IMG/VR virus record: IMGVR_UViG_3300025679_000001
Location: 1 to 64,000 of that record
Reading direction: 5' to 3' (one strand)
Origin: a virus
DNA: 64,000 nucleotides
Shown here: positions 1-64,000 of the stretch, in pieces
How positions within the stretch are numbered: the first letter of the stretch is position 1
Layout: each line of letters starts with the position of its first letter
The notes under the pieces: model-generated
Database searches by the model: none
Told to the model about the DNA's origin: nothing
What the model saw: only the letters and a program-made list of their open reading frames with translations
Made by a program: the position numbers and the translations under genes

Positions 1-462
1 ACCGAACTTAGTAGCCTCACCCAGGCCTCCGGCAACGCTGGATTTGATGGTCTGGAAGGCCGCTGAGAGGCCTCCGGGGGCCGTGGAGGATATTCCTAGT
101 CCCGAGTTTAGGTATTCACCCTGGAGGGGAGTGAGGCCCGGAGCACCCTGGAAAGCTCCTAGGACAAAGGGTTGCTGGGCGTCCCTGCCGTCCATGAAGT
201 AACCGAACACCCACGAGCCGTCGAGCAGCCCGTGTGTGGAACCAATACCAGACATGCCGGAGGCCGTGGTTGGAAGGACGACGTAGGCCCACGGGAGGTC
301 CTCCGTCGGAACTCCGCCCTGTGCCCTTTCCGGGTGGAATGATATGGCCCTGACTTGGACTCGACCGATCTGCATCGGGTCTGAGGTGTTCTCCACCACT
401 CCGACGAACGGTACGATGTCGTTGTCCCTGAAGTAGGACTCTGGGTTCCTGTTGACGCTCAT
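1..462 (-). CDS. gp5: baseplate central spike protein, gp5-like N-terminal OB domain (partial, continues past left edge)
   Basis: Own translation from ATG 462..460, open to the edge: MSVNRNPESYFRDNDIVPFVGVVENTSDPMQIGRVQVRAISFHPE...LPWAYVVLP. This is the gp5/VgrG OB-fold signature. ATGA overlap with the upstream hub gene. Absent from the ORF track because it runs off the window. Confidence 0.65.
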   Translation of the reverse strand, partial: MSVNRNPESYFRDNDIVPFVGVVENTSDPMQIGRVQVRAISFHPERAQGGVPTEDLPWAYVVLPTTASGMSGIGSTHGLLDGSWVFGYFMDGRDAQQPFVLGAFQGAPGLTPLQGEYLNSGLGISSTAPGGLSAAFQTIKSSVAGGLGEATKFG

Positions 463-1898
463 TGCGTGTTCTCATCCTGTAGTTGGGAGTTCTGGATGGC
501 TATCCCGTAGGCGTCCTTCCAGAGGTCCAGCGTCATCACGTGCTTGTCAGGTGTCAGCACCGAGTCCCTGATCGACCCGACAATGTATCGCCCGTAGAGG
601 AAGTCGTCGTTCTCTCCCTGGTTCAAGACTGACTCGAACTTCGGGACTGCTAGGTGGACGATGTCACCGGCGTCCACCATGGTGTCGCCCGGCACTGTGA
701 TGGTCACCGCTACCTGCTCGAACGCGGTGCGCGCAGCCTGGTAGAGCCAGCCGGACTTCTTCACGACGCCGTCCTTCTCCTGGGGGTCCTTGAGCCTGAA
801 GAAGACCTGGGAAGCCTGCGTCCCAGTGAGGCCTGACGCCGGAGTAGAGTAGTTCGCGATGAACTGATCGGTGTTGGTCCTCTTTTTTCCCTGGGAGCTC
901 GTCTGAGGTCCATACTCGATAGACTGGTCGGTGTCGCCGAGGTACAGTTGGCCGTTAGCGATCTCACCGTAGTTCTGGGCGGTGACTGCCTTGTTCACTA
1001 TGCTGAACTGCACGACCTCGTTCTCCAGCATTCCCATGCGGATCTTCTGGATCGAGTCGAACCTACCGTTGATCTTGAGGGAGACAACCCTACGGATGTC
1101 CTTGCCGTTTGGCGTGTCGTCCACGTACTTGTCTGAAGCGTAGACGTACCAAGTCTCGAGCCTTTGGACGTTCGGGTCCGGGCTCGTGTCGAGCTGCTGC
1201 TGCGTGACTACACCAGCCGCCAACTGCTTGGCGTTGATCGGGTTGGTGACGAGCTCGTCGAGCATCTTGATCTGCCAGCCGTCGGCCCGCTCGAAGAAAA
1301 GGTACCAGTCTGACTTGGTGTTGTCGCCTGAGTAAGCCCTGCGAAGGAGCATGTCGATGGCTTCAAGCGGCCTGTACATCGGGACTACTAGGACCTTCAT
1401 GGGATCCTTCATGGTGAGGGTGCCCGGCGTCGACGCCTTGGTGGTCCCGAGGTAGTTCGTCTGGATGTCCTTGATGATGTCGTACACTGAGTCGGTGTTC
1501 CTGTAGCTCTTGGCCACCACCTTCTGTGAGTTGACGATGAGTTCTGGGCTGCAGAAGTGGAGTCGGTATGAAGATGACATTCCCTTCTCGTCCGGCTCCT
1601 CGTCGGAGATCTTCCAGACCCTGAACTGACCCTGCTTCGCCGAGTTGCCTGGCGTAGCGTAGGACAGGTAGAGCGTCTCCTCGCCGATGATCGGGAACCT
1701 GGTGATGAGAGCGTGGGCGTCGTAGATCAGCACGGAGCCGTACATCCCTGGCTCGAAGATGCTCGTCGACACTTGGAACTCAGTGAAGATCGCGCGACAG
1801 TCGATGTTCTGGCCGGCGTGGTTCTGCAGTGTCATCTGGTCGATCTCGACGACGTGGGCTATGCCCCTGTTGTCTGAAGTAGTGCTAGTTTCTGTCAT
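459..1898 (-). CDS. baseplate hub protein (gp27-like)
   Basis: Track ORF 459..1931 has a GTG start; ATG 1898 (MTETSTT) preferred. Lies between gp53-like and gp5-like genes. The N-terminal IFEPGMYGSVLIYDAHALITRFPIIGEETLYL and C-terminal FLYGRYIVGSIRD...MTLDLWKD patterns resemble the gp27/gpD hub family (from memory). Confidence 0.5.
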   Translation of the reverse strand: MTETSTTSDNRGIAHVVEIDQMTLQNHAGQNIDCRAIFTEFQVSTSIFEPGMYGSVLIYDAHALITRFPIIGEETLYLSYATPGNSAKQGQFRVWKISDEEPDEKGMSSSYRLHFCSPELIVNSQKVVAKSYRNTDSVYDIIKDIQTNYLGTTKASTPGTLTMKDPMKVLVVPMYRPLEAIDMLLRRAYSGDNTKSDWYLFFERADGWQIKMLDELVTNPINAKQLAAGVVTQQQLDTSPDPNVQRLETWYVYASDKYVDDTPNGKDIRRVVSLKINGRFDSIQKIRMGMLENEVVQFSIVNKAVTAQNYGEIANGQLYLGDTDQSIEYGPQTSSQGKKRTNTDQFIANYSTPASGLTGTQASQVFFRLKDPQEKDGVVKKSGWLYQAARTAFEQVAVTITVPGDTMVDAGDIVHLAVPKFESVLNQGENDDFLYGRYIVGSIRDSVLTPDKHVMTLDLWKDAYGIAIQNSQLQDENTQ

Positions 1899-2424
1899 TG
1901 TTGAAGCTGGCCGAGAGCTCGCTGTAAGCACGGTCAGCGTACTTCCTGGAGAGCAACCTTATCGTCTTCCTATCTTCGTTTACGTTGGTCTCCCAGTCGT
2001 AGACTGAGACCGCGGTGTCGAACCCGATCCTGTCCTCCGGGGCTAGGTTGTCGCGGGTGTCCTGAGTGATCCACCACAATATCTGTGGGTCCGTGTTCTC
2101 GTAGTGGTGAACGGTCGACTGGGCAGCCTCGATAGTACCGTACTTGATCTTGATGTAGGCGGTGAAGTCGTGGTCGGACATCGGCCAGTCGGTGTACGGG
2201 TCCACGATGTCGTTGGCTAGGGCGATGAGCCAGAAGTAGGCTGAGTCCCCGTAGTAGTCGAACGCGATGGTGTCCATGCGCTCGTGGTCTCTTATCCTGT
2301 AGGGGTAGAACACTCCGTACTTCTCTACTATGTCCTTGGCGACGCCGGCCCTGAGGATGATGTTCCTTGAGAGGTCGCTGTTGTAGGTGATGAGAGGAAA
2401 CGTCTTGAAGAACTCTGCTGACAT
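1885..2424 (-). CDS. gp53: baseplate wedge protein gp53-like
   Basis: 179-aa ORF. YRIRDHERMDTIAFDYYGDSAYFWLIALANDIVDPYTDWP aligns by eye with T4 gp53. Sits upstream of hub+gp5 and divergent from gp4, as in T4. Confidence 0.7.
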   Translation of the reverse strand: MSAEFFKTFPLITYNSDLSRNIILRAGVAKDIVEKYGVFYPYRIRDHERMDTIAFDYYGDSAYFWLIALANDIVDPYTDWPMSDHDFTAYIKIKYGTIEAAQSTVHHYENTDPQILWWITQDTRDNLAPEDRIGFDTAVSVYDWETNVNEDRKTIRLLSRKYADRAYSELSASFNNDRN

Positions 2425-2429
2425 GCGCG

Positions 2430-3287
2430 CTAGTTTCCGTTAGTCGACGCCGCCGACGGTGTCGAGGCGGTGCCGATAGTCTGTGTGAAGTCTTCCCTAG
2501 TGAGAGCCTCGACCTCCTTGAGAGTGACTGTGAAGTTAACGATCACCGGCTCGTCAGTCCCCTTGAAGAAAGCTTTAGTTCCCTCGGAGTTCCTCTCGGC
2601 GACTGCTGAGGTCACCTGGGCCCTGTAGATCGTGTGGAGGAACGGGGTGTCCTCGGCGAAGAAGCGCACGTAGACCTCGTCCGGAAAGTTGAGGAGAAAC
2701 GGAGACTTCTTAGTCGGGTGCATGTGGTCCCGGAAGTAGTTGATGATGGACGATATGGTAGCCGACTCGCCGGCGTCCTTGGCGTGCAGTTTCCACTCGA
2801 AGTGGTGCTCCCTGAGCGCTACTCCCTTGAAGACTGACGTGATGTGAGGGTTTATCACGGTCCCCTGCGTAACGTCGATGATCGAGGACAGGTCGGACGA
2901 GAAGAAGTTAGCCGTCCTGCGCGCCAGGGCCTGAGAGAAGCCTATTCCTGCGTTCTTCAAGCTCTCGCCGTCGAGCCCGCCGCCGGAGATGTAGTCGTTG
3001 ATCACCTTGTCGGCGGTGTTGAGCGCTCCCCCGAACACGCCGAGCTCCTGGTCGCCGTACATGATGTTGTAGTACTCAGTCAAGTTAGCCGGCAGGGGGA
3101 GGACGATGTCGGCCTGGTTGATCTTGGTCGACGGGAGCTTCGGGTTGTTCCTGCTGTACTGTACGAAGGTGAAGATCGTGTAGTAGCGCCCGATCTCTGA
3201 CGGGTAGCGAAGGGACGCGCCGGTGCCGTTCATCGCCCCACGGGAAGCGTCGATAGTCGTCGTCGGGTTGTCCGTTGTCGTCGCCAT
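2430..3287 (-). CDS. baseplate / tail-tube junction protein (gp48/gp54-like)
   Basis: 285-aa ORF. LRYPSEIGRYYTIFTFVQYSR...IVLPLPANLTEYYNIMYGDQELG is reminiscent of the T4 gp48/gp54 family. Baseplate gene neighbourhood. Confidence 0.45.
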   Translation of the reverse strand: MATTTDNPTTTIDASRGAMNGTGASLRYPSEIGRYYTIFTFVQYSRNNPKLPSTKINQADIVLPLPANLTEYYNIMYGDQELGVFGGALNTADKVINDYISGGGLDGESLKNAGIGFSQALARRTANFFSSDLSSIIDVTQGTVINPHITSVFKGVALREHHFEWKLHAKDAGESATISSIINYFRDHMHPTKKSPFLLNFPDEVYVRFFAEDTPFLHTIYRAQVTSAVAERNSEGTKAFFKGTDEPVIVNFTVTLKEVEALTREDFTQTIGTASTPSAASTNGN

Positions 3288-3333
3288 GGGTTCTCACTAA
3301 ATATGCCTGCGAGTTATTTATTGAGGAAACTGG

Positions 3334-3777
3334 ATGGCCTGGCACGGGAAGTTCAACCCACAAAACCCACAGAAGTATGCTGGGGATCCGAAGGGAATCG
3401 TGTACAGGTCGTCACTCGAGTTCAAGATGATGCGGCGGTTCGACTCGAGCCCCCACGTAGTCCTGTGGAGCTCGGAGGAGTTCATCGTCCCCTACTACGA
3501 CCCTGTCAAGAAGAAAGCTAGGCGCTACTTCCCGGACTTCGTGATAAAGTACGTAGGCGCCGACGGCACTGAACAGGTCCAGATGATCGAGGTCAAGCCC
3601 TACAAGGAGACGATAAAGCCCTCCCATAAGCCGGGGAAGCAGCGCCGGAGGATCCTCAACGAGGAGCTCACGTGGGCTAACAACCAGGCTAAGTGGGCGG
3701 CAGCCGAGGAGTACTGCAGCAGTAAGGGCTGGAAGTTCGTGAAGATCACCGAGAAGGAGATCGGCAGGACTTACTAG
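3334..3777 (+). CDS. gp4: head completion nuclease gp4-like
   Basis: 147-aa ORF. GKFNPQNPQKYAGDPKGIVYRSSLEFKMMRRFD..WSSEEFIVPYY..RRYFPDFVIKY...IEVKP is the conserved gp4 signature of T4-like phages (D..EVK nuclease core). Confidence 0.75.
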   Translation: MAWHGKFNPQNPQKYAGDPKGIVYRSSLEFKMMRRFDSSPHVVLWSSEEFIVPYYDPVKKKARRYFPDFVIKYVGADGTEQVQMIEVKPYKETIKPSHKPGKQRRRILNEELTWANNQAKWAAAEEYCSSKGWKFVKITEKEIGRTY

Positions 3778-4082
3778 TGAACCGTCGTGTTAGTGTTGGC
3801 CTTCTCTATGAACTCGATGAACTCTTTGTCGTACAGCTTGCGCCAGTCTCTCCCGAGAGTGATGGCCCTCAGGACCTCATTGTACTTGACCTTACGGTAG
3901 GAGTCCACCCACTTCTCCACATCTTCCGACGCCGATGCCGCAGTTAAAATGTCGAGCATTCTTTCTAATTCTTTGTAGGTGGCGCGATTGCACTTTAAGC
4001 CCCACATGGCCCACGCGAGGCCGAGAAGGGACACGAATATGATACAGTAACAGACGAGGTCGAAAGCATCGTTGAGAGTCAT
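3774..4082 (-). CDS. small membrane protein, unknown function
   Basis: Track ORF trimmed to ATG 4082 (MTLNDAF), which is ATGA-coupled to the upstream gene. One TM helix (LVCYCIIFVSLLGLAWAMWGL). Confidence 0.5.
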   Translation of the reverse strand: MTLNDAFDLVCYCIIFVSLLGLAWAMWGLKCNRATYKELERMLDILTAASASEDVEKWVDSYRKVKYNEVLRAITLGRDWRKLYDKEFIEFIEKANTNTTVH

Positions 4083-4579
4083 TCTGCGTAATCCTTGCTG
4101 TTCACGGCGTCGGAACACTCTTCCACGAGATTCTTAAGGTCCTGAAGACCGTCGAGGGGAACAGTCCACTCGGCTTCCCCGTACACTACGCGCATAGTAC
4201 CCCCGTTGACGAGGTCGGGAATCGCCTTACGGTCCACCTCTGGGATCACGATGGTGTCGGGCCCAGCGAACTCGATGGACTCACTAAAAGTGTCGTGTGG
4301 AGTCGCGAGGAACGCTACCTTGCTGTGTGGAACGTTGACCGGAAGCTTCCACGCTGGGTTGACGAACACCATCGAGACGCGCTTAGCGTCCGTCGAGAAT
4401 ATCACGAGGACTTTTTCGACGCCGCTGCGAGTTTTTGGCACATAGGCTGCGATGCAGCGGTTAGTCCCGCCGTCGCCAGCCTTCCAACCGTTCACCTCCC
4501 AGTCGTGAAGAGCACCGGACTGGTAAAAGGGACCCTGAACGAGCGCAGAAGCGAGAATGATTCCTTTGAGCAGCATCAT
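4079..4579 (-). CDS. secreted protein, unknown function
   Basis: 166-aa ORF with an N-terminal signal-like segment MMLLKGIILASALVQG. Operon context. Confidence 0.5.
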   Translation of the reverse strand: MMLLKGIILASALVQGPFYQSGALHDWEVNGWKAGDGGTNRCIAAYVPKTRSGVEKVLVIFSTDAKRVSMVFVNPAWKLPVNVPHSKVAFLATPHDTFSESIEFAGPDTIVIPEVDRKAIPDLVNGGTMRVVYGEAEWTVPLDGLQDLKNLVEECSDAVNSKDYAE

Positions 4580-4938
4580 CAGTTTAATCCTTTCTTGCCA
4601 GCGTCTGACAAGAGTTCTTTAACGACGCCGGTGTCTTTTTTGTCAAGGATGTGTTTAGTCTCGTAAATACTGGCCGAGAAGAGTTCTGCCGCCGAGTCAG
4701 CAATGCCTTCGGAGTCGTCGCGGTCGTTAAAGTTCTTAGCAGACGTGGCGATGATGGCCGCGACGACGCTGGCAGTAAAGTTGTACGTAGCGTTCCTCTC
4801 GTAACCCCTCTTAGGGTCCTGCAGGTACGTGTGGATAGCCCACGTGTAAGCGGCCTGAACGAAGACGGACGCCTTGACCATAGGGTCTTTGCTCTTTACG
4901 CTCTTCATGTAGTCGTTAAAGTGATCTTCAAAAGTCAT
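4579..4938 (-). CDS. hypothetical protein
   Basis: 119-aa ORF, first gene behind the promoter at 4973..5001. No recognisable motif. Confidence 0.5.
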   Translation of the reverse strand: MTFEDHFNDYMKSVKSKDPMVKASVFVQAAYTWAIHTYLQDPKRGYERNATYNFTASVVAAIIATSAKNFNDRDDSEGIADSAAELFSASIYETKHILDKKDTGVVKELLSDAGKKGLN

Positions 4939-4972
4939 GGCAAACAGGTCCCTACTAAGTTTCTGTTGTTAC

Positions 4973-5001
4973 CTTATACACTATCCTGCAGGGAATGTCA
5001 A
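4973..5001 (-). promoter_or_regulatory. sigma70-type (early) promoter TTGACA-N17-TATAAG
   Basis: Minus strand reads TTGACA (5001..4996), a 17-nt spacer ending tagtg, then TATAAG (4978..4973). It lies about 35 nt upstream of ATG 4938. Confidence 0.6.
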
Positions 5002-5004
5002 CTA

Positions 5005-5300
5005 TTGAGCTAACCCAGTACAGGTTCCACGGACGGCTCTGATTCCCTAATTACTGTCGGGAAACGCCCTTGACCTGCAAGGGTCGCTTCTGTCCGAACC
5101 GTCCGTGAACTAGGTGAGAGGGGCCAGGTTGGTTACTGACTCTAGTTTTCAGGGATGCTTGGGTTATCAACCCAAAACATTGCCCTCTCCGCTGTACCCG
5201 ATTAACCGGCCTCGGCGACTAGTCTTGCCAATGCGTGTACATACCACGCCGCCCTCTCAAACTTGTTTCACCCTCCGTCGTTCCCATGAACGTTTCATCG
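5005..5300 (-). ncRNA. structured non-coding spacer (candidate ncRNA, class unknown)
   Basis: About 300 nt with no credible ORF. Nested helices: 5028..5036/5099..5107 (9 bp), 5067..5072/5078..5083, 5116..5122/5183..5189 (7 bp) and 5159..5165/5169..5175 (7 bp). Confidence 0.35.
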
Positions 5301-5301
5301 T

Positions 5302-5709
5302 CTATTTCTTCTCTGTGGGTGCGGCACGGGTGAGGGCACGGATTTCTTGAGCTATGTTAGCTTCATTGGAATTGTGTTCCAACGCACCAACCATCGAGTC
5401 ATCAAAACTAGCGTCTCTTTTGTGCGCGTCAACTTTTTGTACAGCCGCCGCAATCGCCTCATTCCACACCGCATCATTGCCAGAGTGTGCGGCGTCGAGT
5501 TCGGACTGGAGTCGGCGGTTCGCTTCGATCAATTCCAAAATCGTGGATGGCCTTGCAGCGAAGATGAAAGCAGCATCTTCTTTGTTAGTTCTAAACCCAG
5601 TACCTCCGTCTTTGTGTTCTATCCAGACTTGGAATTTTTCGTCGTAATTCCAATCCTCACCCGGCGTCGCAGCTTTTGCCAGTGCTTCAAGCTTCTCAAG
5701 ATCAATCAT
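5302..5709 (-). CDS. Ead/Ea22-like prophage protein
   Basis: ORF trimmed to ATG 5709 (MIDLEKLEALAKAATPGEDW...AAFIFAARPSTILELIEANRRLQSEL). The motif is typical of the lambdoid Ead/Ea22-like family (from memory). Atypical lower-GC codon usage. Confidence 0.45.
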   Translation of the reverse strand: MIDLEKLEALAKAATPGEDWNYDEKFQVWIEHKDGGTGFRTNKEDAAFIFAARPSTILELIEANRRLQSELDAAHSGNDAVWNEAIAAAVQKVDAHKRDASFDDSMVGALEHNSNEANIAQEIRALTRAAPTEKK

Positions 5710-5956
5710 CTGGATCGCTTTCAATTTTAGATTTCAACCATTCGTCTGTGAAATGGAGTTTCATCGGTGACGGCTCGAAGGATTTGAGGGCTAGTTTATG
5801 AAGCTTGCGAATTAGCATCACGGCTTCAGGCCCATTTGGGTTTCTATAGCCACCAACCAAGATCGACCCGTCTAAGCGGTTAGTTTCAGTGAGCAGACCT
5901 TCTATGGTTTCAACTTCATCCTCAAGTTGCTCTTTCGTCAGTGTGATTTCACTCAT
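5702..5956 (-). CDS. hypothetical protein
   Basis: ORF trimmed to ATG 5956 (MSEITLTKEQ), ATGA-coupled to the upstream gene. 84 aa. Confidence 0.45.
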   Translation of the reverse strand: MSEITLTKEQLEDEVETIEGLLTETNRLDGSILVGGYRNPNGPEAVMLIRKLHKLALKSFEPSPMKLHFTDEWLKSKIESDPDD

Positions 5957-6285
5957 AGCTTTATCAATCCGCAAGTTCCTGGTCTTGCCCCGTCACGGCG
6001 CGGCCTTGTCCATACTTGATAGTAAGGACCGCCTTCGCCATTAGAGCCAGTAATGAGTTGGCCCTTCTCATCGCTGAAAGTGTGCACCCAGCCTTCCCCT
6101 TCGGGCCGTGCAAAGTGAGCATAGTCTGGGCCAGACGTTTGGACGCTCTCGGTTGCAGTTCCCGTCCACCGCCATGCCATGCAGGCCGAGCCAATGCAAT
6201 AACGCAAGCCGTTAGCGGCTAGGTGTCCACACCCCTCAGGGCCGCAGCAACGTGTTTCCTTAGCTTCTTTCTCTATCATTGTCAT
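5953..6285 (-). CDS. Cys-rich hypothetical protein
   Basis: ORF trimmed to ATG 6285 (MTMIEKEAKETRCCGPEGCGHL..YCIGSACMAWRW), with a TAATG overlap to the upstream gene. Confidence 0.45.
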   Translation of the reverse strand: MTMIEKEAKETRCCGPEGCGHLAANGLRYCIGSACMAWRWTGTATESVQTSGPDYAHFARPEGEGWVHTFSDEKGQLITGSNGEGGPYYQVWTRPRRDGARPGTCGLIKL

Positions 6286-6734
6286 TAACCGACGTGGAGG
6301 TACGTTCCACCAACCGGGCACGTCTTCTTGACCCAGGTCTGGTGCCTTGACGACGGGTTGAGGCACCAGAGGCTTCCTCCGGACCAGCCGAGGACGACCT
6401 GAACGTGGCCTCCTCCGCGACGGTAGTTGAACCTGACGTCCCCGTAATGGACGCTAGTCTTAGCGACCTTGACGAAACTGAGGAACGCCTTCGACGACGC
6501 AGTTGATATTTTCTTCCCGTGCTCCCTCAACCACTTAGACACGTTGAGGGCGCAGATGTTGTGCCCTCTGATAAACCCGGAGCCGTCGGTGACGTGCCTC
6601 CCGGAACCGTGTCGACGGTGGTGAGCACCGTGGTGGTGGTGCGCACGATAGTGGTGGTGAGTTTTAGCGGATGCCGTTTCGGACGCTGCGAGCACCGTCA
6701 GAGCGACGGCGATAGTCAGTACTAACTTCTTCAT
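6285..6734 (-). CDS. secreted NlpC/P60-CHAP-like (TIGR02594-like) putative cell-wall hydrolase with His-rich tract
   Basis: ATG 6734 is preceded by GGAG. Signal peptide MKKLVLTIAVALTVLAASETASA, then HHHYRAHHHHGAHHRRHG. Cys...His core: NICALNVSKWL...GDVRFNYRRGGGHVQVV...CLNPSS. Confidence 0.5.
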   Translation of the reverse strand: MKKLVLTIAVALTVLAASETASAKTHHHYRAHHHHGAHHRRHGSGRHVTDGSGFIRGHNICALNVSKWLREHGKKISTASSKAFLSFVKVAKTSVHYGDVRFNYRRGGGHVQVVLGWSGGSLWCLNPSSRHQTWVKKTCPVGGTYLHVG

Positions 6735-6764
6735 CAATTGGAACTCCTTTCCCAAACTATATAT

Positions 6765-6793
6765 GTACTACCAAACTAAGATGAAGGTGTCAA
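6765..6793 (-). promoter_or_regulatory. sigma70-type promoter TTGACA-N17-TAGTAC
   Basis: Lies in the divergent intergenic region 6756..6816. TTGACA (6793..6788), 17-nt spacer, TAGTAC. Confidence 0.45.
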
Positions 6794-6816
6794 CTGGCGG
6801 CCATAAATAGGTTACG

Positions 6817-7413
6817 ATGGCTGGTTTAAGTTTTGTCACGATCGCTAGAAAAGCGTACGCTTCAGGTAAGACTCCTGGACGTCCTGACGCTAGGACGTGG
6901 CTCAGGAACCAAGCCAAGAAGACCGTCTACGTCAACACCAACAAGCTCCTGCAGGACCCCGGAGTCGTGACGACGATGGAACCTGGTAAGATGTACATGT
7001 TCGGTTACGACCCTAAGCACAAGGCCACACTCCCCTACTACGACATCTTCCCCCTCATCTTCCCATTCAAGGTTCAGGGCGACCGCGTATGGGGAATCAA
7101 CCTTCACTACCTTCCTATCCCACAGCGTGCAGCCCTCATGGACGAGTTGTACGCACTCGTCGACAACCGTTTCAAGAACGACAACAAGAAGCTCAGGATC
7201 AACTATGAGATCCTGAACGGCGTTGCCAAGTTCAGCGCCTTCCGACCGTGTATCAAGTCTTACTTAGCTGGACACTTCATGTCGAAGTTCCTGTTGATCC
7301 CGTACGACCAATGGGACATCGCGATGGCGCTCCCTTTGGCCAGGTTCCAGAAAGCGGCGCAATCATACGTCTGGGACGACTCAATGTCTATCCTAAAAGA
7401 CGAAACGTGGTAA
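6817..7413 (+). CDS. gp2: DNA end protector protein gp2-like
   Basis: 198-aa ORF. GKMYMFGYDPKHKATLPYYDIFPLIFPF...VWGINLHYLPIPQRAALMDEL is the gp2 signature of T4-like phages. Confidence 0.8.
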   Translation: MAGLSFVTIARKAYASGKTPGRPDARTWLRNQAKKTVYVNTNKLLQDPGVVTTMEPGKMYMFGYDPKHKATLPYYDIFPLIFPFKVQGDRVWGINLHYLPIPQRAALMDELYALVDNRFKNDNKKLRINYEILNGVAKFSAFRPCIKSYLAGHFMSKFLLIPYDQWDIAMALPLARFQKAAQSYVWDDSMSILKDETW

Positions 7414-7418
7414 ACTAG

Positions 7419-8009
7419 ATGGCGTTTGACGTATCAGAGTTCTCAGCTAACATCGGCGCCTACGGCGGGCTTCAGAACCCGTCGAAGTTCAGGTGCAGGG
7501 CGTTCTCCCCGACAGGGTCGGCGCCGTTCTTCGAGTTCCTGTGCGAGTCGGCCAACGAGCCGGGCCTCACGGTAGCCTCGGCGCTGGTGTTTCCTCTAGG
7601 CTACGGCGCTCCGGTCGACGTCCCTCTAGTCCCAGGCTACGGTGAGTTCCAGATCACGTGCTACCTCGACAACGCTGGGAACGTCCAAGGCTTCCTCACC
7701 AAGTGGCAGCAGGCCGTAGTGAACTCATACTACGCTCCAGGAGGAGCTACTGCTGGACAAGCCCAAGGTGCGTACCCGTTTCAAGTCTCCTACTCCGCAG
7801 ACTACTGGGGAACCCTCGAGCTAGACAAGTTCGACCAGTCCGGAAACGTAGTCAGGACTGTACAAGTGTACGGCGCGTGGCCGAAGTCTATCTCGGGCAT
7901 CGCCCACTCTTGGTCCGGTAAGGACCAAATAGCCACGATACAGGTCACCATGGCCATGAGGTCGTGGACGGCGAGCGACATGAACTCTAACGACGGAGGC
8001 GAAGAATGA
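7419..8009 (+). CDS. tail-tube family protein (gp19 fold; positionally like gp3 tube terminator)
   Basis: 196-aa ORF. FSANI..GGLQNPSKF...FLCESANEPG...VYGAWPKSISGIAHSWSGKDQIATIQVTMAMRSW parallels T4 gp19 (ARPNLF...C.ATALP...GLWP...L.WD...Q.FEVT.A.DYW). Lies next to gp2. Confidence 0.5.
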   Translation: MAFDVSEFSANIGAYGGLQNPSKFRCRAFSPTGSAPFFEFLCESANEPGLTVASALVFPLGYGAPVDVPLVPGYGEFQITCYLDNAGNVQGFLTKWQQAVVNSYYAPGGATAGQAQGAYPFQVSYSADYWGTLELDKFDQSGNVVRTVQVYGAWPKSISGIAHSWSGKDQIATIQVTMAMRSWTASDMNSNDGGEE

Positions 8010-8215
8010 CGGAGAACGAGCGCAGGATGAGGGAGCAGATCGACAGGCTCATGGGCATCGTCGGTAAGGGCCTGAAGATAGACATGAGCAAAGTGCCGAC
8101 GGCGACGGACCCAAACAATCACTTCTCTACGTGCTGGCTCATAGTAGAGATGGTCAACGACAAGCTAGAAGATTTTAACATGAGGCTTAAAAAGAATGCC
8201 ACTACCAAAGATTAG
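8006..8215 (+). CDS. hypothetical protein
   Basis: 69-aa ORF, ATGA-coupled to the upstream gene and overlapping the next gene by 20 nt. Confidence 0.4.
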   Translation: MTENERRMREQIDRLMGIVGKGLKIDMSKVPTATDPNNHFSTCWLIVEMVNDKLEDFNMRLKKNATTKD

Positions 8216-8885
8216 TCACCCAACCTTCGACATGACTGTTCCGTCAACCGGAAAGAAAGTTCAGTTTCGCCCGTTCACCGGGAGGGAGCAGAAGATCCTA
8301 TTGATCGCCAAGGAGTCGGACGACCCGAAGGACGCCTTGAGAGCCGTAGCGCAGATCATCGAGTCGTGCTTCCCCGGAGTGTCCGGGCAGGACGTCCCGA
8401 TCTTCGACCTCGAGTACATGTTCCTCCAGCTTCGCGCCAAGTCGGTCTCCAACAAGATCGAGCTCAGGATCGAGGACGAGGACGACGGCCAGACTTATGA
8501 CGCTACTGCCGACCTCGACGCCGTCGAGATAGTTAAGCCCGAAGGATGGGACGACAACGTCGTCAAGATCACAGACTCTATAGGCATGAAGCTCAAGTAC
8601 CCTACGGTCAGGAGCGTCCTCTCCGGGTCTAAAGACATGGACCAGTGGGACATCCTCGCCTCGTCAGTCGACTCGATCTACGAGGGAGACACTGTGACAT
8701 CGTCGAAAGAAGTAACCGTCCAGGAACTCAGGGACTGGCTCATGAGCCTTCCGCTGGAAGCGATCGACCCAGTCAAGAGCTTCTTCGACAACAGGCCCAA
8801 GGTTAAGATCAACATCTCCTACGTTCGCAAGGACGGAAAAGCGGTGACTCGAGAGGTGTCGAGCATACAAGATTTTTTCGAGTAA
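8196..8885 (+). CDS. baseplate hub subunit gp26-like
   Basis: 229-aa ORF. MPLPKISHPTFDMTVPSTGKKVQFRPFTGREQKILLIAKESDD matches the remembered N-terminal signature of the T4 gp26 / T4_baseplate family. Confidence 0.55.
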   Translation: MPLPKISHPTFDMTVPSTGKKVQFRPFTGREQKILLIAKESDDPKDALRAVAQIIESCFPGVSGQDVPIFDLEYMFLQLRAKSVSNKIELRIEDEDDGQTYDATADLDAVEIVKPEGWDDNVVKITDSIGMKLKYPTVRSVLSGSKDMDQWDILASSVDSIYEGDTVTSSKEVTVQELRDWLMSLPLEAIDPVKSFFDNRPKVKINISYVRKDGKAVTREVSSIQDFFE

Positions 8886-8932
8886 GCCTGCTACACACGT
8901 CCCTAGCGTCATGGTACAGGCTCACGTTCTTG

Positions 8933-9067
8933 ATGAAGCACAAGCACGGTTGGAACATCGACGAACTCGATGATCTGTACCCGTTCGAGCTCGACGTCTA
9001 CGCCGCGCTCTTAGCTAAGTGGCTCGAGATGGAAAAGAAAGCTGCTGAAGAAGCAAGGAACAAGTAA
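8933..9067 (+). CDS. small hypothetical protein (44 aa)
   Basis: Own translation: MKHKHGWNIDELDDLYPFELDVYAALLAKWLEMEKKAAEEARNK. Its TAA overlaps ATG 9067 (TAATG). Below the ORF-track cutoff. The frame is also open upstream (TTG 8930). Confidence 0.35.
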   Translation: MKHKHGWNIDELDDLYPFELDVYAALLAKWLEMEKKAAEEARNK

Positions 9068-10851
9068 TGCTGCCTAGGATAGAAAAGAAGAAGGACCCTG
9101 ACGTCGACGCGAGAGCGCTCGTCGACGCGCTGAGCACGGCGATGGAGCCGGTCGTCAAGGAGATCGGCGACTCGATCAAGACTCTCAGGAAGCAGTCGGA
9201 CCTGACCGCCAAGGAGTTCAACGACAAGGCGCTAACATACGCCGTTCGCAGGATGGAGGAGGCTATTCGCGAACTCGGTAAGAGGAAGCCCGGCGAAGCT
9301 GAGACCTCCGAGCAGCGCGTCATGGACGGCGTCGAGGGGTTCGCTAACAAGCCGAAGACTGAGCAGGTAGATCTTCTCAAGGAGATCCTCAAGAACGACA
9401 CGTTCACTGGGACTATACTCAAGGAGTTGCTCCAGTCGGTAGACGGGCATCTTCACAAGACGCTGGAGGCGCTAGTCGGGGTCACCATCATAGGCAACCA
9501 CGACAGGAAGAAAGCAGAGGACAGGCTCGCCACTTTCGAGAAGGACAAGACTACTAAGAAGAAGGCCAGCGCTGCAGCCCTGAGGGCCAGGGGCGGCAAG
9601 CGCCCGTCGTCAAGGTTCGCTGCTAAAGCTGAGGGCGCCGGCGCTCACCTGCTGGGAAACCTAGCGTTCGACGTCGGACTCGTTGGACTCCTGACTATGC
9701 TCCCGAACACCGTCAAGGACTTCGTCTCCAGGTTCACCAGCGCGTTCACTGTGATTAAGACTCTGCTGAACGACAGCTGGCTCGCCCCGTTGTTCAAGAT
9801 CCTAGACCGCTTACCAATAATCGGCATGATAACCAGAAAGATCCCCTTCCTCAACGCGTTCTTCTTCGCTTGGGACCACCTGATGGACATAGTCGACTCT
9901 TACAACAAGGGGGGAATGTGGGCCGCGGTCGAGACGACACTCAAGGACCTCTACAGCTTCTTCGTCGGCGACCTCGTGAAGTACGCCGGGCAGTTTATGG
10001 ACTACCTGACCAAGAAGATGTTTGGACCAGGTGTAGCAGACAAGATCTCGTTCTCCGGCTTCGCCGAGGGAATCAGTCAACTGTTCAAGGACCTGATAAC
10101 CGACAACGTCAAAGCTCTCAAGGACTTGTTCGCTGGAAACTTCTCAGGCTTCGCCGGTGACGTCGGCTCGATGTTCAAGGACTTGATACAGAACACCGTC
10201 GACAATTTCAAGAGACTGTTCAAGATGGACCCTAACTTCGACCTCTCCAAGTTCTCCGCAGAGGTCTGGGACTTCGTAAAGACCAAGTTTAGCAACGTCG
10301 TCACCAGTCTCGTCGGAGCTATAGAGATAGTTCCAGACGTCGTCGCTGACCTCAAGAAGTCCGTCGTGGACAAGTTCACTAGTTGGAAGGACGCGGCCTC
10401 CGGGTTCGTCACGTCCTACCTTGAGACGTGGAAGATGATGTGGGACGACGCTATCAAGTCGCTGGCCGACTCTGCCGAGAACACCAAGATCTGGTTCCAG
10501 AACACGTACAACTCGATCCTAGACTCTATCTGGAACAGCATCGTCGACACGATCAAGTCGATCCCAGGGTTGTCGAGGCTCACTGACATGACGAGTTTCG
10601 AGAGGCACTCCGCGACAGTCCCGTACGTCGGTCAGAACAAGACGCAGAAGCAGGAGGCTGGTATAGTCCAGCAGACGATGGCGCTTCAGGCTACTACCGC
10701 TAGCGGGCCTCACTCTAGGTCGCCGACTATCTTTCAGACGCAAAACAAGAACTCGAGCTCAGTCACCAACTACGTCTCGCCGAGCATTAAGCCCGCTGGA
10801 AGCTCCAGCCCCCTGAAAGTCGGACAGACGTTCGCGGGCCGAACCTACTGA
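9067..10851 (+). CDS. tail length tape-measure / baseplate hub protein (gp29-like)
   Basis: 594-aa ORF downstream of the gp26-like gene. Long helical, repetitive F..D..K segments. Size equals T4 gp29 (about 590 aa). Confidence 0.5.
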   Translation: MLPRIEKKKDPDVDARALVDALSTAMEPVVKEIGDSIKTLRKQSDLTAKEFNDKALTYAVRRMEEAIRELGKRKPGEAETSEQRVMDGVEGFANKPKTEQVDLLKEILKNDTFTGTILKELLQSVDGHLHKTLEALVGVTIIGNHDRKKAEDRLATFEKDKTTKKKASAAALRARGGKRPSSRFAAKAEGAGAHLLGNLAFDVGLVGLLTMLPNTVKDFVSRFTSAFTVIKTLLNDSWLAPLFKILDRLPIIGMITRKIPFLNAFFFAWDHLMDIVDSYNKGGMWAAVETTLKDLYSFFVGDLVKYAGQFMDYLTKKMFGPGVADKISFSGFAEGISQLFKDLITDNVKALKDLFAGNFSGFAGDVGSMFKDLIQNTVDNFKRLFKMDPNFDLSKFSAEVWDFVKTKFSNVVTSLVGAIEIVPDVVADLKKSVVDKFTSWKDAASGFVTSYLETWKMMWDDAIKSLADSAENTKIWFQNTYNSILDSIWNSIVDTIKSIPGLSRLTDMTSFERHSATVPYVGQNKTQKQEAGIVQQTMALQATTASGPHSRSPTIFQTQNKNSSSVTNYVSPSIKPAGSSSPLKVGQTFAGRTY

Positions 10852-11027
10852 GCGTTGCCAGTCGGAGTGCGTCGACCCTTGAAGTCGGCGTGGCTTAAAA
10901 TTTCTTCTACCAGGTCGCGACACTCGTTCTTAGACCGTGTCAAGTCCTTCTCTAACCGGCTTCTTTCTTCTACGCTTATGCGAAGGACGAAGTAGAGGTG
11001 CGCTAGAGACTTTTCGCCACTTTTCAT
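10845..11027 (-). CDS. hypothetical protein
   Basis: 60-aa ORF, ATGA-coupled to the small ORF upstream. Convergent with the tape-measure gene. Confidence 0.35.
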   Translation of the reverse strand: MKSGEKSLAHLYFVLRISVEERSRLEKDLTRSKNECRDLVEEILSHADFKGRRTPTGNAQ

Positions 11028-11197
11028 CGAGAAGCTTCCCGAATTGCGGCTATGGCCTCATCCCTGAACTGCTCTGTCATGGAACAGTCTTCTTTAACTT
11101 TAGCATTACAGTGGACGCACGAACCAGTGGCTGGGTCCTTGCTAGACGCAGTCCAGCAGATGGCTCTAGCTACTCGGTCGACCTTCTTCTCGTTCAC
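11024..11197 (-). CDS. small hypothetical protein (57 aa)
   Basis: Own translation from GTG 11197: VNEKKVDRVARAICWTASSKDPATGSCVHCNAKVKEDCSMTEQFRDEAIAAIREASR. GTGA-coupled to the HAD gene. Below the track cutoff. Confidence 0.35.
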   Translation of the reverse strand: MNEKKVDRVARAICWTASSKDPATGSCVHCNAKVKEDCSMTEQFRDEAIAAIREASR

Positions 11198-11952
11198 CTC
11201 TTAGGCTCAGAGTCGTCCTTCTTCGTAGCCTCGTTGATCGCCTTCCTGGCGACCTCGGCCGCGTCGGTGACGGCTCCTGTTGTAGTTTTCCAGGCGCTCG
11301 CGGCGTGGTCTTGGACAGACTTGATGGTGTCCTTGTTGTCCTCGATGCTCTTGTCCACGAACTCGGCGCCCGTCTTAACGGCGTCGCCGACTGCGTCTGT
11401 GGCAGACTTGACTGCTTCGGTGGCGGTCTTCACCATGTCACTGAGTTTCATTTTTTTCTCTCCTAAGATTGATACTGCTCGTTCTACGGCCTCGTTAGTG
11501 AGGCCGAATCTTTCATCGGTCTTGACGAAGTTGGGCTTCTGGTATGGAAGCATCCACTCGTTGTCGTCCAGGATCACGTACTTATCAACTTCCGGGTGGC
11601 GTGTCAACCACTCAGCGATCTCTTCACCTCTAGGAACCGCAATCATCAATCCAGAACGGGCAGACGTCATGTCCTCAGTCCTCCAGTCGTCGTGAAAGGA
11701 CCAGTGTATGTCCTGACGACAGAACTCCATGTGATGGTCGTTCGTGTGTGGGTTGAACTCGCCATCGTCGGCGTGCTTCGAGTAGTCGATCCTCCAGGTA
11801 GAGCTCACGACGACCTTAGCGCCAGTACGCTCGACTAGTCGATGAAGGTTGTCACAGAGCCCCTTGTTCATGACGACGGTTCCTCTTCCAGGAACGAAGT
11901 CGATCGTCCTGTTGAGCACGCCGTCGACGTCTAGGAATATGATCTTAGTCAT
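11194..11952 (-). CDS. HAD-superfamily phosphatase-like protein fused in frame to a helical repeat tail
   Basis: 252-aa ORF. N-terminus KIIFLDVDGVLN...VVVSSTWR...ILDD is the HAD motif set (RNA-repair-associated HAD type). The C-terminal 85 aa (KTATEAVKSATDAVGDAVKTGAEF..) start at an internal GGAGAG-A6-ATG at 11451. Confidence 0.6.
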   Translation of the reverse strand: MTKIIFLDVDGVLNRTIDFVPGRGTVVMNKGLCDNLHRLVERTGAKVVVSSTWRIDYSKHADDGEFNPHTNDHHMEFCRQDIHWSFHDDWRTEDMTSARSGLMIAVPRGEEIAEWLTRHPEVDKYVILDDNEWMLPYQKPNFVKTDERFGLTNEAVERAVSILGEKKMKLSDMVKTATEAVKSATDAVGDAVKTGAEFVDKSIEDNKDTIKSVQDHAASAWKTTTGAVTDAAEVARKAINEATKKDDSEPKR

Positions 11953-12131
11953 TCATCGATCGCGCCCGTCTTTTTCATTTCTTCAAACATTCGCTTGCCA
12001 TGTTCTACCAGCACGTTAAACACTGTAGAGTCGAGAGCGACGATCTTGTTCCTGTGATCGTTGACGGCCAGCCAGAGCTGCCAGCCGTCGTGACTAAGGT
12101 ACACTCCGTCCCCCAAGTACACGTCATTCAT
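11949..12131 (-). CDS. hypothetical protein
   Basis: Track ORF trimmed to ATG 12131 (MNDVYLGDGVYLSHDGWQLWL), ATGA-coupled. 60 aa. Confidence 0.45.
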   Translation of the reverse strand: MNDVYLGDGVYLSHDGWQLWLAVNDHRNKIVALDSTVFNVLVEHGKRMFEEMKKTGAIDE

Positions 12132-12604
12132 ATCAGTCTTCCTTGAGTAGTGTCCACGAACTCCATGATCTTCACGCACTCGGGACCGATACCGCGCTGG
12201 ATGGAGACCGGGTCGGTCAGCGGCCGGCCGCAGCGACCGCAACAGCCTTCGTGCCATACTTCGGTCTGGGGAGGCATCTTCGCTACTCCATCGCGGTTGT
12301 GCCCGTTCAGGTGTCCCCATAAGAAGTTGAAAGCTATCCATGACTTTGCCGTAGCTGGGATCTTCGACTTCGTAGTCTGCGACAGGTGATCGCCCTTGAT
12401 CATTCCAGCGTACGTGTAGCCGTGCTCGGCTTGAGCGTCGGAGAATACTGACACGAAGAACACGTTGCCGTCTCTGGCTTTCTTGATCTTGTAGGTGATG
12501 CGGTCGGCAGTCTTGAGGGAGACGACAGTGAGCTTCGCTTTACCAGCCAGCATGAACTTTTTGGCCTGGATGTGGTCACTGATTACGTGGTGGTGCTTAG
12601 TCAT
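12128..12604 (-). CDS. hypothetical protein with C-terminal CxxC...GIGPEC zinc-ribbon-like motif (DUF6011-like)
   Basis: ATG 12604 is preceded by GGAGGA. C-terminus is CCGRCGRPLTDPVSIQRGIGPEC. Confidence 0.5.
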   Translation of the reverse strand: MTKHHHVISDHIQAKKFMLAGKAKLTVVSLKTADRITYKIKKARDGNVFFVSVFSDAQAEHGYTYAGMIKGDHLSQTTKSKIPATAKSWIAFNFLWGHLNGHNRDGVAKMPPQTEVWHEGCCGRCGRPLTDPVSIQRGIGPECVKIMEFVDTTQGRLI

Positions 12605-12632
12605 GATTCTAATTCCTCCAAATGATAGTGTA

Positions 12633-12661
12633 GATCTACCACAACTGGAGGTTAATGTCAA
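12633..12661 (-). promoter_or_regulatory. sigma70-type promoter TTGACA-N17-TAGATC
   Basis: TTGACA at 12661..12656, immediately after the terminator. 17-nt spacer, TAGATC. About 30 nt upstream of ATG 12604. Confidence 0.45.
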
Positions 12662-12665
12662 ACAG

Positions 12666-12729
12666 AAAAAATAGAGGGATCACGGGCTTCCTGTGCTAGT
12701 CGCGAATAGCGCAAGACTTACCCGTGATC
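12666..12729 (-). terminator. putative intrinsic terminator after gp32
   Basis: 9-bp stem 12678..12686/12721..12729 encloses a structured 34-nt insert. On the minus strand it is followed by CCUCUAUUUUUU. Confidence 0.45.
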
Positions 12730-12790
12730 GTTCGGCGTCGTTCAATCTCCCCGATATTTTTACAGCCTTAACCCTCGGGGTTAGCGGGGT

Positions 12791-13768
12791 TTAGGAACGG
12801 TTGTTCTTCATCCTCTTGAAGAAGTCGATCTCCTCGGAGTCGAGGTTCGAGTCGCTCGCTGGGACCTCATCGCTGGGAGCCGGTTCGGACTCTACTTCGC
12901 GATGACGGGTTTCACGTTCCGTCGAGTTGTCGTCTCGGCCTGAGTCTTGACTGACCATAGGTCTGGACGGAGAGCCGGTCACAGTCAGCCCGAGCGCGCG
13001 GTTCAAACGCTTCTTCAAGTCGTCGTAACTCTTGAACTGCTCAGGAGCGATGAGCGGGAGTAGAGGGTATTGTTGGTGCCACACCTTCTCGATCATAGCG
13101 TCGTCTCCGAGCGGGCTCGGGGGTTCAAACTCAGAGCGGGAATAGTCCGGCCAGCCGCCGTCGCCAGCTTTGATCTGGAGGACGAAGTTTGCGCCGTTCC
13201 AGAAGTCTGAGACTTCTACTTTCTTCTGGATCGGGATTGTCGGGAACATCTTGTCATTGATCTTCTCGAAGATCTTCTTTCCGTACTTGTAGAGGAAGAC
13301 TTTTCCGTTGTTCTCAGGGTGTGCTGGATCGTCGATAACCAGGATGTTGCTGATGAACTCAGTCTTGCGCTTCTGTTTCCTCGCCTGCTCCTTCAGCTCG
13401 TCTGAGCCGGCGTTCCACAGTGTGGAGTTGTACTCGCCGCACGGGTCAGTCTCTCCTGGGAGTGTCGTGCGCGAGTTCTCAATGTACCAACCACCCTTTC
13501 CCTGAAAGGCGTGCTTGTACATCTTAACGTAGTTGGTGTCCTCAGTGCTCTTGCCGTCCGCCGCGATAGCTGCTGGTAGGAAGCGGATGATAGCGTAACC
13601 GTTTCCTGCCTTGTCTCGCGTGTCAAGCGCGTTCCAGAATCGCTCGTCAGCGGCTTTTGAACCGCCTGACATCTCTTCTTTGAACTTTGCTCTGAGTTTT
13701 TCTGAAAGGTTTGCCGAGTTAGCTTTGAAGTCGGCTAGTGATGGTCGTGTAGAACTGTTCATGTCCAT
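12791..13768 (-). CDS. gp32: single-stranded DNA-binding protein gp32-like
   Basis: 325-aa ORF. DKAGNGYAIIRFLPA, ISNILVIDDPAHPENNGKVFLYKYGKKIFEKINDKM and FWNGANFVLQIK align with T4 gp32. Acidic Ser/Asp-rich C-terminus. gp59 lies upstream as in T4. Confidence 0.85.
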   Translation of the reverse strand: MDMNSSTRPSLADFKANSANLSEKLRAKFKEEMSGGSKAADERFWNALDTRDKAGNGYAIIRFLPAAIAADGKSTEDTNYVKMYKHAFQGKGGWYIENSRTTLPGETDPCGEYNSTLWNAGSDELKEQARKQKRKTEFISNILVIDDPAHPENNGKVFLYKYGKKIFEKINDKMFPTIPIQKKVEVSDFWNGANFVLQIKAGDGGWPDYSRSEFEPPSPLGDDAMIEKVWHQQYPLLPLIAPEQFKSYDDLKKRLNRALGLTVTGSPSRPMVSQDSGRDDNSTERETRHREVESEPAPSDEVPASDSNLDSEEIDFFKRMKNNRS

Positions 13769-13855
13769 GAACTCCTTTGTGCTATGTTGAGGGCAACGAC
13801 GGCTCGATGGCCAACGCCCGGTAGTGCTAGAGTTGTCTCCTTTAGGGTGACTTTC

Positions 13856-13863
13856 TATTTATA
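13856..13863 (-). promoter_or_regulatory. T4-type late promoter box TATAAATA
   Basis: Exact TATAAATA on the coding strand in the gp59-gp32 spacer, about 88 nt upstream of the gp32 ATG. Confidence 0.45.
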
Positions 13864-13901
13864 TTACGCCGCGCAGCAGATTGAAACTGCGCGAACAGAA
13901 A

Positions 13902-14486
13902 TTAGGCGTAGACTTCGCGTAATATCTTGATCATCGTCGTCGAGTTGATCTTGCTCGAGATGAAGGGCGAGTACTTCTGGACGCGCCTGATGACGAGCGC
14001 TACGGCTGGGTCAGCCCGGTGAAGGCCCTGCAGATTCATCCAGTCTCGGGTGAATCCCATCTTAGAGTCGAGTAGCGCCACCGTTTCTAGTGAGATGTTG
14101 CCGGAGCGAAGGGCGGTGAGGAGAGCCGGTTGATCGCCCTGCAGGTTATCGACGAACCCCTCTCCTGGGAGCTTCTTAAGGTCCTTCTTGAACTCGTACG
14201 AGAAGGCCTCGATGAACCTGACGGTCTCAGTGTAGTTATCCTTGGCTGCGTCTCCCTGAAGAAGATCACCGATCCACGCCCCGTGGTCGCGGGCTATGCT
14301 CGACGCTAGGAACATCGTCGGGTCGTCCATCTTGGCTAGCTTTTCGAACCTAAAGCGATCCCTACGATTCTCGAAGCTCGGCTGGTGGGCGGCAACCTTT
14401 CCGGAGTACTTGAAGTAGTCGTAGCCGTCGCGGGTGAAGTGCGTCTTGACCGCTAAGTACGTCTTGAAGGCGTCGAACGGGGTCAC
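13902..14486 (-). CDS. gp59: helicase loader gp59-like
   Basis: 194-aa ORF with a GTG start. FENRRDRFRFEKLAK..GAWIGDLL...GNISLETVALLDS parallels T4 gp59 (QKRRDKYFFQKLS..DAWIGDIS...NIISFETFILLDS). The 33-59-32 gene order is conserved. Confidence 0.8.
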   Translation of the reverse strand: MTPFDAFKTYLAVKTHFTRDGYDYFKYSGKVAAHQPSFENRRDRFRFEKLAKMDDPTMFLASSIARDHGAWIGDLLQGDAAKDNYTETVRFIEAFSYEFKKDLKKLPGEGFVDNLQGDQPALLTALRSGNISLETVALLDSKMGFTRDWMNLQGLHRADPAVALVIRRVQKYSPFISSKINSTTMIKILREVYA

Positions 14487-14611
14487 TGAGTAAAGTGAAC
14501 CGCGTAGTCGTAGAGGGGTTTCAGTGTAACGCCGAGGTCTACACCCTTGGACAGCGCGTAGTAGTATACTCCAAAGCCGGCCAGCGCGACGATGAGGACG
14601 TTCTTAATCAT
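14483..14611 (-). CDS. small membrane peptide (42 aa)
   Basis: Own translation: MIKNVLIVALAGFGVYYYALSKGVDLGVTLKPLYDYAVHFTQ. A GAAAGG RBS precedes it, and its TGA overlaps the gp59 GTG (GTGA). Confidence 0.4.
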   Translation of the reverse strand: MIKNVLIVALAGFGVYYYALSKGVDLGVTLKPLYDYAVHFTQ

Positions 14612-14625
14612 GATGTACCTTTCTT

Positions 14626-14853
14626 CTATGCAAACTTTAGTTTGTTAGGAGAAGGGCGGACGAGCTTTAGCACCTCGGCCTCCTCCTGAATCTTAACCTT
14701 GAGGACTGAGCTCTGCTTGACGAAAGAGGCCACCGTCTCCATCTCGACGTTGGCCTCGGCTTGGTAGAGTTGAACCGCTTCCATGTAGGTGCAGCTCTTC
14801 TGCAGGACTATGGACTCGATGATGAAGTGAAAGTCTTTAGCGTCTATGATCAA
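14626..14853 (-). CDS. gp33: late-promoter transcription accessory protein gp33-like
   Basis: 75-aa ORF with a TTG start behind AAAGGA. HFIIESIVLQKSCTYMEAVQLYQAEANVEMETVASFVKQSSVLKVKIQEEAEVLKLVRPS aligns with T4 gp33 (GFIIEKMVEEFGMSYLEATTAFLEENSIPETQFAKFIPSGIIEKIQSEAIDENLLRPS). Confidence 0.7.
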   Translation of the reverse strand: MIIDAKDFHFIIESIVLQKSCTYMEAVQLYQAEANVEMETVASFVKQSSVLKVKIQEEAEVLKLVRPSPNKLKFA

Positions 14854-14869
14854 GCGCAGTCCTTTTGTT

Positions 14870-15253
14870 GAATTAGTGTCCGGCCTTCTGTTGCAAGGTC
14901 GCCGGACTAACCCCGAGAACTTAGGCCGCGAGGGCCGCGTTGCTCATGTCAACGTTGTCGTTGGCAATTATGGTTTTGATCAATTACGGAATCACCCGAC
15001 TAGTCTCCGAAACCTCTCTCTGCGCCAGTCGATCCTGTTTCGGGCCCATCAGAGATACACCGAGCTTTCGGGCAATTAACCCCTAAAGTTTCCACCAACC
15101 TCTTTCGCCCTCCCGTGCACAGGTGGAACGACCCAGTCAGCCTATCGGTAAGACCGATCCAAGCGTTTGCTCGGTCGGGTGTATCTTTGGTGGACCCGCC
15201 GAGGTACTGCCCCTCGGGTCCTGTACGCGATCGTTGTAACATCAACGACCAGT
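14870..15253 (-). ncRNA. large structured non-coding RNA / 5' leader of the gp33-gp59-gp32 operon (class unknown)
   Basis: About 385 nt between the promoter at 15260..15288 and the gp33 RBS. 13-bp long-range helix 15169..15186/15053..15065. Helix 15037..15043/15007..15013, with its loop (15027..15035) pairing to 14988..15001 (pseudoknot). Several local hairpins. Confidence 0.5.
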
Positions 15254-15259
15254 AATCCG

Positions 15260-15288
15260 TATTTATTACAGCGTGACTAGGCTGTCAA
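15260..15288 (-). promoter_or_regulatory. promoter TTGACA-N17-TAAATA (also contains the late-like AATAAATA)
   Basis: TTGACA (15288..15283) overlaps the TGA of the upstream gene. 17-nt spacer, TAAATA. The same stretch reads AATAAATA. Confidence 0.5.
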
Positions 15289-15821
15289 CCGTCGGTGCTC
15301 TTTTTTTCAGGCTCCGGCGCAACTTCTTTCTTCTGTTTCTTCACCGGCGGGGCTTCGTTGGTGACTCTGCTCGCCTCGATCTTAGCGAGGAAGGCGGCAG
15401 CTTCGTTGACCTTCGCGAGGATGGCCCTGGCTTCTTTCTCGTTGAGGAGCGTCCCGTCAGCGAACGCTGAGACCAGGCGTGTGTTGACCTCCTTCTCGTC
15501 GTAGAGGCCGATGATGTTCTTGTACTCGATCCTGATCCTGTCGCCGTTCAGCATCCCGTGCTCGTCAGTGAAGACGAGGTCGTTGGCGATGATGCAGGTC
15601 ATCGACCCGTCCGCGTCCTTCTCTTTGACGATGACCCACGGGCGCTCGGTCTTGTGCCTGGTCGTAGTGATCCCGATCTTGACGTAGTCACCCTCTACCA
15701 CTTTTTTGCGGTCCTCGAGTGAAGGCTGAGACCACGTCTCGGGATGGTCCTTAGCCATCTGGTCGCCGTCGATGAGCCCGTAAGCGTTAGTGAGTCCTCT
15801 TGAGTTTACTTTACTGACCAT
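15285..15821 (-). CDS. hypothetical protein
   Basis: 178-aa ORF with a Lys/Glu/Pro-rich C-terminal tail. No motif recognised. Confidence 0.5.
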   Translation of the reverse strand: MVSKVNSRGLTNAYGLIDGDQMAKDHPETWSQPSLEDRKKVVEGDYVKIGITTTRHKTERPWVIVKEKDADGSMTCIIANDLVFTDEHGMLNGDRIRIEYKNIIGLYDEKEVNTRLVSAFADGTLLNEKEARAILAKVNEAAAFLAKIEASRVTNEAPPVKKQKKEVAPEPEKKSTDG

Positions 15822-15822
15822 C

Positions 15823-16095
15823 TTACTTAGCCTCCACTGGAACTGCGCTGTCGACGCGGTCAGCGAAGAACGTTCGCCAATCGTTCTTCTTGATGTCGAA
15901 CGCGACGATCATGTCTGAGTTGCTGTGCCCGTCAAGGACTAACGCAGCGGCTAACGAAGCGTGGAAGTTCTTCGGGATGTTGGCCTCGCGGAGGGTGAAC
16001 TTACCCTTACGCGCCTTGCCGCTCAGCTTAGTGAAGGAGACCTTCACCGGACCGGCTCTCAGCGCGGTCCTCAGTTCTTCTGGTGTATACTTCAT
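15823..16095 (-). CDS. hypothetical protein
   Basis: 90-aa ORF, tightly packed in the operon. Confidence 0.5.
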   Translation of the reverse strand: MKYTPEELRTALRAGPVKVSFTKLSGKARKGKFTLREANIPKNFHASLAAALVLDGHSNSDMIVAFDIKKNDWRTFFADRVDSAVPVEAK

Positions 16096-16107
16096 TCTTC
16101 TACTCCT

Positions 16108-16683
16108 TTAATTTTCAATGAAATCATCAAACTTGCGAAACTTTAACCTGCTCGGATGGTGAATGCGTCCAACTGCTTTGGCCAATATGTGTTGGGTGCG
16201 CGTGTCCGAAACATCTCCACCATTAGCCGCCAACCCCTTCCCCGCTTCTCGATGGGTCTTGCCATTCATTACAACCTCATTCAGTACTCGCTGTTCTTTT
16301 TCAGGAAGCCTTGAGATCAATTGTTTAAGCGCTGCAACATCAATCTGAAGATTAGCCGGGGCACTGATATTCCGAAGCTCATCCGCATTCATTGTTAATT
16401 CAACGGATGTTTTATTTGAACGTAAGTGTTTGATATGACTTGGCCAAAGTTCTTCGGGTTCACAATGAAGGGCCGACGAAACGTTATATGCGTGTTCTGT
16501 CCATTCTCCATTGCGTAATGGCGAACGTTTGAATGAAACAAGAGTGCCAAGATAGGATTGCTCTATCATTGCGCGTTTGGAAAGTTCTTTTAATGTCTGA
16601 ATGCCAGCCTTTTTCATAGCCTGTAGAATGCGGTTATTCTTGACCGTAATCTTGACCGCAAAATCTTTTGGTTGATCTGTCAT
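16108..16683 (-). CDS. sigma-70 region-4 / HTH domain protein (putative phage transcription factor)
   Basis: 191-aa ORF. The C-terminus LISRLPEKEQRVLNEVVMNGKTHREAGKGL....VSDTRTQHILAKAVGRI matches the sigma70 region 4.2 pattern. Does not resemble T4 gp55. Markedly lower GC than its neighbours. Confidence 0.45.
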   Translation of the reverse strand: MTDQPKDFAVKITVKNNRILQAMKKAGIQTLKELSKRAMIEQSYLGTLVSFKRSPLRNGEWTEHAYNVSSALHCEPEELWPSHIKHLRSNKTSVELTMNADELRNISAPANLQIDVAALKQLISRLPEKEQRVLNEVVMNGKTHREAGKGLAANGGDVSDTRTQHILAKAVGRIHHPSRLKFRKFDDFIEN

Positions 16684-17030
16684 GCCTTAACTCCATGTGG
16701 TCTATGCCCGAGGTAGCCGCCAGCATCTATCCAGTGTTCTACATTCTCCTTGGAACCAGTGGCGAGCATCGGGAGCGCGTACGTCAGGTAGGCCCACTCC
16801 CTGAGCAGGCGATAGTTGGTTGCGTCGGCGCGGCACACTACGTCAGCGAACGGGTCGTTACTGAGAACACCGATCATAAAGTCTCCGGGACGATTGCCGC
16901 ACATTACGTAGCCGGCGACTCCTGGGTACATGTAACTCGGGAGGGATAACATACACTCCCACACTTCCGGAAGCTTTTTCTTCAGCGCCTCGATCATCTC
17001 GATAGCCTTCACGTCGGTCTCTGCTTGCAT
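16680..17030 (-). CDS. hypothetical protein
   Basis: Track ORF trimmed to ATG 17030 (MQAETDVKAIEMIEALKKK), with a TGATG overlap to the upstream gene. Confidence 0.45.
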   Translation of the reverse strand: MQAETDVKAIEMIEALKKKLPEVWECMLSLPSYMYPGVAGYVMCGNRPGDFMIGVLSNDPFADVVCRADATNYRLLREWAYLTYALPMLATGSKENVEHWIDAGGYLGHRPHGVKA

Positions 17031-17386
17031 CACTTGAACCTCATTGACTGCGCGCCTCGCTTGAACACCTTCTCCGTCCACACCGCACCAGCGGTGAAGA
17101 CCTTTCCCCCGCTATTACGGACGGTGTACGGCTTAGACTGGCGTGGGTTGTAATCGTAAAGGTGAACGGCATCAGGCCCGACGCACCTGTTAAGGTCGAG
17201 GTCCTTCTCGGAGGCTACCTTGAGGAGAGCCTCAGAGTTGAGGTCCTCATCGAAGCCGATCTGGACGTCGACTGACACTCCGCGCGGAACGAAACTGAAG
17301 TTACGCACCTTGAAGGAGTTCTCCGGGAACTCCTTTTTCAGGAGTTCCTCCAACCTCTTTCTTAACTCGGTGAATCCTCTCATCAC
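17030..17386 (-). CDS. hypothetical protein
   Basis: 118-aa ORF, coupled to both neighbours. Confidence 0.5.
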   Translation of the reverse strand: MMRGFTELRKRLEELLKKEFPENSFKVRNFSFVPRGVSVDVQIGFDEDLNSEALLKVASEKDLDLNRCVGPDAVHLYDYNPRQSKPYTVRNSGGKVFTAGAVWTEKVFKRGAQSMRFK

Positions 17387-17820
17387 ATGTTCCCAATGAG
17401 ATTAGCCATGCTCTGGGTGTCGGCGAACCTGTTGACGAGACCGACACTTTTCCAACGAGCGCCGACGTCGGCGTCGGTGCAAATGAACTCTTTTAAACCC
17501 TTCTTGATGATCCAGCACTTCTTTGGCCTTTTGTAGTTGTAACCGACGAGGGTGTAACCGTCGTTAGATGGCTTGTCAGCATTCTCGATCTTGTACTGTT
17601 TGACCATGAGAGGGAGGTTCTTGGCGTAAGGATTTATTGTCACTGTCTTGCCCGAGGTGTCTGTGGCCTTTACTCGAGCCTCTATCTTGGCCTCGAAGGA
17701 GTCGGACTGGAACCGAATGTTCCCTAAGAGAATCTGCAAGTCAGGGTGAACGATGGCGAGAGCTGCGTTGATCTTCGGGCGGAGCTCTTCGAGTGTTTTC
17801 TTGTCAATGATAAGGGTCAT
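17383..17820 (-). CDS. hypothetical protein
   Basis: Trimmed to ATG 17820 (MTLIIDKK), which is preceded by GGAGGA. Confidence 0.5.
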   Translation of the reverse strand: MTLIIDKKTLEELRPKINAALAIVHPDLQILLGNIRFQSDSFEAKIEARVKATDTSGKTVTINPYAKNLPLMVKQYKIENADKPSNDGYTLVGYNYKRPKKCWIIKKGLKEFICTDADVGARWKSVGLVNRFADTQSMANLIGNM

Positions 17821-17858
17821 GGAATCCTCCAAAAATAGTCTTGATTGACTATGTCAAC

Positions 17859-17887
17859 AGTCTACACTATAAAAAGGTCGATGTCAA
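17859..17887 (-). promoter_or_regulatory. sigma70-type promoter TTGACA-N17-TAGACT
   Basis: TTGACA at 17887..17882, a spacer ending tatagtg, then TAGACT. About 35 nt upstream of ATG 17820. Confidence 0.5.
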
Positions 17888-17892
17888 CCGTT

Positions 17893-17923
17893 AAAAAAAC
17901 ACCCCGGACGCGAGTCTGGGGTG
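17893..17923 (-). terminator. intrinsic terminator
   Basis: 10-position stem (one A.C mismatch) 17900..17909/17914..17923, a 4-nt loop, and seven U on the minus strand (17899..17893). Confidence 0.7.
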
Positions 17924-17962
17924 CTAAGTTTAGTACGGCCCGAGGGAGGCCGGTAACCGTAC
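17893..17962 (-). ncRNA. candidate ~70-nt small RNA (promoter-to-terminator unit)
   Basis: Lies downstream of the strong promoter at 17969..17997. Hairpin 1 is GUACGG..CCGUAC (17962..17933). Hairpin 2 is the terminator CACCCCAGAC-UCGC-GUCCGGGGUG plus U7. No ORF. Confidence 0.55.
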
Positions 17963-17968
17963 GTTCTC

Positions 17969-17997
17969 TATATACGACAGCGAGCATCGTGTGTCAA
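17969..17997 (-). promoter_or_regulatory. strong sigma70-type promoter TTGACA-N17-TATATA
   Basis: TTGACA at 17997..17992, an exact 17-nt spacer, and TATATA at 17974..17969. Lies in the divergent intergenic region 17833..18057. Confidence 0.65.
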
Positions 17998-18057
17998 CCG
18001 CTCATTTTTGCATCGTAGCGCAGTTTACTTCTTCGGTCGTTTTGTTTAGATAGACCA

Positions 18058-19206
18058 ATGCTGCGATCAGGTAAGAAGAGAAAACCGGCCAAGAAAGCGG
18101 CCTCAGAGATATACAGGTCGAACTACGCGGCGTACGGCGACGAGCCGGCCTACCAGCCAGGAGAAGTTCTCACTAAGCTCAAGAAGTGGGGGTCGTTCAA
18201 CTGGTACGCGTACATGGCTACCGTCGAAGATGCTAGAGAATACGTCACCTCCTACGTCAAGAGGACTGGGATGAAGGTGAACTTCTCCGAAGTCTCCGAC
18301 CGGCAGGTTCCCATGACTGCGGCGTGGCTCTGCAGGATCGACGAGCTCGGCGCCATCATCGGCCCAGACTCTCACAAGTTCATAGCGTCAGCTATTGACG
18401 GTGCAGTGAAGAGCACCGCTAAGAACACTCTGGAGAACGAGAGGTTCACCAAGAAGACGCCGAAGGTCGAGCAGGTTCTCGACCTCTTTATCTCTAACCT
18501 CGAGGAAGTCATCGACTCCGAGACGCTCGGGATGAAACACCCAAAATCAACTCCGACGAGAACGCCTTCGAACTGGAACTATAACGTCTACGAAGCGCTC
18601 AAGCTCCAGAACTTTCCGACTTCGGCCGCGTCCTCGATCTCGAAACACTACGAGCGCCTCACTCAAGAGTTGAGGCTCGCCGTCGCTGGGTCCAACGCTC
18701 AACTGAACGAAGGCTACAGCACCTACAAGAAAGCTGAGCTCCGCGCTTGGCTCGACTGGATGGAGAAGCTCGCGGCCGACTGCGAGGCCTACTCCAAGAA
18801 CACGAAGAAGCTCAGGGCGCCGACCAAGAAGAAGTCTGCACCGTCCGCCGAGAAGAAGCTCAAGAACTTCTCTTACCTGAAGGAGAGCCTCGAGTACAAG
18901 ATCGCGTCGGTGGACCCGGCCAAGATCATCGGGGCCAAGGAGGCGTACCTGTTCAACGTCAAGTACAAGACGGTCACCGTGCTCGCCGGCGACTCACTCG
19001 ACGTGAAGGGAAAGTCGATAGTGGGCTACGACGAGGCGAGGAGCTACACCAAGAGCGCTGGCAGGAAAGCCGCCGAAGTCGCCCCGTTGCTGGGACTCGG
19101 CGGTAAGGTGTCACCTAAACCCGCGCTGGAGAAGCTGACTGGACAGTCCAGGAAAGCATCGGGCAGGGTCGATGAGAACACCGTTATTCTGAAGCTGGTA
19201 ACTTAG
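18058..19206 (+). CDS. hypothetical protein
   Basis: 382-aa ORF, an isolated plus-strand gene. Lys-rich N-terminus and central linker. Its 3' end overlaps the convergent family-A gene by 23 nt. Confidence 0.5.
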   Translation: MLRSGKKRKPAKKAASEIYRSNYAAYGDEPAYQPGEVLTKLKKWGSFNWYAYMATVEDAREYVTSYVKRTGMKVNFSEVSDRQVPMTAAWLCRIDELGAIIGPDSHKFIASAIDGAVKSTAKNTLENERFTKKTPKVEQVLDLFISNLEEVIDSETLGMKHPKSTPTRTPSNWNYNVYEALKLQNFPTSAASSISKHYERLTQELRLAVAGSNAQLNEGYSTYKKAELRAWLDWMEKLAADCEAYSKNTKKLRAPTKKKSAPSAEKKLKNFSYLKESLEYKIASVDPAKIIGAKEAYLFNVKYKTVTVLAGDSLDVKGKSIVGYDEARSYTKSAGRKAAEVAPLLGLGGKVSPKPALEKLTGQSRKASGRVDENTVILKLVT

Positions 19207-19564
19207 CGTACAACCATTTCTTGTCGAGTGGAATCTGTCCTCTGAGCACCGCGACTGCTCGATCTCTAGCTTCTTTTCCTACGCCGACACTGTTGTCAAA
19301 ACCGTAAGGGCGAAAGAGATCGTAAGCCTCATCCTTAGTAAGTCCCAGGGTTTCCATTCCGAAATTAAAGAAATTGCCTTTGGAGACATCGCCGTAAGCG
19401 ATAGCACACCACCCGGCAACGCATGCAGCAGTGTTACAATCGTTACTAACAGCAACACTAGATGCACAGTACCATTTTGGTATATTCGTCCATGCGCTCA
19501 TGTCAAACTTACCTGCACAGGTCTCGATGTAGGTCGCCAGGTCGCACATCTTCTTAGTGTCCAT
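19184..19564 (-). CDS. family-A small Cys-motif protein (paralogue 1 of 5)
   Basis: 126 aa. MDTKKMCDLATYIE...NDCNTAACVAGW...LGLTKDEAYDLFRP...RDRAVAVLRGQIPLDKKWL. The motifs are shared with 19580, 38261, 54745 and 61078. Confidence 0.6.
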   Translation of the reverse strand: MDTKKMCDLATYIETCAGKFDMSAWTNIPKWYCASSVAVSNDCNTAACVAGWCAIAYGDVSKGNFFNFGMETLGLTKDEAYDLFRPYGFDNSVGVGKEARDRAVAVLRGQIPLDKKWLYAKLPASE

Positions 19565-19579
19565 GTTTAGTCTCCGTTG

Positions 19580-19963
19580 TTATTCTGAAGCTGGTAGCTT
19601 AGCGCTGAGCCAGTTCTCGTCGAGTGGAATCTGTCCTCTGAGCACCATCACTGCACGGTCACGAGCTTCTTTTCCTAAACCGATACTCGTCTTATATCCG
19701 TCGGGGGTAAAGAGGGCGAAAGCTTCTTCCTCAGTAAGTCCCAGGGTGATCCTTCCAAACGAAAAGAACTCGAACACGCCTAATTGTTTGCCGTGAGCGA
19801 GAGCGCACCACCCGGCGACGCAGGCAGCGGTGTTGCAGTCGTTACCAACAGCCTCAATAGATTCAAGGTTGGCATCTTTGTGACTTATCCAATTGCTCAT
19901 GTCAAACTTACCGGCGCGGGTCTCGATATAGGTAGCAAGGTCGCACATCTTCTTAGTGTCCAT
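19580..19963 (-). CDS. family-A small Cys-motif protein (paralogue 2, tandem copy)
   Basis: 127 aa. The N- and C-terminal ~20 residues are almost identical to paralogue 1. GGAG RBS. Confidence 0.6.
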   Translation of the reverse strand: MDTKKMCDLATYIETRAGKFDMSNWISHKDANLESIEAVGNDCNTAACVAGWCALAHGKQLGVFEFFSFGRITLGLTEEEAFALFTPDGYKTSIGLGKEARDRAVMVLRGQIPLDENWLSAKLPASE

Positions 19964-19991
19964 GTTTAGTCTCCGTTGAAATTAGAAAAGA

Positions 19992-20093
19992 TCACAACCA
20001 GCTCCAGGTGCCTAATATGACGTGGAGGACGAACAACCCGAATCCTATTCCGGTGATCAACCCAATTACGAAACCCCAAGTGAACTTTCTCAT
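19992..20093 (-). CDS. small membrane peptide (33 aa)
   Basis: Own translation: MRKFTWGFVIGLITGIGFGLFVLHVILGTWSWL. Starts 3 nt after the rtcB stop. Below the track cutoff. Confidence 0.3.
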   Translation of the reverse strand: MRKFTWGFVIGLITGIGFGLFVLHVILGTWSWL

Positions 20094-20096
20094 GAT

Positions 20097-21275
20097 CTAA
20101 TCCTTATAAGCGTCCCTGACTTCGTTTCCCGCCATCAATACTAAGAACGGGCGGAGCTGGGTCTCGACCACAATGGTCGCCCCCTGATACGCGAGAACCT
20201 CGCTGAGCCTGCGATAGGCCATCGGAGACTCGTCGACGTCTCCTCCTACGAGGTGAACGCCCTTAGCGTGCATCCACTCGTCCATCTGCTCGCGGGTGAT
20301 CTTCGGCTCGCGCTTCCACTCGCCAGTGTTCTTGTCCTTCTTGCCCTTGGCCTCCATTCGACCCATGACTCGGCCAGAGCCGTGAACGGTGGAGTAGAGG
20401 GCTTCCTTGGACTCGGGCGTATCAACACCGTGGATGATCACGGCGTTGTCGCCCATAGAACCACCCACAAAGCCGCGCTGACCAGGCCACGCCGGCGTAG
20501 CGCCCTTGCGGACAACCCAGTACTTCTCTCCACCGTGCTCCTCGAGCCAGGCGAAATTGTGGTGATTGTGAACAGTGTCGAGGACGGACGCCCCGAGGAT
20601 CTTGCAGACGTTGGACACGACCCACTCGCGACCAGCGTAGGCGTAGCGACCCGCGAGGTGCATGGCCGCGAGATAGCGGACCCCGATCTCGGAATCAGCG
20701 TCTACGATGGTCGGAGTAGCGTCGACTCCGTCGACACCTCCGGCGAGGTTGAGGTACTTGGTGGCGGACTTGTGTCCGAGGCCTCTCGACCCGAAGTGTA
20801 CGCCGACCCAGACATAGCCGTCATCGCCCTCGAAGAGGTCGATGTAGTGGTTGCCGGAGCCGACGGTTCCGAGCTGCCCGTAGGCGAGACGCTTGAGGTC
20901 CTCAACGTCCGCGGCCTTCCATGCTTCCTCGTCGTCGAAGAGGGCAACGTCCTTGATGTCATTGCGAGAGACGGAGTAGTTGCCGCCCATCCCGAAGTCG
21001 ATCTTCTTATGAATCTTGCGGGCGATCTCCGGGATGTCCCCGATGTCCGAGAACTTGCGGGAGGTCTTGACCGCCATGTTCCCACAGGCGATGTCGAAGC
21101 CTACACCCGAGATCGAGATCTGATCTTTGTATGCCACGACCCCGCCGACCGGGTGCGAGCAATAACCCTGGTGTCCGTCCGCGCAGATAACGCCCTGCTT
21201 GACGTTGCCTACGGCGAGACAGTTCCACATCTGCTTGATGGTGTTGTCCTGGTGGTCACCGAATATCTTAAGCAT
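20097..21275 (-). CDS. rtcB: RNA-splicing ligase RtcB
   Basis: 392-aa ORF. ADGHQGY, GFDIACGN, HFGSRGLGH, HNHHNF and GSMGD are canonical RtcB motifs. Confidence 0.9.
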   Translation of the reverse strand: MLKIFGDHQDNTIKQMWNCLAVGNVKQGVICADGHQGYCSHPVGGVVAYKDQISISGVGFDIACGNMAVKTSRKFSDIGDIPEIARKIHKKIDFGMGGNYSVSRNDIKDVALFDDEEAWKAADVEDLKRLAYGQLGTVGSGNHYIDLFEGDDGYVWVGVHFGSRGLGHKSATKYLNLAGGVDGVDATPTIVDADSEIGVRYLAAMHLAGRYAYAGREWVVSNVCKILGASVLDTVHNHHNFAWLEEHGGEKYWVVRKGATPAWPGQRGFVGGSMGDNAVIIHGVDTPESKEALYSTVHGSGRVMGRMEAKGKKDKNTGEWKREPKITREQMDEWMHAKGVHLVGGDVDESPMAYRRLSEVLAYQGATIVVETQLRPFLVLMAGNEVRDAYKD

Positions 21276-21687
21276 TTAACTTCTTCTTTTCTTCCCATTG
21301 AACTAGAGGGATCCTGTCTATAGGTATTGTTTTGATCTCTCCGAGCATACCGTAGTCGATTGATGAACCAGTTCCGGGAATCAAACCGAGAAACTTCATG
21401 GCAGAGAAAACCTTCTTCCCGTCCTTGTTAGCAGCGTACTTGTGGATCTCTGTTATAGCTTGATGCGTGTTCAGATCATCGTTAAGTGCGTTGATAACCT
21501 CGTCCGGAGTCGAGATGTCGATAGAAAGCTCAGCTATCGAAAGCCACCTGCGCAGCGTCTTGGCACACTGGTTGAGCTCCGCGACAGTGAAGTCCTTTGG
21601 CTTTCGATAGTGGGTCTGAAGCATGGCGAGGCGGATCGCCATCCCGCGCATGTCCGTCTCTTCAAAAACGTAAAGGTTCTTGTGCAT
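21268..21687 (-). CDS. stand-alone cysteinyl-tRNA synthetase C-terminal fragment homologue (no catalytic domain)
   Basis: 139 aa. MAIRLAMLQTHYRKPKDFTVAELNQCAKTLRRW and INALNDDLNTHQAITEI align with E. coli CysS [32 protein letters not shown] and IEAMDDDFNTPEAYSVL. HIGH and KMSKS are absent. Overlaps the rtcB start by 8 nt. Confidence 0.6.
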   Translation of the reverse strand: MHKNLYVFEETDMRGMAIRLAMLQTHYRKPKDFTVAELNQCAKTLRRWLSIAELSIDISTPDEVINALNDDLNTHQAITEIHKYAANKDGKKVFSAMKFLGLIPGTGSSIDYGMLGEIKTIPIDRIPLVQWEEKKKLNA

Positions 21688-21947
21688 CACTTCTTTCCGT
21701 AGTCCTGGACGTACGCTTTAGCCTCGTCCTTTGTCATAACCTTGCCTTCCCAGTCCTGCCAGATCTCTCCGGTGAACTGGTCGATGCACTCGCAGAGGAT
21801 GTCCTTCTGTTCCTGGGTGTCTTGCTGAGCCATAGCGCTCTCAGAGGCGCCGAGATCAATGTACTTCTGGATGAAAGTCTGACTCACAGGAGTCAGATCG
21901 CTCCAACCCTTGATCGTGCCCCACTTCAATCTTAACTTCTCTGCCAT
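21687..21947 (-). CDS. hypothetical protein
   Basis: 86-aa ORF with an AGGAGG RBS. TGATG-coupled to the next gene. Confidence 0.5.
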   Translation of the reverse strand: MAEKLRLKWGTIKGWSDLTPVSQTFIQKYIDLGASESAMAQQDTQEQKDILCECIDQFTGEIWQDWEGKVMTKDEAKAYVQDYGKK

Positions 21948-21970
21948 GTAGTCCTCCTGGTTCAGGAGGT

Positions 21971-21999
21971 CAGTTAAACTATTCTTTAACGGATGTCAA
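21971..21999 (-). promoter_or_regulatory. possible promoter TTGACA-N17-TAACTG
   Basis: TTGACA at 21999..21994, inside the 3' end of the DUF1003 gene. Weak -10. Confidence 0.3.
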
Positions 22000-22458
22000 C
22001 TTATCATGCACTTCTGCAGTCAGCTCGGCCACTTTCTCCGTCAGGGTCTTGACTGTGTTGGTCAGATCGGTGTTCTGCTTCATGAGGTCGATCAGCAGCT
22101 TCATCTCAGTGGAGTTCGTCGCCGCGAGCTCCTCGCGGTGCTGCGCGTCAGCCATCGCGCCCGCCTTGTCCCTGTCAGCTTGCCTCGTCTGGGCAAGGAG
22201 GATGAGGGGCGCTGCGTAGGCGGCCTGGAGCGAGAACGCGAGGTTCAGGAAGATGAACGGGTAGACGTCGAACGTGACCCACCCCAACGCGTTGACCACT
22301 ATCCACGCGGCGACTACCGCCGTCTGGATGACTATGAACTTGGGAGTCCCGAAGAACCTAGCGAAGGACTCTGCCTGCTTTCCGAACCAACCGTCGCCGA
22401 AGGGTGAGTTAAGGTGTACGTGAGGAAGGTGAAAGCGAAAGAAGTGGCCTGTGCTCAT
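21979..22458 (-). CDS. DUF1003-family membrane protein
   Basis: 159-aa ORF. FGTPKFIVIQTAVVAAWIVVNAL..FDVYPFIFLNLAFSLQAAYAAPLILLAQTRQADRDK matches the DUF1003 pattern. Confidence 0.6.
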   Translation of the reverse strand: MSTGHFFRFHLPHVHLNSPFGDGWFGKQAESFARFFGTPKFIVIQTAVVAAWIVVNALGWVTFDVYPFIFLNLAFSLQAAYAAPLILLAQTRQADRDKAGAMADAQHREELAATNSTEMKLLIDLMKQNTDLTNTVKTLTEKVAELTAEVHDKLTSVKE

Positions 22459-22547
22459 TTCTTTTTCTCAAGCTTCTCGAGCTGCTTGGCTCGCTTTGCG
22501 ATCTCTTTCTTACCCTGGTGAGGTGTGTACTTGTTTGGTTTGCTCAT
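22455..22547 (-). CDS. small basic peptide (30 aa)
   Basis: Own translation: MSKPNKYTPHQGKKEIAKRAKQLEKLEKKK. GGAGAA RBS. ATGA-coupled to the DUF1003 gene. Confidence 0.35.
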   Translation of the reverse strand: MSKPNKYTPHQGKKEIAKRAKQLEKLEKKK

Positions 22548-22562
22548 CTTGTTTCTCCATGA

Positions 22563-22808
22563 TTAACTTTTAGATCTTGAACTATCCACCTGCCGCAGAA
22601 AGCCGTCATAACGTTTCGGAGTAAGTTCCAGTGCCCCCTCTGGGTATATCTGTACGCTGCCGACCTCTTTTTCGGACTCGACGCAGTAGCCAAAGTGCGT
22701 CAGGCTCGAACTGTAAAAGCCAACGATTCTTCCCGTCCAAGAAGATCCTTTAATCTTGTTGACTCGCTGGCCGAGCCGGAACTTTCCGTTGTGCACGATC
22801 TCGCTCAC
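22563..22808 (-). CDS. dfrB: type B (R67/DfrB-like) dihydrofolate reductase
   Basis: 81 aa from GTG 22808 (GTGA-coupled). FRLGQRVNKIKGSSWTGRIVGFYSSSLTHFGYCVESEKEVGSVQIYPEGALE versus R67 [52 protein letters not shown]. The catalytic VQIYP is conserved. Confidence 0.75.
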   Translation of the reverse strand: MSEIVHNGKFRLGQRVNKIKGSSWTGRIVGFYSSSLTHFGYCVESEKEVGSVQIYPEGALELTPKRYDGFLRQVDSSRSKS

Positions 22809-23599
22809 TGATTCTGATTCTCCATGAAGTCGACGAACCCGAGGAACTCCTTCCACAGGAACTCCTCTCGTTCTGCGCTGAACATGTAGTCGGCGTGCTT
22901 CTTGGCCACAGTCCAATAGGACTCGTACCGCGAGGTCGTCACCATGTCCATCATCTCCATCAGGGAGCTCGCGAAAGCTACGCCGTAGGCGGTGTTGTCG
23001 ATCGAGTGCTGTGAGGAGAAGCCGTGGGAGCCCATCATCTCTAAGAACCCCGAGTGCCTGGGCGTTAGGACTAGGCAGCCGGCGCTCATCGCCGTCGCCA
23101 CCTCAGCGTTGAAGGACTCGAACGACATGGCCGGGTGGGCGAAGACGTTGGCGCTCTTCATCTCTGCTATGAGCTCTTCTCGAGAGGGAGAGACCCGCAC
23201 CTTCGTAGTGTTCTTGTCGACTAGGTTCATGGCGATAGGGCCGGGGTCGGACGAGCAGCAGGCGACCAATGAGAATTTATTCCCGTACTTGATGGCGATC
23301 CCGTTGACGATCGAGAGGAGCATAGTTAGCGTACCGTCGTTCGGGTCTCCGGCCCAGATTAGCCTCGGCCTGTCCGAGGGCTTGACGTCAACTTCGATCC
23401 TCTGGACAGAGGGTGAAATGATCGACCTGTACTTGGCCTGAACGTAGTACAGGTGCCGCTGTTGCCATGAGGTCGTGGTTACCATTGAGAAGACTGACCC
23501 ACCGAACTTTTCAGTGTTCCAGCGGCGGTCGATGGCCCACACCGTTCCCTTGGCCGCGGCTTCGTACTCTGTAGTTATGTCGGTGCTCTGTATCTTCAT
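22805..23599 (-). CDS. glycosyltransferase (GT-B, GT1/GT4-like)
   Basis: 264-aa ORF. REELIAEMKSANVFAHPAMSFESFNAEVATAMSAGCLVL is the GT-B C-terminal E..(7)E-type motif. Confidence 0.5.
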   Translation of the reverse strand: MKIQSTDITTEYEAAAKGTVWAIDRRWNTEKFGGSVFSMVTTTSWQQRHLYYVQAKYRSIISPSVQRIEVDVKPSDRPRLIWAGDPNDGTLTMLLSIVNGIAIKYGNKFSLVACCSSDPGPIAMNLVDKNTTKVRVSPSREELIAEMKSANVFAHPAMSFESFNAEVATAMSAGCLVLTPRHSGFLEMMGSHGFSSQHSIDNTAYGVAFASSLMEMMDMVTTSRYESYWTVAKKHADYMFSAEREEFLWKEFLGFVDFMENQNQ

Positions 23600-23616
23600 G
23601 ATTAACCTAAAAAAGT

Positions 23617-23964
23617 TTAGTTGGAGCTAGGAGGCGCGCCCTCTTTAGAAGGCAATCCTATAGCTTTAACCTGCGGTATGTTTAACACACAAGCCTCGTT
23701 GGTGTCAACCGTCTTGAACAAGACTTTTGCGTCACTGTCTGTCAAGAACACTATGACGGTGATTCCGTTCTGGCTGGAGACCAGGAGAGGTACCCATCCT
23801 AGGTCCTTGTACGTCTGGTCGGTAAAGTTCGGGTAGCAAGTGACTGGGGTTTTAAGGAGCTTCATCTTCGGGGCAGGTCCTGGAACCTTAGGGATGAGCC
23901 CGTCAGCTAGGGCGAAGGGTGACGCGCACAGCGAGAGGACGAGGAAGGCGACGAGTCGTTTCAT
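23617..23964 (-). CDS. secreted protein, unknown function
   Basis: 115-aa ORF with the signal peptide MKRLVAFLVLSLCASPFALA. Confidence 0.5.
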   Translation of the reverse strand: MKRLVAFLVLSLCASPFALADGLIPKVPGPAPKMKLLKTPVTCYPNFTDQTYKDLGWVPLLVSSQNGITVIVFLTDSDAKVLFKTVDTNEACVLNIPQVKAIGLPSKEGAPPSSN

Positions 23965-24698
23965 TGTTGTTCTACTCCAGCGAGAAAAAGATCTCTTGCA
24001 TCTGCTAGCTTATCTATCATGTCGTCGGTCCTCTCGCGGACGTGAATCGTGGGTGTCTCGTCGTCGACGTTGGCCATCACTATCACCAGCAGGTCGTGAA
24101 GGTGACCGGTCCGCTCGTGGATCATGACAGAGTAGCCGGCGGTCTGCGTGAAGTAGTCGTCGATCTCCTCGATCGCCTTGGGGTAGGAGCTCGTCTTGAA
24201 GTCAACTATCGCCTTCCTGCCCTTCCAAACAGCCGGAAGGTCGCACGTCCCTGCTAGCATGAGCTCGTCGGAGTACAGCATGGTCTCGGACCCGTTCACG
24301 ACGTCTAGTCCCTCTAGGGCTTTTACTCCGGCCCTGAAGTAGTCGAGCTCGCGCCTAGTGTCGAGCCTCTCCGGGACTTCCCTTCCTAGGACGTAGTCCT
24401 CCATCATCAGGTGAAGGTGGTTACCGCGCTTGAGTCCCCAGCCGGAGTAGTACTTAGCCTGCTCCTCGCCGACCGCTCTCCTCCAAGTGGCGAGTTCCGG
24501 CTTCCAGCCAGAACCGAGCACCGTCGTGATCGACGGGTAGAGAGCCCCGCCCGGAGTCCTGTAGAATCGTGGACCAGGAGCGTCGACGCGAACGGCCGGC
24601 TCCCCGTAGTCGTAAAGGTCGAGAGGAAAACTACGTAACCCCGGAGTTGTCCTTGGCGAGAAGGTAATCCTTGACGATCGAGGATCTAATGATGTCAT
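23961..24698 (-). CDS. PD-(D/E)XK-fold nuclease
   Basis: 245-aa ORF. LAGTCDL...AIVDFKTS is the D...(D/E)xK core. The start is uncertain: ATG 24698 overlaps phoH by 68 nt and no other in-frame start was seen. Confidence 0.5.
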   Translation of the reverse strand: MTSLDPRSSRITFSPRTTPGLRSFPLDLYDYGEPAVRVDAPGPRFYRTPGGALYPSITTVLGSGWKPELATWRRAVGEEQAKYYSGWGLKRGNHLHLMMEDYVLGREVPERLDTRRELDYFRAGVKALEGLDVVNGSETMLYSDELMLAGTCDLPAVWKGRKAIVDFKTSSYPKAIEEIDDYFTQTAGYSVMIHERTGHLHDLLVIVMANVDDETPTIHVRERTDDMIDKLADARDLFLAGVEQQ

Positions 24699-25320
24699 CT
24701 GCTTCCATCTCTATCATAGCGAACTGGTCTGGCATCTTCTTCAAGATGGTGAGAAACTTTCTCATGCCCTCGCGCTCCTGGTCTCGCGTCAAGTCGGACT
24801 GCTTGTAGTCCCCGCAGAATATGAGCCTCGAGTTGGTTCCGGTCCTAGTGATCAAGGAATCTAGCTCGTGGAGCGACCAGTTCTGCGTCTCGTCCACGAA
24901 TATCACGCTGTTCCTGAGAGTTAAACCGCGCAGGAAGGAAGAAGTGCTGAACTCGACCGAGTGACTCTTCTTCAGGAGCTCGTACGCGTCCCCGCGGTCG
25001 AACATCTCGGAGAAGATCCCTGCGTAGGGAATCTCGTAGGTCGCGGTCTTCTCAGCGATCCCTCCCGGCAGGAAGCCCATGTCTCTCGTCGGCACCGCCG
25101 ACCGGTAGATGACGAGTTGGTCCTGATCTTTAGCAAAGACCGACATCATGCCGAGTGCGCAGGCCAGGTACGTTTTCCCTGTCCCGGCGAATCCCGATAT
25201 GACTATATGTTGGTCGTTCTTGTAGGCTTCTATGACCCGCTTCTGGTTGGGGGTCTGTGGTTCAAGCTTGTTCATAATAAGTCCCGCCTTCTGGGGTGCG
25301 GGTACTTTGGACTTGGACAA
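24631..25320 (-). CDS. phoH: PhoH-like ATPase
   Basis: 229-aa ORF with a TTG start behind GGAGA. Walker A GFAGTGKTYLA, VIFVDETQN, SRLIFCGDYKQSD. Confidence 0.85.
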   Translation of the reverse strand: MSKSKVPAPQKAGLIMNKLEPQTPNQKRVIEAYKNDQHIVISGFAGTGKTYLACALGMMSVFAKDQDQLVIYRSAVPTRDMGFLPGGIAEKTATYEIPYAGIFSEMFDRGDAYELLKKSHSVEFSTSSFLRGLTLRNSVIFVDETQNWSLHELDSLITRTGTNSRLIFCGDYKQSDLTRDQEREGMRKFLTILKKMPDQFAMIEMEADDIIRSSIVKDYLLAKDNSGVT

Positions 25321-25328
25321 GGCGTCTC

Positions 25329-25616
25329 CTATGCGTTGGTTTTACCGTACTGATCATAATTAGATAGGACCCCATAGCCCATCGGCCCTGAGGGATCGTG
25401 CTGCTTGTCAGGAACGCAGTTCTTGTTCCAGAGGTTCATGTATCGCATGAACAGGATCGCCTTGTCGCTGGCGCGAAACATCGCGTTGCCTATGTCACTG
25501 ATCGGAACCGGGAAGATCTCATTGTGTTGTGTACGGTACCACAGCGCTCCGTCACGATAGTACTCGAAAGTTACTCGCTTGTTGTCTTTTACTGCTCGCT
25601 TGACGTCGATCATCAT
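25329..25616 (-). CDS. hypothetical protein
   Basis: 95-aa ORF in the operon. Confidence 0.5.
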   Translation of the reverse strand: MMIDVKRAVKDNKRVTFEYYRDGALWYRTQHNEIFPVPISDIGNAMFRASDKAILFMRYMNLWNKNCVPDKQHDPSGPMGYGVLSNYDQYGKTNA

Positions 25617-25832
25617 TTACTCTCCCGAATCAGGTGGTGGTGTGTACGAGACTTCATAGGCCAAGATCATCCTCGCTTGCTTTAGCATCCCGAGCATGAA
25701 CTCATCAGCCTGGTCCGACCTGTGCATGATTCGGTCCCACATACTCTCGCGGTTATGCTCATACCACTCGCGCATGAGCTCGGCTTGAATGTCACCGTTA
25801 GAAGTTGGGTCTGTTGAGTATGGAGGGTTCAT
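25617..25832 (-). CDS. hypothetical protein
   Basis: Trimmed to ATG 25832 (MNPPYSTDPTSNG), ATGA-coupled. The longer track version overlaps a better ORF. Confidence 0.45.
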   Translation of the reverse strand: MNPPYSTDPTSNGDIQAELMREWYEHNRESMWDRIMHRSDQADEFMLGMLKQARMILAYEVSYTPPPDSGE

Positions 25833-26050
25833 TCTATCGTGTTCCCCTTGTAGAAACCTTTCATCCGGTTGAGCACGCGCTCGAAACCAGGGTCCCTCTT
25901 CTTTATGGCCATCGGATCGATAAGGTGCACCGGGACGAGGACGTGTTCCTTGGTCGGGTTCTCTACGAGATACTCCTGCAGCTCGTCCCAGGACATCCAC
26001 AGTTCCTTGGCCTTCTTGGTTTTCTTGTCCTGGACGGTGTAGACTGGCAC
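25829..26050 (-). CDS. hypothetical protein
   Basis: 73-aa ORF. Confidence 0.5.
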   Translation of the reverse strand: MPVYTVQDKKTKKAKELWMSWDELQEYLVENPTKEHVLVPVHLIDPMAIKKRDPGFERVLNRMKGFYKGNTIE

Positions 26051-26250
26051 TAGTCTACACTCGACTCTATGATCTCGTAGCCGCCCTCGTCAAAGATCTC
26101 AGTGAACGTCTGTTTCTCGAAGAACCCGTAGCTTATCTGAAGCTCGATAGCTTCTTTAATCGCGGCGATAGCTTTCCCTTGAGTGCTGAACACTCGGTTG
26201 TGATTGAAGCCTACGTCCCACTCGCCTTCTTGAACGCGGTACACCATCAT
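26050..26250 (-). CDS. hypothetical protein
   Basis: 66-aa ORF, coupled to both neighbours. Confidence 0.5.
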   Translation of the reverse strand: MMVYRVQEGEWDVGFNHNRVFSTQGKAIAAIKEAIELQISYGFFEKQTFTEIFDEGGYEIIESSVD

Positions 26251-26669
26251 GACAATAGGTCCGGGAACGCCTTCTTGACCACGGCCTTGGTGAGACCCTG
26301 GTACGGAGAAGTCTTGTCCTTCATGTGTATGATCAGGTTGGCGTCACCGGGGACGAGGTCCTCAATAAGTTGCTGGAACATCAGCTCGCGCTTCCCCTGC
26401 TTGAGGTTCGGGTTCCCGCCCTCGACGTAGTGGTAGAACTTCCTCACCTCGCGAAAGAGCACCGACGGGTCGGCGTCGTTTGACGTGGTGAACGACGGGG
26501 CGCCGGGAGGGAGGAGGAACTTCGAGTCGTCGAACATGTACTTGAGGACTGCTCTGAGGGGGACGGCATACCGCTCCGGAAAGTTCTGAAGGAAGCCTAT
26601 GCGCTCCTTGTCAGTGTCGTAGTTCTGGATCAGAGAGAGAACGGTGGATAGTGCCTGTGGTGCTGCCAT
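26247..26669 (-). CDS. hypothetical protein
   Basis: 140-aa ORF. Confidence 0.5.
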   Translation of the reverse strand: MAAPQALSTVLSLIQNYDTDKERIGFLQNFPERYAVPLRAVLKYMFDDSKFLLPPGAPSFTTSNDADPSVLFREVRKFYHYVEGGNPNLKQGKRELMFQQLIEDLVPGDANLIIHMKDKTSPYQGLTKAVVKKAFPDLLS

Positions 26670-26682
26670 TAGAGTGGTGTCC

Positions 26683-27573
26683 TCATGATACGAATTCCTG
26701 TATGTCTTGCATTAAGTTTCTGAGACCAGCTTCCACGAAGTATGCTTGGACGCTAGCCCTAGTGTTGGTCGTCGGTCTGCTGTATTTATCCACGATGTCG
26801 GCGACGATGTCGTCCGGAACCTGCTTGAGGTCCACGAGGATCTCGTTTCGCTCCCAGTTCTTCTTCTTCTCGGGAGTGTCTAGGAAGGTGTTCCCGGCGT
26901 CGACGAGCCACTTCGCCTCGTTCACCTGGGTGATGGGCTTCTGTCTCTTCTCCTTCACAACCAGCGTGTCGTCGTCGGAGAGGTAGTTGGGAACGCCGTC
27001 GCCGACGTCGCCGCAAATGATCTTAGAGCGCAGGTGCGTCCCGGGAACGCCGGTGATCCAGCGCTTCCTGATGTGGTCCCACTGGTGAACGCCCTCGCCG
27101 TGGAGCTGTACGAAGTCGTGGTCCCCGGAGACGATGAGGATAGGTTTCGGCCTGTTGAAGATGTCGACCGGGCGATTGCGCTCGTAGTGGACGATGGCCC
27201 CGATGACATCGTCGGCCTCGGCCCTGTCGTTGAATATCGTCGTGTACGGCATGTACGTCTGGATCTCGACCCTGATCTTCTCGAGCGTGGCGAATATCAT
27301 TCCCCAGTCGAGGGCTGACTCGTCCCTGGCCTTTTTCCTGACAGCCTTGTAGTAGGGAAAGTAGTCCCTGCGCCAGACGTTGCGGCCGTCGCAGCAGATC
27401 ACCATCTCACCGTACTCCTTGGTGAACTTCTGTCGTATGGATTTGATCGTGCTGAGGACCATGTGGCGGAGTAGGCCCTCAGACAGGTCAGAGGCGTCAG
27501 AGCCGTTCGAGGTTCCGACCATGAGGTTGGCTATCATCACTGGCTGAAGGTCAAGAAGGATCATGCCGGCCAC
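26683..27573 (-). CDS. rnh: RNase H / FEN-type 5'-3' exonuclease
   Basis: 296-aa ORF. WRRDYFPYYKAVRKKARDESALDW, YMPYTTIFNDRAEADDVIG, VSGDHDFVQLH and the C-terminus YFVEAGL...IQEF align along the length of T4 Rnh. Confidence 0.85.
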   Translation of the reverse strand: MAGMILLDLQPVMIANLMVGTSNGSDASDLSEGLLRHMVLSTIKSIRQKFTKEYGEMVICCDGRNVWRRDYFPYYKAVRKKARDESALDWGMIFATLEKIRVEIQTYMPYTTIFNDRAEADDVIGAIVHYERNRPVDIFNRPKPILIVSGDHDFVQLHGEGVHQWDHIRKRWITGVPGTHLRSKIICGDVGDGVPNYLSDDDTLVVKEKRQKPITQVNEAKWLVDAGNTFLDTPEKKKNWERNEILVDLKQVPDDIVADIVDKYSRPTTNTRASVQAYFVEAGLRNLMQDIQEFVS

Positions 27574-28166
27574 CCGTTCATGAGTTGCTTGTAACCCCTA
27601 ATGACGCCGTGCATACACATGTGGTGAATGTCCTCTACTACTTCGTAACAGTCGGAGGCCGCCCAGATTTGGTCGAGGTGATGCTCCATCGCAGTTCCTA
27701 TGTCTTCTGGTCCCGTGACCATTTCCTTGACTGAGTTGTTGAACGCGAAGCCAGTCATAGTGAGGACCTTCATTTTAGTTTTCAGTGCACGAAGAACTGC
27801 TAGGATTATGTTCTGTGAGTTTCCAGACGAACTGATAGCTATCAGGATGTCGTCCTTAGAAGCGCTGTAGTACTTGAGCTGGTTGCTGAACATCCTATCG
27901 TGTCCAGTATCGTTAGCCGTCGCAGTCATGATAGGAGTGTTGTCTGAGAGACAGATCACCAGCGGTTTCTTATGAGAAGTGCCATCCCAAGCTGCTTTCA
28001 TCAGGTCCCCTGCAAAGTGTGAGGCGATGGCTGACGAGCCTCCGTTCCCGATGACGAACACTTTTCCGCCGTTGTTAGCACACTCGTCGATGTACTTTGG
28101 CCAGCGCTCTATCCCCACGGTGTGGGAAGTCTCTATAGCCTTAGCCAGCTCTTCGAAATGGTTCAT
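27561..28166 (-). CDS. SIS-domain sugar-phosphate isomerase (GmhA-like)
   Basis: 201-aa ORF. VFVIGNGGSSAIASHFAGDL and DILIAISSSGNS are SIS / phosphoheptose isomerase motifs. Confidence 0.7.
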   Translation of the reverse strand: MNHFEELAKAIETSHTVGIERWPKYIDECANNGGKVFVIGNGGSSAIASHFAGDLMKAAWDGTSHKKPLVICLSDNTPIMTATANDTGHDRMFSNQLKYYSASKDDILIAISSSGNSQNIILAVLRALKTKMKVLTMTGFAFNNSVKEMVTGPEDIGTAMEHHLDQIWAASDCYEVVEDIHHMCMHGVIRGYKQLMNGWPA

Positions 28167-29158
28167 ATCGTCACGTACCCTTTCTGCACGAATGACGTCC
28201 CAGACGACACTGGAACGTGCACTGCTCTCACATCTTTTAATGCCGTCACCAGCGAAGGTACACTGTGCGGTTCAGTAACAAACATCATGTAGCCGGCCAT
28301 GCCTGCCCCGAGCAGCTTTCCCCCGATCACTCCGGGAACAGCGCAACCGATGCTGTATATTTCGTCTATCAGGGCGTTGGACACCTTGGATGAAAAGTTC
28401 TTCTTGATCTCCCAAGCCTCAGCCATCGCTCTTTTAAGAATTCGGGGCCCGTCGACTTCTAACTGCGACGCAGCGAACCCAAGTTGGGCCAGCTCCACTA
28501 AGCGCTTGAGCTCCTTCACTTGTCGCTCGGCGTTAGCCGACTGTTCCTTGAGTATTACTGACGAGTCCCTGGTGCCGCCGATATAGAAGAGTTGGATCCT
28601 GTTGTCCCCGATGAGCCAGGACCTATCGATCCTTTTAGATTTTACCTCGATGTTCATACTAGTCGTACTCACCTTGAACTGGTGAAAGTTGAGGCCTCCT
28701 CCAGCGCAGGCCTGGGCATGGTCTTGGTAACCGCACCAGGAGCCGGTAGACCTCTCGATCTCAAAGTTGTCTTCGGCCCTGAACTCGTATGTCGTTTTTT
28801 TAATAGCATTACGGAGCGCCATGACCCACGCAGCCGAAGATCCTAGACCAGTACCTTTCGTAGGAACATCATCGAAGAACCTGATGTGATCAAACAGTAG
28901 TCTAGCGCTACCATACTTGAGAACAGCTTGGGTGAGTTCAGTATCGACGAAAGGGTCTATCATAAGTTTTGACGCTAAGCCCTCAACGTAGTTCCTCTTC
29001 ACCACACAGTAGATGTACTTGTCAATGGACGTCGAAAGACATGCGCCCTCTCCATTTGCATAGATAAAGTCTGGGATGTCGGTACCACCGCCGATGATCG
29101 AAGCCCTGAGGGGAACCTTGACCATGAAGATGTCGCTAGACGGTGATGTGCTTGTCAT
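28163..29158 (-). CDS. GHMP-family sugar kinase (HddA-like)
   Basis: 331-aa ORF with an AGGAG RBS. RASIIGGGTD and PTKGTGLGSSAAWVMAL are GHMP motifs I and II. KLLGAGMAGYMMF is motif III. Confidence 0.7.
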   Translation of the reverse strand: MTSTSPSSDIFMVKVPLRASIIGGGTDIPDFIYANGEGACLSTSIDKYIYCVVKRNYVEGLASKLMIDPFVDTELTQAVLKYGSARLLFDHIRFFDDVPTKGTGLGSSAAWVMALRNAIKKTTYEFRAEDNFEIERSTGSWCGYQDHAQACAGGGLNFHQFKVSTTSMNIEVKSKRIDRSWLIGDNRIQLFYIGGTRDSSVILKEQSANAERQVKELKRLVELAQLGFAASQLEVDGPRILKRAMAEAWEIKKNFSSKVSNALIDEIYSIGCAVPGVIGGKLLGAGMAGYMMFVTEPHSVPSLVTALKDVRAVHVPVSSGTSFVQKGYVTI

Positions 29159-30092
29159 GAAGAATCTCCTTCAGAAAGTTGTTCCACTGCTCGCCGCGAG
29201 ACTCCCACGAGAATCGAGTTCCGGCGTCCGAGGCGATCTTTTTTCTTAAGTGGTTCATCGTGTCCCCGCTCATCTCCTTGATCGTGTCCATGAAGGTCAG
29301 AAGGTGTCGAGTGAAGAGGTTGGCGTGGTCCAAAGGGTCCTCCATATACTGGTAGGTCTTGGACAAGCCGAAGCCAGTCTCGTAGAGGCACCCGTAGTTC
29401 GAGTGGATGCACACCAGCCCGGCGGACATCGCCTCCATGAGAGCGCGACATCCGGTCTCCGGCCACGTGCACGGGTAGGCGAAGCAGTGGGTCTTAGTAA
29501 GGGCTTCCCTCACGACCGAGTTCGGCACGGCACCGTGAAACGTCATGTTAGGGTGCTCGTCGATGAACTTGAAGAGGGGCTTGTAGGGCTCGTCCCTCTG
29601 CTCCCACCCGTAGATCGAGAAGCTGGAGAAGACGTCAAGGTGGACGTTAGGGTAGACCTTCGAGAGGGCGTCGAACGCTCCCACCAGGACGTTCAGGCCT
29701 CGGTGAGGGGTGGTATGATAGACGAACCTGATCTGACCGGACCAGTCAAGCGCTTCTGGCTTCGGGAAAGGGTCAACAGCGTTCGGTAGGACGACGCACT
29801 TCGACCAAGGGATGTTGAACTTCTGGATGAACCTCTGCATCTGCCAGTTGGAGACGAACACGATCCTCTCGAACTTCTTCCAGCCACCGTCGGCCAGGTG
29901 GTTCATCTCCGGGTCGTCCTCGGTGTCGTGCACCCAGTAGATCGGGATCAGTCCGTCCTTTAGTCCGCGAAAGCGGGAGGGGATGACTTGGAACTTCGTC
30001 AGGACGTTCGTGTCAAGGCGCGACTCGAGCTCTCCCATCGACAGCTCAGTGCCACCCTTCGAGTTGGCGTTCACTTCGTTGCGGTCGATCAT
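29136..30092 (-). CDS. glycosyltransferase (GT4-like)
   Basis: Trimmed to ATG 30092 (MIDRNEVN), ATGA-coupled. PCTWPETGCRALMEAMSAGLVCI is the GT-B C-terminal motif. Confidence 0.55.
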   Translation of the reverse strand: MIDRNEVNANSKGGTELSMGELESRLDTNVLTKFQVIPSRFRGLKDGLIPIYWVHDTEDDPEMNHLADGGWKKFERIVFVSNWQMQRFIQKFNIPWSKCVVLPNAVDPFPKPEALDWSGQIRFVYHTTPHRGLNVLVGAFDALSKVYPNVHLDVFSSFSIYGWEQRDEPYKPLFKFIDEHPNMTFHGAVPNSVVREALTKTHCFAYPCTWPETGCRALMEAMSAGLVCIHSNYGCLYETGFGLSKTYQYMEDPLDHANLFTRHLLTFMDTIKEMSGDTMNHLRKKIASDAGTRFSWESRGEQWNNFLKEILHDKHITV

Positions 30093-30874
30093 ACTATTGC
30101 CAGCTTTCTGTTCCTGATAAACTCGTTCATGTAACCCAGCGCTTGGGCGTGGTCCCTGCACTTGAATATGTTGTATGAGTGGAAGGCGTACTCCATGTCT
30201 TCGTCGTTACCGTAGAGGCCGAACCCGTCGCCGAAGTAGTACGAGATGTTCATGTCCGGCTCGATGCAATGGAAAGCGTGGTTCTTCTGTGTCCCGTTCA
30301 TGGCGATGTCTATTCCGGTCTCTCCACCGACGTAAAAGATGTGGTTCGGGTAAGACTCCCTGAGGCGCTTGACGATCTTCTCGCGCTCGTGATTCTCTTT
30401 GTCGTACTCGATATAAGCCGCCCTCTGCTCCGGGGTGTACGCCTTCCCGAGGACGCTGAAGGAGGCGTACCTACCCAGCGAGTGCATTACCATGTGAGGT
30501 TCAGTCTTCTCGGTGAATCCCGAGTCGGCCGCTATGGAGCTGAGTTCGTCGACCAGTCCCTCCCACTTGATAGCTTCGGCGTCAGTGGTCTCCTCGTCCT
30601 CGACGAGCTGCCCGTCGACCATGCTGTGAAGCCTAGACGCGAGGCCCGTAAAGATCCCGTCGATAGTATAAAATTCATAATCCTCGTTATAGTGGAGGAG
30701 GTCGTGCTTCTCAAATACCGTCTCGAAGTTGCTGGCAGTGACGATGTAGACCTTAGCGTTAAAGAGGTGCTTGAACAGCCCGAGAGTATAAAGCGTGGAG
30801 TCGGATATAGCTTTACCCGGCTCGCACAGCGTACCGTCGAGGTCGAAGAAGAAGTGTGGGCCATTATTGTTCAT
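30089..30874 (-). CDS. HAD-IIB phosphatase / phosphomannomutase-like protein
   Basis: 261-aa ORF. FFFDLDGTL motif I. The C-terminus VGGETGIDIAM..GTQKNHAF....YYFGDGFGLYGNDEDM resembles eukaryotic-type PMM (GG...D....G.DK....FFGD...GGNDYE). Confidence 0.55.
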   Translation of the reverse strand: MNNNGPHFFFDLDGTLCEPGKAISDSTLYTLGLFKHLFNAKVYIVTASNFETVFEKHDLLHYNEDYEFYTIDGIFTGLASRLHSMVDGQLVEDEETTDAEAIKWEGLVDELSSIAADSGFTEKTEPHMVMHSLGRYASFSVLGKAYTPEQRAAYIEYDKENHEREKIVKRLRESYPNHIFYVGGETGIDIAMNGTQKNHAFHCIEPDMNISYYFGDGFGLYGNDEDMEYAFHSYNIFKCRDHAQALGYMNEFIRNRKLAIV

Positions 30875-31107
30875 AGGTGCGGCTCCCTAGAAAAGTACTC
30901 GACGCACTCGTCGAACCCTCCGACGCGGCGGTCGCCGACGAAGAACTGCGGGACAGTCTTAACTTCCGGGAAGCGCTTCTTGAGCTCGGCGAGGTTCTCT
31001 ATGTCCTCCTCGACGTTCACCTCGGTGTAGGTGACACCGGTGTTGGCCAGCATCTCCTTGAGCCTCGAGCACCACAAGCAGTTGTTCTTGGTGTAGAGAG
31101 TGTTCAT
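30871..31107 (-). CDS. glutaredoxin/NrdC-like thiol-disulfide oxidoreductase
   Basis: Trimmed to ATG 31107 (TAATG overlap). LYTKNNCLWCSRLKEML...VPQFFVGDRRVGGFDE is the glutaredoxin CxxC fold signature. Confidence 0.75.
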   Translation of the reverse strand: MNTLYTKNNCLWCSRLKEMLANTGVTYTEVNVEEDIENLAELKKRFPEVKTVPQFFVGDRRVGGFDECVEYFSREPHL

Positions 31108-31328
31108 TAGTTCTTGTCCGCCTTTATCCACACTGCGCTCGCCGGGGTCCACGTTCCGTCTATCTTTACGCGGCACCCTCCGCGCCAGCTCCACTCAGTC
31201 TCCCTAGGCTCCCAGGTGATTGCGCAGTTCGGTTTATTAGTGAGCATGACAACACTGTAAACAAACCCACCAGCGAAAATGGCTACTGCCAATATGATGG
31301 CAGCAAAGATAAAAAGTTCGTCTCGCAT
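31107..31328 (-). CDS. small membrane protein
   Basis: 73-aa ORF with the TM helix LFIFAAIILAVAIFAGGFVYSVVML. Confidence 0.45.
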   Translation of the reverse strand: MRDELFIFAAIILAVAIFAGGFVYSVVMLTNKPNCAITWEPRETEWSWRGGCRVKIDGTWTPASAVWIKADKN

Positions 31329-31397
31329 AAAACCTCCATGAAGTTAGTGGGAAGGGGCCGTGATGGTCCCTTCCCGTCGGTGCTGTTGGTATTAAAA

Positions 31398-31577
31398 CTA
31401 TAGGAAGTACTTCCCGTTCTCGAACTTCACGGCAAGACCCTTCTGGCGCAGGCGGTAGATTGCTGACGCTGGGTCGGTGACGCCGATCTTGGTGGACCTG
31501 ATCTGGGCGGCGCTCAATTGCTTGCCGTTCTGCAGGTTGCTGATCAAGCGTTGTGTGTTCTTGGAGATTGTCCTCAT
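31398..31577 (-). CDS. small winged-HTH-like DNA-binding protein (59 aa)
   Basis: Own translation: MRTISKNTQRLISNLQNGKQLSAAQIRSTKIGVTDPASAIYRLRQKGLAVKFENGKYFL. Preferred over the Arg/His-rich 129-aa track ORF 31237..31626 in another frame. Confidence 0.45.
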   Translation of the reverse strand: MRTISKNTQRLISNLQNGKQLSAAQIRSTKIGVTDPASAIYRLRQKGLAVKFENGKYFL

Positions 31578-31626
31578 TATAATACTCTTTCTTGTTAGCC
31601 CTGGCCATCCAGGAGCATAGTGTCAT

Positions 31627-31655
31627 TTCTTAACCATGACACAATGAATTGTAAA
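31627..31655 (-). promoter_or_regulatory. possible promoter TTTACA-N17-TAAGAA
   Basis: TTTACA at 31655..31650, directly after the RuvC-like stop. 17-nt spacer. Confidence 0.35.
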
Positions 31656-32192
31656 CTACGCTCCAGAAACTTTTTTAGCGCAGAGAAAGTATGCGTCCAC
31701 GATGTCCGACGCCGGGTTCCACTGATTCTCGGAACAGTTTAACTTCTTTCTCACGGAGAAGTTTGTCTGCTCCTCGAAAGCTTCGTTCATCCTGGCCTTG
31801 TCAGCGTTACCCTTCCCAGTGGCGAACTTCTTGAGAGCCGTAGGGGCTATCGTGTCGAAACTGATTCTCCTCTGGTACATCTTGTGCTTGAGGAGCCCAG
31901 TGTTCTCACCGATGTGGAACACCTGGCCCTTCGCCCCGAACGCGTAATCCTCTACGAGGACGAGGTCGGACGACAGCAGTAGTTTAACAAAGTGCTCGGA
32001 GATCAGGTCGAACCTCTGCTCTGGTGACGTCCAGTCAGGCATCTCGGTCCCTATCACGTTCCCGAACTTGCCGATGAACTTCTTCTGGGACGTGAGGTAG
32101 TAGACCTCGCAGGACTCAAAAGCTAGCGAGTCTTTTCCCGCGATACACATCGCTGGCGAGGTCATCGAGTAATCGATGCCAACGAACCTCAT
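31656..32192 (-). CDS. RuvC-like Holliday junction resolvase
   Basis: 178-aa ORF. MRFVGIDYSMTSPAM (first catalytic Asp), LVLVEDYAF (Glu), and the C-terminal SDIVDAYFL (Asp) follow the phage RuvC pattern. Confidence 0.6.
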   Translation of the reverse strand: MRFVGIDYSMTSPAMCIAGKDSLAFESCEVYYLTSQKKFIGKFGNVIGTEMPDWTSPEQRFDLISEHFVKLLLSSDLVLVEDYAFGAKGQVFHIGENTGLLKHKMYQRRISFDTIAPTALKKFATGKGNADKARMNEAFEEQTNFSVRKKLNCSENQWNPASDIVDAYFLCAKKVSGA

Positions 32193-32213
32193 GATATGTA
32201 ATAATCCATGCCT

Positions 32214-32221
32214 TATTTATA
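32214..32221 (-). promoter_or_regulatory. T4-type late promoter box TATAAATA
   Basis: Exact TATAAATA on the coding strand in the intergenic region, 22 nt upstream of ATG 32192. Embedded in the CCATG...CATGG palindrome. Confidence 0.4.
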
Positions 32222-32300
32222 GTCATGGATTAGTGCAATCTTATCCTGTCTTGATCTTGACGTGGCCGAAGTGAAGGTTCTTGCCGTCGGACCATGCTCT

Positions 32301-32654
32301 CTAGGGAGTCTTGAATTCGTAGAAGTGACCGTGGTCTACGTTGTTCCGAAGATTCTTCCTGTCGATGTCCTTCTCGAGAATCGCGCCTATAGTCCCAGAA
32401 TCAACACTATAACTGCATCGGTTCTGATCAAGATAACCGCCGTCACCGTACGCAGTATGGAACTCGGCGAAACGCCTTCCATCTGCGAGTCGGAACGGTC
32501 CTTCAGGCCAGAACTCGCCCTGATAATTCTCGGACATGACGAGTTCACACACTTCTTTCCATACGTCGTGCATGACGTAGCAGAGATCGCCGATCCAGTA
32601 CGTTCCGACTGGCATGTTGGCGTTAGTAACGTTGTCCTTGTTAAATGACATCAC
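32301..32654 (-). CDS. hypothetical protein
   Basis: 117-aa ORF. Confidence 0.5.
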   Translation of the reverse strand: MMSFNKDNVTNANMPVGTYWIGDLCYVMHDVWKEVCELVMSENYQGEFWPEGPFRLADGRRFAEFHTAYGDGGYLDQNRCSYSVDSGTIGAILEKDIDRKNLRNNVDHGHFYEFKTP

Positions 32655-32661
32655 AACACAC

Positions 32662-32970
32662 TCAGTCGTAGTTTCTTGGGAAACACGTGTCGCAGAGCGG
32701 GTTCCGGCACTCCTTGATTCCCTTGCGCATGTCAGCCACGACCTTGTCGTAGTCGACGCACATGGGCTGCAATTCGTGAAAGAATATGTCGTGTTCGCCG
32801 TTAGCGTTCCAGACGCGGCCGCGAGGAAGGGTGACGTTGAGAGTCACGCGGGAACCCTTGGCGTTCATGTGTCCAGTCTTAACATAAGCTCCGTACGACG
32901 CAGCCAATCGTCGCACAGACTTCATGTCCAAGACTACGTTGCTATACACTCCGTCGTTACGTATCAGCAT
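32662..32970 (-). CDS. hypothetical protein
   Basis: Start set at ATG 32970 (GGAG 9 nt upstream). Alternatives are 32979 and 32985. The long track version overlaps the upstream gene. Confidence 0.4.
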   Translation of the reverse strand: MLIRNDGVYSNVVLDMKSVRRLAASYGAYVKTGHMNAKGSRVTLNVTLPRGRVWNANGEHDIFFHELQPMCVDYDKVVADMRKGIKECRNPLCDTCFPRNYD

Positions 32971-33283
32971 CGTGAGCATCTCCATTAAGATCAGGATAGT
33001 TAAGATCAGGGAGTTCTTTGTCGACGTGGTACTTGGCGAGCGCCATCTTCGCCTCGTTGAGATACTTGTCTCGCTCGTCCGAGTCAAATGAGCCGTCGCC
33101 TTTTGTACTGGCTTCGTAAATCACCTCGCCGTCGTACTTAACGCGAAAGTAACCGTGCCTGAGACGCAGGTAGCCGTGCTTCTCACCGTCGACCATCGCG
33201 TCGTACTGCTCGGGACATGCACCGCACGTCTCGATAAGCTTGATGCCGTTGTACACTTCTAAGAACCTGTCGAGGTCGCTCAT
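32957..33283 (-). CDS. hypothetical protein
   Basis: 108-aa ORF with a GGAGGAA RBS. Confidence 0.5.
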   Translation of the reverse strand: MSDLDRFLEVYNGIKLIETCGACPEQYDAMVDGEKHGYLRLRHGYFRVKYDGEVIYEASTKGDGSFDSDERDKYLNEAKMALAKYHVDKELPDLNYPDLNGDAHDADT

Positions 33284-33310
33284 GATTGGTAGGTTCCTCC
33301 ATTAGTGACC

Positions 33311-33339
33311 AGCTTACACTAGATTCTGGTCAGTGTCAA
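33311..33339 (-). promoter_or_regulatory. sigma70-type promoter TTGACA-N17-TAAGCT
   Basis: TTGACA at 33339..33334. The spacer ends tctagtg. Confidence 0.5.
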
Positions 33340-33352
33340 CCAGAAAGATTCA

Positions 33353-33381
33353 TTGACTTTTACATCATCATGTGATAAGCT
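33353..33381 (+). promoter_or_regulatory. divergent plus-strand promoter TTGACT-N17-TAAGCT
   Basis: TTGACT at 33353..33358, 17-nt spacer, TAAGCT at 33376..33381. ATG 33405 lies behind GGAGG. Confidence 0.45.
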
Positions 33382-33404
33382 AGGAACTCAACTGGAGGAC
33401 TATC

Positions 33405-33638
33405 ATGTTACCATCAACACCATACACCCACGTCTCACTCTCGATCATCGAGATCGACGACGTCGGATCACCGACCCTCGTCACCTCTCTTGGCGACTTC
33501 AAGACGACACCCGACGCGTCAGGATTCTTCAACACCTACGCCCAGGGCAAATATCCTGTCAAGATGCAAGACACCTACAAGACCGGGATCACTAACATCT
33601 ACAAAAACGGTTACGTCGTCATACAACCGCAACGTTAA
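33405..33638 (+). CDS. hypothetical protein
   Basis: 77-aa ORF with a GGAGG RBS and its own promoter. Convergent 4-nt overlap with nrdJ. Confidence 0.5.
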   Translation: MLPSTPYTHVSLSIIEIDDVGSPTLVTSLGDFKTTPDASGFFNTYAQGKYPVKMQDTYKTGITNIYKNGYVVIQPQR

Positions 33639-35557
33639 AGAATCTCGCAGCCCCCGGCGACGCACGCCAGCTCCTGGGAACCAGTCGTAGTGTCTCCCTT
33701 CTCTATCTTGGCGAGGTTCTCCCAGTCTATGCTCTTGGGGGTCTCGGCTAGGAGAGACTTGTACGTCTTCTGGTCGATCTCCTCGTAAGGGGCCTGCTTG
33801 TAGACGTGGTCGGCGTGAGGGAGAAAGCTTACACCGGTCATGTGGTCGAAGTTCCTGTACACCCAGGCGCCGACGTCGAGCCACTCACCCTCCCTGACGG
33901 TGACGGTGATCGACGGGTTGTGGTCGCACCAATGGTCGGAATAGACCTTCCAGAGCTCGAGCTGCTCTATCGCCGTCATGTCGTCCCTGAACACGGCGTT
34001 CTTAGGCGACTCGACTGGGAAGCTGACGACCAGAGTGTGCTCGGGCTTCATCACGTCGGGCTCGACCTTGAAGCCTGAGTCGATCATCACCTGGGCTAGT
34101 GGGTCCTTGCGGTCCATGCGGGCGCGCCTGATGTAGTACTGCGAGTGCCTGGCGTGGATGCCGGAACCAGAGTTCACTAGTTGGGAGACGGTGCCGGACG
34201 GCTTAACGCAGGTGATCGCCGCAGATGGAGGAATGTTAAGTATTCCGGCCCACATCTTGTTCACTTCCCTAGCTCTAAACCTGAGCCTCGCTAGGAGATT
34301 TGGCAGGTCCTTGGACTTGCCGTTGGTGAGGGGGTTGTCCATGATCCCCGTGAGCGACACGCCGAGGAGGCGCTCCTCCTCACAGTTATGTTGCCACTTC
34401 TTGGAGATGTACTTGAAGTCTGTCAGCGTGGACTGGAACGTGCCGATGATCGCGGCCAGCTCTACTTTTCTCATGAGGTCCTCCTCAGTGTCGCCCGCCT
34501 TGATCACCACCTCGGAGAGGTTGCAGAACTCCCTGTCGCGGAGCAGGATCTCTCCGCAGGGGTTAGTGCCGAACTCGTGGTCGGAGTTGCGGGCGATCGT
34601 CTCGCACTTGGCCTTGGCGGCCATGCGGTTGAAGATCCCGCGCTCCCCGGACTTGGAGTCGTAGAGAGCTTTCCACTCGTCCATGAACACCCCGACCTCG
34701 GGCTTCTCTGTGTAAGCGGCTGAGTTGTTGGCCAGTCTGCGATGTCCCTGAGTCTCCCACCACTGACCGGACTTGGCGGAGCGCATTCGGTCGTCGCTGA
34801 GGTTGGACAGCGAGATGAGGGCTGACCTGCGAACGCCACCAACGACCACGATGTCGGCGATCTTACAGACTAGGTCGTGGGCTTCCAAGGATGAGAGTTT
34901 TCTGCCGGCCGCCTTCTTGAACATAGACACCGTAAACTCGAAGAGTTCGACCAGGGGCGCGGGCCCTGAAGCCCTGCCACCAAAAGTCATGAGCGGGGCG
35001 CCAGCCGGGCGAACTGCCGAGACGTCCCAGGACGGGATCTGTCCAGTGTAAAGTAGAGAGATGAGCTCCTTGAGACCCTTAGCCCACCCGAGTTTGGAGT
35101 CCTGAACCTTGATCACGATGTCCGACTTGTGAAACTCTTCACCAATTGCGGGGAGCTGGGAGACGAACTGACGCTCTACCGAGAAGCCGACTCCGGTGCC
35201 GCACATCAGAATGTAGAGGAGTTCGTCGAAAGCGGCGACTCGGTTTATAGCCAGGAAGCTGCAGTTGTACGCCGCGATGTGGTCGCGGGAGAGAGCGGGA
35301 CCAGCAGTCATCATGGTCCTCATGGATGGCATGACGTCGAGACTTAGGATGTGGTCGCGAATCGTGGCCATCGTCTTGTGTACGGTGGCGCTAGAGGTTC
35401 CGCCAGTAACATTGTCTATGTGCTCGTTGAAGAAGTCGACCCACCTGTTGACGGTCTCCTCCCAGGTCTCTCTCCTAGCTAGCTCGTGGTTGTATCGCGA
35501 ATAGCGCGACATGTGAATGTAAGACTGAAAAACAGTTGGTAGTGTAGTCTGGGTCAT
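33635..35557 (-). CDS. nrdJ: class II (adenosylcobalamin-dependent) ribonucleotide reductase
   Basis: 640-aa ORF. YNCSFL, GTGVGFSV, GGVRRSA, GTNPCGEILL and FCNLSEV are RNR class II core motifs. Confidence 0.85.
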   Translation of the reverse strand: MTQTTLPTVFQSYIHMSRYSRYNHELARRETWEETVNRWVDFFNEHIDNVTGGTSSATVHKTMATIRDHILSLDVMPSMRTMMTAGPALSRDHIAAYNCSFLAINRVAAFDELLYILMCGTGVGFSVERQFVSQLPAIGEEFHKSDIVIKVQDSKLGWAKGLKELISLLYTGQIPSWDVSAVRPAGAPLMTFGGRASGPAPLVELFEFTVSMFKKAAGRKLSSLEAHDLVCKIADIVVVGGVRRSALISLSNLSDDRMRSAKSGQWWETQGHRRLANNSAAYTEKPEVGVFMDEWKALYDSKSGERGIFNRMAAKAKCETIARNSDHEFGTNPCGEILLRDREFCNLSEVVIKAGDTEEDLMRKVELAAIIGTFQSTLTDFKYISKKWQHNCEEERLLGVSLTGIMDNPLTNGKSKDLPNLLARLRFRAREVNKMWAGILNIPPSAAITCVKPSGTVSQLVNSGSGIHARHSQYYIRRARMDRKDPLAQVMIDSGFKVEPDVMKPEHTLVVSFPVESPKNAVFRDDMTAIEQLELWKVYSDHWCDHNPSITVTVREGEWLDVGAWVYRNFDHMTGVSFLPHADHVYKQAPYEEIDQKTYKSLLAETPKSIDWENLAKIEKGDTTTGSQELACVAGGCEIL

Positions 35558-35583
35558 CCGACCTCTCCTTGTGCATGTTGTTC

Positions 35584-35952
35584 TTAATTTTTCTCGCTAA
35601 TGATCTGAACGACTTTGATCCCAGCCTTGTGGGCGAGAGAGATCGTGTTATTAGTTCCGTTGTTTCCGGGGAAGGCTACGACCAGGTCCGGGTTCATCGC
35701 CACCATGTCGGCGTTTCGCTTAAAGCCCGCTGCCTTGTCGTAACTGCCGTCCGGCTGGCGCTTCCAGTCCGCCGGGCAAGAGGTCTCGCTGACGCCCCGC
35801 TCCCGCGCCCAGAACCCAGCGGCTTTGTCTGCGCCTCTCGAGTTGCCGTGGATCACCTCGGTAAACTGACTCGCGGCGTGGTAGTGGTCTAGGATCCTAA
35901 AGACCGCGTCGACGTCGTCGTACTCCCTGCCTCCGCAGACTAGGACTCTCAC
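35584..35952 (-). CDS. DUF2493 / SLOG-family protein
   Basis: 122-aa ORF. RVLVCGGREY...VIHGNSRGADKAAGFWA...PADW...AGFKRNADMV...VVAFPGNNGT. Confidence 0.6.
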   Translation of the reverse strand: MRVLVCGGREYDDVDAVFRILDHYHAASQFTEVIHGNSRGADKAAGFWARERGVSETSCPADWKRQPDGSYDKAAGFKRNADMVAMNPDLVVAFPGNNGTNNTISLAHKAGIKVVQIISEKN

Positions 35953-36182
35953 TTTTTGTTGTCCGGCTTCATCAGATTGTTGGTTGGCTTCATCAGCGCC
36001 TCGATGATACGTTCCCGTTGGGACGCCTCGAACTCTTCCAGAGTCATCCCCTTCTCCTTAGCGAACTCGCGGTCGATCTCGTCTCTCAAGATCTCGGCGA
36101 GCTGCTGTTCTATCCACTCCTGGGTGTAACCTTGGTCGAGGACGACCTGGTAGAACTCTGGGCTGACTTCAAGTTTCTTCAT
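35949..36182 (-). CDS. hypothetical protein
   Basis: Trimmed to ATG 36182 (MKKLEVSPEF), ATGA-coupled to the primase gene. Confidence 0.45.
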   Translation of the reverse strand: MKKLEVSPEFYQVVLDQGYTQEWIEQQLAEILRDEIDREFAKEKGMTLEEFEASQRERIIEALMKPTNNLMKPDNKK

Positions 36183-37198
36183 ATCTTCTTCCACTTCCCG
36201 AACTCGATCAGGGCCTGGAGACCCTTGAAGGTCCTGGCCCTGATGATGGCGTACGGGTCCTGACCCGCCTGGTGCATGTCGTTGATGTCTTTTTCGTGCA
36301 GGCCTTCGGGCCAGATCACGACTCGTTCTCCGGCGTCGATGTTCTTCTTGATGATCCTAGTGATCTCGGGCGAGCGGGGCTCGTTGTCGGAGACGATGAT
36401 GCGGTGCGGGATCCAGTCGAGCTTCCTGCTCGACGTTCCCATCGCCACGGCGTTAGGAACAAACAGACTGTCGATCGGACCTTCTACCACGTACACATCT
36501 TCCTTAAGGTTGGCCCGGTCCATCCCGAACGCGCCAGGTTCGTCGCTAGTACGAATGGCGACATATTTAGGTTCCTCACCGTTGATAGATCTCCCAGTGT
36601 AGGACAATATATTTTTTTTGTCGTTGCGGAACGGGAACACGATCCTGCCTATATCGTGCCTCACTGCCGCCTCGGAGAACTTCTCCGGGATGAGCTTCTC
36701 GTTGACCCACCTGAAGAAGGACTCGCACCACCACGCGTCAGACGTTCCTGACTTGGGCAACCCCCTGCTGTTCCAGTAGGTTACTGCTGGGTGAGACAAC
36801 GGGAGGTCTGAGAGTCGAACCAGACCCGGAGGCGCCTGTACAGTAGGGCCCTCGAAGTGGTTACGGGTCCTGTCTTCCTTCTCGACGAAGCGCCTCTTCG
36901 TCGGGTCCTCCTTGAGGAACTCTGCCGAGTACTCCGCGTACAGTTGCTGACTGACATGCTTGAGGAGGCTCCTGAGCGTCAGAGACTTTCCGCAGTTGTG
37001 GCACTTGAAGATAGCGCCACCGTCCTGAGTCCTGAAGATGAAGCCCCGAGCTTTGGTCTTCGATCGCTTGGAGTCGCCGCACACTGGGCAGCGAAAGTTG
37101 GCCTCGAGGGGAGACTGCTTGACGACCTTGAAGCGGTCCACGTAGAAGGACAGCTGCATGATGTACTTGTCGTCGACCCACGGGAGACTCTGCTGCAT
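36179..37198 (-). CDS. gp61: DNA primase gp61-like
   Basis: 339-aa ORF. Zinc ribbon FRCPVCGDSKRSKTKARGFIF...CHNCG. TOPRIM region YVVEGPIDSLF...VSDNEPR..EI...DAGERVVIW...KDINDM aligns along T4 gp61. Confidence 0.9.
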   Translation of the reverse strand: MQQSLPWVDDKYIMQLSFYVDRFKVVKQSPLEANFRCPVCGDSKRSKTKARGFIFRTQDGGAIFKCHNCGKSLTLRSLLKHVSQQLYAEYSAEFLKEDPTKRRFVEKEDRTRNHFEGPTVQAPPGLVRLSDLPLSHPAVTYWNSRGLPKSGTSDAWWCESFFRWVNEKLIPEKFSEAAVRHDIGRIVFPFRNDKKNILSYTGRSINGEEPKYVAIRTSDEPGAFGMDRANLKEDVYVVEGPIDSLFVPNAVAMGTSSRKLDWIPHRIIVSDNEPRSPEITRIIKKNIDAGERVVIWPEGLHEKDINDMHQAGQDPYAIIRARTFKGLQALIEFGKWKKI

Positions 37199-37211
37199 AG
37201 TAGCATGTTTA

Positions 37212-37406
37212 CTACAGCTTGTTAGTTTTTGGAACTTTGCTAGATGAAGATTCCTTCAGGCTTGAGATGTATTCGTTCATTTCGTCGGTAGGAGCGTGAT
37301 TGACGTACTTCCAGTTCTCGTCGAACATGGTAGACGACCAGACTGATGAGTAGCCGGGCACTGACGGATCGGGATAGTGCTTGTACTTGATCATGGAGAA
37401 TTTCAT
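37212..37406 (-). CDS. hypothetical protein
   Basis: 64-aa ORF. Confidence 0.45.
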   Translation of the reverse strand: MKFSMIKYKHYPDPSVPGYSSVWSSTMFDENWKYVNHAPTDEMNEYISSLKESSSSKVPKTNKL

Positions 37407-37621
37407 TCTACAAGGCCGGCTTTCTTAAGGTCGCCCATCAAGTCCCGAAACTTAACTTTTTCCCACATTCCGTCGCCCGGGGAGATGCAGAATATTGCCA
37501 GGAAAGTGTGGCCTGTATGAGTCCAGACGACCCGATAGTGTTTACCACCGACGGTCGCTGATACCATCCGACCACCGACCCTCTCGACGACGCGTTTGAT
37601 CTTTCTCGGACTACAGTGCAT
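37403..37621 (-). CDS. hypothetical protein
   Basis: 72-aa ORF, coupled. Confidence 0.45.
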   Translation of the reverse strand: MHCSPRKIKRVVERVGGRMVSATVGGKHYRVVWTHTGHTFLAIFCISPGDGMWEKVKFRDLMGDLKKAGLVE

Positions 37622-37808
37622 CGTTCTTCTCTAGCAATCTGCGGCGCTTAATGATATATTCAGTAAGACCGCCAATGAACAAGCCGCAGAAGAAACTACC
37701 GACGGCGCTCGGTTCGAACGTGGCGATCTTCTCGCCCTCCTGGTTCAAGACGTGCCAGCCGTCCTCAGCCTGATCGAGATATACTGTCCTCTTGGGTTTT
37801 TCGCTCAT
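37611..37808 (-). CDS. small membrane-anchored protein
   Basis: 65-aa ORF with a GGAGGTG RBS. C-terminal TM helix GSFFCGLFIGGLTEYII. Confidence 0.5.
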   Translation of the reverse strand: MSEKPKRTVYLDQAEDGWHVLNQEGEKIATFEPSAVGSFFCGLFIGGLTEYIIKRRRLLEKNDAL

Positions 37809-38280
37809 CTTTCACCTCCATCAGTTGCTTAGCTAGTCTCGAGCACTCGCGCACCACGTACGGGACGTCCTTGTAGATCCCGAACTCTAGGATCCCACGC
37901 GGTATGCCAATCTTAGCGTCCGTCGCCCTCATCCCGGGAGACATGTCGTTCAGGTGAGCGCAGTCGAACCCGAGCCACCAGACTAGGTCGTCCTCGCCCT
38001 CCTCGACGAGGTGACAGATCCCATGCTCGTCTTCAGCACAGGTGTCCGCGAACGTTAGGCCGCCGTGAACAGTGACGTCGCAGTCGTTGTAGCCCTTCTT
38101 AAAGAACGGGTGATCTTTGGACACGCCGACGTAACCGCACAGGCTGCCGAGGGTGTTTCTCACTATGAGGCACGGCATACCCGTCGCGTTGTCGACGTAC
38201 TGGATCTTGTCAGGCTCGGCCTGCCATGGGCCCGGGCCCCACGAAGACTTGTCGTGCGTCTTATACTCTATTCTCTTCAT
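37765..38280 (-). CDS. conserved-looking hypothetical protein
   Basis: 171-aa ORF with the motifs GPGPWQAEPD, LCGYVGV, VHGGLTF and LGFDCAHLND. Confidence 0.5.
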   Translation of the reverse strand: MKRIEYKTHDKSSWGPGPWQAEPDKIQYVDNATGMPCLIVRNTLGSLCGYVGVSKDHPFFKKGYNDCDVTVHGGLTFADTCAEDEHGICHLVEEGEDDLVWWLGFDCAHLNDMSPGMRATDAKIGIPRGILEFGIYKDVPYVVRECSRLAKQLMEVKDERKTQEDSISRSG

Positions 38281-38641
38281 TCTGGACTCTCGGTTGAGGG
38301 TTACGCAACCAGTCTATCGTCAACGCAATCTCTCCGCGAAGGACTCCCATCATCCTGGTGCGCTGAGTTTCTTGGTCTAACTCGTCATGAATTCCGATAG
38401 GCGAAAAGAGGTAATTGGCTCTTTTTTCGGTCAGGCTGAGCGATCTTGTAGCATACAGTACAACACTGTCAATGTCGGGCGCGTCATAACGTTCTTTAAT
38501 AACCAACCACCCTGCAATGCAGCACGCAGTACCGCACTCTCCGCTTGAGCTAACAGTTATCTGGTGTGGTTGAAAGGTTGACATGTCTACGAGCTTGTCC
38601 TCGATATAGGTAGCCAACTCGCACATCTTCTTGGTGTCCAT
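38261..38641 (-). CDS. family-A small Cys-motif protein (paralogue 3)
   Basis: 126 aa. MDTKKMCELATYIE...ECGTACCIAGW...LSLTEKRANYLFSP...RTRMMGVLRGEIALTIDWL. Confidence 0.6.
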   Translation of the reverse strand: MDTKKMCELATYIEDKLVDMSTFQPHQITVSSSGECGTACCIAGWLVIKERYDAPDIDSVVLYATRSLSLTEKRANYLFSPIGIHDELDQETQRTRMMGVLRGEIALTIDWLRNPQPRVQNEENRV

Positions 38642-38867
38642 GACGAAGTCTCCTAGTTAAAAATCGGTAGGAGGGCGGTCATGCTCGCACACTTCGAACA
38701 CTACCCCTCCCAGCCGTCGCTCCTCCCCTGTGGTCCCAGGGGTGTCTCGAAGTGCTAGGTACGTCGGCCCAGGGTGTGTGTCGGTCTTAACTTGGAGGAA
38801 ACGACCGTCCCAGGGAACTATACCATCTCTAAATCAGCGTTAGCGGGAGCAAACGATAATGTACTAT

Positions 38868-38896
38868 GATCTATACCGCATCCCTGTCGGTGTCAA
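38868..38896 (-). promoter_or_regulatory. sigma70-type promoter TTGACA-N17-TAGATC
   Basis: TTGACA at 38896..38891. Followed by a ~220-nt leader before ATG 38641. Confidence 0.45.
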
Positions 38897-38899
38897 CTG

Positions 38900-39220
38900 C
38901 TATTTTTCGTAATAGTGGCGGTAGGCCAGGATCACTGCCCTTTGCTGCTTGACGTAGCGCAGGACGTCAGCTTGGTTCGACAAGTTTACCTTGAAGCCAT
39001 CCACCGTCAAGCCGACGAGCACTCCACCGTGGGACGCCAACACTTGAGCTACGTTCTTCTCGTTGATGATCACCCAGTCGATCTTTTCTTGGGTCACCGG
39101 CGCTGGATCTTCTAGGTTAAGAGGAGGGTGTGTCTCTACCTGCGCGACTCGAATGGTGACTGGGGAGGTGCACCCAGCCAGCGCGAACGCCGTTAGAGCG
39201 ACTATAGCAAGTCTGGACAT
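38900..39220 (-). CDS. lipoprotein (candidate o-spanin)
   Basis: 106-aa ORF with the lipobox LTAFALAGC. The start is embedded 19 nt inside the preceding TM/coiled-coil gene. Confidence 0.4.
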   Translation of the reverse strand: MSRLAIVALTAFALAGCTSPVTIRVAQVETHPPLNLEDPAPVTQEKIDWVIINEKNVAQVLASHGGVLVGLTVDGFKVNLSNQADVLRYVKQQRAVILAYRHYYEK

Positions 39221-39669
39221 ACTGTGTTCTTCTCCCCTGAAACCTTTGTCGCTCCAGAGGCCAGCTCGATGCAGCGCTGGACCATAGTCTCCTGGTCGTT
39301 GAGGAGCTTCTCAGTCTCGTCCGGGGTGTCAGTGGTAAACTCAGAGACGTTCAGGTTCTTGATGAACGCTTGGACCCGCGCCGCGTCGATGTTCGCGCTC
39401 AGCATTCCAGCGTACAGGTCGGAGAGTACTTTTCTCTGGAGCACGAAGTTGTTCTTCAGCGTCGCGATGGTGACGCTGTCCTCGGCAGTCTGGGTCTTGT
39501 ACACGACGTTCTCGTTAGTCAGCTTGGTGAGCTGGTTCTCTGTTCGGACTACGTACCCGTAGCCGATGGCGACTGACGATACGCCGACGACGATCAGGCC
39601 GATGTTGACGTACTTGCTAATGCCTTGAGCAGCAATGTCGGTCAGGATCGAACCGATAGTTATCGCCAT
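39202..39669 (-). CDS. N-terminally anchored periplasmic coiled-coil protein (candidate i-spanin)
   Basis: 155-aa ORF. TM helix VNIGLIVVGVSSVAIGYGYVV followed by a helical region. Overlaps the lipoprotein gene. Confidence 0.4.
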   Translation of the reverse strand: MAITIGSILTDIAAQGISKYVNIGLIVVGVSSVAIGYGYVVRTENQLTKLTNENVVYKTQTAEDSVTIATLKNNFVLQRKVLSDLYAGMLSANIDAARVQAFIKNLNVSEFTTDTPDETEKLLNDQETMVQRCIELASGATKVSGEKNTVCPDLL

Positions 39670-40100
39670 AGCGATCTCCTTTTTCTTTTTCTAGCTGGGA
39701 CTTTAGGTGCCGCTGGCAGTGATCCTGCCGGGACTCCGAGTCCGGCTACTTGACCGCTTCCTGCGCTGTTAGTTGGCGCGTCGTCGATCAAGAGCTGTGA
39801 CTCCATGAGGGTCGCCGCGGCTTCCATGGCCTCGCCGACGTTCTCCTCCCCCTCCTTCACTAAGTACACCGCGGCGGCTATCGACGACAGTGATCCCTTC
39901 GGCAGCAGCCTCTTTATGTTCAGTACGGTGAGGTCGAAGACGCCGAAGGTGTCGGCTTCCGCTCCGGTGAGGGAGGACCTCTTCCTGAGAATGTTCCCGT
40001 CGCCGTCGATGATCCCGTACTTATAGGCCGGCCACTTCTCGAAAGGTTGTACTAGCCTCTTGACGAACTGGTACGCCATGTATGTGTCCACTACTCTCAT
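39660..40100 (-). CDS. hypothetical protein
   Basis: 146-aa ORF with a basic C-terminus KVPARKRKRRSLWR. Confidence 0.45.
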   Translation of the reverse strand: MRVVDTYMAYQFVKRLVQPFEKWPAYKYGIIDGDGNILRKRSSLTGAEADTFGVFDLTVLNIKRLLPKGSLSSIAAAVYLVKEGEENVGEAMEAAATLMESQLLIDDAPTNSAGSGQVAGLGVPAGSLPAAPKVPARKRKRRSLWR

Positions 40101-40471
40101 ATCAGCTCCAGAACTTTCGTGATCTCGGGGTCGGCCGGAATCTTCTCGTTGGGGATCATCATCCCGCCGATCTCGACGCTCAGGGGCATCTTTCCCATGA
40201 TGACTAGGAAAGGCTTGAGGAAACCCTCTGAACCCCTCATCTTAAAAAACAACATCTTCGAGGCTTGCGGTCCGAAGAGGTTATAGATCACGGTGATGTG
40301 GTTGAGGATGAGGCGCTCCTTGAGCTCGCCGGTCTCGGCGTAGCGATTGAAGAGTCGCTTTAAGTATTTGAAGTGCTTCAAGTCTTCTTGAAACTCGTCG
40401 ACGCTCTCGCACGACGGATTGTCGTAGTTGTGCATCGCGAATATAAGAAAGTTTTCGTCCCTGAGTCTCAT
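40097..40471 (-). CDS. hypothetical protein
   Basis: 124-aa ORF, ATGA-coupled. Confidence 0.5.
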   Translation of the reverse strand: MRLRDENFLIFAMHNYDNPSCESVDEFQEDLKHFKYLKRLFNRYAETGELKERLILNHITVIYNLFGPQASKMLFFKMRGSEGFLKPFLVIMGKMPLSVEIGGMMIPNEKIPADPEITKVLELI

Positions 40472-40490
40472 TGCGATACCGAAGTACGCG

Positions 40491-40883
40491 TTAGAACGTG
40501 CTAGCCAACACGCGTTTATATGACGTGGAGTTGGCCTGAAGGTAGATGTAGCTTCCGTCCGACCAGATTATTCCGGCCTCACCGGCGATTACACCGCTCG
40601 TGGAGTTGGCCGGGGTGTTGTTCTTTGTGACTATGAAGTTGTTGGAGACCAAGTAGTTCGCCGTCTTGAAGACCACGTTTCCAGAAGCGGTGATCGTGTT
40701 CGCTGCCAGCGATCCAGATACGGAGACGTTGGCCAAGAAGTTGGCGTTTGACGGGATGGCGTTGACCAGCGAGGCCAGCGTCATCTTGTAAGTCGTCGGT
40801 CCGGCTATCGAAACTACGACCAGGAGGTCGTTCGCCGTGATAGTGGTGTAGACACTTAAGTCCGTGATCTTGCGTGAGGCCAA
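40491..40883 (-). CDS. putative virion fibre/decoration protein
   Basis: 130-aa ORF, Ser/Thr/Asn/Ala-rich and beta-rich. N-terminus KITDLSVYTTITANDLLVV is typical of fibre N-termini. Confidence 0.4.
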   Translation of the reverse strand: MASRKITDLSVYTTITANDLLVVVSIAGPTTYKMTLASLVNAIPSNANFLANVSVSGSLAANTITASGNVVFKTANYLVSNNFIVTKNNTPANSTSGVIAGEAGIIWSDGSYIYLQANSTSYKRVLASTF

Positions 40884-40909
40884 TTGTTAGTACTCCAATG
40901 ATGATAGCG

Positions 40910-41644
40910 TTAAGGGAAGACTGAGTTAGCGACCGGGTTCTTGATGTCGCCTACCAGTACTACTGTGTTGTCGACGAAGATCCTTCCGGCCTTGCCGCCG
41001 AGGACCGGCGTGACGGTTCCCTTGACTCCGGTGGACGTGGTGACGGTTACGTTAGAGGTGTTGGTGAAGCCTGACCCAGAGGTGTTGACGGTGATCGTCT
41101 GGATCTGCCCGGAGACGCCGAAGCTAGAAGCTGCGTTCGTGGCCGACCACGTCGAAGTGATGTTCAGGAACGATGAGTTGACGACTTGGTTGATCTTCTT
41201 AGAGTCAGCCGCGGTGCTGTTGGTGTAGGCGAAGATGAAGTCGCCGTTGGTGTACAGGGCCAAGAGGTTAGCCGAGGAAGCGATCGCGTTGGCGCCGGCG
41301 GAGAGGATAGCTACTGTTCCGGCCAGGTTGGCGGAGAAGCCGACCACGATGGTCGCAGAAGCGTTGATCACTCCCACTGTTCCGTTGCCGTCTACTGAGA
41401 TGGTGTCAGCGTTAGCGTAGCCGGACCCAGTGTTGGCGATGAGCATGGAGCTGACGCCGCCGGTTCCAAAACGTAGGGTGACCCATCCCTGGGACACGCC
41501 TTTTCCTAGCCAAGGAGTGTCCTGAGCCATAGCCTTGGAGACGCCGTAGACTCGGTTGTTCGTCGAATTCGCACCGAGGACGTACTCCCTCGAGGTCCAC
41601 TTCGGTAGGCCGGTCGGGTCGTCGTTAGCTGTCCAGAGTGGCAT
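40910..41644 (-). CDS. putative virion fibre/surface protein
   Basis: 244-aa ORF, low-complexity and rich in G/S/T/N/A/V. Confidence 0.4.
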   Translation of the reverse strand: MPLWTANDDPTGLPKWTSREYVLGANSTNNRVYGVSKAMAQDTPWLGKGVSQGWVTLRFGTGGVSSMLIANTGSGYANADTISVDGNGTVGVINASATIVVGFSANLAGTVAILSAGANAIASSANLLALYTNGDFIFAYTNSTAADSKKINQVVNSSFLNITSTWSATNAASSFGVSGQIQTITVNTSGSGFTNTSNVTVTTSTGVKGTVTPVLGGKAGRIFVDNTVVLVGDIKNPVANSVFP

Positions 41645-41645
41645 T

Positions 41646-41849
41646 TTACTTATCTCCCTTGGCGACCATCTGCTCGATATACTCCGAGCTCTTCAGGTCT
41701 CTCGATCTAGTGATCGTGTTTGTTTCTGCATTATTTATATTCGAAGGATCGGTCCCGATCTCCTCGCTCAGACTTACTCGAGACGCTGGAAGAGGCGTGT
41801 CGTACACTACGACCCCTCCGACTACGAGTCTTCTTGCTATCATCGGCAC
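41646..41849 (-). CDS. hypothetical protein
   Basis: 67-aa ORF. Confidence 0.4.
   Translation of the reverse strand: MPMIARRLVVGGVVVYDTPLPASRVSLSEEIGTDPSNINNAETNTITRSRDLKSSEYIEQMVAKGDK
41732..41739 (-). promoter_or_regulatory. T4-type late promoter box TATAAATA
   Basis: Exact TATAAATA on the coding strand, about 88 nt upstream of ATG 41644 (putative structural gene). Lies inside the 67-aa ORF. Confidence 0.35.
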
Positions 41850-42290
41850 TTAGGTAACCTTAGGCTTGGTGTTGATGATCGACGCCTGTTCACCAGTGTC
41901 CGTCATCCCGTTGGGCTTGGTGACTTCACCGTTCTTCATGTTGATGATCGCGCGAAGGTCCTTGAGGGTCACGAACTGCGACTGGGACGTACCGTTGTCG
42001 CCACCGTCTCCGTTCGTGTCGTTCTGTGCGCCATTCGCTTGGTCATCCGTCTGGTCACTCTGACCGGCGGACGGGTCGCCATCTTTGTCGTCGGATCCTT
42101 TGGTCTGCCCGGAATCATCCTTCCCTCCAAAAGGTTTCTTAGTAGCCGGCGCAGTGTCGTCTGCGCCGTCCGTCTGTGTCCCGTCACCGCCTTGGGTCTT
42201 TACTTCCTTGTCGGGAGCAGTACTGTCGTCGGTGTCGTTTGAAGAGTCGTTGCTCTTAAACTGTGATGGTTTCTTGTCAAGCTTTGCCAT
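41850..42290 (-). CDS. acidic, intrinsically disordered protein
   Basis: 146-aa ORF, rich in D/G/T/S/Q/K. Confidence 0.45.
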   Translation of the reverse strand: MAKLDKKPSQFKSNDSSNDTDDSTAPDKEVKTQGGDGTQTDGADDTAPATKKPFGGKDDSGQTKGSDDKDGDPSAGQSDQTDDQANGAQNDTNGDGGDNGTSQSQFVTLKDLRAIINMKNGEVTKPNGMTDTGEQASIINTKPKVT

Positions 42291-42294
42291 GTTG

Positions 42295-42302
42295 TATTTA
42301 TA
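42295..42302 (-). promoter_or_regulatory. TATAAATA box (late promoter candidate, unusually close to ATG)
   Basis: Exact TATAAATA in the 14-nt spacer, only 4 nt upstream of ATG 42290. Confidence 0.25.
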
Positions 42303-42304
42303 CG

Positions 42305-43054
42305 CTAGAACAGGACTTTGAAGGCAATTCGCGTGGCCCCTTTAGAACTTCCTCCGTAGGTGTCTAAAGTGACCCTCTTGAGGTCTGGAAACTTGGGAGC
42401 TTTCAGGACGTTCTTCCCGAAACCAGTGAAGAAGATCACGACGTCGTCCACAGACTTGTCGTGGATGGCAAAGTAGGAGTCCTTAGAAGACGCGAGGTTC
42501 TTCAGGATGAGGTTCTTGGCTGCTAGCAGGATCCTTGGCTCAGTGGTCGAGAGCTCCTTAGGAAGTTTGCCGGATGAGGCTGAGTTAGAGTCCTCGGCCA
42601 GTCCGATAGTAGGGTCGACGAAGTCCCTGAACCAGTCGAGCATGCCGAGGAAGTCCATGGACTTCCCAGCCTTCTGCATCACCACCTTGAGCTTCGCTCC
42701 CCCTACTGAGAGGACGTCGATGTACGACTGGGCCATCGACTCGATGTCCGCCGGAACGTTCCGGCGCCTTACTGACTTGTCGAAGATGGGGATCGGGGTC
42801 GTCATTCTCACGACACCCTTCACTTCCACGCCAAACCTGCGCCCTTCGGACTCGACGAGGACGTCGTTATCCTTCTGCCCGTAAGTGGCCGTCCCGACAA
42901 CGCGAAAGTCGACGCCGAGCTCGTCAGCCTCAGCCTGGACCCAGAGCGCGACCACGTCCTGGCTCGCCAAGCCCACCCGCGCACGACGGTGCTTCTTTCT
43001 GTATCTCCCCTTGTCGATCGGCATGAACGTATTTAGGTCGCAGCGATCGAGCAC
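42305..43054 (-). CDS. hypothetical protein with possible PD-(D/E)XK core
   Basis: 249-aa ORF (GTG 43054; alternative ATG 43024). DVLVESEGRRFGVEVKG resembles a D..E.K nuclease motif. Confidence 0.4.
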   Translation of the reverse strand: MLDRCDLNTFMPIDKGRYRKKHRRARVGLASQDVVALWVQAEADELGVDFRVVGTATYGQKDNDVLVESEGRRFGVEVKGVVRMTTPIPIFDKSVRRRNVPADIESMAQSYIDVLSVGGAKLKVVMQKAGKSMDFLGMLDWFRDFVDPTIGLAEDSNSASSGKLPKELSTTEPRILLAAKNLILKNLASSKDSYFAIHDKSVDDVVIFFTGFGKNVLKAPKFPDLKRVTLDTYGGSSKGATRIAFKVLF

Positions 43055-43081
43055 TGCCGTGCTCGACTCCGACCTCGTGCG

Positions 43082-43393
43082 CTAGGCGTCTACCGGTTTT
43101 TTAACTTCCAACAGCTTGCGGAATATCTCGGTGTCGATTGGAACGAACCTGGGCGCGGCAAACGGTCCTTCTATGCCGTTAAGAAGCATAGTCCTTGTAA
43201 TTTCTTCTAGACGAACGACCGGGAATGAGCAGTACGGCCAGAAAAAGTCTGGATCCCTGATCGTGTAGACCTGGTCTTTTTGGAGCCCGTGCAGATCCAT
43301 CAGGGCAGCCTTATAGTTTACGCCTTTAACAAAAAAGCGCTCGTCTAAACCGGCGTTAACGCACCTGACCAGTTGTCCTTTATAGAACGTCAT
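43082..43393 (-). CDS. hypothetical protein
   Basis: 103-aa ORF. Confidence 0.5.
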   Translation of the reverse strand: MTFYKGQLVRCVNAGLDERFFVKGVNYKAALMDLHGLQKDQVYTIRDPDFFWPYCSFPVVRLEEITRTMLLNGIEGPFAAPRFVPIDTEIFRKLLEVKKPVDA

Positions 43394-43899
43394 GTTCTCA
43401 CCGGGACCAAGTTCAGGAGTTTAGCACGCTCGCGCTCCTCCTTCTTACGACGAAGCCTGCGATCGTCGTCGTCGCACAAATAAAACCAGACGAAGGAGGC
43501 TCCCCTGAGATTTGTCACTGTCATAAGGACCTTTCCGAGAATCCCGGGAAGCAGTATGTAGGTAGCGCTCGTCATGTCCACGTAAAAGAAGAGAAAGAAT
43601 GTGACCACGCTGATAATTTTTAAGAAGATGAAGAACGGCTCCCTAGCCATGACTGGGCCCATGCCCTTCGTCGTCCAGAACATATTGCCTAATATCACCA
43701 TCGTAGCTAAAGCGTTTATCCCAGCGTCGACGCATAGCATCGGCACGCCCACTGACGGAACCTGGAACATAAGGAAGACCAGGTTTGCCCACATCAGCGC
43801 GTTGCAGATGCTTCGTCTCGTGGCGCCGAAGCGAAAGTGCAGCCACTCAAAGATCCACTGGTAGGAAGCTTGGATTCTGTCGTCTATCGTCCTGAACAT
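43390..43899 (-). CDS. multi-pass membrane protein
   Basis: Trimmed to ATG 43899 (MFRTIDD; TGATG overlap). Four hydrophobic segments. Confidence 0.5.
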   Translation of the reverse strand: MFRTIDDRIQASYQWIFEWLHFRFGATRRSICNALMWANLVFLMFQVPSVGVPMLCVDAGINALATMVILGNMFWTTKGMGPVMAREPFFIFLKIISVVTFFLFFYVDMTSATYILLPGILGKVLMTVTNLRGASFVWFYLCDDDDRRLRRKKEERERAKLLNLVPVRT

Positions 43900-44222
43900 C
43901 ACTTGCGCCTCTCGATCCACTCGCCGCCCGGCTTTATCGTTCCCACGAACACCTGATGTATATCAGTGATGGCGTACACCATGACGTCGTAACCCATGGG
44001 GTTCTCGTGATCGACCTGGCGCTTCCCAGTCTCCTTGGCCTCCTCGAGGGTGGCCGCAGGAATAGTCCAGAACCACCTGGAGCCCATCTTGCGCGTGGAA
44101 GTAAAGCTCTTGGCCTCGACTATGATCCTCTCGTCGTGGGCTAACCTGCTAGCGAGTGAGCTGGACTTGGTGCTGGTCAGCGGCGGCTTCACTGTCTCTT
44201 TCTGGATGAAAGGTTTAGGCAT
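43899..44222 (-). CDS. hypothetical protein
   Basis: 107-aa ORF with a GGAGGAA RBS. Confidence 0.5.
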   Translation of the reverse strand: MPKPFIQKETVKPPLTSTKSSSLASRLAHDERIIVEAKSFTSTRKMGSRWFWTIPAATLEEAKETGKRQVDHENPMGYDVMVYAITDIHQVFVGTIKPGGEWIERRK

Positions 44223-44247
44223 CGTGATTCCTCCGCTCGATAGGGAA

Positions 44248-44276
44248 CCTTTACACTATAGCTCAGTCGTTGTCAA
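44248..44276 (-). promoter_or_regulatory. sigma70-type promoter TTGACA-N17-TAAAGG
   Basis: TTGACA at 44276..44271. The spacer ends tatagtg. Confidence 0.45.
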
Positions 44277-44430
44277 CTGAAAAAAGGTAGACCACCAGTG
44301 CAAGAAACACAAAGTCTCCCTTTTGAAGCAGTGAGAAAAACAGCAGTATGCAGATGATCACGAACGCGTGCGGGTGCGTGATTTGGTAGGCGTTCACCGT
44401 CTCGAAGAACTTATCTAAGATCTTCTTCAT
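44263..44430 (-). CDS. small membrane protein (55 aa)
   Basis: Own translation: MKKILDKFFETVNAYQITHPHAFVIICILLFFSLLQKGDFVFLALVVYLFSVDND. Starts 1 nt after the upstream stop. Confidence 0.4.
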   Translation of the reverse strand: MKKILDKFFETVNAYQITHPHAFVIICILLFFSLLQKGDFVFLALVVYLFSVDND

Positions 44431-44431
44431 C

Positions 44432-45052
44432 TCATTCTTCCTTCCACGGTGCGTCGCCGGAACTCGGGATGTTCTTCGGCCTAAACTTCTTGCCTAGGAC
44501 GCGCTCCCTGTCGTCGTAGTTGTCTATGAGCTCCAGCCTGTTCACGATTATGTTGAGCGCCACGGGGGCAAAATTGTTAACGTCGGCGCCGACGTTGATA
44601 GCTCGTCCCGGGATCTCGAACTTCCCATCAGGGCCCTCGAAGACGTTGTGAACGTGCCCGTACACGTGATAGGAGTTACGGTGGAAGCCATGCCACTCTA
44701 GGATCGGATAGTGATACATGTGAAAGTGTAGGCCGTGAACTTTGGTGATGAGCTCAGGATAGCACCCGGCCCACGGCAGCCTCTTGATCTTCGCGTCGTC
44801 GTGATTGCCGTGAATCAGGAACTTCTTGCCGTTGAGCGCCCTGAAGTAGAGTGACGGGTCCTTGGCCGCACGAAAAGAGAAGTCTCCGACGTGGTAGACC
44901 GTGTCGTTAGGCTTGACTCTCTTGTTCCAGTTCTCGATCAGGACCTCGTCCATCTCCTCGACGCTGGCGAAGGGGCGCTTCGAGTGCGCTATGATCTTCT
45001 CGTGCCCGAGATGGGTGTCGCTGGTGAAGTATACGCTGTCTGTGTTGCTCAT
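44432..45052 (-). CDS. calcineurin-like metallophosphoesterase
   Basis: 206-aa ORF. FTSDTHLGH, VGDF, HGNHD and YGHVHN are the full metallophosphoesterase motif set. Confidence 0.8.
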   Translation of the reverse strand: MSNTDSVYFTSDTHLGHEKIIAHSKRPFASVEEMDEVLIENWNKRVKPNDTVYHVGDFSFRAAKDPSLYFRALNGKKFLIHGNHDDAKIKRLPWAGCYPELITKVHGLHFHMYHYPILEWHGFHRNSYHVYGHVHNVFEGPDGKFEIPGRAINVGADVNNFAPVALNIIVNRLELIDNYDDRERVLGKKFRPKNIPSSGDAPWKEE

Positions 45053-46269
45053 GCTGCCTTCCTATCGCTTTTGATGACGCCGACCTCGGAGTGCGTGCTC
45101 TCTGGCGATCGGCCGATCGAGATGGTCTTGAAAAAGTGCGTACAGTCTGCATCCTCTACGAGCTTGGTGACACCGGCGAGGTCTGGAGTATATACGTCAC
45201 GAGTGTGCTTGTTGTTGACGAACTGGATTGCGTCGAGCTGGTCGCAGCAGGTCACGATGAGGTTCGACCTGGCGTTGCCGCTCGGACCGATAGGAAGCGA
45301 CGTTATAATGTCATGGTCGATTCTCTTGAAGACGGAGTGGTCGAGATGGCCAGTACGAAAGCCGCCCTGCCACTCGTTGTGAACGTTAGTCTCGTCCTTG
45401 AAGCGAGGAATGTACGTTGACCTCTCAAGATCACTGAGGTGTTCATGAGCGAGGGGCCCTTTGCCGTGGCGGGTCACGTATGCTCTGGTGACGTAGAACC
45501 ACTCACACTTGACCTTTGGACTAAGGCCAAACAGACCAGCCTTGTACACGTTGTGACCTCCAGTTCTCGACCTGGTCACGTGAGGCATGATTCCAGTCAC
45601 CTCGTCGAGACCGAGACCCTGCCCGGATTCGTAGATGACGCGCTTCGGGTCCCCGACGGCGCTCATGTCTATCTTCAGGCCCTCGATGATAGAGTCCGTC
45701 GACAGGAAGCTCAGGTCCGTCGGCCATACTGGTGCGTCCATGAACTTCTCGATCTCCTCTTTGGAGACGACGCCTATTAAAGCGAGACGCTTCTTATAGT
45801 AAGCTTTGATATTGTTAGAGTCAGCTCCACTGCCGATCTGAGCGTAGCGGGTAACGCACTCGTTGATCCCGTGCCCGCAAGAACCGTGACGGTTGGCACC
45901 GCGGGCCGTCTCGATCAACTGGTTCGCGATCATGTCGAGATTCGAGACGATCTTAGCGTGCTTGTGAACGTACACCTTGGGGGTGAAGCCGAACGTTTTC
46001 TCGAACGCCTCGATCTCCTTCTGGAGGAGGACCGGGTTGACGCAAAATGTGTGGTCGAGAACGGTAGCAGCACCTTTAGGAGCGCCGGAGCCGAGCTGGT
46101 TGAACACCACCCTAGAACCGTTGGTCTCGACGGTGTGCCCGGCCTGTGCTCCACCGTTGTGCTTAACGACGACGGTGTCCGAGTCAGAGAGCAGGTGTGT
46201 AGTTCGACCCTTTCCCTCGTCCCCGTAGTTGGCGCCGATGACGGCGAACACTTCCTCTAAAGCTGCCAT
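45049..46269 (-). CDS. adenylosuccinate synthetase family protein (divergent PurA-like; PurZ-type function not excluded)
   Basis: 406-aa ORF. P-loop GANYGDEGKGR, GGAQAGHT, TRHGKGPLAHE, GGFRTGHLD and TCCDQLD parallel PurA motifs. PurA GTTGRGIGPAY is replaced by HGSCGHGINEC. Confidence 0.7.
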   Translation of the reverse strand: MAALEEVFAVIGANYGDEGKGRTTHLLSDSDTVVVKHNGGAQAGHTVETNGSRVVFNQLGSGAPKGAATVLDHTFCVNPVLLQKEIEAFEKTFGFTPKVYVHKHAKIVSNLDMIANQLIETARGANRHGSCGHGINECVTRYAQIGSGADSNNIKAYYKKRLALIGVVSKEEIEKFMDAPVWPTDLSFLSTDSIIEGLKIDMSAVGDPKRVIYESGQGLGLDEVTGIMPHVTRSRTGGHNVYKAGLFGLSPKVKCEWFYVTRAYVTRHGKGPLAHEHLSDLERSTYIPRFKDETNVHNEWQGGFRTGHLDHSVFKRIDHDIITSLPIGPSGNARSNLIVTCCDQLDAIQFVNNKHTRDVYTPDLAGVTKLVEDADCTHFFKTISIGRSPESTHSEVGVIKSDRKAA

Positions 46270-46294
46270 GTAACTCCTCCTTCGTTAGAGTTAA

Positions 46295-46323
46295 GCTATA
46301 CCATAGTTCTTAGCCCGCGTAAA
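46295..46323 (-). promoter_or_regulatory. possible promoter TTTACG-N17-TATAGC
   Basis: Lies in the 70-nt spacer between the ligase and PurA-like genes. Confidence 0.3.
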
Positions 46324-46339
46324 CTGCTAGTTTTGCTCT

Positions 46340-46993
46340 TCACGAAGATGATTTGTCGAACCTCACTCTGACGAACCTCGGGTGCCTGAACTTTCCCTTG
46401 GGAGTGAGGCCCATCGACTCGACCTCGATGATCGTACCGATCACGTGGTCCCCGAAGAGTTCTTTTCTCTCGAGGTCCTTGAAGCCAGTTCCCACGTTTC
46501 CAAGCGGCGTCTTGAGTAAGCCCATCCTGCCGACGTGCTTCCCCTTGCCTTCCACGAAGCCGGTGACCTCTACGTCGTGGGTCTCTTCCTTCTTTACCTT
46601 CAGCCACGAGTCTCCCTGCCTGAGGACGAGCCCTTCGTACCCATCTGATGTAACGTCGTCCAAGAGTTTCATGATCCACTGCTCACTCGGAGAGGAGATG
46701 AGCATCATGTAGAGTCGAGGGTCCAAAGGGTCAAGGTCGTACAGCGCGTCCTTAGGCACGTAGACCTTCTTCTTACTCGACCTGACGGCTGAAGCAGTAG
46801 CTTCCCAAGAACCCATGAACACCTCCGCGTCACGCTGGACGTCGGTCACCAGGTGGTCCATGTTGTAGAGCGGTTTTCCGCTCCTAGAGAACACGCCTTC
46901 TGGACCTATCGAGACTCGGATCCCATCGATCTTCAGCGAGACTAACCAGTCTCCTTCGAGGTCTCCTCCCGCGTACGGCTTAGGCTTCTTCAC
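46340..46993 (-). CDS. minimal ATP-dependent DNA ligase
   Basis: 217-aa ORF. Motif I LKIDGIRV, motif IV/V EGLVLRQGDSWLKVKK, and an OB domain ending RHPRFVRVRFDK (motif VI). Confidence 0.75.
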   Translation of the reverse strand: MKKPKPYAGGDLEGDWLVSLKIDGIRVSIGPEGVFSRSGKPLYNMDHLVTDVQRDAEVFMGSWEATASAVRSSKKKVYVPKDALYDLDPLDPRLYMMLISSPSEQWIMKLLDDVTSDGYEGLVLRQGDSWLKVKKEETHDVEVTGFVEGKGKHVGRMGLLKTPLGNVGTGFKDLERKELFGDHVIGTIIEVESMGLTPKGKFRHPRFVRVRFDKSSS

Positions 46994-47628
46994 TTCTTCC
47001 TGTAAACGCTCTTGCGGACGCCCTTCTTGTAGAGCTCAAAGCCGAGCTCGAAGATCTTGGCCTCGGCCTTAGCGTGGTCGTAGAGGTTCGTGTCGTCGCA
47101 GACCAGCATGGCGCCGGGGTCCATCCTGGCGGCGAAGAACGCGGCCTCCAGCATCACCGGGTCGGACGAGTGCGGGCCGTCGAGGTGCGCGATGCAGTAC
47201 TTGGTCTGGAGGAGCTTGCCCTTGTCGAAGTATGTCGGGACGCCGTCGGCGAACCTCCTGAAGAACTCCGAGTCCTCAAGGACGAACACGATCGGGTTCA
47301 CTGGCTTGTTGTTGTAGTACGTGTACAGCTCGGCCATGCAGTGGGCCCGCATCTCGTTGGTGTAGTCGGTGTAGGTGTGGCGGACCAGGTTCTCGTTGGT
47401 GAGGTAGTCGATGTCGCCCCAAGGGTCGACCATGACGTGCGTCTTGAACACACCCTTCTTGATAAAAGTGTCCATGATCATGCGGGACCCTCCACCTCGC
47501 CTGACGCCGAGCTCGCAGCCCATGCCCTCTACGGACGAGGCCAGCTCAGCCGCTTCTACTAGTAGTTCATACTCAGCCGAGTCCGTCGGCAGGATGTTGG
47601 AGTCGGAGTATATCGTCAGTGATACCAT
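46990..47628 (-). CDS. class I SAM-dependent methyltransferase-like protein
   Basis: 212-aa ORF. Motif I-like MGCELGVRRGGGS, plus AMLVCDD. Confidence 0.5.
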   Translation of the reverse strand: MVSLTIYSDSNILPTDSAEYELLVEAAELASSVEGMGCELGVRRGGGSRMIMDTFIKKGVFKTHVMVDPWGDIDYLTNENLVRHTYTDYTNEMRAHCMAELYTYYNNKPVNPIVFVLEDSEFFRRFADGVPTYFDKGKLLQTKYCIAHLDGPHSSDPVMLEAAFFAARMDPGAMLVCDDTNLYDHAKAEAKIFELGFELYKKGVRKSVYRKK

Positions 47629-47651
47629 GTCGGTCGTTCCTTACTGTTAAA

Positions 47652-48068
47652 CTATGGTGCGTTGTTTATATCGTCAAGGCTGAGCGGATCGAAGTCGTGC
47701 AAAAAATTATACGCGTCACTGTCGAGGGTGTAGAACATCTCTCCGACGCCCATGTCCATGATGATCTTCGTGCATCCGGCACAGGGGATGGCGGTGCCCT
47801 GAACGAACACACCTCCGCGCTTGTTCTTCTTGGCCCTGGCGATCAGGAGAGTAGAGTCCTTGACCGACGCCCACCTCGACATGGCGCTGACTATCGCGGC
47901 GACCTCGGCGTGGGTCCCCTCGGCCAGGTCGTGCTTAGCGTAGGTCCTCGAGAGGTCCGACTCGCCGGGGTGGTTGTAGCCCCAACCGACGCGCTCGCCG
48001 TTCTTCCAGATCTCGGCGTAGAACCGGTGACCAGCGTAGACCTTCTGCTTGGACGCGATCTTGACCAT
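47652..48068 (-). CDS. dCMP deaminase
   Basis: HAEVAAI and PCAGCTKII are the zinc motifs. Start set at ATG 48068 to avoid a 62-nt overlap with the J-protein gene. The track ORF extends to 48155. Confidence 0.75.
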   Translation of the reverse strand: MVKIASKQKVYAGHRFYAEIWKNGERVGWGYNHPGESDLSRTYAKHDLAEGTHAEVAAIVSAMSRWASVKDSTLLIARAKKNKRGGVFVQGTAIPCAGCTKIIMDMGVGEMFYTLDSDAYNFLHDFDPLSLDDINNAP

Positions 48069-48093
48069 CTTCCGAAGGCGCTTCTCGAAGAAG

Positions 48094-48660
48094 TCACTTC
48101 TTGAAGAGGTCGTCGTACGCTTCTTTCTTGTCGATGGGCCTTCCGTCTTTGTCAAAGATGTCTCCTTTGTCGTGCCGGGACTTTCCGGTACCTTCTAGCG
48201 ATACGTTGATGGGCACTCCCCCGAAGGTCTGGGTCACCGAGCACGGGAGCCTAGTGTCCTTCGGGAACCTGAACATCACCTTCTTCCCGCTCTCGTAGAG
48301 AGTGCAGTAAAGTTCTATCGGCCAGTCTATAACACTGTCGAAGGGAATGTACACCTTGTATGTCATGTCGGGACCCCTGGTGATGATCCGGTAGATCTTC
48401 TGGGCGTACGCGAAACCAGGCGGTGGCGGCCTGGGCGGTGGCCGAGAAGGACTGCTGACCGTTGGCTTAGGAGAAGCTCGAGGAGGAGTGAACATCTCCT
48501 GAGCAGTCTGGTACGCTTCGTTCAACTGACGAAACTTGTCGACGTTGCCCCCGACGTCCGGATGGTGTTTCTTAGCGTGCTTCCTGAACGCCTTCTTCAC
48601 CTCGTCGAGGGAGGCGGCGTTCTTACAGCCTAGGATGTAGAGGGCTTCTGTCAGCGTCAT
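48094..48660 (-). CDS. J-domain (DnaJ-like) protein
   Basis: 188-aa ORF. LDEVKKAFRKHAKKHHPDVGGN (HPD), a Pro-rich linker and a beta-rich C-terminal domain. Confidence 0.75.
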   Translation of the reverse strand: MTLTEALYILGCKNAASLDEVKKAFRKHAKKHHPDVGGNVDKFRQLNEAYQTAQEMFTPPRASPKPTVSSPSRPPPRPPPPGFAYAQKIYRIITRGPDMTYKVYIPFDSVIDWPIELYCTLYESGKKVMFRFPKDTRLPCSVTQTFGGVPINVSLEGTGKSRHDKGDIFDKDGRPIDKKEAYDDLFKK

Positions 48661-48670
48661 CGTAAACTCT

Positions 48671-48749
48671 TGGTCCGCCGCCTGGGATTCGAACCCAGAC
48701 TAACTGCCGTTTTGAGTGGCGAGGCCTCTGCCGGTTGGGCTAGCGGCGG
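48671..48749 (-). tRNA. atypical tRNA-like gene (anticodon CAA if the loop is read canonically)
   Basis: Minus strand has a 7-bp acceptor CCGCCGC/GCGGCGG, the T arm CTGGG-TTCGAAT-CCCAG, A73 and an encoded CCA. The D stem has 3 bp. The anticodon stem is imperfect, giving either a 9-nt loop ACTCAAAAC or a 7-nt loop closed by A.C. The variable loop is short. Confidence 0.5.
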
Positions 48750-48755
48750 TCTTGT

Positions 48756-49109
48756 TTATTTAGCAGCGTCCCAGATGCTCAGTTCGCTGATGTTCTTAAT
48801 CGCTTGCTCCATACAGATAGCAGTGTCGTTTGCTTCAGCTATTTCTGCGCTAGTTATTACGTCACCTTGTGGATCCAAGTATTTCATCACGTATTTTTTA
48901 GGCGTCATCTTCTGGGACAGGGCCGCTGCGCCTATCGCGCACGCTTCGCCTATTTGTAAAAGATCTTCCTCGGTGCACTCAGTTTGGTTATAGTCCCAAC
49001 CGTAGATCTCTGATTTCAACCTCCACCAGAGTCTGCGCGCCCACTTAGCTCGCTTCAACCCGCACTCCATGTGTTGAAGAAATTCTTCCTTAGTGATCTT
49101 CATTATCAT
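48756..49109 (-). CDS. family-B small protein (paralogue 1 of 2)
   Basis: 117 aa. ITKEEFLQHMECGLKR...IGEACAIGAAALSQKMTPKKYVMKYL is shared with 51248..51637. Confidence 0.55.
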   Translation of the reverse strand: MIMKITKEEFLQHMECGLKRAKWARRLWWRLKSEIYGWDYNQTECTEEDLLQIGEACAIGAAALSQKMTPKKYVMKYLDPQGDVITSAEIAEANDTAICMEQAIKNISELSIWDAAK

Positions 49110-49338
49110 CCTCGCTCTTCTGGACTAGTCGCTTCTTTTCAGTCGGGTCCATGTAGTCGTCCGCCGTTCTCCTGTAATAGGACGGTTTCTTCCCTAGTGC
49201 CATGTCCCTGTAGCGGTCCCGAGTACCCTCCGAGACTTGTTCCCAGGAACAACCGTACTCTTGTTTGTCGTTGAACAGCATCAGGGCTAGGAGCTCGGTC
49301 AATTTGTCCTTGATGAAGTATTCTTTTGTTACGGCCAT
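49090..49338 (-). CDS. hypothetical protein
   Basis: 82-aa ORF. Confidence 0.45.
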   Translation of the reverse strand: MAVTKEYFIKDKLTELLALMLFNDKQEYGCSWEQVSEGTRDRYRDMALGKKPSYYRRTADDYMDPTEKKRLVQKSEDDNEDH

Positions 49339-49391
49339 GGTGTAGTCTCCAGTAAGATCGGATTACGGTACGCTAGGTGTGCTGGCCAGAC

Positions 49392-49634
49392 TTACTGAAC
49401 GGCCTCCATGTAGATCCTTAAGAGCGCTTCCTCCTCGTCCAACTCCTCCTTGCGCTTCTTGCGCATCGCTACGAGCTTACGGATGATCTTGACGTCGAAG
49501 CCTAGAGACTTCGCCTCGAGATAGACTTGCTTAGTGTCCTCGGAGAGCGTCTTCTTCTCTTCCTCGAGACGCTCGATCCTCTCGACTAATGGCTTTAGCT
49601 GGGTTACGCCGCCTTTTTTGGTCGCTTCTTCCAT
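49392..49634 (-). CDS. gapR: GapR-like (DUF2312/UPF0335) DNA-binding protein
   Basis: 80-aa ORF. LKPLVERIERLEEEKKTLSEDTKQVYLEAKSLGFDVKIIRKLVAMRKK..EE..LL.IYMEA aligns with Caulobacter GapR ([48 protein letters not shown]). Confidence 0.8.
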   Translation of the reverse strand: MEEATKKGGVTQLKPLVERIERLEEEKKTLSEDTKQVYLEAKSLGFDVKIIRKLVAMRKKRKEELDEEEALLRIYMEAVQ

Positions 49635-49742
49635 GATTTACCTTTAATTTTGTTGATGTCTACGCCCTCGTTAGTGATCCCTGGGACGTAAGGAAGGCTC
49701 GGGGTCGGCCGGTTACTCTGAAACATTACTAACACCTATGAA

Positions 49743-49819
49743 TGGCGTCCTAGAAGGGACTCGAACCCATGACCTCAGGTTTAGGAAACCTGCGCTCTAT
49801 CCAGCTGAGCTACTAAGAC
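49743..49819 (-). tRNA. tRNA-Arg (anticodon CCT)
   Basis: Minus strand: GTCTTAG-TA-GCTC-AGCTGGATA-GAGC-G-CAGGT-TTCCTAA-ACCTG-AGGTC-ATGGG-TTCGAGT-CCCTT-CTAGGAC-GCCA. This is a canonical cloverleaf with an encoded CCA. Confidence 0.85.
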
Positions 49820-49861
49820 TTGTTGCTGTTCATAGACTTATATATGACATTGACGTGAAAG

Positions 49862-50593
49862 TCAAGCCATTTTTGATCCCTGGGACGCCGGGAAGATTCT
49901 GACTTTCTTCTCCACGTCTGAGATCACTTCTCGATGAGGAGGAACGAGCTTAATAACCGGCGCGGACCTCTTCTTCTTGAAGTACTTTGGATCGACCCTA
50001 GAGCGGATGGACTCGGACATCTTCTCCAAGGTCGTCAGCTCGTCGGCCGCGATCGGTCTGTACTCCATCCCATCCATGAAGCCGCGTTTGTAGTCGGCTG
50101 AGTCGTCCTGGTCGTCCTGAACGTGATCTGAAGTTTGTAGTCTTCGATGCTCATTCTCTAGTTTTCGGTGCTCGTCTTGAAGATCCCGGTACTTCACTCG
50201 CTGGTTGTTGATCTCTTGACCTAGCTTCGTTATCTGCTCGTCATAGATGACCTCCAGGACGCGCTTCGTGTAGCCATTGTAGGAAGGAACCCCACCGATG
50301 TAGAGTCCACTGTCTCGCATTAGCTTTAGTACGCTCGGCGCGTCTTTGATCAGCGAGTCGGTCGTTCCGGCTACCTTGAAGCTGATAGACTGCTTCGGGT
50401 TAGTAGAGTTGTAGAACCTAACCTTACCGCGGTAGTGCTGGGCTCTCCAGTTGTTCTGACTGAAGACCATGTTCCAACTACGACTGCCAAGAGCGTAAGT
50501 GTTAGTGTGAAAGAAGGGGTCGATGTCGATGTCGACGTTCTCGAGATTCAGGAGCTGGAACGCTGGGATCTCTAAGCTCCACTCGTGCTTCAC
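49862..50593 (-). CDS. hypothetical protein
   Basis: 243-aa ORF with a central coiled-coil (QRVKYRDLQDEHRKLENEHRRLQ). Confidence 0.5.
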   Translation of the reverse strand: MKHEWSLEIPAFQLLNLENVDIDIDPFFHTNTYALGSRSWNMVFSQNNWRAQHYRGKVRFYNSTNPKQSISFKVAGTTDSLIKDAPSVLKLMRDSGLYIGGVPSYNGYTKRVLEVIYDEQITKLGQEINNQRVKYRDLQDEHRKLENEHRRLQTSDHVQDDQDDSADYKRGFMDGMEYRPIAADELTTLEKMSESIRSRVDPKYFKKKRSAPVIKLVPPHREVISDVEKKVRIFPASQGSKMA

Positions 50594-50847
50594 AGAATGT
50601 CCTTCTCATACTTCTCGACTAGCTGCTCAATCTCAGCGGTGACAGCATCGAGTACCGACTGGGCCGCCGCTTGCTTGTCGAACAGGACAGAGTAGGCGTC
50701 CTCGAACTTCTTATTCTTGACGTTCTGCATCTTGTTCTTTAGCTTCTTGTCAATCTCGTCGCGCGTCAGGGGCTTGACTGGTTTGCCCTTCTGCTGATTG
50801 TTGTTGTTGTCTTGCGGGTCTTTGTTGTTGTCTTGGTCTTCACTCAT
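50590..50847 (-). CDS. hypothetical protein
   Basis: 85-aa ORF with a GGAG RBS. Asn/Gln/Asp-rich N-terminus. Confidence 0.45.
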   Translation of the reverse strand: MSEDQDNNKDPQDNNNNQQKGKPVKPLTRDEIDKKLKNKMQNVKNKKFEDAYSVLFDKQAAAQSVLDAVTAEIEQLVEKYEKDIL

Positions 50848-50865
50848 GATAAACTACTCCTTTTT

Positions 50866-51030
50866 CTAATGTTTAATTTCTGCGTAAAGTACTAACACGA
50901 TCACGGCGACCGCGATGAACCCCCAGAAGAAGGACATCAATTTTGCGGGCCACTTGTCTCTGTACCACACCATGCGGGCCTTGTAGAAGCACACACAGAA
51001 GAGTACGAAGGCGAAGATAGGGAGAAACAT
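50866..51030 (-). CDS. small membrane protein (54 aa)
   Basis: Own translation: MFLPIFAFVLFCVCFYKARMVWYRDKWPAKLMSFFWGFIAVAVIVLVLYAEIKH. Abuts the upstream stop. Confidence 0.4.
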   Translation of the reverse strand: MFLPIFAFVLFCVCFYKARMVWYRDKWPAKLMSFFWGFIAVAVIVLVLYAEIKH

Positions 51031-51189
51031 TCACTTCCCTTTCGGGGCTGTGAAGGCTACCCAGATCATGTCGTTCTCGACGTCCCTACGAATGCCGACC
51101 TTCTTATAACCCCACCCCTCGTAGCGAGAGATCAGGCTGAGGGCCGCCCCGTTGCTGAACGTAGAGAGCTCGAATGTGTTAGCAGTCAT
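51031..51189 (-). CDS. hypothetical protein
   Basis: Trimmed to ATG 51189 (MTANTFEL), which lies behind GGAGGAA. Confidence 0.45.
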   Translation of the reverse strand: MTANTFELSTFSNGAALSLISRYEGWGYKKVGIRRDVENDMIWVAFTAPKGK

Positions 51190-51219
51190 TGTTTTCCTCC
51201 GACGATGATGGTGACTGGT

Positions 51220-51247
51220 ACAATAAACCAATCATGCACGATGTCAA
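51220..51247 (-). promoter_or_regulatory. possible promoter TTGACA-N16-TATTGT
   Basis: TTGACA at 51247..51242, abutting the upstream stop. Confidence 0.35.
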
Positions 51248-51637
51248 CTACTTCTTCAAGGACGGCCATTCTATGTTCTTGATCTTCTCGATAGCCTTCT
51301 CCTTAGAACGCGAACCATCGTTGGCGTCGTATATGTGAGAGACGAGTGAATCATGATAATACGGGGAAGAAGAAGGAAGGTATTTCGCAATGTAGTTCGT
51401 CGGCGTCATCTTCTGGGACAGCGCAGCGGCTCCTACTGCGCAGGAAGCGCCGACGATCAAGAGGTTGTCCACGGCGTCTGAATCGTCATTGACTTCCATG
51501 CGGTGTCTAGAAGTTTTAGTAAGTTTTTTCCCACGCCAGAACGTTCCAGTAGTAAAGCCGGTTCTTTTCCAACCACACTCTACGTGCTCAAGGAACTCTT
51601 CTTTGGTGATAGGCGTGGTTTTTTCTTTTGTAATCAT
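51248..51637 (-). CDS. family-B small protein (paralogue 2)
   Basis: 129 aa. ITKEEFLEHVECGWKR...VGASCAVGAAALSQKMTPTNYIAKYL. Confidence 0.55.
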   Translation of the reverse strand: MITKEKTTPITKEEFLEHVECGWKRTGFTTGTFWRGKKLTKTSRHRMEVNDDSDAVDNLLIVGASCAVGAAALSQKMTPTNYIAKYLPSSSPYYHDSLVSHIYDANDGSRSKEKAIEKIKNIEWPSLKK

Positions 51638-51649
51638 CCTAGCTCTCCT

Positions 51650-52741
51650 TTATGCGAACCCAGTCTTGAAGCCCTGTTCCTTGAGCTCGCCGTTGAAGAT
51701 CTCAGCGAGGGCGTAGTCTTTCTTATCTCCGGGACGAGGTTTGTTGAGGACGCGGCATGCCTCGTCGACCTCCTTGCCGACGAGTTTGCGAAAGGGGATA
51801 ACGCCATAGCAGCGCCCGGGCCTCATGATGGCCGGATCGAAGTCAGCGACGTTGTTGGCGTTGGCGGTGATGATGATCTTCTTCTTGCTCGAGTTGACGA
51901 TGCCGTCGGAGACGTTGAGGAGCTTGGCGATAGTCTCGTTCTTAGAGGCCTCTCGAGACAGCAGCAGGACGTCGGCGTCCTCCATGATCATGAGGTTGTT
52001 TTCGCCGGAGAGGAAGGAGACGTAGAAGGAGTCGTCCTTCATCAGGTCAGTGTCGTAGGTGGTCACGGCGTTGAGGCTGTGACGAGTGATCAGGTCGGCG
52101 ATGAGGCTAGTCTTTCCGGTCCCCATCGGCCCGTTCATGATCAGAATGGACGCGCTGCTCTCCATGAAGGCGTCCATCGTCCCCTTGACGTCCTTGATGT
52201 AGGGGTACGCCTCCTGGTAGACTGGGCCGTGGTCCTTGAGGGGCAGGATGAGAGTAGTCATCTGGTTGCTCCTGGTGTAGGCCCAGGTGATCATCGTACT
52301 GTCGGGCTGGACGTAGGCGTCCAGCTTACTCTTTAGGTCGTTGAACAACTTCTCGTTGGACCCCCAGAAAGTTATGACGTAACGGTTGGACTTCTTTCCG
52401 ATCTTTATCGGATCGTCGTCTGAACTGCTGTCCGACCCTTCGATCTTCTGCTTGACGTGGATGACGCCATCCTTGTAGAAGGCTACGGCGTGGTGAGGGT
52501 TGTACTGCTTGAAGCTGAGGTACTTCTTCAGGTGAACGACGGGATTCACAGTGTAGGACGATTCAGACGAGAGACAAGTCACTTCTTTCATGTCGCCCAA
52601 GTGGGCCGAGATGTCATACTGGTATTCTTCGTAAAAGGAGTAGGTTTTGACCATTAGTTGTCCTGGTTTTTCTGATGCTATCATTGCAGCTATAGCTCTT
52701 TTAGAGCGTGCCCGATGTATGAATTTTAGGTAGGATCGCAT
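51650..52741 (-). CDS. AAA ATPase (BCS1-like classical clade)
   Basis: Start set at ATG 52741 behind GGAG (the track GTG 52771 is less likely). Walker A NGPMGTGKTS, Walker B LMIMEDAD, and LLNVSDG...ITANA...DPAIMRPGRC. Confidence 0.65.
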   Translation of the reverse strand: MRSYLKFIHRARSKRAIAAMIASEKPGQLMVKTYSFYEEYQYDISAHLGDMKEVTCLSSESSYTVNPVVHLKKYLSFKQYNPHHAVAFYKDGVIHVKQKIEGSDSSSDDDPIKIGKKSNRYVITFWGSNEKLFNDLKSKLDAYVQPDSTMITWAYTRSNQMTTLILPLKDHGPVYQEAYPYIKDVKGTMDAFMESSASILIMNGPMGTGKTSLIADLITRHSLNAVTTYDTDLMKDDSFYVSFLSGENNLMIMEDADVLLLSREASKNETIAKLLNVSDGIVNSSKKKIIITANANNVADFDPAIMRPGRCYGVIPFRKLVGKEVDEACRVLNKPRPGDKKDYALAEIFNGELKEQGFKTGFA

Positions 52742-52752
52742 TCTTGTTACTC

Positions 52753-52781
52753 CTACTACAATCCTACCCACTAGTTGTCAA
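52753..52781 (-). promoter_or_regulatory. possible promoter TTGACA-N17-TAGTAG
   Basis: TTGACA at 52781..52776. The -10 overlaps the RBS of the AAA gene, so function is doubtful. Confidence 0.25.
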
Positions 52782-53079
52782 CTGCGACGCCGAGCTTCAT
52801 GAGCTTAGACGTCATCGACGCCACGAAGATGAGAATCAGCGTGGTCAGGAGCCAGTCCTCGAACCCGGCGCTGACCCCAAACCACCAGGCGAACAGCCCG
52901 GCTATCCAGTGGCTGACGCAGTAAGTGCAGCTCAACCCTTCCCCTAAGAACCTAGTGAAGTCGGCTTGGGACTCGTCGACGAGCCACGACCTGATCCCGA
53001 AAGTGATGGGCGTGGCCGAGATCGTCATAGACGCCACCCCGACGGCGATGCCGACGAGGACGAGGTTCAGCACCAGCAA
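52771..53079 (-). CDS. DUF1360-like membrane protein
   Basis: 102-aa ORF. GEGLSCTYCVSHWIAGLFAWW matches the C..C.S.W motif between TM helices. Confidence 0.45.
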   Translation of the reverse strand: MLVLNLVLVGIAVGVASMTISATPITFGIRSWLVDESQADFTRFLGEGLSCTYCVSHWIAGLFAWWFGVSAGFEDWLLTTLILIFVASMTSKLMKLGVAVDN

Positions 53080-53261
53080 CCTCCGCGAGACTTGCTGCTG
53101 GTAATTTCCGATGCCTTTGGCTGCTTATTAACTTGAGCCGCCTTAACGTCGTTGGCCTTCTTACTCAGCTGCATCGCCTTGGCCGCGAAGTTAGAGCCTC
53201 CGAAGTCGCCAGACGAAGGTTTAGAAGGGTTACCCTTCGGCTTGGTCTTAAAGATGTTCAT
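53067..53261 (-). CDS. hypothetical protein
   Basis: 64-aa ORF, Lys/Ser-rich, ending CWC. Confidence 0.4.
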   Translation of the reverse strand: MNIFKTKPKGNPSKPSSGDFGGSNFAAKAMQLSKKANDVKAAQVNKQPKASEITSSKSRGGCWC

Positions 53262-53272
53262 TTTCTCTCTCC

Positions 53273-54682
53273 TTATGCTACGGCTCTATACTCGACCATC
53301 GAGCAACCCATAGCTGCTGCTGCTCTCTCAGCTTCTGTCTGGTGCGAGGTGATCTTCATCTCGCTCAGGACTCGGTCAGCGGCCCTCATCAGGTCCTCGT
53401 CACCGACGCCGGACGGTTTTTTAGCACCGGCCTTGATGTCGCGCTTGAGCGCGGTAGTCTTGGCGATCTCAACGATGTTGGCCGCCGAAGCTCCAGACAG
53501 GACGTCCCTGGCCGTGACGTAGGTCGTCTGACCGTCGTCGAGGAGCACTTCGAGGACCCTGCGGTTCTCGTCGTAGAGATGACGGGCGACCTTCTTACCA
53601 CAGGTGTTGGACTTGGTGCCGGCGAGGTTGATGTCGATGATCTTCTCGAACGTCGACTCGTCTGGTCGTCCGACGGTGATCTTACGGTCGATGCGCCCGT
53701 CGCGGACGACCGCCGGGTCGAGGTGGTGAGGCATGTTGGTGGCCAGTATCACCACGGCGCTGGAAGCCTGGAGGCCGTCCATCTCGGTCAGGAACGTCGG
53801 GACTATCGTCTGGTCCATGCCGGAGGTGTGGTTGGCACCCCTTCGACCGAGGACAGACTCAGCCTCGTCGATGAAGATGATGGCCTGGACGCCTGTCTTG
53901 ACGTGGTGTTCCCTGGCGTCGGAGAACAGGTTGCGGATGTTGCGCTCGGACTCACCAACGTACTTGTTCAGGATCTCTGGACCCTTGACGTAGATGAACT
54001 TGCCATTTCCTCCGGAGAGCTTGGCGACCTCGGTAGCCGCAGCTTTCCCGATCATGGTCTTGCCGCAGCCTGGAGGACCCTCGAGGAGGATTCCCTTCGG
54101 GACCTTGTAACCGTACTCAGTGTACAGGTGGGCGTGCTCGGTCTGTCCCACTATGAACTCGAGGAACTGTTCCTTGACGTCGTCGAGGCCTCCGATAGAC
54201 TCCCACTCTACGGGAACGAAGTCCTCCTCAGCTACGGTCGTGCCCTTCGACATTATGTCGGTGATTATCGTGCCTGATGCCACTAAGACCTGGTCGCCGA
54301 CTTCGGTGTCGAGGTCGAAGTCGTAGACGATCTTGGTGACAGAGTCAAGCTCTACTAAGCGCTCAGTCTTAGACAATACCTTGATGACGCGAGCAGCCAC
54401 GGTGACGAGCCCGTTACCCTTGAGCGTAGCGACGACGGCTCCCTGAACTACGGCGACCCTGGCGCCGAGCTTCAGCTTCTTGATAGTCTGTCCGCAGTGG
54501 GTTACGCCACCTCCGTCGGTCACCACTACGTACTTTTCAGTCGAGATTCCCTTGATAGTCGTTTCTGTAGAGAAGCCGATGATAAATCCCTGAACGGCGG
54601 GTGCTTCGGCGAGCTTCTGAGCAAAATCTTGAAACTCCTCGAGAGTTTCTTCGATCGACTGTTCTGTGTTCTTAGATGGCAT
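53273..54682 (-). CDS. classical-clade AAA+ unfoldase with OB-like N-domain (ARC/PAN/CDC48-like)
   Basis: 469-aa ORF with a GGAG RBS. GILLEGPPGCGKT, IIFIDEAESV, ILATNMPHHLDPAVVRDGRIDR. The N-terminal region is beta-rich (VVVTDGGGV...GARVAVVQGAVVA). Confidence 0.75.
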   Translation of the reverse strand: MPSKNTEQSIEETLEEFQDFAQKLAEAPAVQGFIIGFSTETTIKGISTEKYVVVTDGGGVTHCGQTIKKLKLGARVAVVQGAVVATLKGNGLVTVAARVIKVLSKTERLVELDSVTKIVYDFDLDTEVGDQVLVASGTIITDIMSKGTTVAEEDFVPVEWESIGGLDDVKEQFLEFIVGQTEHAHLYTEYGYKVPKGILLEGPPGCGKTMIGKAAATEVAKLSGGNGKFIYVKGPEILNKYVGESERNIRNLFSDAREHHVKTGVQAIIFIDEAESVLGRRGANHTSGMDQTIVPTFLTEMDGLQASSAVVILATNMPHHLDPAVVRDGRIDRKITVGRPDESTFEKIIDINLAGTKSNTCGKKVARHLYDENRRVLEVLLDDGQTTYVTARDVLSGASAANIVEIAKTTALKRDIKAGAKKPSGVGDEDLMRAADRVLSEMKITSHQTEAERAAAAMGCSMVEYRAVA

Positions 54683-54711
54683 GGTTTCTCCTTCGTTTTC
54701 TGATGCTAGGA

Positions 54712-54740
54712 TGTATATCTCAACGCTAAGTGAGTGTCAA
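54712..54740 (-). promoter_or_regulatory. sigma70-type promoter TTGACA-N17-TATACA
   Basis: TTGACA at 54740..54735, in the spacer between paralogue A4 and the AAA+ gene. Confidence 0.55.
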
Positions 54741-54744
54741 CTGG

Positions 54745-55164
54745 CTATTTGCGAGGCTGAGGATTCAACAACCAGTCCTTGGTGAGCGCTATCTCACCGC
54801 GAAGGACTCCGATCATCCTCTCCTGCTGGTCTTTCCTACTGACATAGGAGTAGGGCCAGCCGTCTGGGACGAAGAGGCTTAATCTTTCTTCATCTGTGAG
54901 TTCGAGGTACGTCTGAGCGTTACGTGCTACTGTTGACCCAAGAAAGTAATCATTGGAATCAGAATCGCTCTCTAATGCTTTTTTAAGAACTGCCCACCCT
55001 GCGATGCAGCACGCCGTATTACAGTCGTTGACGGCCTCCTGAGCAGTCTTCTTAGTAATCTTATTAGTATAGTGATTAGGAGAAACATACGCCATCATCT
55101 TCGTTTGACTAGAGTCAAGCTTCTCGATGAAGGCCGCCAGGTCGCACATCTTCTTGTAGTTCAT
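54745..55164 (-). CDS. family-A small Cys-motif protein (paralogue 4)
   Basis: 139 aa. MNYKKMCDLAAFIE...NDCNTACCIAGW...LELTDEERLSLFVP...QERMIGVLRGEIALTKDWL. Confidence 0.6.
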   Translation of the reverse strand: MNYKKMCDLAAFIEKLDSSQTKMMAYVSPNHYTNKITKKTAQEAVNDCNTACCIAGWAVLKKALESDSDSNDYFLGSTVARNAQTYLELTDEERLSLFVPDGWPYSYVSRKDQQERMIGVLRGEIALTKDWLLNPQPRK

Positions 55165-55874
55165 GGTTTAACTCCTGTCGCTGATTCTCCGACCGGCGTA
55201 CAGACGGACTGCAGCAGGTCTGGGTAGACGTTGAAGCCTCGCATGAAGAGTCTCATGCGAAAGCCGTACGAGGTGATCACACACCTCGACACAGTAATGG
55301 GGATCGCCGCGGCCACGTAGTCCGAGAAGAACGGCTCGCCGTGGTGGGCTATGTTCCAGGACTCGTTGAACCAGGTGGGCCTGATTCTGAAGTAGATCGA
55401 GTCGGCGTCCGAGCACGGGATCTTGTAGCACCCCTGCACCGAGTGGACGTTCTCCACCGGGTCGATCTCCTGGGAGTTGAAGAGGTACACCGCGTCGTCG
55501 CGCTTGACGGTCGTCAGGTACAACCCGCAGTCGAGGACGAACATGAGCATGGGAACGAGAAAAAACCAGGCGAAGACCGCCGAGCCGAAGAGGAAGGCAC
55601 CGGCCAGTGTCTTGTTGAAGTTTCCGGCATCGTCGTGGACCATCTTGTCCCAGAGCCAGAACCACCCCTTGATCACCTGGCGGAAAGGCCATGACGTGAC
55701 CCTCCACACCGGGTAGACGCGGGCCGTGATCCAGTCGAAGCCCTGCGTGATCTGGTATGTTCGCCTGGCGACTCGACCGTAGATCGACTGACCTTCCACC
55801 TTCTTGGTCACGCTGACGTCAGCGGCGACCTGGTCCCGGATCTTCTTGATCTTCTCAGTGACTGTCTCTTCCAT
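55161..55874 (-). CDS. membrane protein, unknown function
   Basis: Start set at ATG 55874 (MEETVTEK; TGATG coupling). TM helix AGAFLFGSAVFAWFFLVPMLMFVL. Confidence 0.5.
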   Translation of the reverse strand: MEETVTEKIKKIRDQVAADVSVTKKVEGQSIYGRVARRTYQITQGFDWITARVYPVWRVTSWPFRQVIKGWFWLWDKMVHDDAGNFNKTLAGAFLFGSAVFAWFFLVPMLMFVLDCGLYLTTVKRDDAVYLFNSQEIDPVENVHSVQGCYKIPCSDADSIYFRIRPTWFNESWNIAHHGEPFFSDYVAAAIPITVSRCVITSYGFRMRLFMRGFNVYPDLLQSVCTPVGESATGVKP

Positions 55875-56203
55875 CAGTGCAGGTGCTCCCATATCCTAGC
55901 TAAAGAGTTGAACACTGCTTCCTTAGCCTCCGGTGAGACCGAGGCGTACTGCCCTCTAGCAAAGCTCGTACCGTTCTTGTCCACGCCACTTACGTCAGTC
56001 AGCATCATCGCTCCGTTAGTGTCGAGGATCTTCTTGACGTGCAGCCATGCCTCTGGCGGCATCCGCGGGAAGTCCTGATAGCCTGGGATAGTAGCAGGAC
56101 CGGCGGGCATGATGTGCGTCCACTTCTCGATCTGGCTCTTCAGTTCCTCAAGGCTGTTGATTCCCTGTGAGGCGAACTGTTCCCTGATGGCGTCGGCGTT
56201 CAC
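55874..56203 (-). CDS. hypothetical protein
   Basis: Trimmed to GTG 56203 (GTGA coupling). 109 aa. Confidence 0.4.
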   Translation of the reverse strand: MNADAIREQFASQGINSLEELKSQIEKWTHIMPAGPATIPGYQDFPRMPPEAWLHVKKILDTNGAMMLTDVSGVDKNGTSFARGQYASVSPEAKEAVFNSLARIWEHLH

Positions 56204-56820
56204 TGGAACACGCTGACGGCGATGCGATGGTAGACGCTCTTCAGTCTGTTGAAGATGATAGTGCCGATCTCGACGACGACGTCGCGGCAGAACGTCCACA
56301 CTAAGGACCACGGCCACAAGAACATCCACGAGATGATTCGGGCCTTGAAGTCCCCGACGTACGGTGTAAAGTAAGATATGTTCAGGTCGTCGTAGCTAAC
56401 GAGACCCCTGATGATGTTGTTATTTTTTTCCAAGAGCGTTTTGTCCTTCGACCTGACGCGCTCGAGCTCGTTTACCCTGTCTCTTACAAATTGATTTACA
56501 TATTTGCCAAAGAGGCCGACTGGTGGATAGAGGACGCTAGTGTCATTCTTGTTGTCTCGCACCCACTGACGAGCTTTCCTCAGGTGCAGCCACCACTTGA
56601 TCACGGACCACACCGCTCCTGCTATAACGTACAGGACTACATAGAGTGGAGCAGCCTGCACGAAGTTCCAGACCTGGGCCCAACCATTAAGGTACACGTA
56701 CCCACACGTCACCGCCGCAATGAACACGACAAGCGGTGGCCAGTACTCGTACTCCATCAAAGAGATGATGATGAGACTAAACACTGCTACGATAGAAATG
56801 AGTAAAGAAAGGTTGTTCAT
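56200..56820 (-). CDS. multi-pass membrane protein
   Basis: 206-aa ORF with at least 3 TM segments. Confidence 0.5.
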   Translation of the reverse strand: MNNLSLLISIVAVFSLIIISLMEYEYWPPLVVFIAAVTCGYVYLNGWAQVWNFVQAAPLYVVLYVIAGAVWSVIKWWLHLRKARQWVRDNKNDTSVLYPPVGLFGKYVNQFVRDRVNELERVRSKDKTLLEKNNNIIRGLVSYDDLNISYFTPYVGDFKARIISWMFLWPWSLVWTFCRDVVVEIGTIIFNRLKSVYHRIAVSVFQ

Positions 56821-57026
56821 CTAAAGAATCCTCCATTGCATAGAAGTAAAAACAGAATGGCATGCGTCGCGAAGGCGCTCCACGCGTTGTAGTTTCCAGC
56901 TTTAGGTTCCCCGTGAAGCATGATGTAGCCTATAAAATTGAGCGAGAGCCAGACTACTAAGATCCACTGGGGAAAGCCCCAGTCGCTAACGTTGATGCTA
57001 GAATTGATCACTGTTATGGGCGTCAT
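56817..57026 (-). CDS. small membrane protein
   Basis: 69-aa ORF with 2 TM segments. Confidence 0.45.
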   Translation of the reverse strand: MTPITVINSSINVSDWGFPQWILVVWLSLNFIGYIMLHGEPKAGNYNAWSAFATHAILFLLLCNGGFFR

Positions 57027-59059
57027 TTTTCGTCCTCCGTCACGACCAGCTCGGTCGTCTTCTTGTCGTATACCACAGAAAGGTGCAGTATGTCACCAGG
57101 ATTCTTCGCGAGGGCCCTGTCAGCTATCGAGGACTCGAGAGTGGACCTCAGCCTGCCGGGGAGACCTCGCGCGCCTGTGCGCGGGTCGTAGTTCTTCTCG
57201 CAGAACTTCTTGACCTCACCGTCGTGCACCGTGAAGTTGATGTTCTCCACCGAGTACGCCGATATGATCAGGTTCAGTTCCCTAGTGACGATCTTCTCGA
57301 TCACCTCGACGCTGAGAGCGCTGAACTGGACGATGTCCCTCCTGCCGCCGAACCTGTTGAGGAACTCTGGGCGGTAGGTAGAGTCGAGCTCGGCCATGGT
57401 GCGCTCCTGGGCCTGCGCCACGGTGAGCTTCTTGTCGAGGTAGTGAGTCTGCCCGATGTTGGTGGTGCAGAGCACGTAGCAGTCCTCGAAAGAGACCACT
57501 CGGCCGACGTTGTCAGAGAGCCTGCCGTCGCCGAGGATCTGGAGGAAGATGTTGAAGACGTCAGGGTGAGCCTTCTCGATCTCGTCGAGGAGGAGGACGC
57601 ACACTGGCTGGCGCCTGATGCCGTTCGTCAAGATGCCGCCGGCGTCGAAGCCCTCGTAGCCGGGAGGGGCGCCAATGAGCTTCGCCACGGCATGCTTCTC
57701 CATGTACTCGGACATGTCGAGCCTGAACAGAGACTTCTCGTCGCCGAAGAGGTTGACCGCGAGAGCCTTCGCCATCTCGGTCTTGCCGACTCCGGACGGT
57801 CCGGTAAAGATGCAGGCGCCGAGGGGCTTCCCTCGGGTGCGACGACCGATGCGGGAAGTCTTGACCATCCCGACCACGTGCTTCACCGCTTCGTCCTGCC
57901 CGAATATCCTGGACAGCATGCTCGGCTCGAGGTTGCGGAGCTTCTCGCGCTCGTCCTCGTTGAGCTTGTCAGCCGGGATGCCGGAGATCCTGGAGAATTC
58001 TGAGGTGACGTCACCGCCGGACAGCTTCAGGTTCTTGTTGACCTTCTCGACGAAGTCGTCGTGCTGCTTCCTAGTGTCGGACAGCGACTCCTCGATCAGC
58101 TCGAGCTTCTTCTTGATCTCAGCTTTAGCAGGGTTGTCGACGCCGCCCTTTCCCGCCAGCTTGGCGAAGGCGCCTATCGTCTTAGACTTGGCCCCGGCGG
58201 CCGCGTCGTCGAGGCGCTCGTCCTCGGTGTTCAGCTCGTCCATAGCCTTGATGTAGTTGTCCTCGGTGACGCGGAGTTTGGACGTCCAGCCGTCCAGCGC
58301 AGTCTTGTCTGCCGGAGAGATCTTCTCGTGTGAGTCCATCTTATAAGTGGCCAGCGACCGGTCGAGAAGGTTGACGCTTCGCGACGGCTGCGCCCTGGTG
58401 CTCGTCGACCTGTACTTGTTCGTCAGGGCTATAGACTGCTCAACGGCCTCGTCGGTGACGGCGATCTTGTGGTACGCCGCGAGCTGGTCGGCCGAGTCCC
58501 TCACTATGGAGCGGAGAGGACCGTCGTTCGGCTCGGCGATCTCCATCACGGTGAACAGTTCCTGCATGTCGGAGTGCGACTTGATGACTGAGTCGAAGTG
58601 GTTGTCCTTGACCTCGAAGATCACCTGGGTCTTTCCAGTCTTGATACAGCTCATGAGCGAGTTCACGAAGTGCTCGTGCCCGTTCTTGCAGGCGGTGAGA
58701 AAGTCGTTGTAGTCCTCGACGATGAGGATAGACCCGGAGGTCTGCTCGAGAGCGGTGATGATCTTCGACCACTCTGAGTCGACGGTGTTGCCGTCGCTCG
58801 ACGAGAAGAGGCCGTCGGTGTCGAGCCAGAAGATCCTCTTGGAGGAGATGTCGAACGGCGCACCGTCAGTCTTCTTCCAGGCCCAGAGGCCGAGACAGAT
58901 GGTGGAGCACCCGACGCCTCCCGGCCCGGTGATGACGATAGAGTTCGCGGCGCGCCTGGTCAGGATCGACGCCATCTCCTTGAGCTCAGCGTCCCTGCCG
59001 ACGCAGCGAAAGTTAGGAGTGTCGCGGAGCTTGTCCGTACCCTTGATCATGTAGTTCAT
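57023..59059 (-). CDS. ClpB/ClpA-like two-module AAA+ chaperone with degenerate NBD1
   Basis: 678-aa ORF. NBD2 is intact: FTGPSGVGKTEMAKALA, LLLDEIEKAHPDVFNIFLQILGDGRLSD, GARGL. NBD1 Walker A reads GPGGVGCST (Lys to Cys). A coiled-coil middle region is present and there is no Clp N-domain. Confidence 0.8.
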   Translation of the reverse strand: MNYMIKGTDKLRDTPNFRCVGRDAELKEMASILTRRAANSIVITGPGGVGCSTICLGLWAWKKTDGAPFDISSKRIFWLDTDGLFSSSDGNTVDSEWSKIITALEQTSGSILIVEDYNDFLTACKNGHEHFVNSLMSCIKTGKTQVIFEVKDNHFDSVIKSHSDMQELFTVMEIAEPNDGPLRSIVRDSADQLAAYHKIAVTDEAVEQSIALTNKYRSTSTRAQPSRSVNLLDRSLATYKMDSHEKISPADKTALDGWTSKLRVTEDNYIKAMDELNTEDERLDDAAAGAKSKTIGAFAKLAGKGGVDNPAKAEIKKKLELIEESLSDTRKQHDDFVEKVNKNLKLSGGDVTSEFSRISGIPADKLNEDEREKLRNLEPSMLSRIFGQDEAVKHVVGMVKTSRIGRRTRGKPLGACIFTGPSGVGKTEMAKALAVNLFGDEKSLFRLDMSEYMEKHAVAKLIGAPPGYEGFDAGGILTNGIRRQPVCVLLLDEIEKAHPDVFNIFLQILGDGRLSDNVGRVVSFEDCYVLCTTNIGQTHYLDKKLTVAQAQERTMAELDSTYRPEFLNRFGGRRDIVQFSALSVEVIEKIVTRELNLIISAYSVENINFTVHDGEVKKFCEKNYDPRTGARGLPGRLRSTLESSIADRALAKNPGDILHLSVVYDKKTTELVVTEDEK

Positions 59060-59145
59060 GGTGCTACCGCGACGAGAGGTATACGATGCCTAAGAATATG
59101 ATCCCCGGTATGGCCAGCACGGCGACGTCCGGCCACGTAGTGGCT

Positions 59146-59394
59146 TCAGCTAACATTAACATTAACATCAATTTCCTCCTTGAGCTGGCAGTTTGGGTAG
59201 GCCTCCAGCGGTTGCCTTCTAGCTACGATATTATCATCTTTGACGCGCTTGTCAAGGTGTGCCTTGATGTCGTCTAACACACGGCCACACTCGAACCCTT
59301 TCGGACCGCAGAGGAGATAGGCACAGCACTCGTGTCCCATGCCTATCCCGCAGCGCTTCACTTCTTCTTTGGTGAGGAGGAGTTCCTTGCTCAT
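59146..59394 (-). CDS. Cys-rich small protein
   Basis: 82-aa ORF. CGIGMGHECCAYLLCGPKGFECG...YPNC. Confidence 0.45.
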   Translation of the reverse strand: MSKELLLTKEEVKRCGIGMGHECCAYLLCGPKGFECGRVLDDIKAHLDKRVKDDNIVARRQPLEAYPNCQLKEEIDVNVNVS

Positions 59395-61076
59395 CAGCGT
59401 GTACCGATGTTACCGAACGGGCTCTTCGTCTTCGCCGCGGCTTTCTTGTCAGCGACAGTCGTCGTTGCTGGCTTTCCGATCGTGTCGGAGTTCACGGCGT
59501 ACGCCTTGCGAGTAGAATTGCGCACGGCCTCGGCTTCCTTCGCGATCTCGTCCATCTTGACCCGCATCGACTCGATGCCCTCCTTGGTGATCTCGGTGGC
59601 TGAGGTCACGACCTGGCCGTAGCCCTGAAGGTCGTCGATAACCTTGGACAGCGCGTCGGCCTGCTCGTTGACGCCCATGGCCTGACGGATGGCTTCCTTC
59701 TGCGTCACAGCGTTGGTCGACTGTCGCATCTGGTCCATAGTGGTTCTGGCCATCGCTGACGACTCGCCGAGAGCGGCCATGGACACCGCCTGGAGGACGG
59801 TGCTGAGCCTGTCAGCAACGCCGGCCACTCCCTGCGAGTGCAGGATGCGGGCCGTGTTCATGTTGTCGGTGTTGTTGTCTCGCATGCCCTTAACGCGGAT
59901 CGCCTGGGTGGTGAGGTCGGCGTAGGTCGACATCGTGTCGACGGTGCTCGCGTCGACGGCCTTGATGTGCTGGTCGATCGAGAGCTTCTCGGACTCGCGA
60001 GTCATCTTGGCGATGGCGTCCTCGTCGGCCGGCCCTTCGGCCACCTTCTTGAGGAGGTCGCGGTTGTTGGCGTCGGCGGTCTTGAGCCCTTCCTGCATGA
60101 TGGCGTAGACGCCGGTCATGGAGTCGTTGGCGTCGGCGAGGGACTCGATCTGGCCGTTCATCTGGGTCAGGTGGTCGCGGATGCTGCCGATGCGGGACTT
60201 AGAGGTCTGCACGAAGTTGAGGGCCGTGGCGACTAAGTTCTGCTGGCGCTCCTTGTGCTCCTCGGACGAGATGTCCAAGAGCTCGCGGAGCTTCGCCTTC
60301 TGCTCGGCGAACTCGGGGTCATCGTCCTCGGGGGGCTTGGCCGAAGCTTCGAGAGTGACGGCCTCGCCGTTGAGCTTCCCGAGCTGCTCGTTGTCCTGGG
60401 CGATCGCTGCCTCCTCCCGGGCGATGTCCTCCTTGACGCTCTGCGGCAGTCCGCCGAACCCGAACAGGCCGCGCTTCGTCTTGAGGGCGGCGATTTGTTT
60501 CTGCTTCTCGGAGATGCTGTTGCTGATGTCGCCGACCTTGCCGTCGATCTCAGCCAAGTTCTTGCGACGCTCGTCCTCTTTCTGCCTGTCCTCGACGATA
60601 GCTTTGAAGGCGTCGAGCGTCATGCCGGACGTGCGGAGCTTGTAGACCGCGTCGATGATGTCGGTGAGAGGGCCCATGCCGTTCTCGAAGTCGATGAGGC
60701 CCTGGTTCATCTGGGAGTAGGTGTCCTTCAGCTCGGAGAAGGTGCCGGAGTCCGTGAGCTGGATGATCTCGGTCGCCATCGTCTCGCGCACGTTCTGCAG
60801 GTACTCCTTGAAGAGCTCCTGCTGGGCTACGTGCTCGCGGGACTCCTCCTTAGTACCAGTGAACGTCATCAGGGAGGCGAACTGCTTAGCTTTCTCCTTG
60901 GCGGAGAGCTTCTCGTTGAAGAGCACCTGGTAGAAGGGGTTGCTCTCGATGTCGGCGAAGCGGGGGTCGGCCACTACTGTGGACGTCTGTGTCTTCGCCT
61001 TTCCTCGCGCCTTCTGCACGTCGGCGAGGATCTCGTCGGCGGTAGTCCTTAACTTAGTCTTAGCTGATGTAGCCAT
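59394..61076 (-). CDS. long alpha-helical/coiled-coil protein
   Basis: 560-aa ORF, rich in A/E/K/Q/D/T, with no TM segment. The tentative TelA-like impression is unverified. Confidence 0.5.
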   Translation of the reverse strand: MATSAKTKLRTTADEILADVQKARGKAKTQTSTVVADPRFADIESNPFYQVLFNEKLSAKEKAKQFASLMTFTGTKEESREHVAQQELFKEYLQNVRETMATEIIQLTDSGTFSELKDTYSQMNQGLIDFENGMGPLTDIIDAVYKLRTSGMTLDAFKAIVEDRQKEDERRKNLAEIDGKVGDISNSISEKQKQIAALKTKRGLFGFGGLPQSVKEDIAREEAAIAQDNEQLGKLNGEAVTLEASAKPPEDDDPEFAEQKAKLRELLDISSEEHKERQQNLVATALNFVQTSKSRIGSIRDHLTQMNGQIESLADANDSMTGVYAIMQEGLKTADANNRDLLKKVAEGPADEDAIAKMTRESEKLSIDQHIKAVDASTVDTMSTYADLTTQAIRVKGMRDNNTDNMNTARILHSQGVAGVADRLSTVLQAVSMAALGESSAMARTTMDQMRQSTNAVTQKEAIRQAMGVNEQADALSKVIDDLQGYGQVVTSATEITKEGIESMRVKMDEIAKEAEAVRNSTRKAYAVNSDTIGKPATTTVADKKAAAKTKSPFGNIGTR

Positions 61077-61077
61077 G

Positions 61078-61542
61078 TTACTCTCCTTCGTTTTCAGTTA
61101 TTCTCGGTCGAGGGTTGTGCAGCCAACCGTAGTTAAGTAAGATCTCACCTCGCAGGACTCCCATCATCCTCTCGCGCTGGATTTTTTTGTCCATCGGTCT
61201 GGACCATCCGTCCGGGGTGAACAGCATGCTGCTTTCAAGGCCGGTAAGCTCCAACTCCTTTGCTGCAAAATCTCTGATATTATTAGGTAGATCGAAGACG
61301 TCGTCTGTAGTATCACCAGCAAAACCTTTTCCGTGCTTCAGCGCTGTCCATCCAGCTATGCAACAAGCAGTCCCGCAGTCATTAACTATAGCGTCCATTT
61401 CTTCCCGTGACCTATATCTCTTTGCTTGCGCCACTAAGACGTCGTGTGGAAATTTATTCTTGTCCTTGGGAAGGAACGTAGCCATGTCCACTTCCTTGTC
61501 GGCGATGAAGGTCGCCAGGTCGCACATCTTCTTATAGTTCAT
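61078..61542 (-). CDS. family-A small Cys-motif protein (paralogue 5)
   Basis: 154 aa. MNYKKMCDLATFIA...NDCGTACCIAGW...LELTGLESSMLFTP...RERMMGVLRGEILLNYGWL. Confidence 0.6.
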   Translation of the reverse strand: MNYKKMCDLATFIADKEVDMATFLPKDKNKFPHDVLVAQAKRYRSREEMDAIVNDCGTACCIAGWTALKHGKGFAGDTTDDVFDLPNNIRDFAAKELELTGLESSMLFTPDGWSRPMDKKIQRERMMGVLRGEILLNYGWLHNPRPRITENEGE

Positions 61543-61562
61543 AAGATTCTCCTCTGAAAAGC

Positions 61563-61591
61563 CCTATACACTAATTTTTTTAGACTGTAAA
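61563..61591 (-). promoter_or_regulatory. sigma70-type promoter TTTACA-N17-TATAGG
   Basis: TTTACA at 61591..61586. The spacer ends ttagtg. About 20 nt upstream of the GAGGAG RBS of ATG 61542. Confidence 0.5.
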
Positions 61592-61706
61592 CAGAAAAAC
61601 GGTCGTCGACCTTGTCCGCTATATGATAGTGTAGGGGACGGAGCTTCAGGACGACTTTGATTGCTTCCGCCGAGAGAGCCGTTTTCCCAGCGTGGATTAA
61701 ACCCCC

Positions 61707-61747
61707 AAAAAAGGTGGCCGGGCGCGAGGAGTCTCGCAGACCCGGCC
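61707..61747 (-). terminator. intrinsic terminator
   Basis: Stem 61716..61722/61741..61747 (7 bp) plus an inner 5 bp (61724..61728/61733..61737). On the minus strand it is followed by ACC-UUUUUU. Confidence 0.7.
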
Positions 61748-61790
61748 CGCGTTCCGGCCGAAGGAGGAGTTCTACCGGAGCGCGTTTTCG

Positions 61791-62732
61791 TTAAAGAGTC
61801 TTGACTCCCGGTGTGCTGTCGGTAGAGCCAGACTTCTTAGCAACGAGGCTCTTCGTAGCATCGGCCACGGCGATCGCGGTCGTTCCCGTCCACGCGCCGA
61901 CGACAGTGTCGTGGTCCTCACCGTTAACGATGCGGATGGTCGAGACGATCACCTCGGGGAGGGCCTTCAAATCTTTGAGGATGATGAGGTTCTGACCGAG
62001 CTTGGCCCAGTTCTTGCGCATGGCGTCCTCACCAGCGCGGCCGGCGTGACTTCCTTCCATGACGACGACGTGGAAGCAGTTGTACATCCTGGACGCCGCC
62101 TCGAAGAGGGTCATGTAGTCCATGTCCTCGGAGACCGGTTCGTCGCTTCCGAAGACCGTCTGGATTTCCTGCTTGGTCAGCTTGGTCGGCATGTTCTCGT
62201 CGCCGACGGTGAAGAGGAAGCCCTTCTGACCGCGCTTCTCGAAGGCGTCAGTCTTCGTCTTGAAGGCCGCCATGTAGAGGGGCAGATCATAGGACTCGGT
62301 GTTGTTGCCGCCGCCGTTGCCGGTGACGTACATCTTCTCGAGCTGCTTCACAGCTTCCATGTCGGACTCGAACTGCGAGACCTGGAGAGCCCGGGCGCCG
62401 ACGAACTTAACGTCGTCGAAGAACATAGTCATGATCGCGGGGTCCTCGACGGCTTTCTTGTCGACGAGCTCCTCGATGATGACGTTGAACTTTTTCATCG
62501 CCTCGTAGATAACGTCACCCATCGACCCGGTGCAGTCGAGGGCGAGGATGATCGGGAGCGACTTCGGGTTCAACACGGAGTCGCGGGCCTCGCGGACCTT
62601 AATGTTCTCCGGCTTGTGCCCGGAGTCGATGGTCGTAGACTTGAGGATGTCGTGGAGGCCCGTGGACGTCGCGTCCCCGCGCATCGTACTGTGGCTCATG
62701 TAGGCCGTAGACGAAAATCTTGAGTTACCCAT
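61791..62732 (-). CDS. von Willebrand factor A (vWA) domain protein
   Basis: 313-aa ORF. MIDAS elements ILALDCTGSMGD, GNGGGNNTES and FLFTVGDE. Confidence 0.7.
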   Translation of the reverse strand: MGNSRFSSTAYMSHSTMRGDATSTGLHDILKSTTIDSGHKPENIKVREARDSVLNPKSLPIILALDCTGSMGDVIYEAMKKFNVIIEELVDKKAVEDPAIMTMFFDDVKFVGARALQVSQFESDMEAVKQLEKMYVTGNGGGNNTESYDLPLYMAAFKTKTDAFEKRGQKGFLFTVGDENMPTKLTKQEIQTVFGSDEPVSEDMDYMTLFEAASRMYNCFHVVVMEGSHAGRAGEDAMRKNWAKLGQNLIILKDLKALPEVIVSTIRIVNGEDHDTVVGAWTGTTAIAVADATKSLVAKKSGSTDSTPGVKTL

Positions 62733-62737
62733 AACTA

Positions 62738-63751
62738 TTACTTCTCCTTCTTATACGCCTCCGCGGCCGGGTGGCCGAAGTCGACGAATTTCCTGACGCC
62801 GAAAGCGACCTCTCTGGCGCGCTCCCACTTAAAGTACTCCTGCACGGCGTCGTCGCAGCTCGGCGTGCTCAACCAGATGTCCATCGCTCGCGGAACGTCC
62901 TTGACGCCCTTGAGGCAGTACCTGGCGAGAGCCTTGACGCTCTCGAGGTCGATCCTAACATCAGCTCTCTTCTTTGTAAACAGCGAGTTTGGGACTGACG
63001 AGTGGACCCAGTTCGGGACCCTCTCTACTGTGGCGTTCCTAGGCTTGAAGAACCACCAACCTCCGACGACCTGGACGCTGTGCTTCTCGGTGTTGACGAA
63101 GACGTTCTGCGGGGTGAGGGCGAGGTGGACGATCTTCTGGGTGGACAAGAAGCACGTGAAGTCGCACAGGGATGACACGAGCCAAGCGACCGACCTTGGG
63201 TCCCACGGGCCCCACTTATTGACTACGTCCTCGAGAGCAGCAGAGGCTGCGTCCCTCTCTATAGTGACGAGCTGCTTTCCGTTTATCAGGGGGCTCTTGA
63301 AGAGTCGAGTCTCTACCGGGACGTACTTCCTAGCGTTCTCGAGAATGTTGTCCGGGGCGTAGCTGATGATGTTGTTCATCAGGTCGACGCCCTTTCTTAC
63401 GAAGGGTTCGTTCGGGAGGACACAAGCTAAGTGCGTTTCGGACACGTACTCGTCACCGAGGTCGCCGTTCCTCTTCTTGAGGTAACTATAAGCTACAGCA
63501 GCCGACGACGTGGTGAAGGTGACCGTGTTCTCACCGAAGCCAGTCCAGACCCCGGACTCCATCTCCTTGACGGCGCGCTCCCTCATCTTATTTAAGTTCG
63601 TGAAAGCGTCATTAGCCCGAGGGTCCCTGGACCTGTCGGGGTGAACGACTTTGGCGAGGTTCTTGAACCTCACATCGACGTCTACTGAGGTGAGGCACCC
63701 GGCGAAGATCCGGTGTATCTCTGGAGAGAGTGCGGTGTCGATGTCTGTCAT
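62738..63751 (-). CDS. J-domain protein fused to a kinase-like (probably catalytically dead) domain
   Basis: 337-aa ORF. The N-terminus FKNLAKVVHPDRSRDPRANDAFTNLNKM carries the HPD motif. The C-terminal part IVHLALTPQNVFV...VVGGWWF mimics the HRDLKPEN / DFG region with the catalytic Asp replaced. Confidence 0.55.
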   Translation of the reverse strand: MTDIDTALSPEIHRIFAGCLTSVDVDVRFKNLAKVVHPDRSRDPRANDAFTNLNKMRERAVKEMESGVWTGFGENTVTFTTSSAAVAYSYLKKRNGDLGDEYVSETHLACVLPNEPFVRKGVDLMNNIISYAPDNILENARKYVPVETRLFKSPLINGKQLVTIERDAASAALEDVVNKWGPWDPRSVAWLVSSLCDFTCFLSTQKIVHLALTPQNVFVNTEKHSVQVVGGWWFFKPRNATVERVPNWVHSSVPNSLFTKKRADVRIDLESVKALARYCLKGVKDVPRAMDIWLSTPSCDDAVQEYFKWERAREVAFGVRKFVDFGHPAAEAYKKEK

Positions 63752-63754
63752 GAT

Positions 63755-64000
63755 TCAGTGTCGCTTCTTTATGTCAAACTTCACTACCTTCAGTCTCGAG
63801 TCGACCTCTTCACCTCCGGTGTACTGTGAGATTACGCTGGTCGTGGTCGAGATGACTGAGTCAATGAGGTTAGCCACGTCAGTTTCACTGACCCCCTGGT
63901 GCATACAAGACTCCCTGAAGTTTAAGAGAGCCCCGACGAACCCTCCGACGATCCCAGCCTTAAGAGAGTCCGAGTCGATAACGCTACCTTCGTAGGACTC
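63755..64000 (-). CDS. hypothetical protein (partial, 5' end beyond right edge)
   Basis: Own translation, open to the edge: ...SLKAGIVGGFVGALLNFRESCMHQG...RLKVVKFDIKKRH. The stop TGA is at 63757..63755, 3 nt before the next ATG. Confidence 0.45.
   Translation of the reverse strand, partial: ESYEGSVIDSDSLKAGIVGGFVGALLNFRESCMHQGVSETDVANLIDSVISTTTSVISQYTGGEEVDSRLKVVKFDIKKRH

Follow-up and report, generated by a model that had tools for sequence, protein, structure and literature searches.

The window analysed here, a 64,000-nt stretch of viral DNA, carries between 51650 and 63751 a 12-kb run of chaperone-like and AAA+ genes interleaved with membrane-protein genes, which raises the question of whether these genes form one dedicated system. 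Three AAA+ proteins and two J-proteins are encoded inside 16 kb. All of the open reading frames that an earlier note had listed are present, on the minus strand and with the coordinates it gave, and nearly all of its domain calls were borne out. The features are as follows, together with two others that the argument needs.

62738..63751, minus strand: J-pseudokinase J1, 337 aa; J-domain (HPD) and kinase-like domain without the catalytic Asp
61791..62732, minus strand: 313-aa protein with a vWA/MIDAS fold, conserved as partner of the J-pseudokinase
61707..61747, minus strand: intrinsic-terminator-like hairpin and U-tract, ending the J1-vWA unit
61078..61542, minus strand: family B protein, 154 aa (phrog_889); first gene of the second unit
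59394..61076, minus strand: 560-aa all-helical protein, first triad gene; predicted partner or client of the ATPase
59146..59394, minus strand: Cys-rich 82-aa protein between the helical-protein and ATPase genes; lineage-specific insert
57023..59059, minus strand: Hsp100/ClpB-like ATPase, 678 aa (Pfam AAA_2 3.8e-53, AAA_lid_9, ClpB_D2-small)
56817..57026, minus strand: hydrophobic protein, 69 aa; 4-bp overlap of its start with the ATPase stop
56200..56820, minus strand: 206-aa membrane protein with hydrophobic N-terminal segments (hydropathy)
55874..56203, minus strand: 109-aa soluble protein (gene call in L003)
55161..55892, minus strand: ~240-aa membrane protein, third triad gene; hydrophobic stretch and four-Cys C-terminal domain
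54745..55164, minus strand: 139-aa family B paralogue that closes the second unit
54712..54740, minus strand: sigma-70-like promoter site TTGACA-17-TATACA preceding the ARC-like gene, read from the sequence as a consensus match only
53273..54682, minus strand: 469-aa classical-clade, ARC-like AAA+ ATPase that most resembles the Mpa/ARC proteasome ATPases
52771..53079, minus strand: ~100-aa membrane protein, borderline DUF1360 (Pfam and hydropathy)
51650..52741, minus strand: BCS1-like AAA+ ATPase; start uncertain (52771, 52741 or 52654)
48094..48660, minus strand: second J-domain protein J2, 188 aa (Pfam DnaJ 5.8e-11, HPD present)
45049..46269, minus strand: divergent PurA-like adenylosuccinate-synthetase paralogue (NCBIfam PurA 2.4e-31)

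The earlier note had proposed one dedicated system and had itself named loss of synteny in relatives as the observation that would speak against it; this is what the comparison found, and no module comprising all of the genes is conserved. The syntenic interval of the two closest relatives (L098 and L099) keeps J1, the vWA protein, the helical protein, the ClpB-like ATPase, the membrane protein and GapR, and the ARC-like AAA+, BCS1-like AAA+, DUF1360, J2 and families A and B were not found there. The reading as one 12-kb system is unsupported because these two relatives lack those genes. Farther relatives, i.e., Atu_ph07 and ~15 other huge-phage contigs, retain the triad alone, the J1/vWA pair also being missing. 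The 12-kb stretch thus probably juxtaposes several independent modules in a mosaic, most likely within the early/middle region of a jumbo myovirus that has a T4 core and resembles Atu_ph07. The conserved units inside it are two, namely the triad and the pair of J-pseudokinase and vWA protein, and no description of either was found in the searchable literature.

Module 1 (55161-61076) is a cassette of the helical protein, the ClpB-like ATPase and the ~240-aa membrane protein, with start and stop codons overlapping from the ATPase gene through the membrane genes. In a synteny comparison the triad was compact in Atu_ph07 and seven IMG/VR contigs, and 13 further huge-phage loci carry it (12 IMG/VR loci plus L185, a 572-kb contig). 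The orthologous genes of Atu_ph07, gp493-gp492-...-gp488, stand in the same order with 39%, 44% and 33% identity, are annotated as hypothetical, 'ClpB, ATP-dependent protease' and hypothetical, and likewise include additional small genes after the ATPase and before the membrane protein. Unlike the window, Atu_ph07 carries none of the J1, vWA, ARC-like and BCS1-like genes within 12 kb, and the phages with the window's vWA family do not include it. A compact triad operon also occurs in chromosomes of Alpha- and Gammaproteobacteria, the ATPase gene following the helical gene at 77 of 80 species-representative genome loci. Atu_ph07 has the third gene after the ATPase gene, as do 12 of the 13 further huge-phage loci and, with detection at E<=1e-5, at least 43 of the 80 genome loci; most of the other genome loci have a diverged gene of similar size at this place. 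The triad is apparently an undescribed three-gene cassette common to many giant phages and Proteobacteria. On one 9.9-kb contig it comes right after Gad2 and a T7 gp5.9-like gene.

When 185,579 species representatives were scanned, 87 relatives turned up in Alpha-, Gamma- and Deltaproteobacteria, Verrucomicrobiota and Bacteroidota, and this patchy spread suggests horizontal transfer. Such a distribution would suit a membrane-acting conflict system, used for superinfection exclusion or anti-defence in phages and for abortive or anti-phage defence in bacteria, as would the Gad2-containing contig, the position of the window triad among early/middle genes without a late-promoter motif, and the resemblance of its D2 domain to the PADLOC candidates PDC-M37B and DolB. 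However, the PADLOC matches do not extend beyond the generic AAA_2 domain, no meaningful match to a defence family was obtained for the helical and membrane proteins, and the triad contains no nuclease, toxin or sensor domain. In addition, the bacterial neighbours are housekeeping genes in the same gene order in the two neighbourhoods examined (three loci: two contigs with one gene order, and Taklimakanibacter lacteus). A conflict role is therefore considered unlikely.

The ATPase had been called a ClpB-like disaggregase and, as such, a natural partner of host DnaK. It aligns with E. coli ClpB over residues 172-852, and TssH gives a full-length match (5-652, 5e-93). The N-domain is absent. The D1 motifs (Walker A GPGGVGCST, Walker B IVED) are degenerate, whereas those of D2 (GPSGVGKTE, LLLDEIEKA) are canonical, and the same holds for 80 of the 80 family members examined. 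Across the family D1 is without Lys in Walker A, Glu in Walker B and the pore Tyr; D2 has GYEG as its pore loop and retains the Arg-finger and sensor motifs. From these motifs D1 is predicted to be a pseudo-ATPase and D2 looks active. A ClpP-docking loop was not found, the alignment having a gap at the position of the ClpC AGF loop. Against the NCBIfam ClpB equivalog the protein scores 378 bits (cut-off 1232); judged by its sequence, the family is not canonical ClpB. The likeness to ClpB holds at the level of the AAA_2, AAA_lid_9 and ClpB_D2-small domains, but the disaggregase assignment is weakened by a D1 that is degenerate in every member examined. The proposed partnership with DnaK is weakened further by the missing N-domain and by bacterial operons in which no J-protein was found within 6 kb (80 genome loci). 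A stretch of M-domain length, kept between D1 and D2, is compatible with DnaK coupling.

These results bear directly on the idea that the entire island works as a single system for proteostasis or host takeover, in which both J-proteins would bring host DnaK to a ClpB-type disaggregase with help from the other unfoldases, so that the infected cell or the phage proteome stays soluble. Aggregate clearance was proposed by Attai et al. 2018 for ClpB gp492 and DnaJ gp293 of Atu_ph07 (PMC6102473), although gp293 lies ~200 genes from gp492 (PMC6102473). In a different jumbo rhizobiophage, Phosso, a DnaJ-like gene and the gene for a Clp-family ATPase are two genes apart, and in the window the high density of AAA+ and J-proteins, the HPD kept in J1 and J2, the alignment with ClpB over D1, M-region and D2, and the absent ClpP loop point the same way. 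Nevertheless, we consider such a system, with its solubilizing effect, improbable, given that its components are not syntenic in relatives, that the D1 ring appears to be a pseudo-ATPase without pore Tyr in a protein lacking the N-domain, that bacterial triads have no J-protein nearby, and that J1/vWA is partnered by a PurA-like enzyme and split from the triad by a terminator. What survives of the disaggregase island is the domain identities and the intact HPD motifs, and not the single system or the canonical ClpB. As had been stated, no Hsp70 (nor ClpP) is among the window genes scanned.

Module 2 (61791-63751) is a J-pseudokinase and vWA pair with its own terminator, belonging to a module that contains the PurA-like gene. 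The J-domain of J1 is weak in Pfam (E=0.001), and a profile of five orthologues matches many solved J-domains at ~1e-6; the C-terminal half resembles a kinase in which another residue has taken the place of the catalytic Asp, with weak VRK3 and PknB matches over the catalytic-loop region. The J1 family comprises 583 cluster representatives at E<=1e-30; 150/152 members have HPD, and 111/152 have G or A at the catalytic-Asp position. The sequence evidence for the vWA protein is weak in Pfam (VWA_4, E=0.02), the protein matches phrog_2971 at 1.4e-33, and the call is carried by its AF2 model (pLDDT 90.2, pTM 0.90), for which Foldseek gave 123 PDB matches at E<=1e-3, all integrin beta-I/vWA domains among the 50 listed. 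Residues D66, S70 and G177-D178-E179 are invariant, T68 nearly so. With HPD intact in both J1 and J2, recruitment of host Hsp70 is a fair inference, and Module 2 may thereby recruit it.

The usual genomic partner of the J1/vWA pair is the PurA-like enzyme (109 bits against the NCBIfam PurA cut-off of 402), not a Clp ATPase: in 69 of 80 viral loci a PurA-like gene and the vWA homologue are no more than 6 kb apart, and in the window the PurA-like gene is displaced by 15.5 kb. The module is widespread, mainly in phages, with one bacterial example seen. It resembles gp251 'kinase' - gp252 - gp254 (PurA-like) of mycobacteriophage Bxz1/Cali, where gp251, homologous to J1 (5e-15), combines a J-domain (VHPD) with a kinase-like part bearing the same Asp-to-Ala change (HGAITPDN) and lies directly upstream of the vWA homologue gp252, as in the window pair. 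Cali carries its PurA-like gene two genes further downstream, whereas in the window the ClpB-like triad lies between. The hairpin that separates Module 2 from Module 1 is GC-rich and followed by UUUUUU, and its 101-nt stretch folds at -47.9 kcal/mol (z=-3.4; 0/200 shuffles fold as well). Together with the promoter-like site before the ARC-like gene, it makes the proposed three minus-strand transcription units plausible. In three related phages (the window, L098 and L099) the triad is immediately preceded by J1-vWA, which could mean a lineage-specific functional link rather than chance.

Modules 3 and 4, i.e., the ARC-like AAA+ and the BCS1-like AAA+ with DUF1360, are lineage-specific insertions at this position. 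For the ARC-like protein the best full-length family is NCBIfam pup_AAA (6e-69, residues 11-452, 233 bits, below the cut-off of 505), with Pfam AAA at 2.3e-34 and solved relatives including Cdc48, PAN and Mpa; its N-terminal 165 aa, searched alone, gave no solved relative. The BCS1-like protein has BCS1 as its best solved relatives (5.6e-8; Pfam AAA 6.5e-10; phrog_14322 2.8e-39) and no hydrophobic segment above the hydropathy threshold used. The DUF1360 match (E=4.6e-4) is borderline at 20.6 bits, 0.4 bit short of the cut-off of 21, and hydropathy marks the product as a membrane protein. Paralogues had been placed at the unit borders, and family B does stand at both ends of the second unit (41% identity), but its five copies are scattered over the window (the others at ~38273-38641, 19592-19963 and 19196-19564).

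T4-like proheads assemble on the inner membrane, and membrane-protein genes are interleaved with AAA+ genes here, as would befit morphogenetic chaperones for membrane-proximal virion assembly. BCS1-like genes in jumbo phages have been reported (PMC7824862), and Iyer et al. 2021, who listed DnaJ, BCS1 and ClpA/ClpX in group 2.2 jumbo phages, proposed assembly roles for BCS1, ClpA and ClpX (PMC7824862). However, the island genes lie among nucleotide-metabolism and replication genes and have sigma-70-like rather than late-type promoter motifs (no T4-type late-promoter motif within the island, the four window copies all being elsewhere), and the triad also occurs in bacterial chromosomes with no phage genes nearby. 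An assembly role seems the most doubtful of the explanations considered.

In the preferred reading, the triad works as an AAA+ remodelling machine tethered to the membrane, and its own helical partner is probably the client. The helical protein has no family in Pfam, NCBIfam or PDB; its AF2 model (pLDDT 73) has long helices throughout and disordered ends, with no specific or informative fold match in structure comparison. It has 475 homologues, ~50% identical in proteobacterial chromosomes, and a conserved C-terminal [SN]PF motif after a disordered linker; we infer that it is a client of its ATPase neighbour and that the motif serves this role. The third protein has a single conserved ~35-aa hydrophobic stretch (residues 95-129, hydropathy), conserved Cys at 149, 154, 198 and 225, a predicted membrane topology, and weak EI24/CysZ matches in 6/40 members, all under cut-off. 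It would anchor the system at the inner membrane, where the helical protein would build an assembly; the hexameric ATPase may use only its D2 ring to grip the flexible [SN]PF-ending tail and then unfold or disassemble the helical protein. The phage operons have acquired additional small membrane proteins. The ATPase operon is rich in membrane-protein genes, as had been proposed, but of the four products at 55161..57026 three are hydrophobic and the 109-aa one is soluble, with no hydrophobic segment (hydropathy). Homologues of the 206-aa protein adjoin the triad in L007 and L099; the 69-aa phage-specific insert, without a hydrophobic segment above the hydropathy threshold used, varies among relatives. 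The 82-aa protein (6 Cys) has no family match, and no homologue of it was found in L098 or L099.

We note three comparisons with known systems. First, Mpa/ARC/PAN and mitochondrial BCS1 are the best family or structure matches for the two single-ring AAA+ proteins, both of which score under curated cut-offs; the ARC-like protein lacks a HbYX or GQYL C-terminus, ending ...EYRAVA, and no proteasome subunit is in the window. Second, the triad ATPase shares with ClpB/Hsp104 the tandem AAA+ modules, AAA_lid_9, ClpB_D2-small, the M-domain-length helical stretch and the missing ClpP-docking loop, whereas it lacks the N-domain and the D1 Walker Lys/Glu and pore Tyr, has GYEG rather than GYVG in the D2 pore loop, and its gene is paired with a dedicated helical protein, a membrane-protein gene being detected downstream in most loci. 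Third, the proposed action would be closer to ClpV (TssH)/T6SS sheath, NSF/SNAREs and Vps4/ESCRT-III, in which an AAA+ protein dismantles one helical or coiled-coil partner at a membrane, than to a general DnaK-coupled disaggregase. This is an analogy only, homology of the triad to T6SS, SNARE or ESCRT-III not having been found in the searches made. ClpV recognises its client via the N-domain, which the window ATPase lacks, whereas NSF has one active and one degenerate ring, and the window ATPase likewise combines an active-looking with a degenerate AAA+ domain.

The minus-strand stretch at 51650-63751 (the island), which the earlier note had read from sequence alone as one chaperone/AAA+ system, contains every open reading frame assigned to it. 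The genes of the island, together with the genes elsewhere in the window that are discussed here, are as follows:

62738-63751, minus strand: J-domain-pseudokinase (J1)
61791-62732, minus strand: vWA/MIDAS protein (vWA)
61078-61542, 54745-55164, ~38273-38641, ~19592-19963 and ~19196-19564, minus strand: family B paralogues (~140-150 aa; phrog_889)
59394-61076, minus strand: 560-aa helical protein
59146-59394, minus strand: Cys-rich ORF
57023-59059, minus strand: ClpB-like ATPase
55161-55892, minus strand: ~240-aa membrane protein
53273-54682, minus strand: ARC-like AAA+ protein
52771-53079, minus strand: DUF1360 protein
51650-52741, minus strand: BCS1-like AAA+ protein
51248-51637 and 48756-49109: family A, two copies, with a Cys/Ala-rich motif related to the family B motif
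49392-49634, minus strand: GapR-like DNA-binding protein (PF10073, 1.2e-27)
48094-48660: second J-protein (J2)
45049-46269, minus strand: divergent PurA-like adenylosuccinate synthetase
24631-25320, minus strand: PhoH-like ATPase
20097-21275, minus strand: RtcB RNA ligase

When every island protein was compared with related loci by tblastn, only three genes were found to travel together, i.e., those for the helical protein, the ClpB-like ATPase and the ~240-aa membrane protein (the triad). The triad occurs in order in Agrobacterium phage Atu_ph07 (gp493, gp492, gp488) and seven IMG/VR contigs, and also in twelve IMG/VR loci (contigs of 24-608 kb) and one 572-kb contig. In the two closest relatives (L098 and L099), whose ATPases are 64-66% identical to that of the window, the order is J1, vWA, a TAXI-like protein, helical protein, ClpB-like ATPase and membrane protein, followed by GapR and dCMP deaminase. 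The same tblastn comparison of related loci found in neither relative the ARC-like and BCS1-like AAA+ proteins, the DUF1360 protein, J2, the Cys-rich ORF or families A and B; for these genes, this absence argues against membership of a conserved module. The relatives in turn carry genes at sites where the window has no counterpart:

L098 11671-12879: DUF6745 protein, between helical protein and ATPase
L098 8706-9632 and L099 8399-9334: TAXI/NMT1_3-like solute-binding protein, after the vWA gene

These differences show that gene turnover around the conserved modules is rapid. In phage triads, one to three extra small genes, mostly encoding membrane proteins, are inserted between the ATPase and the membrane-protein gene; three of the four membrane proteins originally proposed for the window are indeed such, and the 109-aa product is soluble. 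Families A and B had been placed at unit borders. Family B, which is marked by a conserved 'NDC.TACCIAGW' motif, has five copies that are not confined to the borders: they are spread through the window, with one tandem pair. The single-island interpretation is only partly supported: the island is a mosaic which synteny splits into independent parts, and its core is a novel variation on the Hsp100 theme.

A 9.9-kb phage-like JGI/NCBI contig (sample 3300059473) has a Gad2 (anti-Gabija) homologue, an ORF like T7 gp5.9 (a RecBCD inhibitor) and a ligase-like gene immediately upstream of the triad, which hints at an early or anti-defence neighbourhood of the triad. PADLOC matched only generic AAA domains, so known defence systems are unsupported.

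The triad also exists outside phages. The helical protein has 475 homologues, many of them ~50% identical over the full length and encoded on contigs up to 7.1 Mb. Taklimakanibacter lacteus and one 7.1-Mb contig carry the triad as an operon, flanked at both loci by a MoxR/BatA cluster, DUF1285, NUDIX and CCA-adding enzyme genes on one side and SDR and FolB on the other. Across 185,579 species-representative genomes, the search gave 87 loci, mostly in Alpha- and Gammaproteobacteria, with cultured carriers including Pokkaliibacter, Motilimonas, Mameliella, Plastoroseomonas and Taklimakanibacter. Among the 80 loci kept for neighbourhood counts, the helical-protein gene has the ClpB-like gene immediately after it in 77 and the membrane protein was detected in at least 43; a J-protein, a vWA protein or any other island gene was found within 6 kb in none. 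A neighbour-joining tree of the ATPases places the phage copies on long branches beside a Hyphomicrobiales/Dongia clade.

The ATPase contains AAA_2 (3.8e-53), AAA_lid_9 and ClpB_D2-small domains, in agreement with its description as ClpB-like. It aligns with E. coli ClpB 172-852, with ~18 residues ahead of the first AAA+ domain (D1); since the alignment begins at ClpB residue 172, the ATPase has no N-domain. Its D1 is degenerate, with Walker A GPGGVGCST and Walker B ILIVED, and all 80 family members compared have C, V or S in place of the Walker A Lys, with [ED]D as Walker B. The second domain (D2) is canonical (GPSGVGKTE, LLLDEIEKA), retaining the Arg-finger, sensor-1 and sensor-2 motifs. No aromatic residue occupies the pore-loop position of D1; that of D2 is a family-specific GYEG, the Tyr of which is nearly invariant. 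About 100 residues separate the D1 lid from D2, the full-length alignment to ClpB 172-852 is shorter by 25 residues, and a gap lies opposite the ClpC 'RFAGFGG' (AGF) loop, i.e., the ClpP-docking loop is absent. Against the NCBIfam ClpB model TIGR03346, the ATPase scores 377.8 bits vs. a cut-off of 1232, and it falls below every curated cut-off of the ClpA, ClpK, ClpG and TssH models. With scores so far under these cut-offs, the ATPase is therefore not filed as ClpB, and the ClpB-type disaggregase reading of the earlier note is weakened. The triad ATPase appears to be a distinct Hsp100 subfamily, the first ring of which is a predicted pseudo-ATPase.

No Pfam, NCBIfam or PDB relative was found for the helical protein, which is predicted as long helices (pLDDT 73) ending in a disordered Ala/Pro/Lys-rich linker and a conserved [SN]PF motif. 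PspA/ESCRT-III, SNARE and ClyA-type toxin folds were considered and gained no support, as Foldseek against PDB and BFVD gave only generic helical-bundle matches with TM <0.26. An assignment of the helical protein to TelA, with the vWA protein as TerY/TerF, was rejected: 31 helical-protein members matched 69 families at E<=1, the 25 commonest of which, as listed, do not include TelA (PF05816), and no fold match reached significance, that to a phage 'tellurite resistance protein' included (rank 26, TM 0.18-0.24). In the triad membrane protein, a single hydrophobic stretch of ~35 residues is conserved, as are four Cys in the C-terminal domain. EI24/CysZ (PF07264) gave no match for the window's protein; the best bacterial homologue reached 26.4 bits vs. 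a cut-off of 32, with E<0.01 in 6 of 40 members, and this membership was rejected.

The J1/vWA pair is a module distinct from the triad. J2 is a clear J-domain protein (Pfam DnaJ, 5.8e-11), as proposed, and J1 and J2 both match the J-domain pattern of helices II and III with the HPD tripeptide. The J-domain of J1 is weak alone (E=0.001), and a profile of five orthologues recovers many solved J-domains at ~1e-6, which bears out the original call; the profile also weakly matches VRK3 (0.0033) and PknB (0.045) over the catalytic-loop region. HPD is invariant in the five orthologues and kept in 150 of 152 members of the wider family, which has 583 cluster representatives at E<=1e-30. The J1 catalytic loop reads HLALTPQN, the catalytic-Asp position is mostly G (57) or A (54) and D in 29 of the 152 members, and an invariant GGW replaces DFG. 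Thus, J1 lacks both HxD...N and DFG, whereas eukaryotic-like protein kinases have both. For the vWA protein the sequence signal is nearly nil (VWA_4 E=0.02), and the fold is backed by an AlphaFold model (pLDDT 90.2, 41-sequence alignment) and Foldseek, with 123 PDB matches at E<=1e-3; the 50 listed are all integrin beta-I or vWA domains, and fold matches including integrin beta-I and SpaC vWA domains have probability 1.0 and TM ~0.45. Within the MIDAS pattern DxSxS...T...D, D66 and S70 are invariant in the 41 sequences, T68 nearly so, and G177-D178-E179 invariant; the protein carries the residue pattern of a putative metal site.

Members of the vWA family were found in Rhizobium TM30-like and Vibrio Va1-like phages and in cluster C mycobacteriophages, with a PurA-like gene adjoining in each. 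In phage Cali, gp251 ('kinase') is a J1 homologue (5e-15) which shares VHPD and the Asp-to-Ala change, and lies directly upstream of the vWA homologue gp252. J-pseudokinase, vWA and PurA-like genes occur in that order on a phage contig of 189 kb and on a chromosome of Agrobacterium vitis. A census of 80 IMG/VR loci found a PurA-like gene within 6 kb of the vWA homologue in 69. Its downstream distance could be scored in 72 loci and was at most 1.5 kb in 50 of them. A J-pseudokinase gene immediately precedes the vWA homologue in 34 of 74 loci, and the window's sister contig alone has the ClpB triad near the vWA homologue. The module sometimes includes a TAXI-like solute-binding protein, and its neighbours in A. 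vitis are an NrtR-like regulator and a MoxR/DUF5682/WGR-DUF4132 cluster. Two RefSeq phages carry the annotation '2-aminooxy adenylosuccinate synthetase', the origin of which was not found.

The ARC-like protein belongs to the classical AAA+ clade, with pup_AAA (6e-69, residues 11-452) as its best full-length family at 233 bits vs. a curated cut-off of 505. Mpa/ARC/PAN proteins possess an N-terminal coiled coil, OB domains, a proteasome partner and a C-terminal HbYX/GQYL tail, whereas the ARC-like protein ends in ...EYRAVA without HbYX; its N-terminal 165 aa alone match no solved structure, and no 20S subunit was found among the scanned window genes. Hsp70 and ClpP were likewise not seen among those genes, as the first reading had it. 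For the BCS1-like protein, the best solved relative is BCS1 (5.6e-8, residues 161-321 vs. 177-347). BCS1 has an N-terminal TM anchor, a BCS1-specific domain and an AAA domain, whereas the N-terminal 160 aa here have no match, and no hydrophobic segment lies above the hydropathy threshold used.

The window matches a 175.8-kb metagenomic contig (ENA ERZ27294387 k141_829760) and carries T4-core genes (gp5, gp53, gp2, baseplate proteins, gp32, gp59, RNase H). Nucleotide-metabolism genes surround the island (RNR, the PurA-like enzyme, dCMP deaminase, a ligase domain, GapR), and several glycosyltransferase, SIS and PMM genes lie at ~28-31 kb. GapR is a nucleoid protein of Alphaproteobacteria; the GapR-like gene, kept at its syntenic position in both closest relatives, fits a host from that class. 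At the protein level, Atu_ph07 (490 kb) is the closest cultured relative, the gp492 of which is 44% identical to the ClpB-like ATPase. Megablast found no close DNA relative in the phage collection, the sole DNA-level match being 68 bp within a different Clp gene of Sinorhizobium phage Phosso. In this unrelated jumbo rhizobiophage (L002, PV764938, 115-139 kb), a 778-aa Clp-family ATPase lies beside peptide deformylase and a DnaJ-like gene, with a second Clp-family gene 10 kb off, i.e., the chaperone-like genes are arranged otherwise than in the window.

A strong hairpin with a U-tract (-47.9 kcal/mol, z=-3.4) lies 3' of the vWA gene, a TTGACA-17-TATACA site occupies the 62-bp gap preceding the ARC-like gene, and starts and stops overlap gene to gene from the ATPase stop down to the family B gene at 54745. 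The T4 late-promoter motif has four exact copies in the window vs. 0.17 expected by chance, and none in the island:

13856, 32214, 41732 and 42295, minus strand: T4-type late-promoter motif TATAAATA, exact matches, all off the island

Together, these signals make the proposed three transcription units plausible, and the island is unlikely to be expressed late.

In Atu_ph07, gp492 was named ClpB by Attai et al. 2018, who speculated that it removes aggregates with DnaJ gp293 (PMC6102473). Iyer et al. 2021 reported that group 2.2 jumbo phages have DnaJ, BCS1 and ClpA/ClpX, and suggested that these act in assembly (PMC7824862), so chaperone-like genes in jumbo phages were already known. In the literature that we searched, neither the triad as a unit, nor the degeneracy of its D1, nor its counterpart in bacteria is described, and the same holds for the J-pseudokinase/vWA/PurA-like module. 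Both conserved modules are apparently undescribed, and testable, and the triad mechanism is one that we infer. The 'ClpB' genes of Atu_ph07-like and other giant phages, so far taken as general disaggregases, appear to form an Hsp100 subfamily of their own, in which the first ring is a pseudo-ATPase and two partners are dedicated to the enzyme; cultured Proteobacteria carry this operon unannotated. This gives a testable three-protein system in tractable organisms (Atu_ph07/Agrobacterium, Mameliella alba, Pokkaliibacter plantistimulans, Plastoroseomonas hellenica). In large phages, the cluster C mycobacteriophages among them, the second module, widespread and unannotated, may tie the recruitment of Hsp70 to an enzyme of nucleotide metabolism. 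Reading gene-dense 'functional islands' of jumbo phages as single systems can mislead.

The combination of a dedicated partner with a flexible tail, one active ring and a membrane anchor, all encoded by one operon, suggests an AAA+ machine that acts on a specific client at the membrane. The helical partner would offer its flexible conserved tail to one active threading ring (D2), held by the membrane anchor, all made from a translationally coupled operon. We regard it as possible, though on balance unlikely, that the helical protein, the D1-dead Hsp100 and the membrane protein form an unrecognised, self-contained machine for membrane remodelling or membrane-scaffold recycling (a bacterial/phage analogue of NSF/SNARE or Vps4/ESCRT-III), captured from Alphaproteobacteria by giant phages which added extra membrane subunits, and reshaping the host inner membrane during infection.

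Overall, the triad does not look like a general DnaK-dependent disaggregase, and we note the following differences between its ATPase and ClpB/Hsp104. First, both AAA+ domains of ClpB/Hsp104 hydrolyse ATP (GxxGxGK[ST], hhhhDE), whereas only D2 is canonical in the triad ATPase. Second, each ring of ClpB/Hsp104 threads substrate through a pore loop with Tyr (D1 KYRG, D2 GYVG), whereas the triad ATPase has the D2 GYEG alone. Third, the N-terminal substrate-binding domain of ClpB/Hsp104 is missing. The two are alike in lacking the ClpP-docking IGF/AGF loop. In ClpB/Hsp104 a coiled-coil M-domain docks Hsp70; the triad ATPase keeps a putative M-like region, through which it might be coupled to DnaK. 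For the proposed client-specific action, the analogues would be ClpV and the T6SS sheath, NSF and SNAREs, and Vps4 and ESCRT-III.

Follow-up and report, generated by a model that had tools for sequence, protein, structure and literature searches.

A phage-encoded J-domain/pseudokinase fusion paired with a vWA/MIDAS protein, the likely accessory half of a conserved three-gene module

Two adjacent minus-strand genes in the viral DNA analysed here (the window, 64,000 nucleotides of a 175.8-kb phage genome) are best explained, from their sequences and those of their relatives, as the accessory half of a conserved three-gene module that is mainly phage-borne. The first gene encodes J337, in which a J-domain is fused to a kinase fold, and the second encodes vWA313. 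Both open reading frames lie where the initial annotation had placed them. The usual third gene of the module, for a PurA-like ligase, is found elsewhere in the window.

62738..63751, minus strand: J337 (J-PsK), 337-aa J-domain/pseudokinase fusion (family HMM E 2e-103; AF2 model)
61791..62732, minus strand: vWA313, 313-aa cytoplasmic vWA/MIDAS protein (phrog_2971 E 1e-33; family HMM E 1e-128; vWA-fold model)
45049..46269, minus strand: PurA-like ligase, 406 aa, the usual third module gene, unlinked here (Pfam Adenylsucc_synt E 5e-38)

The module is widespread in phages, and a literature search found neither a published name for it nor a paper describing the J-PsK/vWA/PurA-like combination. J-domain proteins select the tasks of Hsp70. 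A J-domain and a dead kinase locked to a vWA protein would be a new viral route for aiming the main chaperone of the host at one task, and the constant company of a re-tooled PurA-like enzyme hints at nucleotide chemistry not yet described.

The N-terminus of J337 is, by motif and profile similarity, a J-domain.

63554..63751, minus strand: J-domain, residues 1-66, with helix II 22-36, HPD 37-39 and long helix III 46-66 (family profile and AF2 secondary structure)
63635..63643, minus strand: HPD codons, H37 P38 D39 (conservation among 62 relatives)

In the AF2 model the HPD motif is located between helices 22-36 and 46-66, and H37, P38 and D39 are retained in 61, 60 and 62 of the 62 relatives, respectively. 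The basic residues K30 and K34 of helix II, together with F50, are conserved as well. When J337 alone was compared with Pfam DnaJ, the match (E 1e-3, 19.5 bits) was below the cutoff of 27.8 bits. A 5-sequence J337 family profile matched solved J-domains at E 1e-6; 53 of the 62 relatives matched Pfam DnaJ at E <=0.01, and P0002, which is 52% identical to J337, scored 36 bits. The initial annotation had recognised a J-domain from the string KVVHPDRSRDPRANDAF, which is present at residues 34-50; the family profile, and an HPD of which every residue is kept in at least 60 of the 62 relatives, uphold that assignment.

The remainder of J337 is predicted to adopt a protein kinase fold from which the catalytic residues have been lost.

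62741..63553, minus strand: protein-kinase-fold domain without catalytic residues, residues 67-337 (fold matches and motif conservation)
63104..63127, minus strand: degenerate catalytic loop HLALTPQN, residues 209-216, replacing HRDLKPEN, with Ala211 for the catalytic Asp (alignment columns)
63056..63064, minus strand: GGW, residues 230-232, replacing DFG (conservation among 62 relatives)

The AF2 model (pLDDT 96.5) matched Wee1 with a VIA Z of 18.7 (rmsd 3.3 over 214 residues), and 285 chains were matched at Z >=8, every one listed being a kinase. VRK3, CK1 and PDK1 were matched by Foldseek at probability 1.00, and the top Foldseek match was the DNAJB1-PRKACA chimera (PDB 4wb7, 8fe5). The nearest solved kinase by sequence profile was VRK3 (2jii, E 0.003), which was near the top by Foldseek too. 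VRK3 is a pseudokinase. The strings that had suggested a kinase-like domain without its catalytic Asp are located at residues 207-219 (IVHLALTPQNVFV) and 228-234 (VVGGWWF), and the structure prediction and Foldseek search that had been recommended as a check returned a kinase-like fold for residues 65-337. At column 211, the position of the HRD Asp, G is found in 25 of the 62 relatives, A in 24 and D in 9. The catalytic-loop Asn is present in J337 (N216) but is kept in only 28/62 relatives. In GGW, G230 is conserved in 62/62 relatives and G231 and W232 in 61/62 each. No conserved Lys in the predicted beta3 strand and no conserved Glu in the predicted alphaC helix were found in J337 and its 62 relatives, and the Gly-rich loop is down to a single Gly. 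J337 lacks the beta3 Lys, alphaC Glu, HRD Asp and DFG Asp of an active kinase, and these motif losses support the earlier proposal that it is a pseudokinase. In cluster C mycobacteriophages the J-PsK protein is annotated as 'serine/threonine kinase'; the activity implied by this label is not supported by the catalytic-loop motif of phage Cali gp251, which reads HGA.

A J-domain and a protein kinase fold are present on one polypeptide also in GAK/auxilin-2 and DNAJB1-PRKACA. Unlike J337, these kinases are catalytically active, and no common origin is implied; the J-domain of GAK is C-terminal, after PTEN-like and clathrin-binding regions, whereas that of J337 is N-terminal. VRK3 and other class-1 pseudokinases resemble J337 in their degraded Gly-loop, Lys, HRD and DFG, and in the scaffold use that J337 would share with them, but VRK3 is a eukaryotic protein that lacks a J-domain and has no vWA partner.

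vWA313 carries an intact MIDAS-type predicted metal site on a vWA-type fold.

62523..62537, minus strand: MIDAS loop D66-C-T68-G-S70 (conservation, 48 homologues)
62292..62297, minus strand: E146-S147, invariant loop after GGGGN (conservation, 48 homologues)
62199..62201, minus strand: MIDAS Asp D178, in the GDE motif that follows strand beta4 (conservation and model)

The model of vWA313 (pLDDT 90) matched the betaI domain of integrin beta6 with a VIA Z of 14.6; the best 50 matches were all vWA domains, those of NorD (9qh8, Z 10.8) and BchD (2x31, Z 11.6) were also among the VIA matches, and Foldseek was in agreement. Sequence-only support for the fold was weak (Pfam VWA_4, E 0.02) and a PDB sequence search with the vWA313 profile gave no match, the vWA identity coming only from the fold search. 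The string DCTGS, reported earlier as part of a complete MIDAS, is found at residues 66-70. Among the 48 homologues D66 and S70 never vary, whereas the conservation of T68, which replaces the first Ser of DxSxS, and of G69 is at least 90%. By analogy with the integrin betaI matches, E146-S147 is likely to provide the betaI-type acidic or Ser ligand of the MIDAS. G177 and D178 are invariant, and the preceding model strand comprises residues 171-177. The fold and these conserved positions bear out the claim of a vWA protein with a MIDAS. The N-terminal Gly2 is likewise invariant among the homologues. The start at 62732, giving 313 aa, was preferred over a gene call of 302 aa (P0168) because the homologues share an MG...R(F/W) N-terminus.

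By their arrangement the J337 and vWA genes are translationally coupled. The J337 stop codon occupies 62738-62740 and the vWA ATG begins at 62732, confirming the 5-nt gap noted previously, and the Shine-Dalgarno sequence of the vWA gene lies inside J337.

62744..62749, minus strand: AAGGAG Shine-Dalgarno of the vWA gene, within the last J337 codons (read from sequence)
61707..61759, minus strand: terminator-like hairpin (61716-61759) with U6 (61707-61712), 32 nt past the vWA stop (folding)

A strong terminator had been proposed to follow the vWA gene. A hairpin with U6 is indeed present (-31 kcal/mol), but its z-score against shuffles is only -1.8 and a simple terminator scan did not flag it, so that the proposal is confirmed only in part. 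Promoter-like hexamers at 63750-63777 were disregarded because they overlap the J337 start codon.

The pairing is kept in related loci. In loci picked by J-PsK alone, the vWA gene was directly 3' of J-PsK in 20/20 IMG/VR loci, and the same order was found in loci L006 and L007, in mycobacteriophage Cali (gp251/gp252) and in a Thalassospira genome. Co-conservation of the two genes reaches down to about 25% identity. Neither of the two outcomes named beforehand as refuting the initial reading, a fold unlike that of kinases and a pair not kept together in related genomes, was therefore obtained. The combination had been described as one not recognised in phages; in fact hundreds of viral contigs carry it, as do about 200 cluster C mycobacteriophages, and through the latter it is directly testable in existing isolates. 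Clustered at 50% identity, the J-PsK family has 583 representatives with E <1e-30, and the vWA gene was found on 516 IMG/VR contigs. No full-length J-PsK match besides the seed was obtained in 400 sampled Pseudomonadota genomes, and ordinary bacterial chromosomes are essentially devoid of the family. When J337 was compared by tblastn with 50,697 phage records, no match was obtained; its kinship with mycobacteriophage genes is visible only with PHROG and HMM profiles. Cali gp251 (cluster C, Bxz1-like) is a member of the J-PsK family by HMM (E 3e-27), and the Cali genes follow the order J-PsK (gp251), vWA (gp252), PurA-like (gp254). Its identity to J337 is about 24%, confined to the conserved core, and the PurA-like gene is adjacent in Cali whereas it is 15 kb off in the phage studied here.

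The PurA-like gene at 45049-46269 is the sole copy in the genome. The Pfam Adenylsucc_synt match of its product covers profile positions 1-310 of 416, but its aspartate loop is rebuilt and its TKLD motif changed; the protein is 36% identical to vWA-adjacent copies in Vibrio phage Va1 and Thalassospira. In 60/63 viral vWA clusters a PurA-like gene lies 3' of vWA on the same strand within 3 kb, and it follows vWA in 18/19 loci picked by J-PsK. In the present phage it is not directly 3' of vWA: the distance from the pair is 15-16 kb here and in the relative L006/L045, which has the same split. The initial annotation had missed this partner because of the 15 kb that separate them. J-PsK accompanies only 34/65 vWA/PurA-like clusters, so that many phages use the core of vWA and PurA-like proteins with no J-PsK beside it. 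A Met-rich protein of 237-276 aa, instead of J-PsK, is encoded 5' of vWA in the Rhizobium and Vibrio phages.

The vWA gene is flanked by the genes for J337 and a 154-aa protein, and a 560-aa coiled-coil protein is encoded downstream. An endolysin gene in the same orientation is located 0.9 kb upstream of the pair. The AAA+ genes nearest to the vWA gene are a ClpB-like one (57023-59059), 2.7 kb from the pair, and an AAA gene some 6 kb upstream; two AAA+ genes and a second J-protein are in the vicinity of the pair.

How the module may operate is suggested by analogy, and we give the following scheme about an even chance of being correct. J337 would be a specialised Hsp70 co-chaperone whose J-domain recruits and fires host DnaK; DnaK of the host is taken as the partner because no Hsp70 gene was found in the 175.8-kb phage genome. 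The kinase fold, without canonical ATP-binding and catalytic residues, would act as a binding scaffold holding the vWA protein, the two being obligate partners, and the vWA protein would grip a client through its MIDAS. The client would probably be the PurA-like enzyme, a case weakened in this phage by the 15-16 kb separation. DnaK would supply the ATP-driven remodelling that is the role of the MoxR AAA+ ATPase in CbbQO, NorQD and BchI/BchD. In the MoxR AAA+/vWA pairs (CbbQ-CbbO, NorQ-NorD, BchI-BchD, CoxD-CoxE) a gene for a vWA/MIDAS adaptor is similarly coupled to an ATP-driven remodeller and a client enzyme, but here the proposed motor, host DnaK, would act in trans. The likeness is an analogy of mechanism; membership in the MoxR-vWA class was rejected, as no MoxR-class AAA+ gene adjoins the vWA gene.

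J337 might instead be an unorthodox active enzyme (a kinase, AMPylase or glutamylase; cf. SelO, SidJ, WNK, CASK) acting on the vWA protein or a host target, its J-domain then having no role beyond folding or targeting. The Asp found at the HRD position in 9/62 relatives, together with the conserved H224, K261 and D268, leaves room for such catalysis; H209 is also kept in 54/62, Cali gp251 scores above the Pfam Pkinase threshold (33.8 vs 31.7 bits), and in one ESM Atlas structural neighbour cluster 100% of members carry Pkinase and 82% DnaJ. This proposal is nevertheless distinctly unlikely, given the missing beta3 Lys and alphaC Glu, the single Gly of the Gly-rich loop, the replacement of the DFG Asp by Gly in 62/62 relatives, the poorly kept catalytic-loop Asn and the proximity to VRK3. 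A different chemistry, which we regard as quite improbable, would turn the trio into a novel system for conjugating nucleotides to proteins. Having lost its Asp loop, the PurA-like ligase would activate a purine nucleotide, as PurA does IMP, with a protein amine such as that of vWA Gly2 taking the place of aspartate; DnaK, brought in by the J-pseudokinase, would then present the modified protein or release it. Two observations only lie behind it, the invariance of Gly2 and the altered Asp loop and TKLD motif. If true, large phages would be using a kind of post-translational chemistry that has not been described before.

Other explanations place the pair in known phage or bacterial systems. The first J-domain protein from a phage to be characterised was Rki (ORF057w) of the T4-related phage RB43, which binds DnaK and stabilises sigma32 (PMC3486835). 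Like Rki, J337 is phage-encoded and its J-domain is expected to engage host DnaK via HPD, and with this precedent the pair could be a host-takeover device on the chaperone network, redirecting or titrating DnaK in support of the nearby ClpB-like/AAA+ island with its second J-protein, the PurA-like link being incidental. However, Rki has no kinase fold, vWA partner or PurA-like neighbour, and no sequence relation to J337 is detectable beyond the J-domain. The chaperone island is lineage-specific, the constant neighbours elsewhere being the vWA and PurA-like genes, and one bacterial genome has the pair beside NAD-salvage genes; host takeover is thus unlikely. A virion-assembly role is predicted for phage DnaJ and MoxR-vWA genes (Iyer et al. 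2021, PMC7824862), jumbo phages being the setting, and a similar one has been proposed in the tail assembly of Acidianus two-tailed virus. A chaperone that assembles virion proteins would be in keeping with this and with the endolysin gene upstream, but no structural genes adjoin the pair in the window. Where the loci are annotated, in the Cali, Rhizobium and Vibrio phages, the neighbours are nucleotide/NAD metabolism genes and hypothetical proteins, those in Thalassospira being NAD-salvage genes. We therefore consider it very unlikely. The initial annotation had pointed to the TerY-P triad, in which case the pair would be a relative of the Ter stress/conflict systems. A vWA protein does stand beside a kinase-fold protein here, with the coiled-coil protein downstream. 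The analogy fails on the defining features of the triad: a PP2C phosphatase was not found in the neighbourhood and the kinase motifs are dead. The scanned neighbours had no Pfam TerD, TerB, TerC or TelA matches and the PADLOC matches of both proteins were insignificant. Membership was rejected, and a relationship of this kind is extremely improbable.

NAD salvage was also considered as a general context of the pair and was dropped, since an NMNAT/Nudix gene was present within 6 kb in only about 6/101 viral loci and in the phage studied here the only Nudix match, near 106 kb, is weak. In single loci such genes do accompany the pair or its vWA gene: the Thalassospira copy sits among NAD-salvage genes, and NAD-related genes lie upstream in the Rhizobium phage.

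The J-domain/pseudokinase gene and its vWA partner were found as minus-strand ORFs exactly where the initial annotation had placed them, and all the peptide strings it quoted were present in the two proteins.

62738-63751, minus strand: J337, the 337-aa J-domain/pseudokinase fusion protein
61791-62732, minus strand: vWA313, the 313-aa vWA/MIDAS protein encoded directly downstream

The gap between the genes is 5 nt, as had been claimed, and the AAGGAG ribosome-binding site of the vWA gene lies within the final J337 codons, which couples the two genes translationally. J337 starts 3 nt past the end of a 131-aa ORF, ahead of which are an endolysin gene and a 134-aa ORF. A GC-rich hairpin followed by U6 is located 32 nt past the vWA stop codon. 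It looks like a terminator (-31 kcal/mol), although the evidence is not strong; the z-score against shuffles is only -1.8, and the "strong terminator" of the original description is confirmed only in part. Upstream of the operon, just beyond the window, is a GIY-YIG homing-endonuclease gene (phrog_314, E 2e-41; genome positions 68557-69186, minus strand, equivalent to 8557-9186 of locus L005).

Pfam DnaJ matched J337 alone weakly (E 1e-3, under the curated cutoff). A profile of J337 with four relatives matched solved J-domains at E 1e-6, and 53 of 62 J337 relatives matched Pfam DnaJ at E <=0.01. The HPD motif is conserved among the 62 relatives (H37 in 61, P38 in 60, D39 in all), as are K30 and K34 on the basic face of helix II, and F50 in helix III. 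The presence of a J-domain was thus borne out. No Hsp70 gene was found in the phage genome; therefore, any J-domain function of J337 must use host DnaK.

The structure of J337 was modelled with AlphaFold2 from 62 sequences (mean pLDDT 96.5). When compared with 48,161 solved chains by VIA-align, the model matched Wee1 best (Z 18.7); 285 chains had Z >=8, and the matches listed were protein kinases throughout. Foldseek returned VRK3, CK1 and PDK1, its top match being a DNAJB1-PKA chimera that covers both the J-domain and the kinase domain, and in a viral structure library only viral Ser/Thr kinases matched. These results support the kinase-like fold. Kinase motif positions were assigned from the secondary structure of the model. 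A single Gly (G99) is left of the Gly-rich loop, and at the positions placed by the model the 62 relatives have neither a conserved Lys in the strand before alphaC nor a conserved Glu in alphaC. The HRD Asp position is Ala211 in J337 (25 of the 62 relatives have Gly there, 24 have Ala and 9 have Asp), the catalytic-loop Asn is retained in 28 of 62, and GGW, with an invariant G230, replaces DFG. By every canonical criterion the domain is a predicted pseudokinase, in agreement with the initial annotation.

For vWA313, sequence support is thin (Pfam VWA_4, E 0.02), and a PDB sequence search gave no match. Its model (pLDDT 90) matched integrin betaI domains best (Z 14.6), and all of the top 50 structural matches were vWA domains, NorD and BchD among them. 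Residues D66-x-T68-x-S70, E146/S147 and D178 vary little or not at all among 48 homologues and fit a betaI-type MIDAS, as expected of the vWA/MIDAS protein originally described. The N-terminal Gly2 is also invariant in these homologues.

The J337 family (J-PsK) is large, with 583 representatives at E <1e-30, one per 50%-identity cluster. Purpose-built HMMs showed a vWA gene directly after J-PsK at four unrelated sites: two IMG/VR loci, L006 (52% and 63% identity) and L007 (~25% identity), the cluster C (Bxz1-like) mycobacteriophage Cali (gp251 then gp252), and Thalassospira xianhensis. Among 21 viral loci chosen by J-PsK peptide patterns only, the next gene on the same strand was vWA in all 20 with room downstream; the pair is thus co-conserved. 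From the vWA side, relatives are encoded on 516 IMG/VR contigs. The best 80 loci formed 68 clusters at 90% identity, and in the 65 with room upstream the gene immediately before vWA was J-PsK in 34, a Met-rich protein in 8 and neither in 23. A possible role for the Met-rich protein is that of alternative partner to the vWA/PurA-like core. In Rhizobium and Vibrio phages without J-PsK, this slot is occupied (L001 4738-5568; L002 5222-5935) by a protein of 237-276 aa whose N-terminal domain is conserved and whose tail is rich in Met, Gly and Gln.

Isolated phages carry J-PsK in 204 records, almost all of them Cali-related Mycobacterium phages (cluster C), where it is annotated as 'serine/threonine kinase'. 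In a sample of 401 Pseudomonadota genomes, a full-length match came from the seed genome only, all other matches being confined to the J-domain; the family is therefore mainly phage-borne.

A third gene, encoding a PurA-like ligase, follows vWA in Cali, Rhizobium phages, Vibrio phages and Thalassospira. It was found after vWA in 18 of 19 loci chosen by J-PsK and in 60 of 63 viral clusters, at a distance of up to 700 nt in 46 of them and of 700-3000 nt in 14. Among the exceptions is a phage closely related to this one (L045/L145), whose PurA-like gene, like that of the present genome, lies 15-16 kb from the pair.

45049-46269, minus strand: PurA-like ligase, the sole copy in the present genome

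Alignment with the housekeeping PurA of Thalassospira showed that the GDEGKG P-loop, the AGHT catalytic His and the EGxQG motif are retained, that the aspartate loop (TGRxRRxGW) is substituted and that the guanine-specificity motif TKLD is TCCD. Its neighbours encode a DNA-ligase OB-domain protein, a methyltransferase and a 206-aa protein without a Pfam match.

The evidence for the components and for their linkage is solid. The favoured reading, because of the analogy with established MoxR-vWA systems, the strict HPD conservation and the gene linkage, is that the module would be a DnaK-driven analogue of MoxR-vWA activases. Host DnaK would serve as motor, the vWA protein as client adaptor and the pseudokinase as the scaffold tying the vWA protein to the J-domain, with the PurA-like enzyme as the likely client. 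A full-text literature search found no description of such a module; a jumbo-phage survey that refers to DnaJ domains in phages and to MoxR-vWA pairs does not mention the J-PsK/vWA/PurA-like combination (PMC7824862).

The rival explanations are less likely. J337 could be an enzyme of non-canonical activity, or the pair could manipulate the host heat-shock network, for which Rki is a phage precedent (PMC3486835). The pair could also serve virion assembly or, least likely, constitute a Ter-like system. The DnaK-driven activase remains the reading favoured here.

In Thalassospira xianhensis (NZ_JPWA01000001.1, 241171-258196), which also has a separate housekeeping purA, the trio directly follows two DNA methyltransferase genes and a set of four genes for NAD salvage (NMNAT-Nudix, NadE, NAPRTase and a nicotinamidase-like gene of the isochorismatase family). 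Among viral loci a link to NAD is seen only sporadically (~6 of 101), and no NAD-related gene was found in this phage save a weak Nudix match.

The source record (175,763 bp, direct terminal repeats), of which the window covers the first 64 kb, is 100% complete by CheckV (IMG/VR). The host is likely alphaproteobacterial, since the ribonucleotide reductase is ~60% identical to Roseobacter and Rhizobium phage versions and the ClpB-like protein 44% identical to ClpB of Agrobacterium phage Atu_ph07. The pair here lies in a lineage-specific chaperone-rich region.

48094-48660, minus strand: stand-alone J-domain protein, 188 aa (Pfam DnaJ E 5.8e-11, over cutoff)
51650-52771 and 53273-54682, minus strand: two further AAA+ genes (classical AAA domain in the 469-aa protein, E 2e-34)
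57023-59059, minus strand: ClpB-like double-AAA+ protein, 678 aa, without N-terminal domain
54745-55164 and 61078-61542, minus strand: paralogous small proteins of 139 and 154 aa (phrog_889)
59394-61076, minus strand: 560-aa Lys/Glu-rich protein (weak PADLOC AbiLi match, E 5.5e-4)

The ClpB-like and two AAA+ genes form an unusually dense protein-remodelling set. The first Walker A of the ClpB-like protein is GPGGVGCST, with Cys for Lys, so D1 is probably ATPase-dead; the second (GPSGVGKT) is intact. Between the D1 lid and D2, ~110 coiled-coil-like residues could be an M-domain, the DnaK-docking element of ClpB. The stand-alone J-protein gene, ~2 kb upstream of the PurA-like gene, brings the phage J-proteins to two, without an Hsp70. 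The 560-aa protein has no Pfam match and is probably coiled-coil; in the relative L006 its counterpart (63% identity) is the second gene downstream of vWA. The small paralogues both begin MNYKKMCDLA and share a Cys-rich (N/G)TACCIAGW motif. Each of their genes comes first after an intergenic gap and so may mark the start of a transcription unit in this region.
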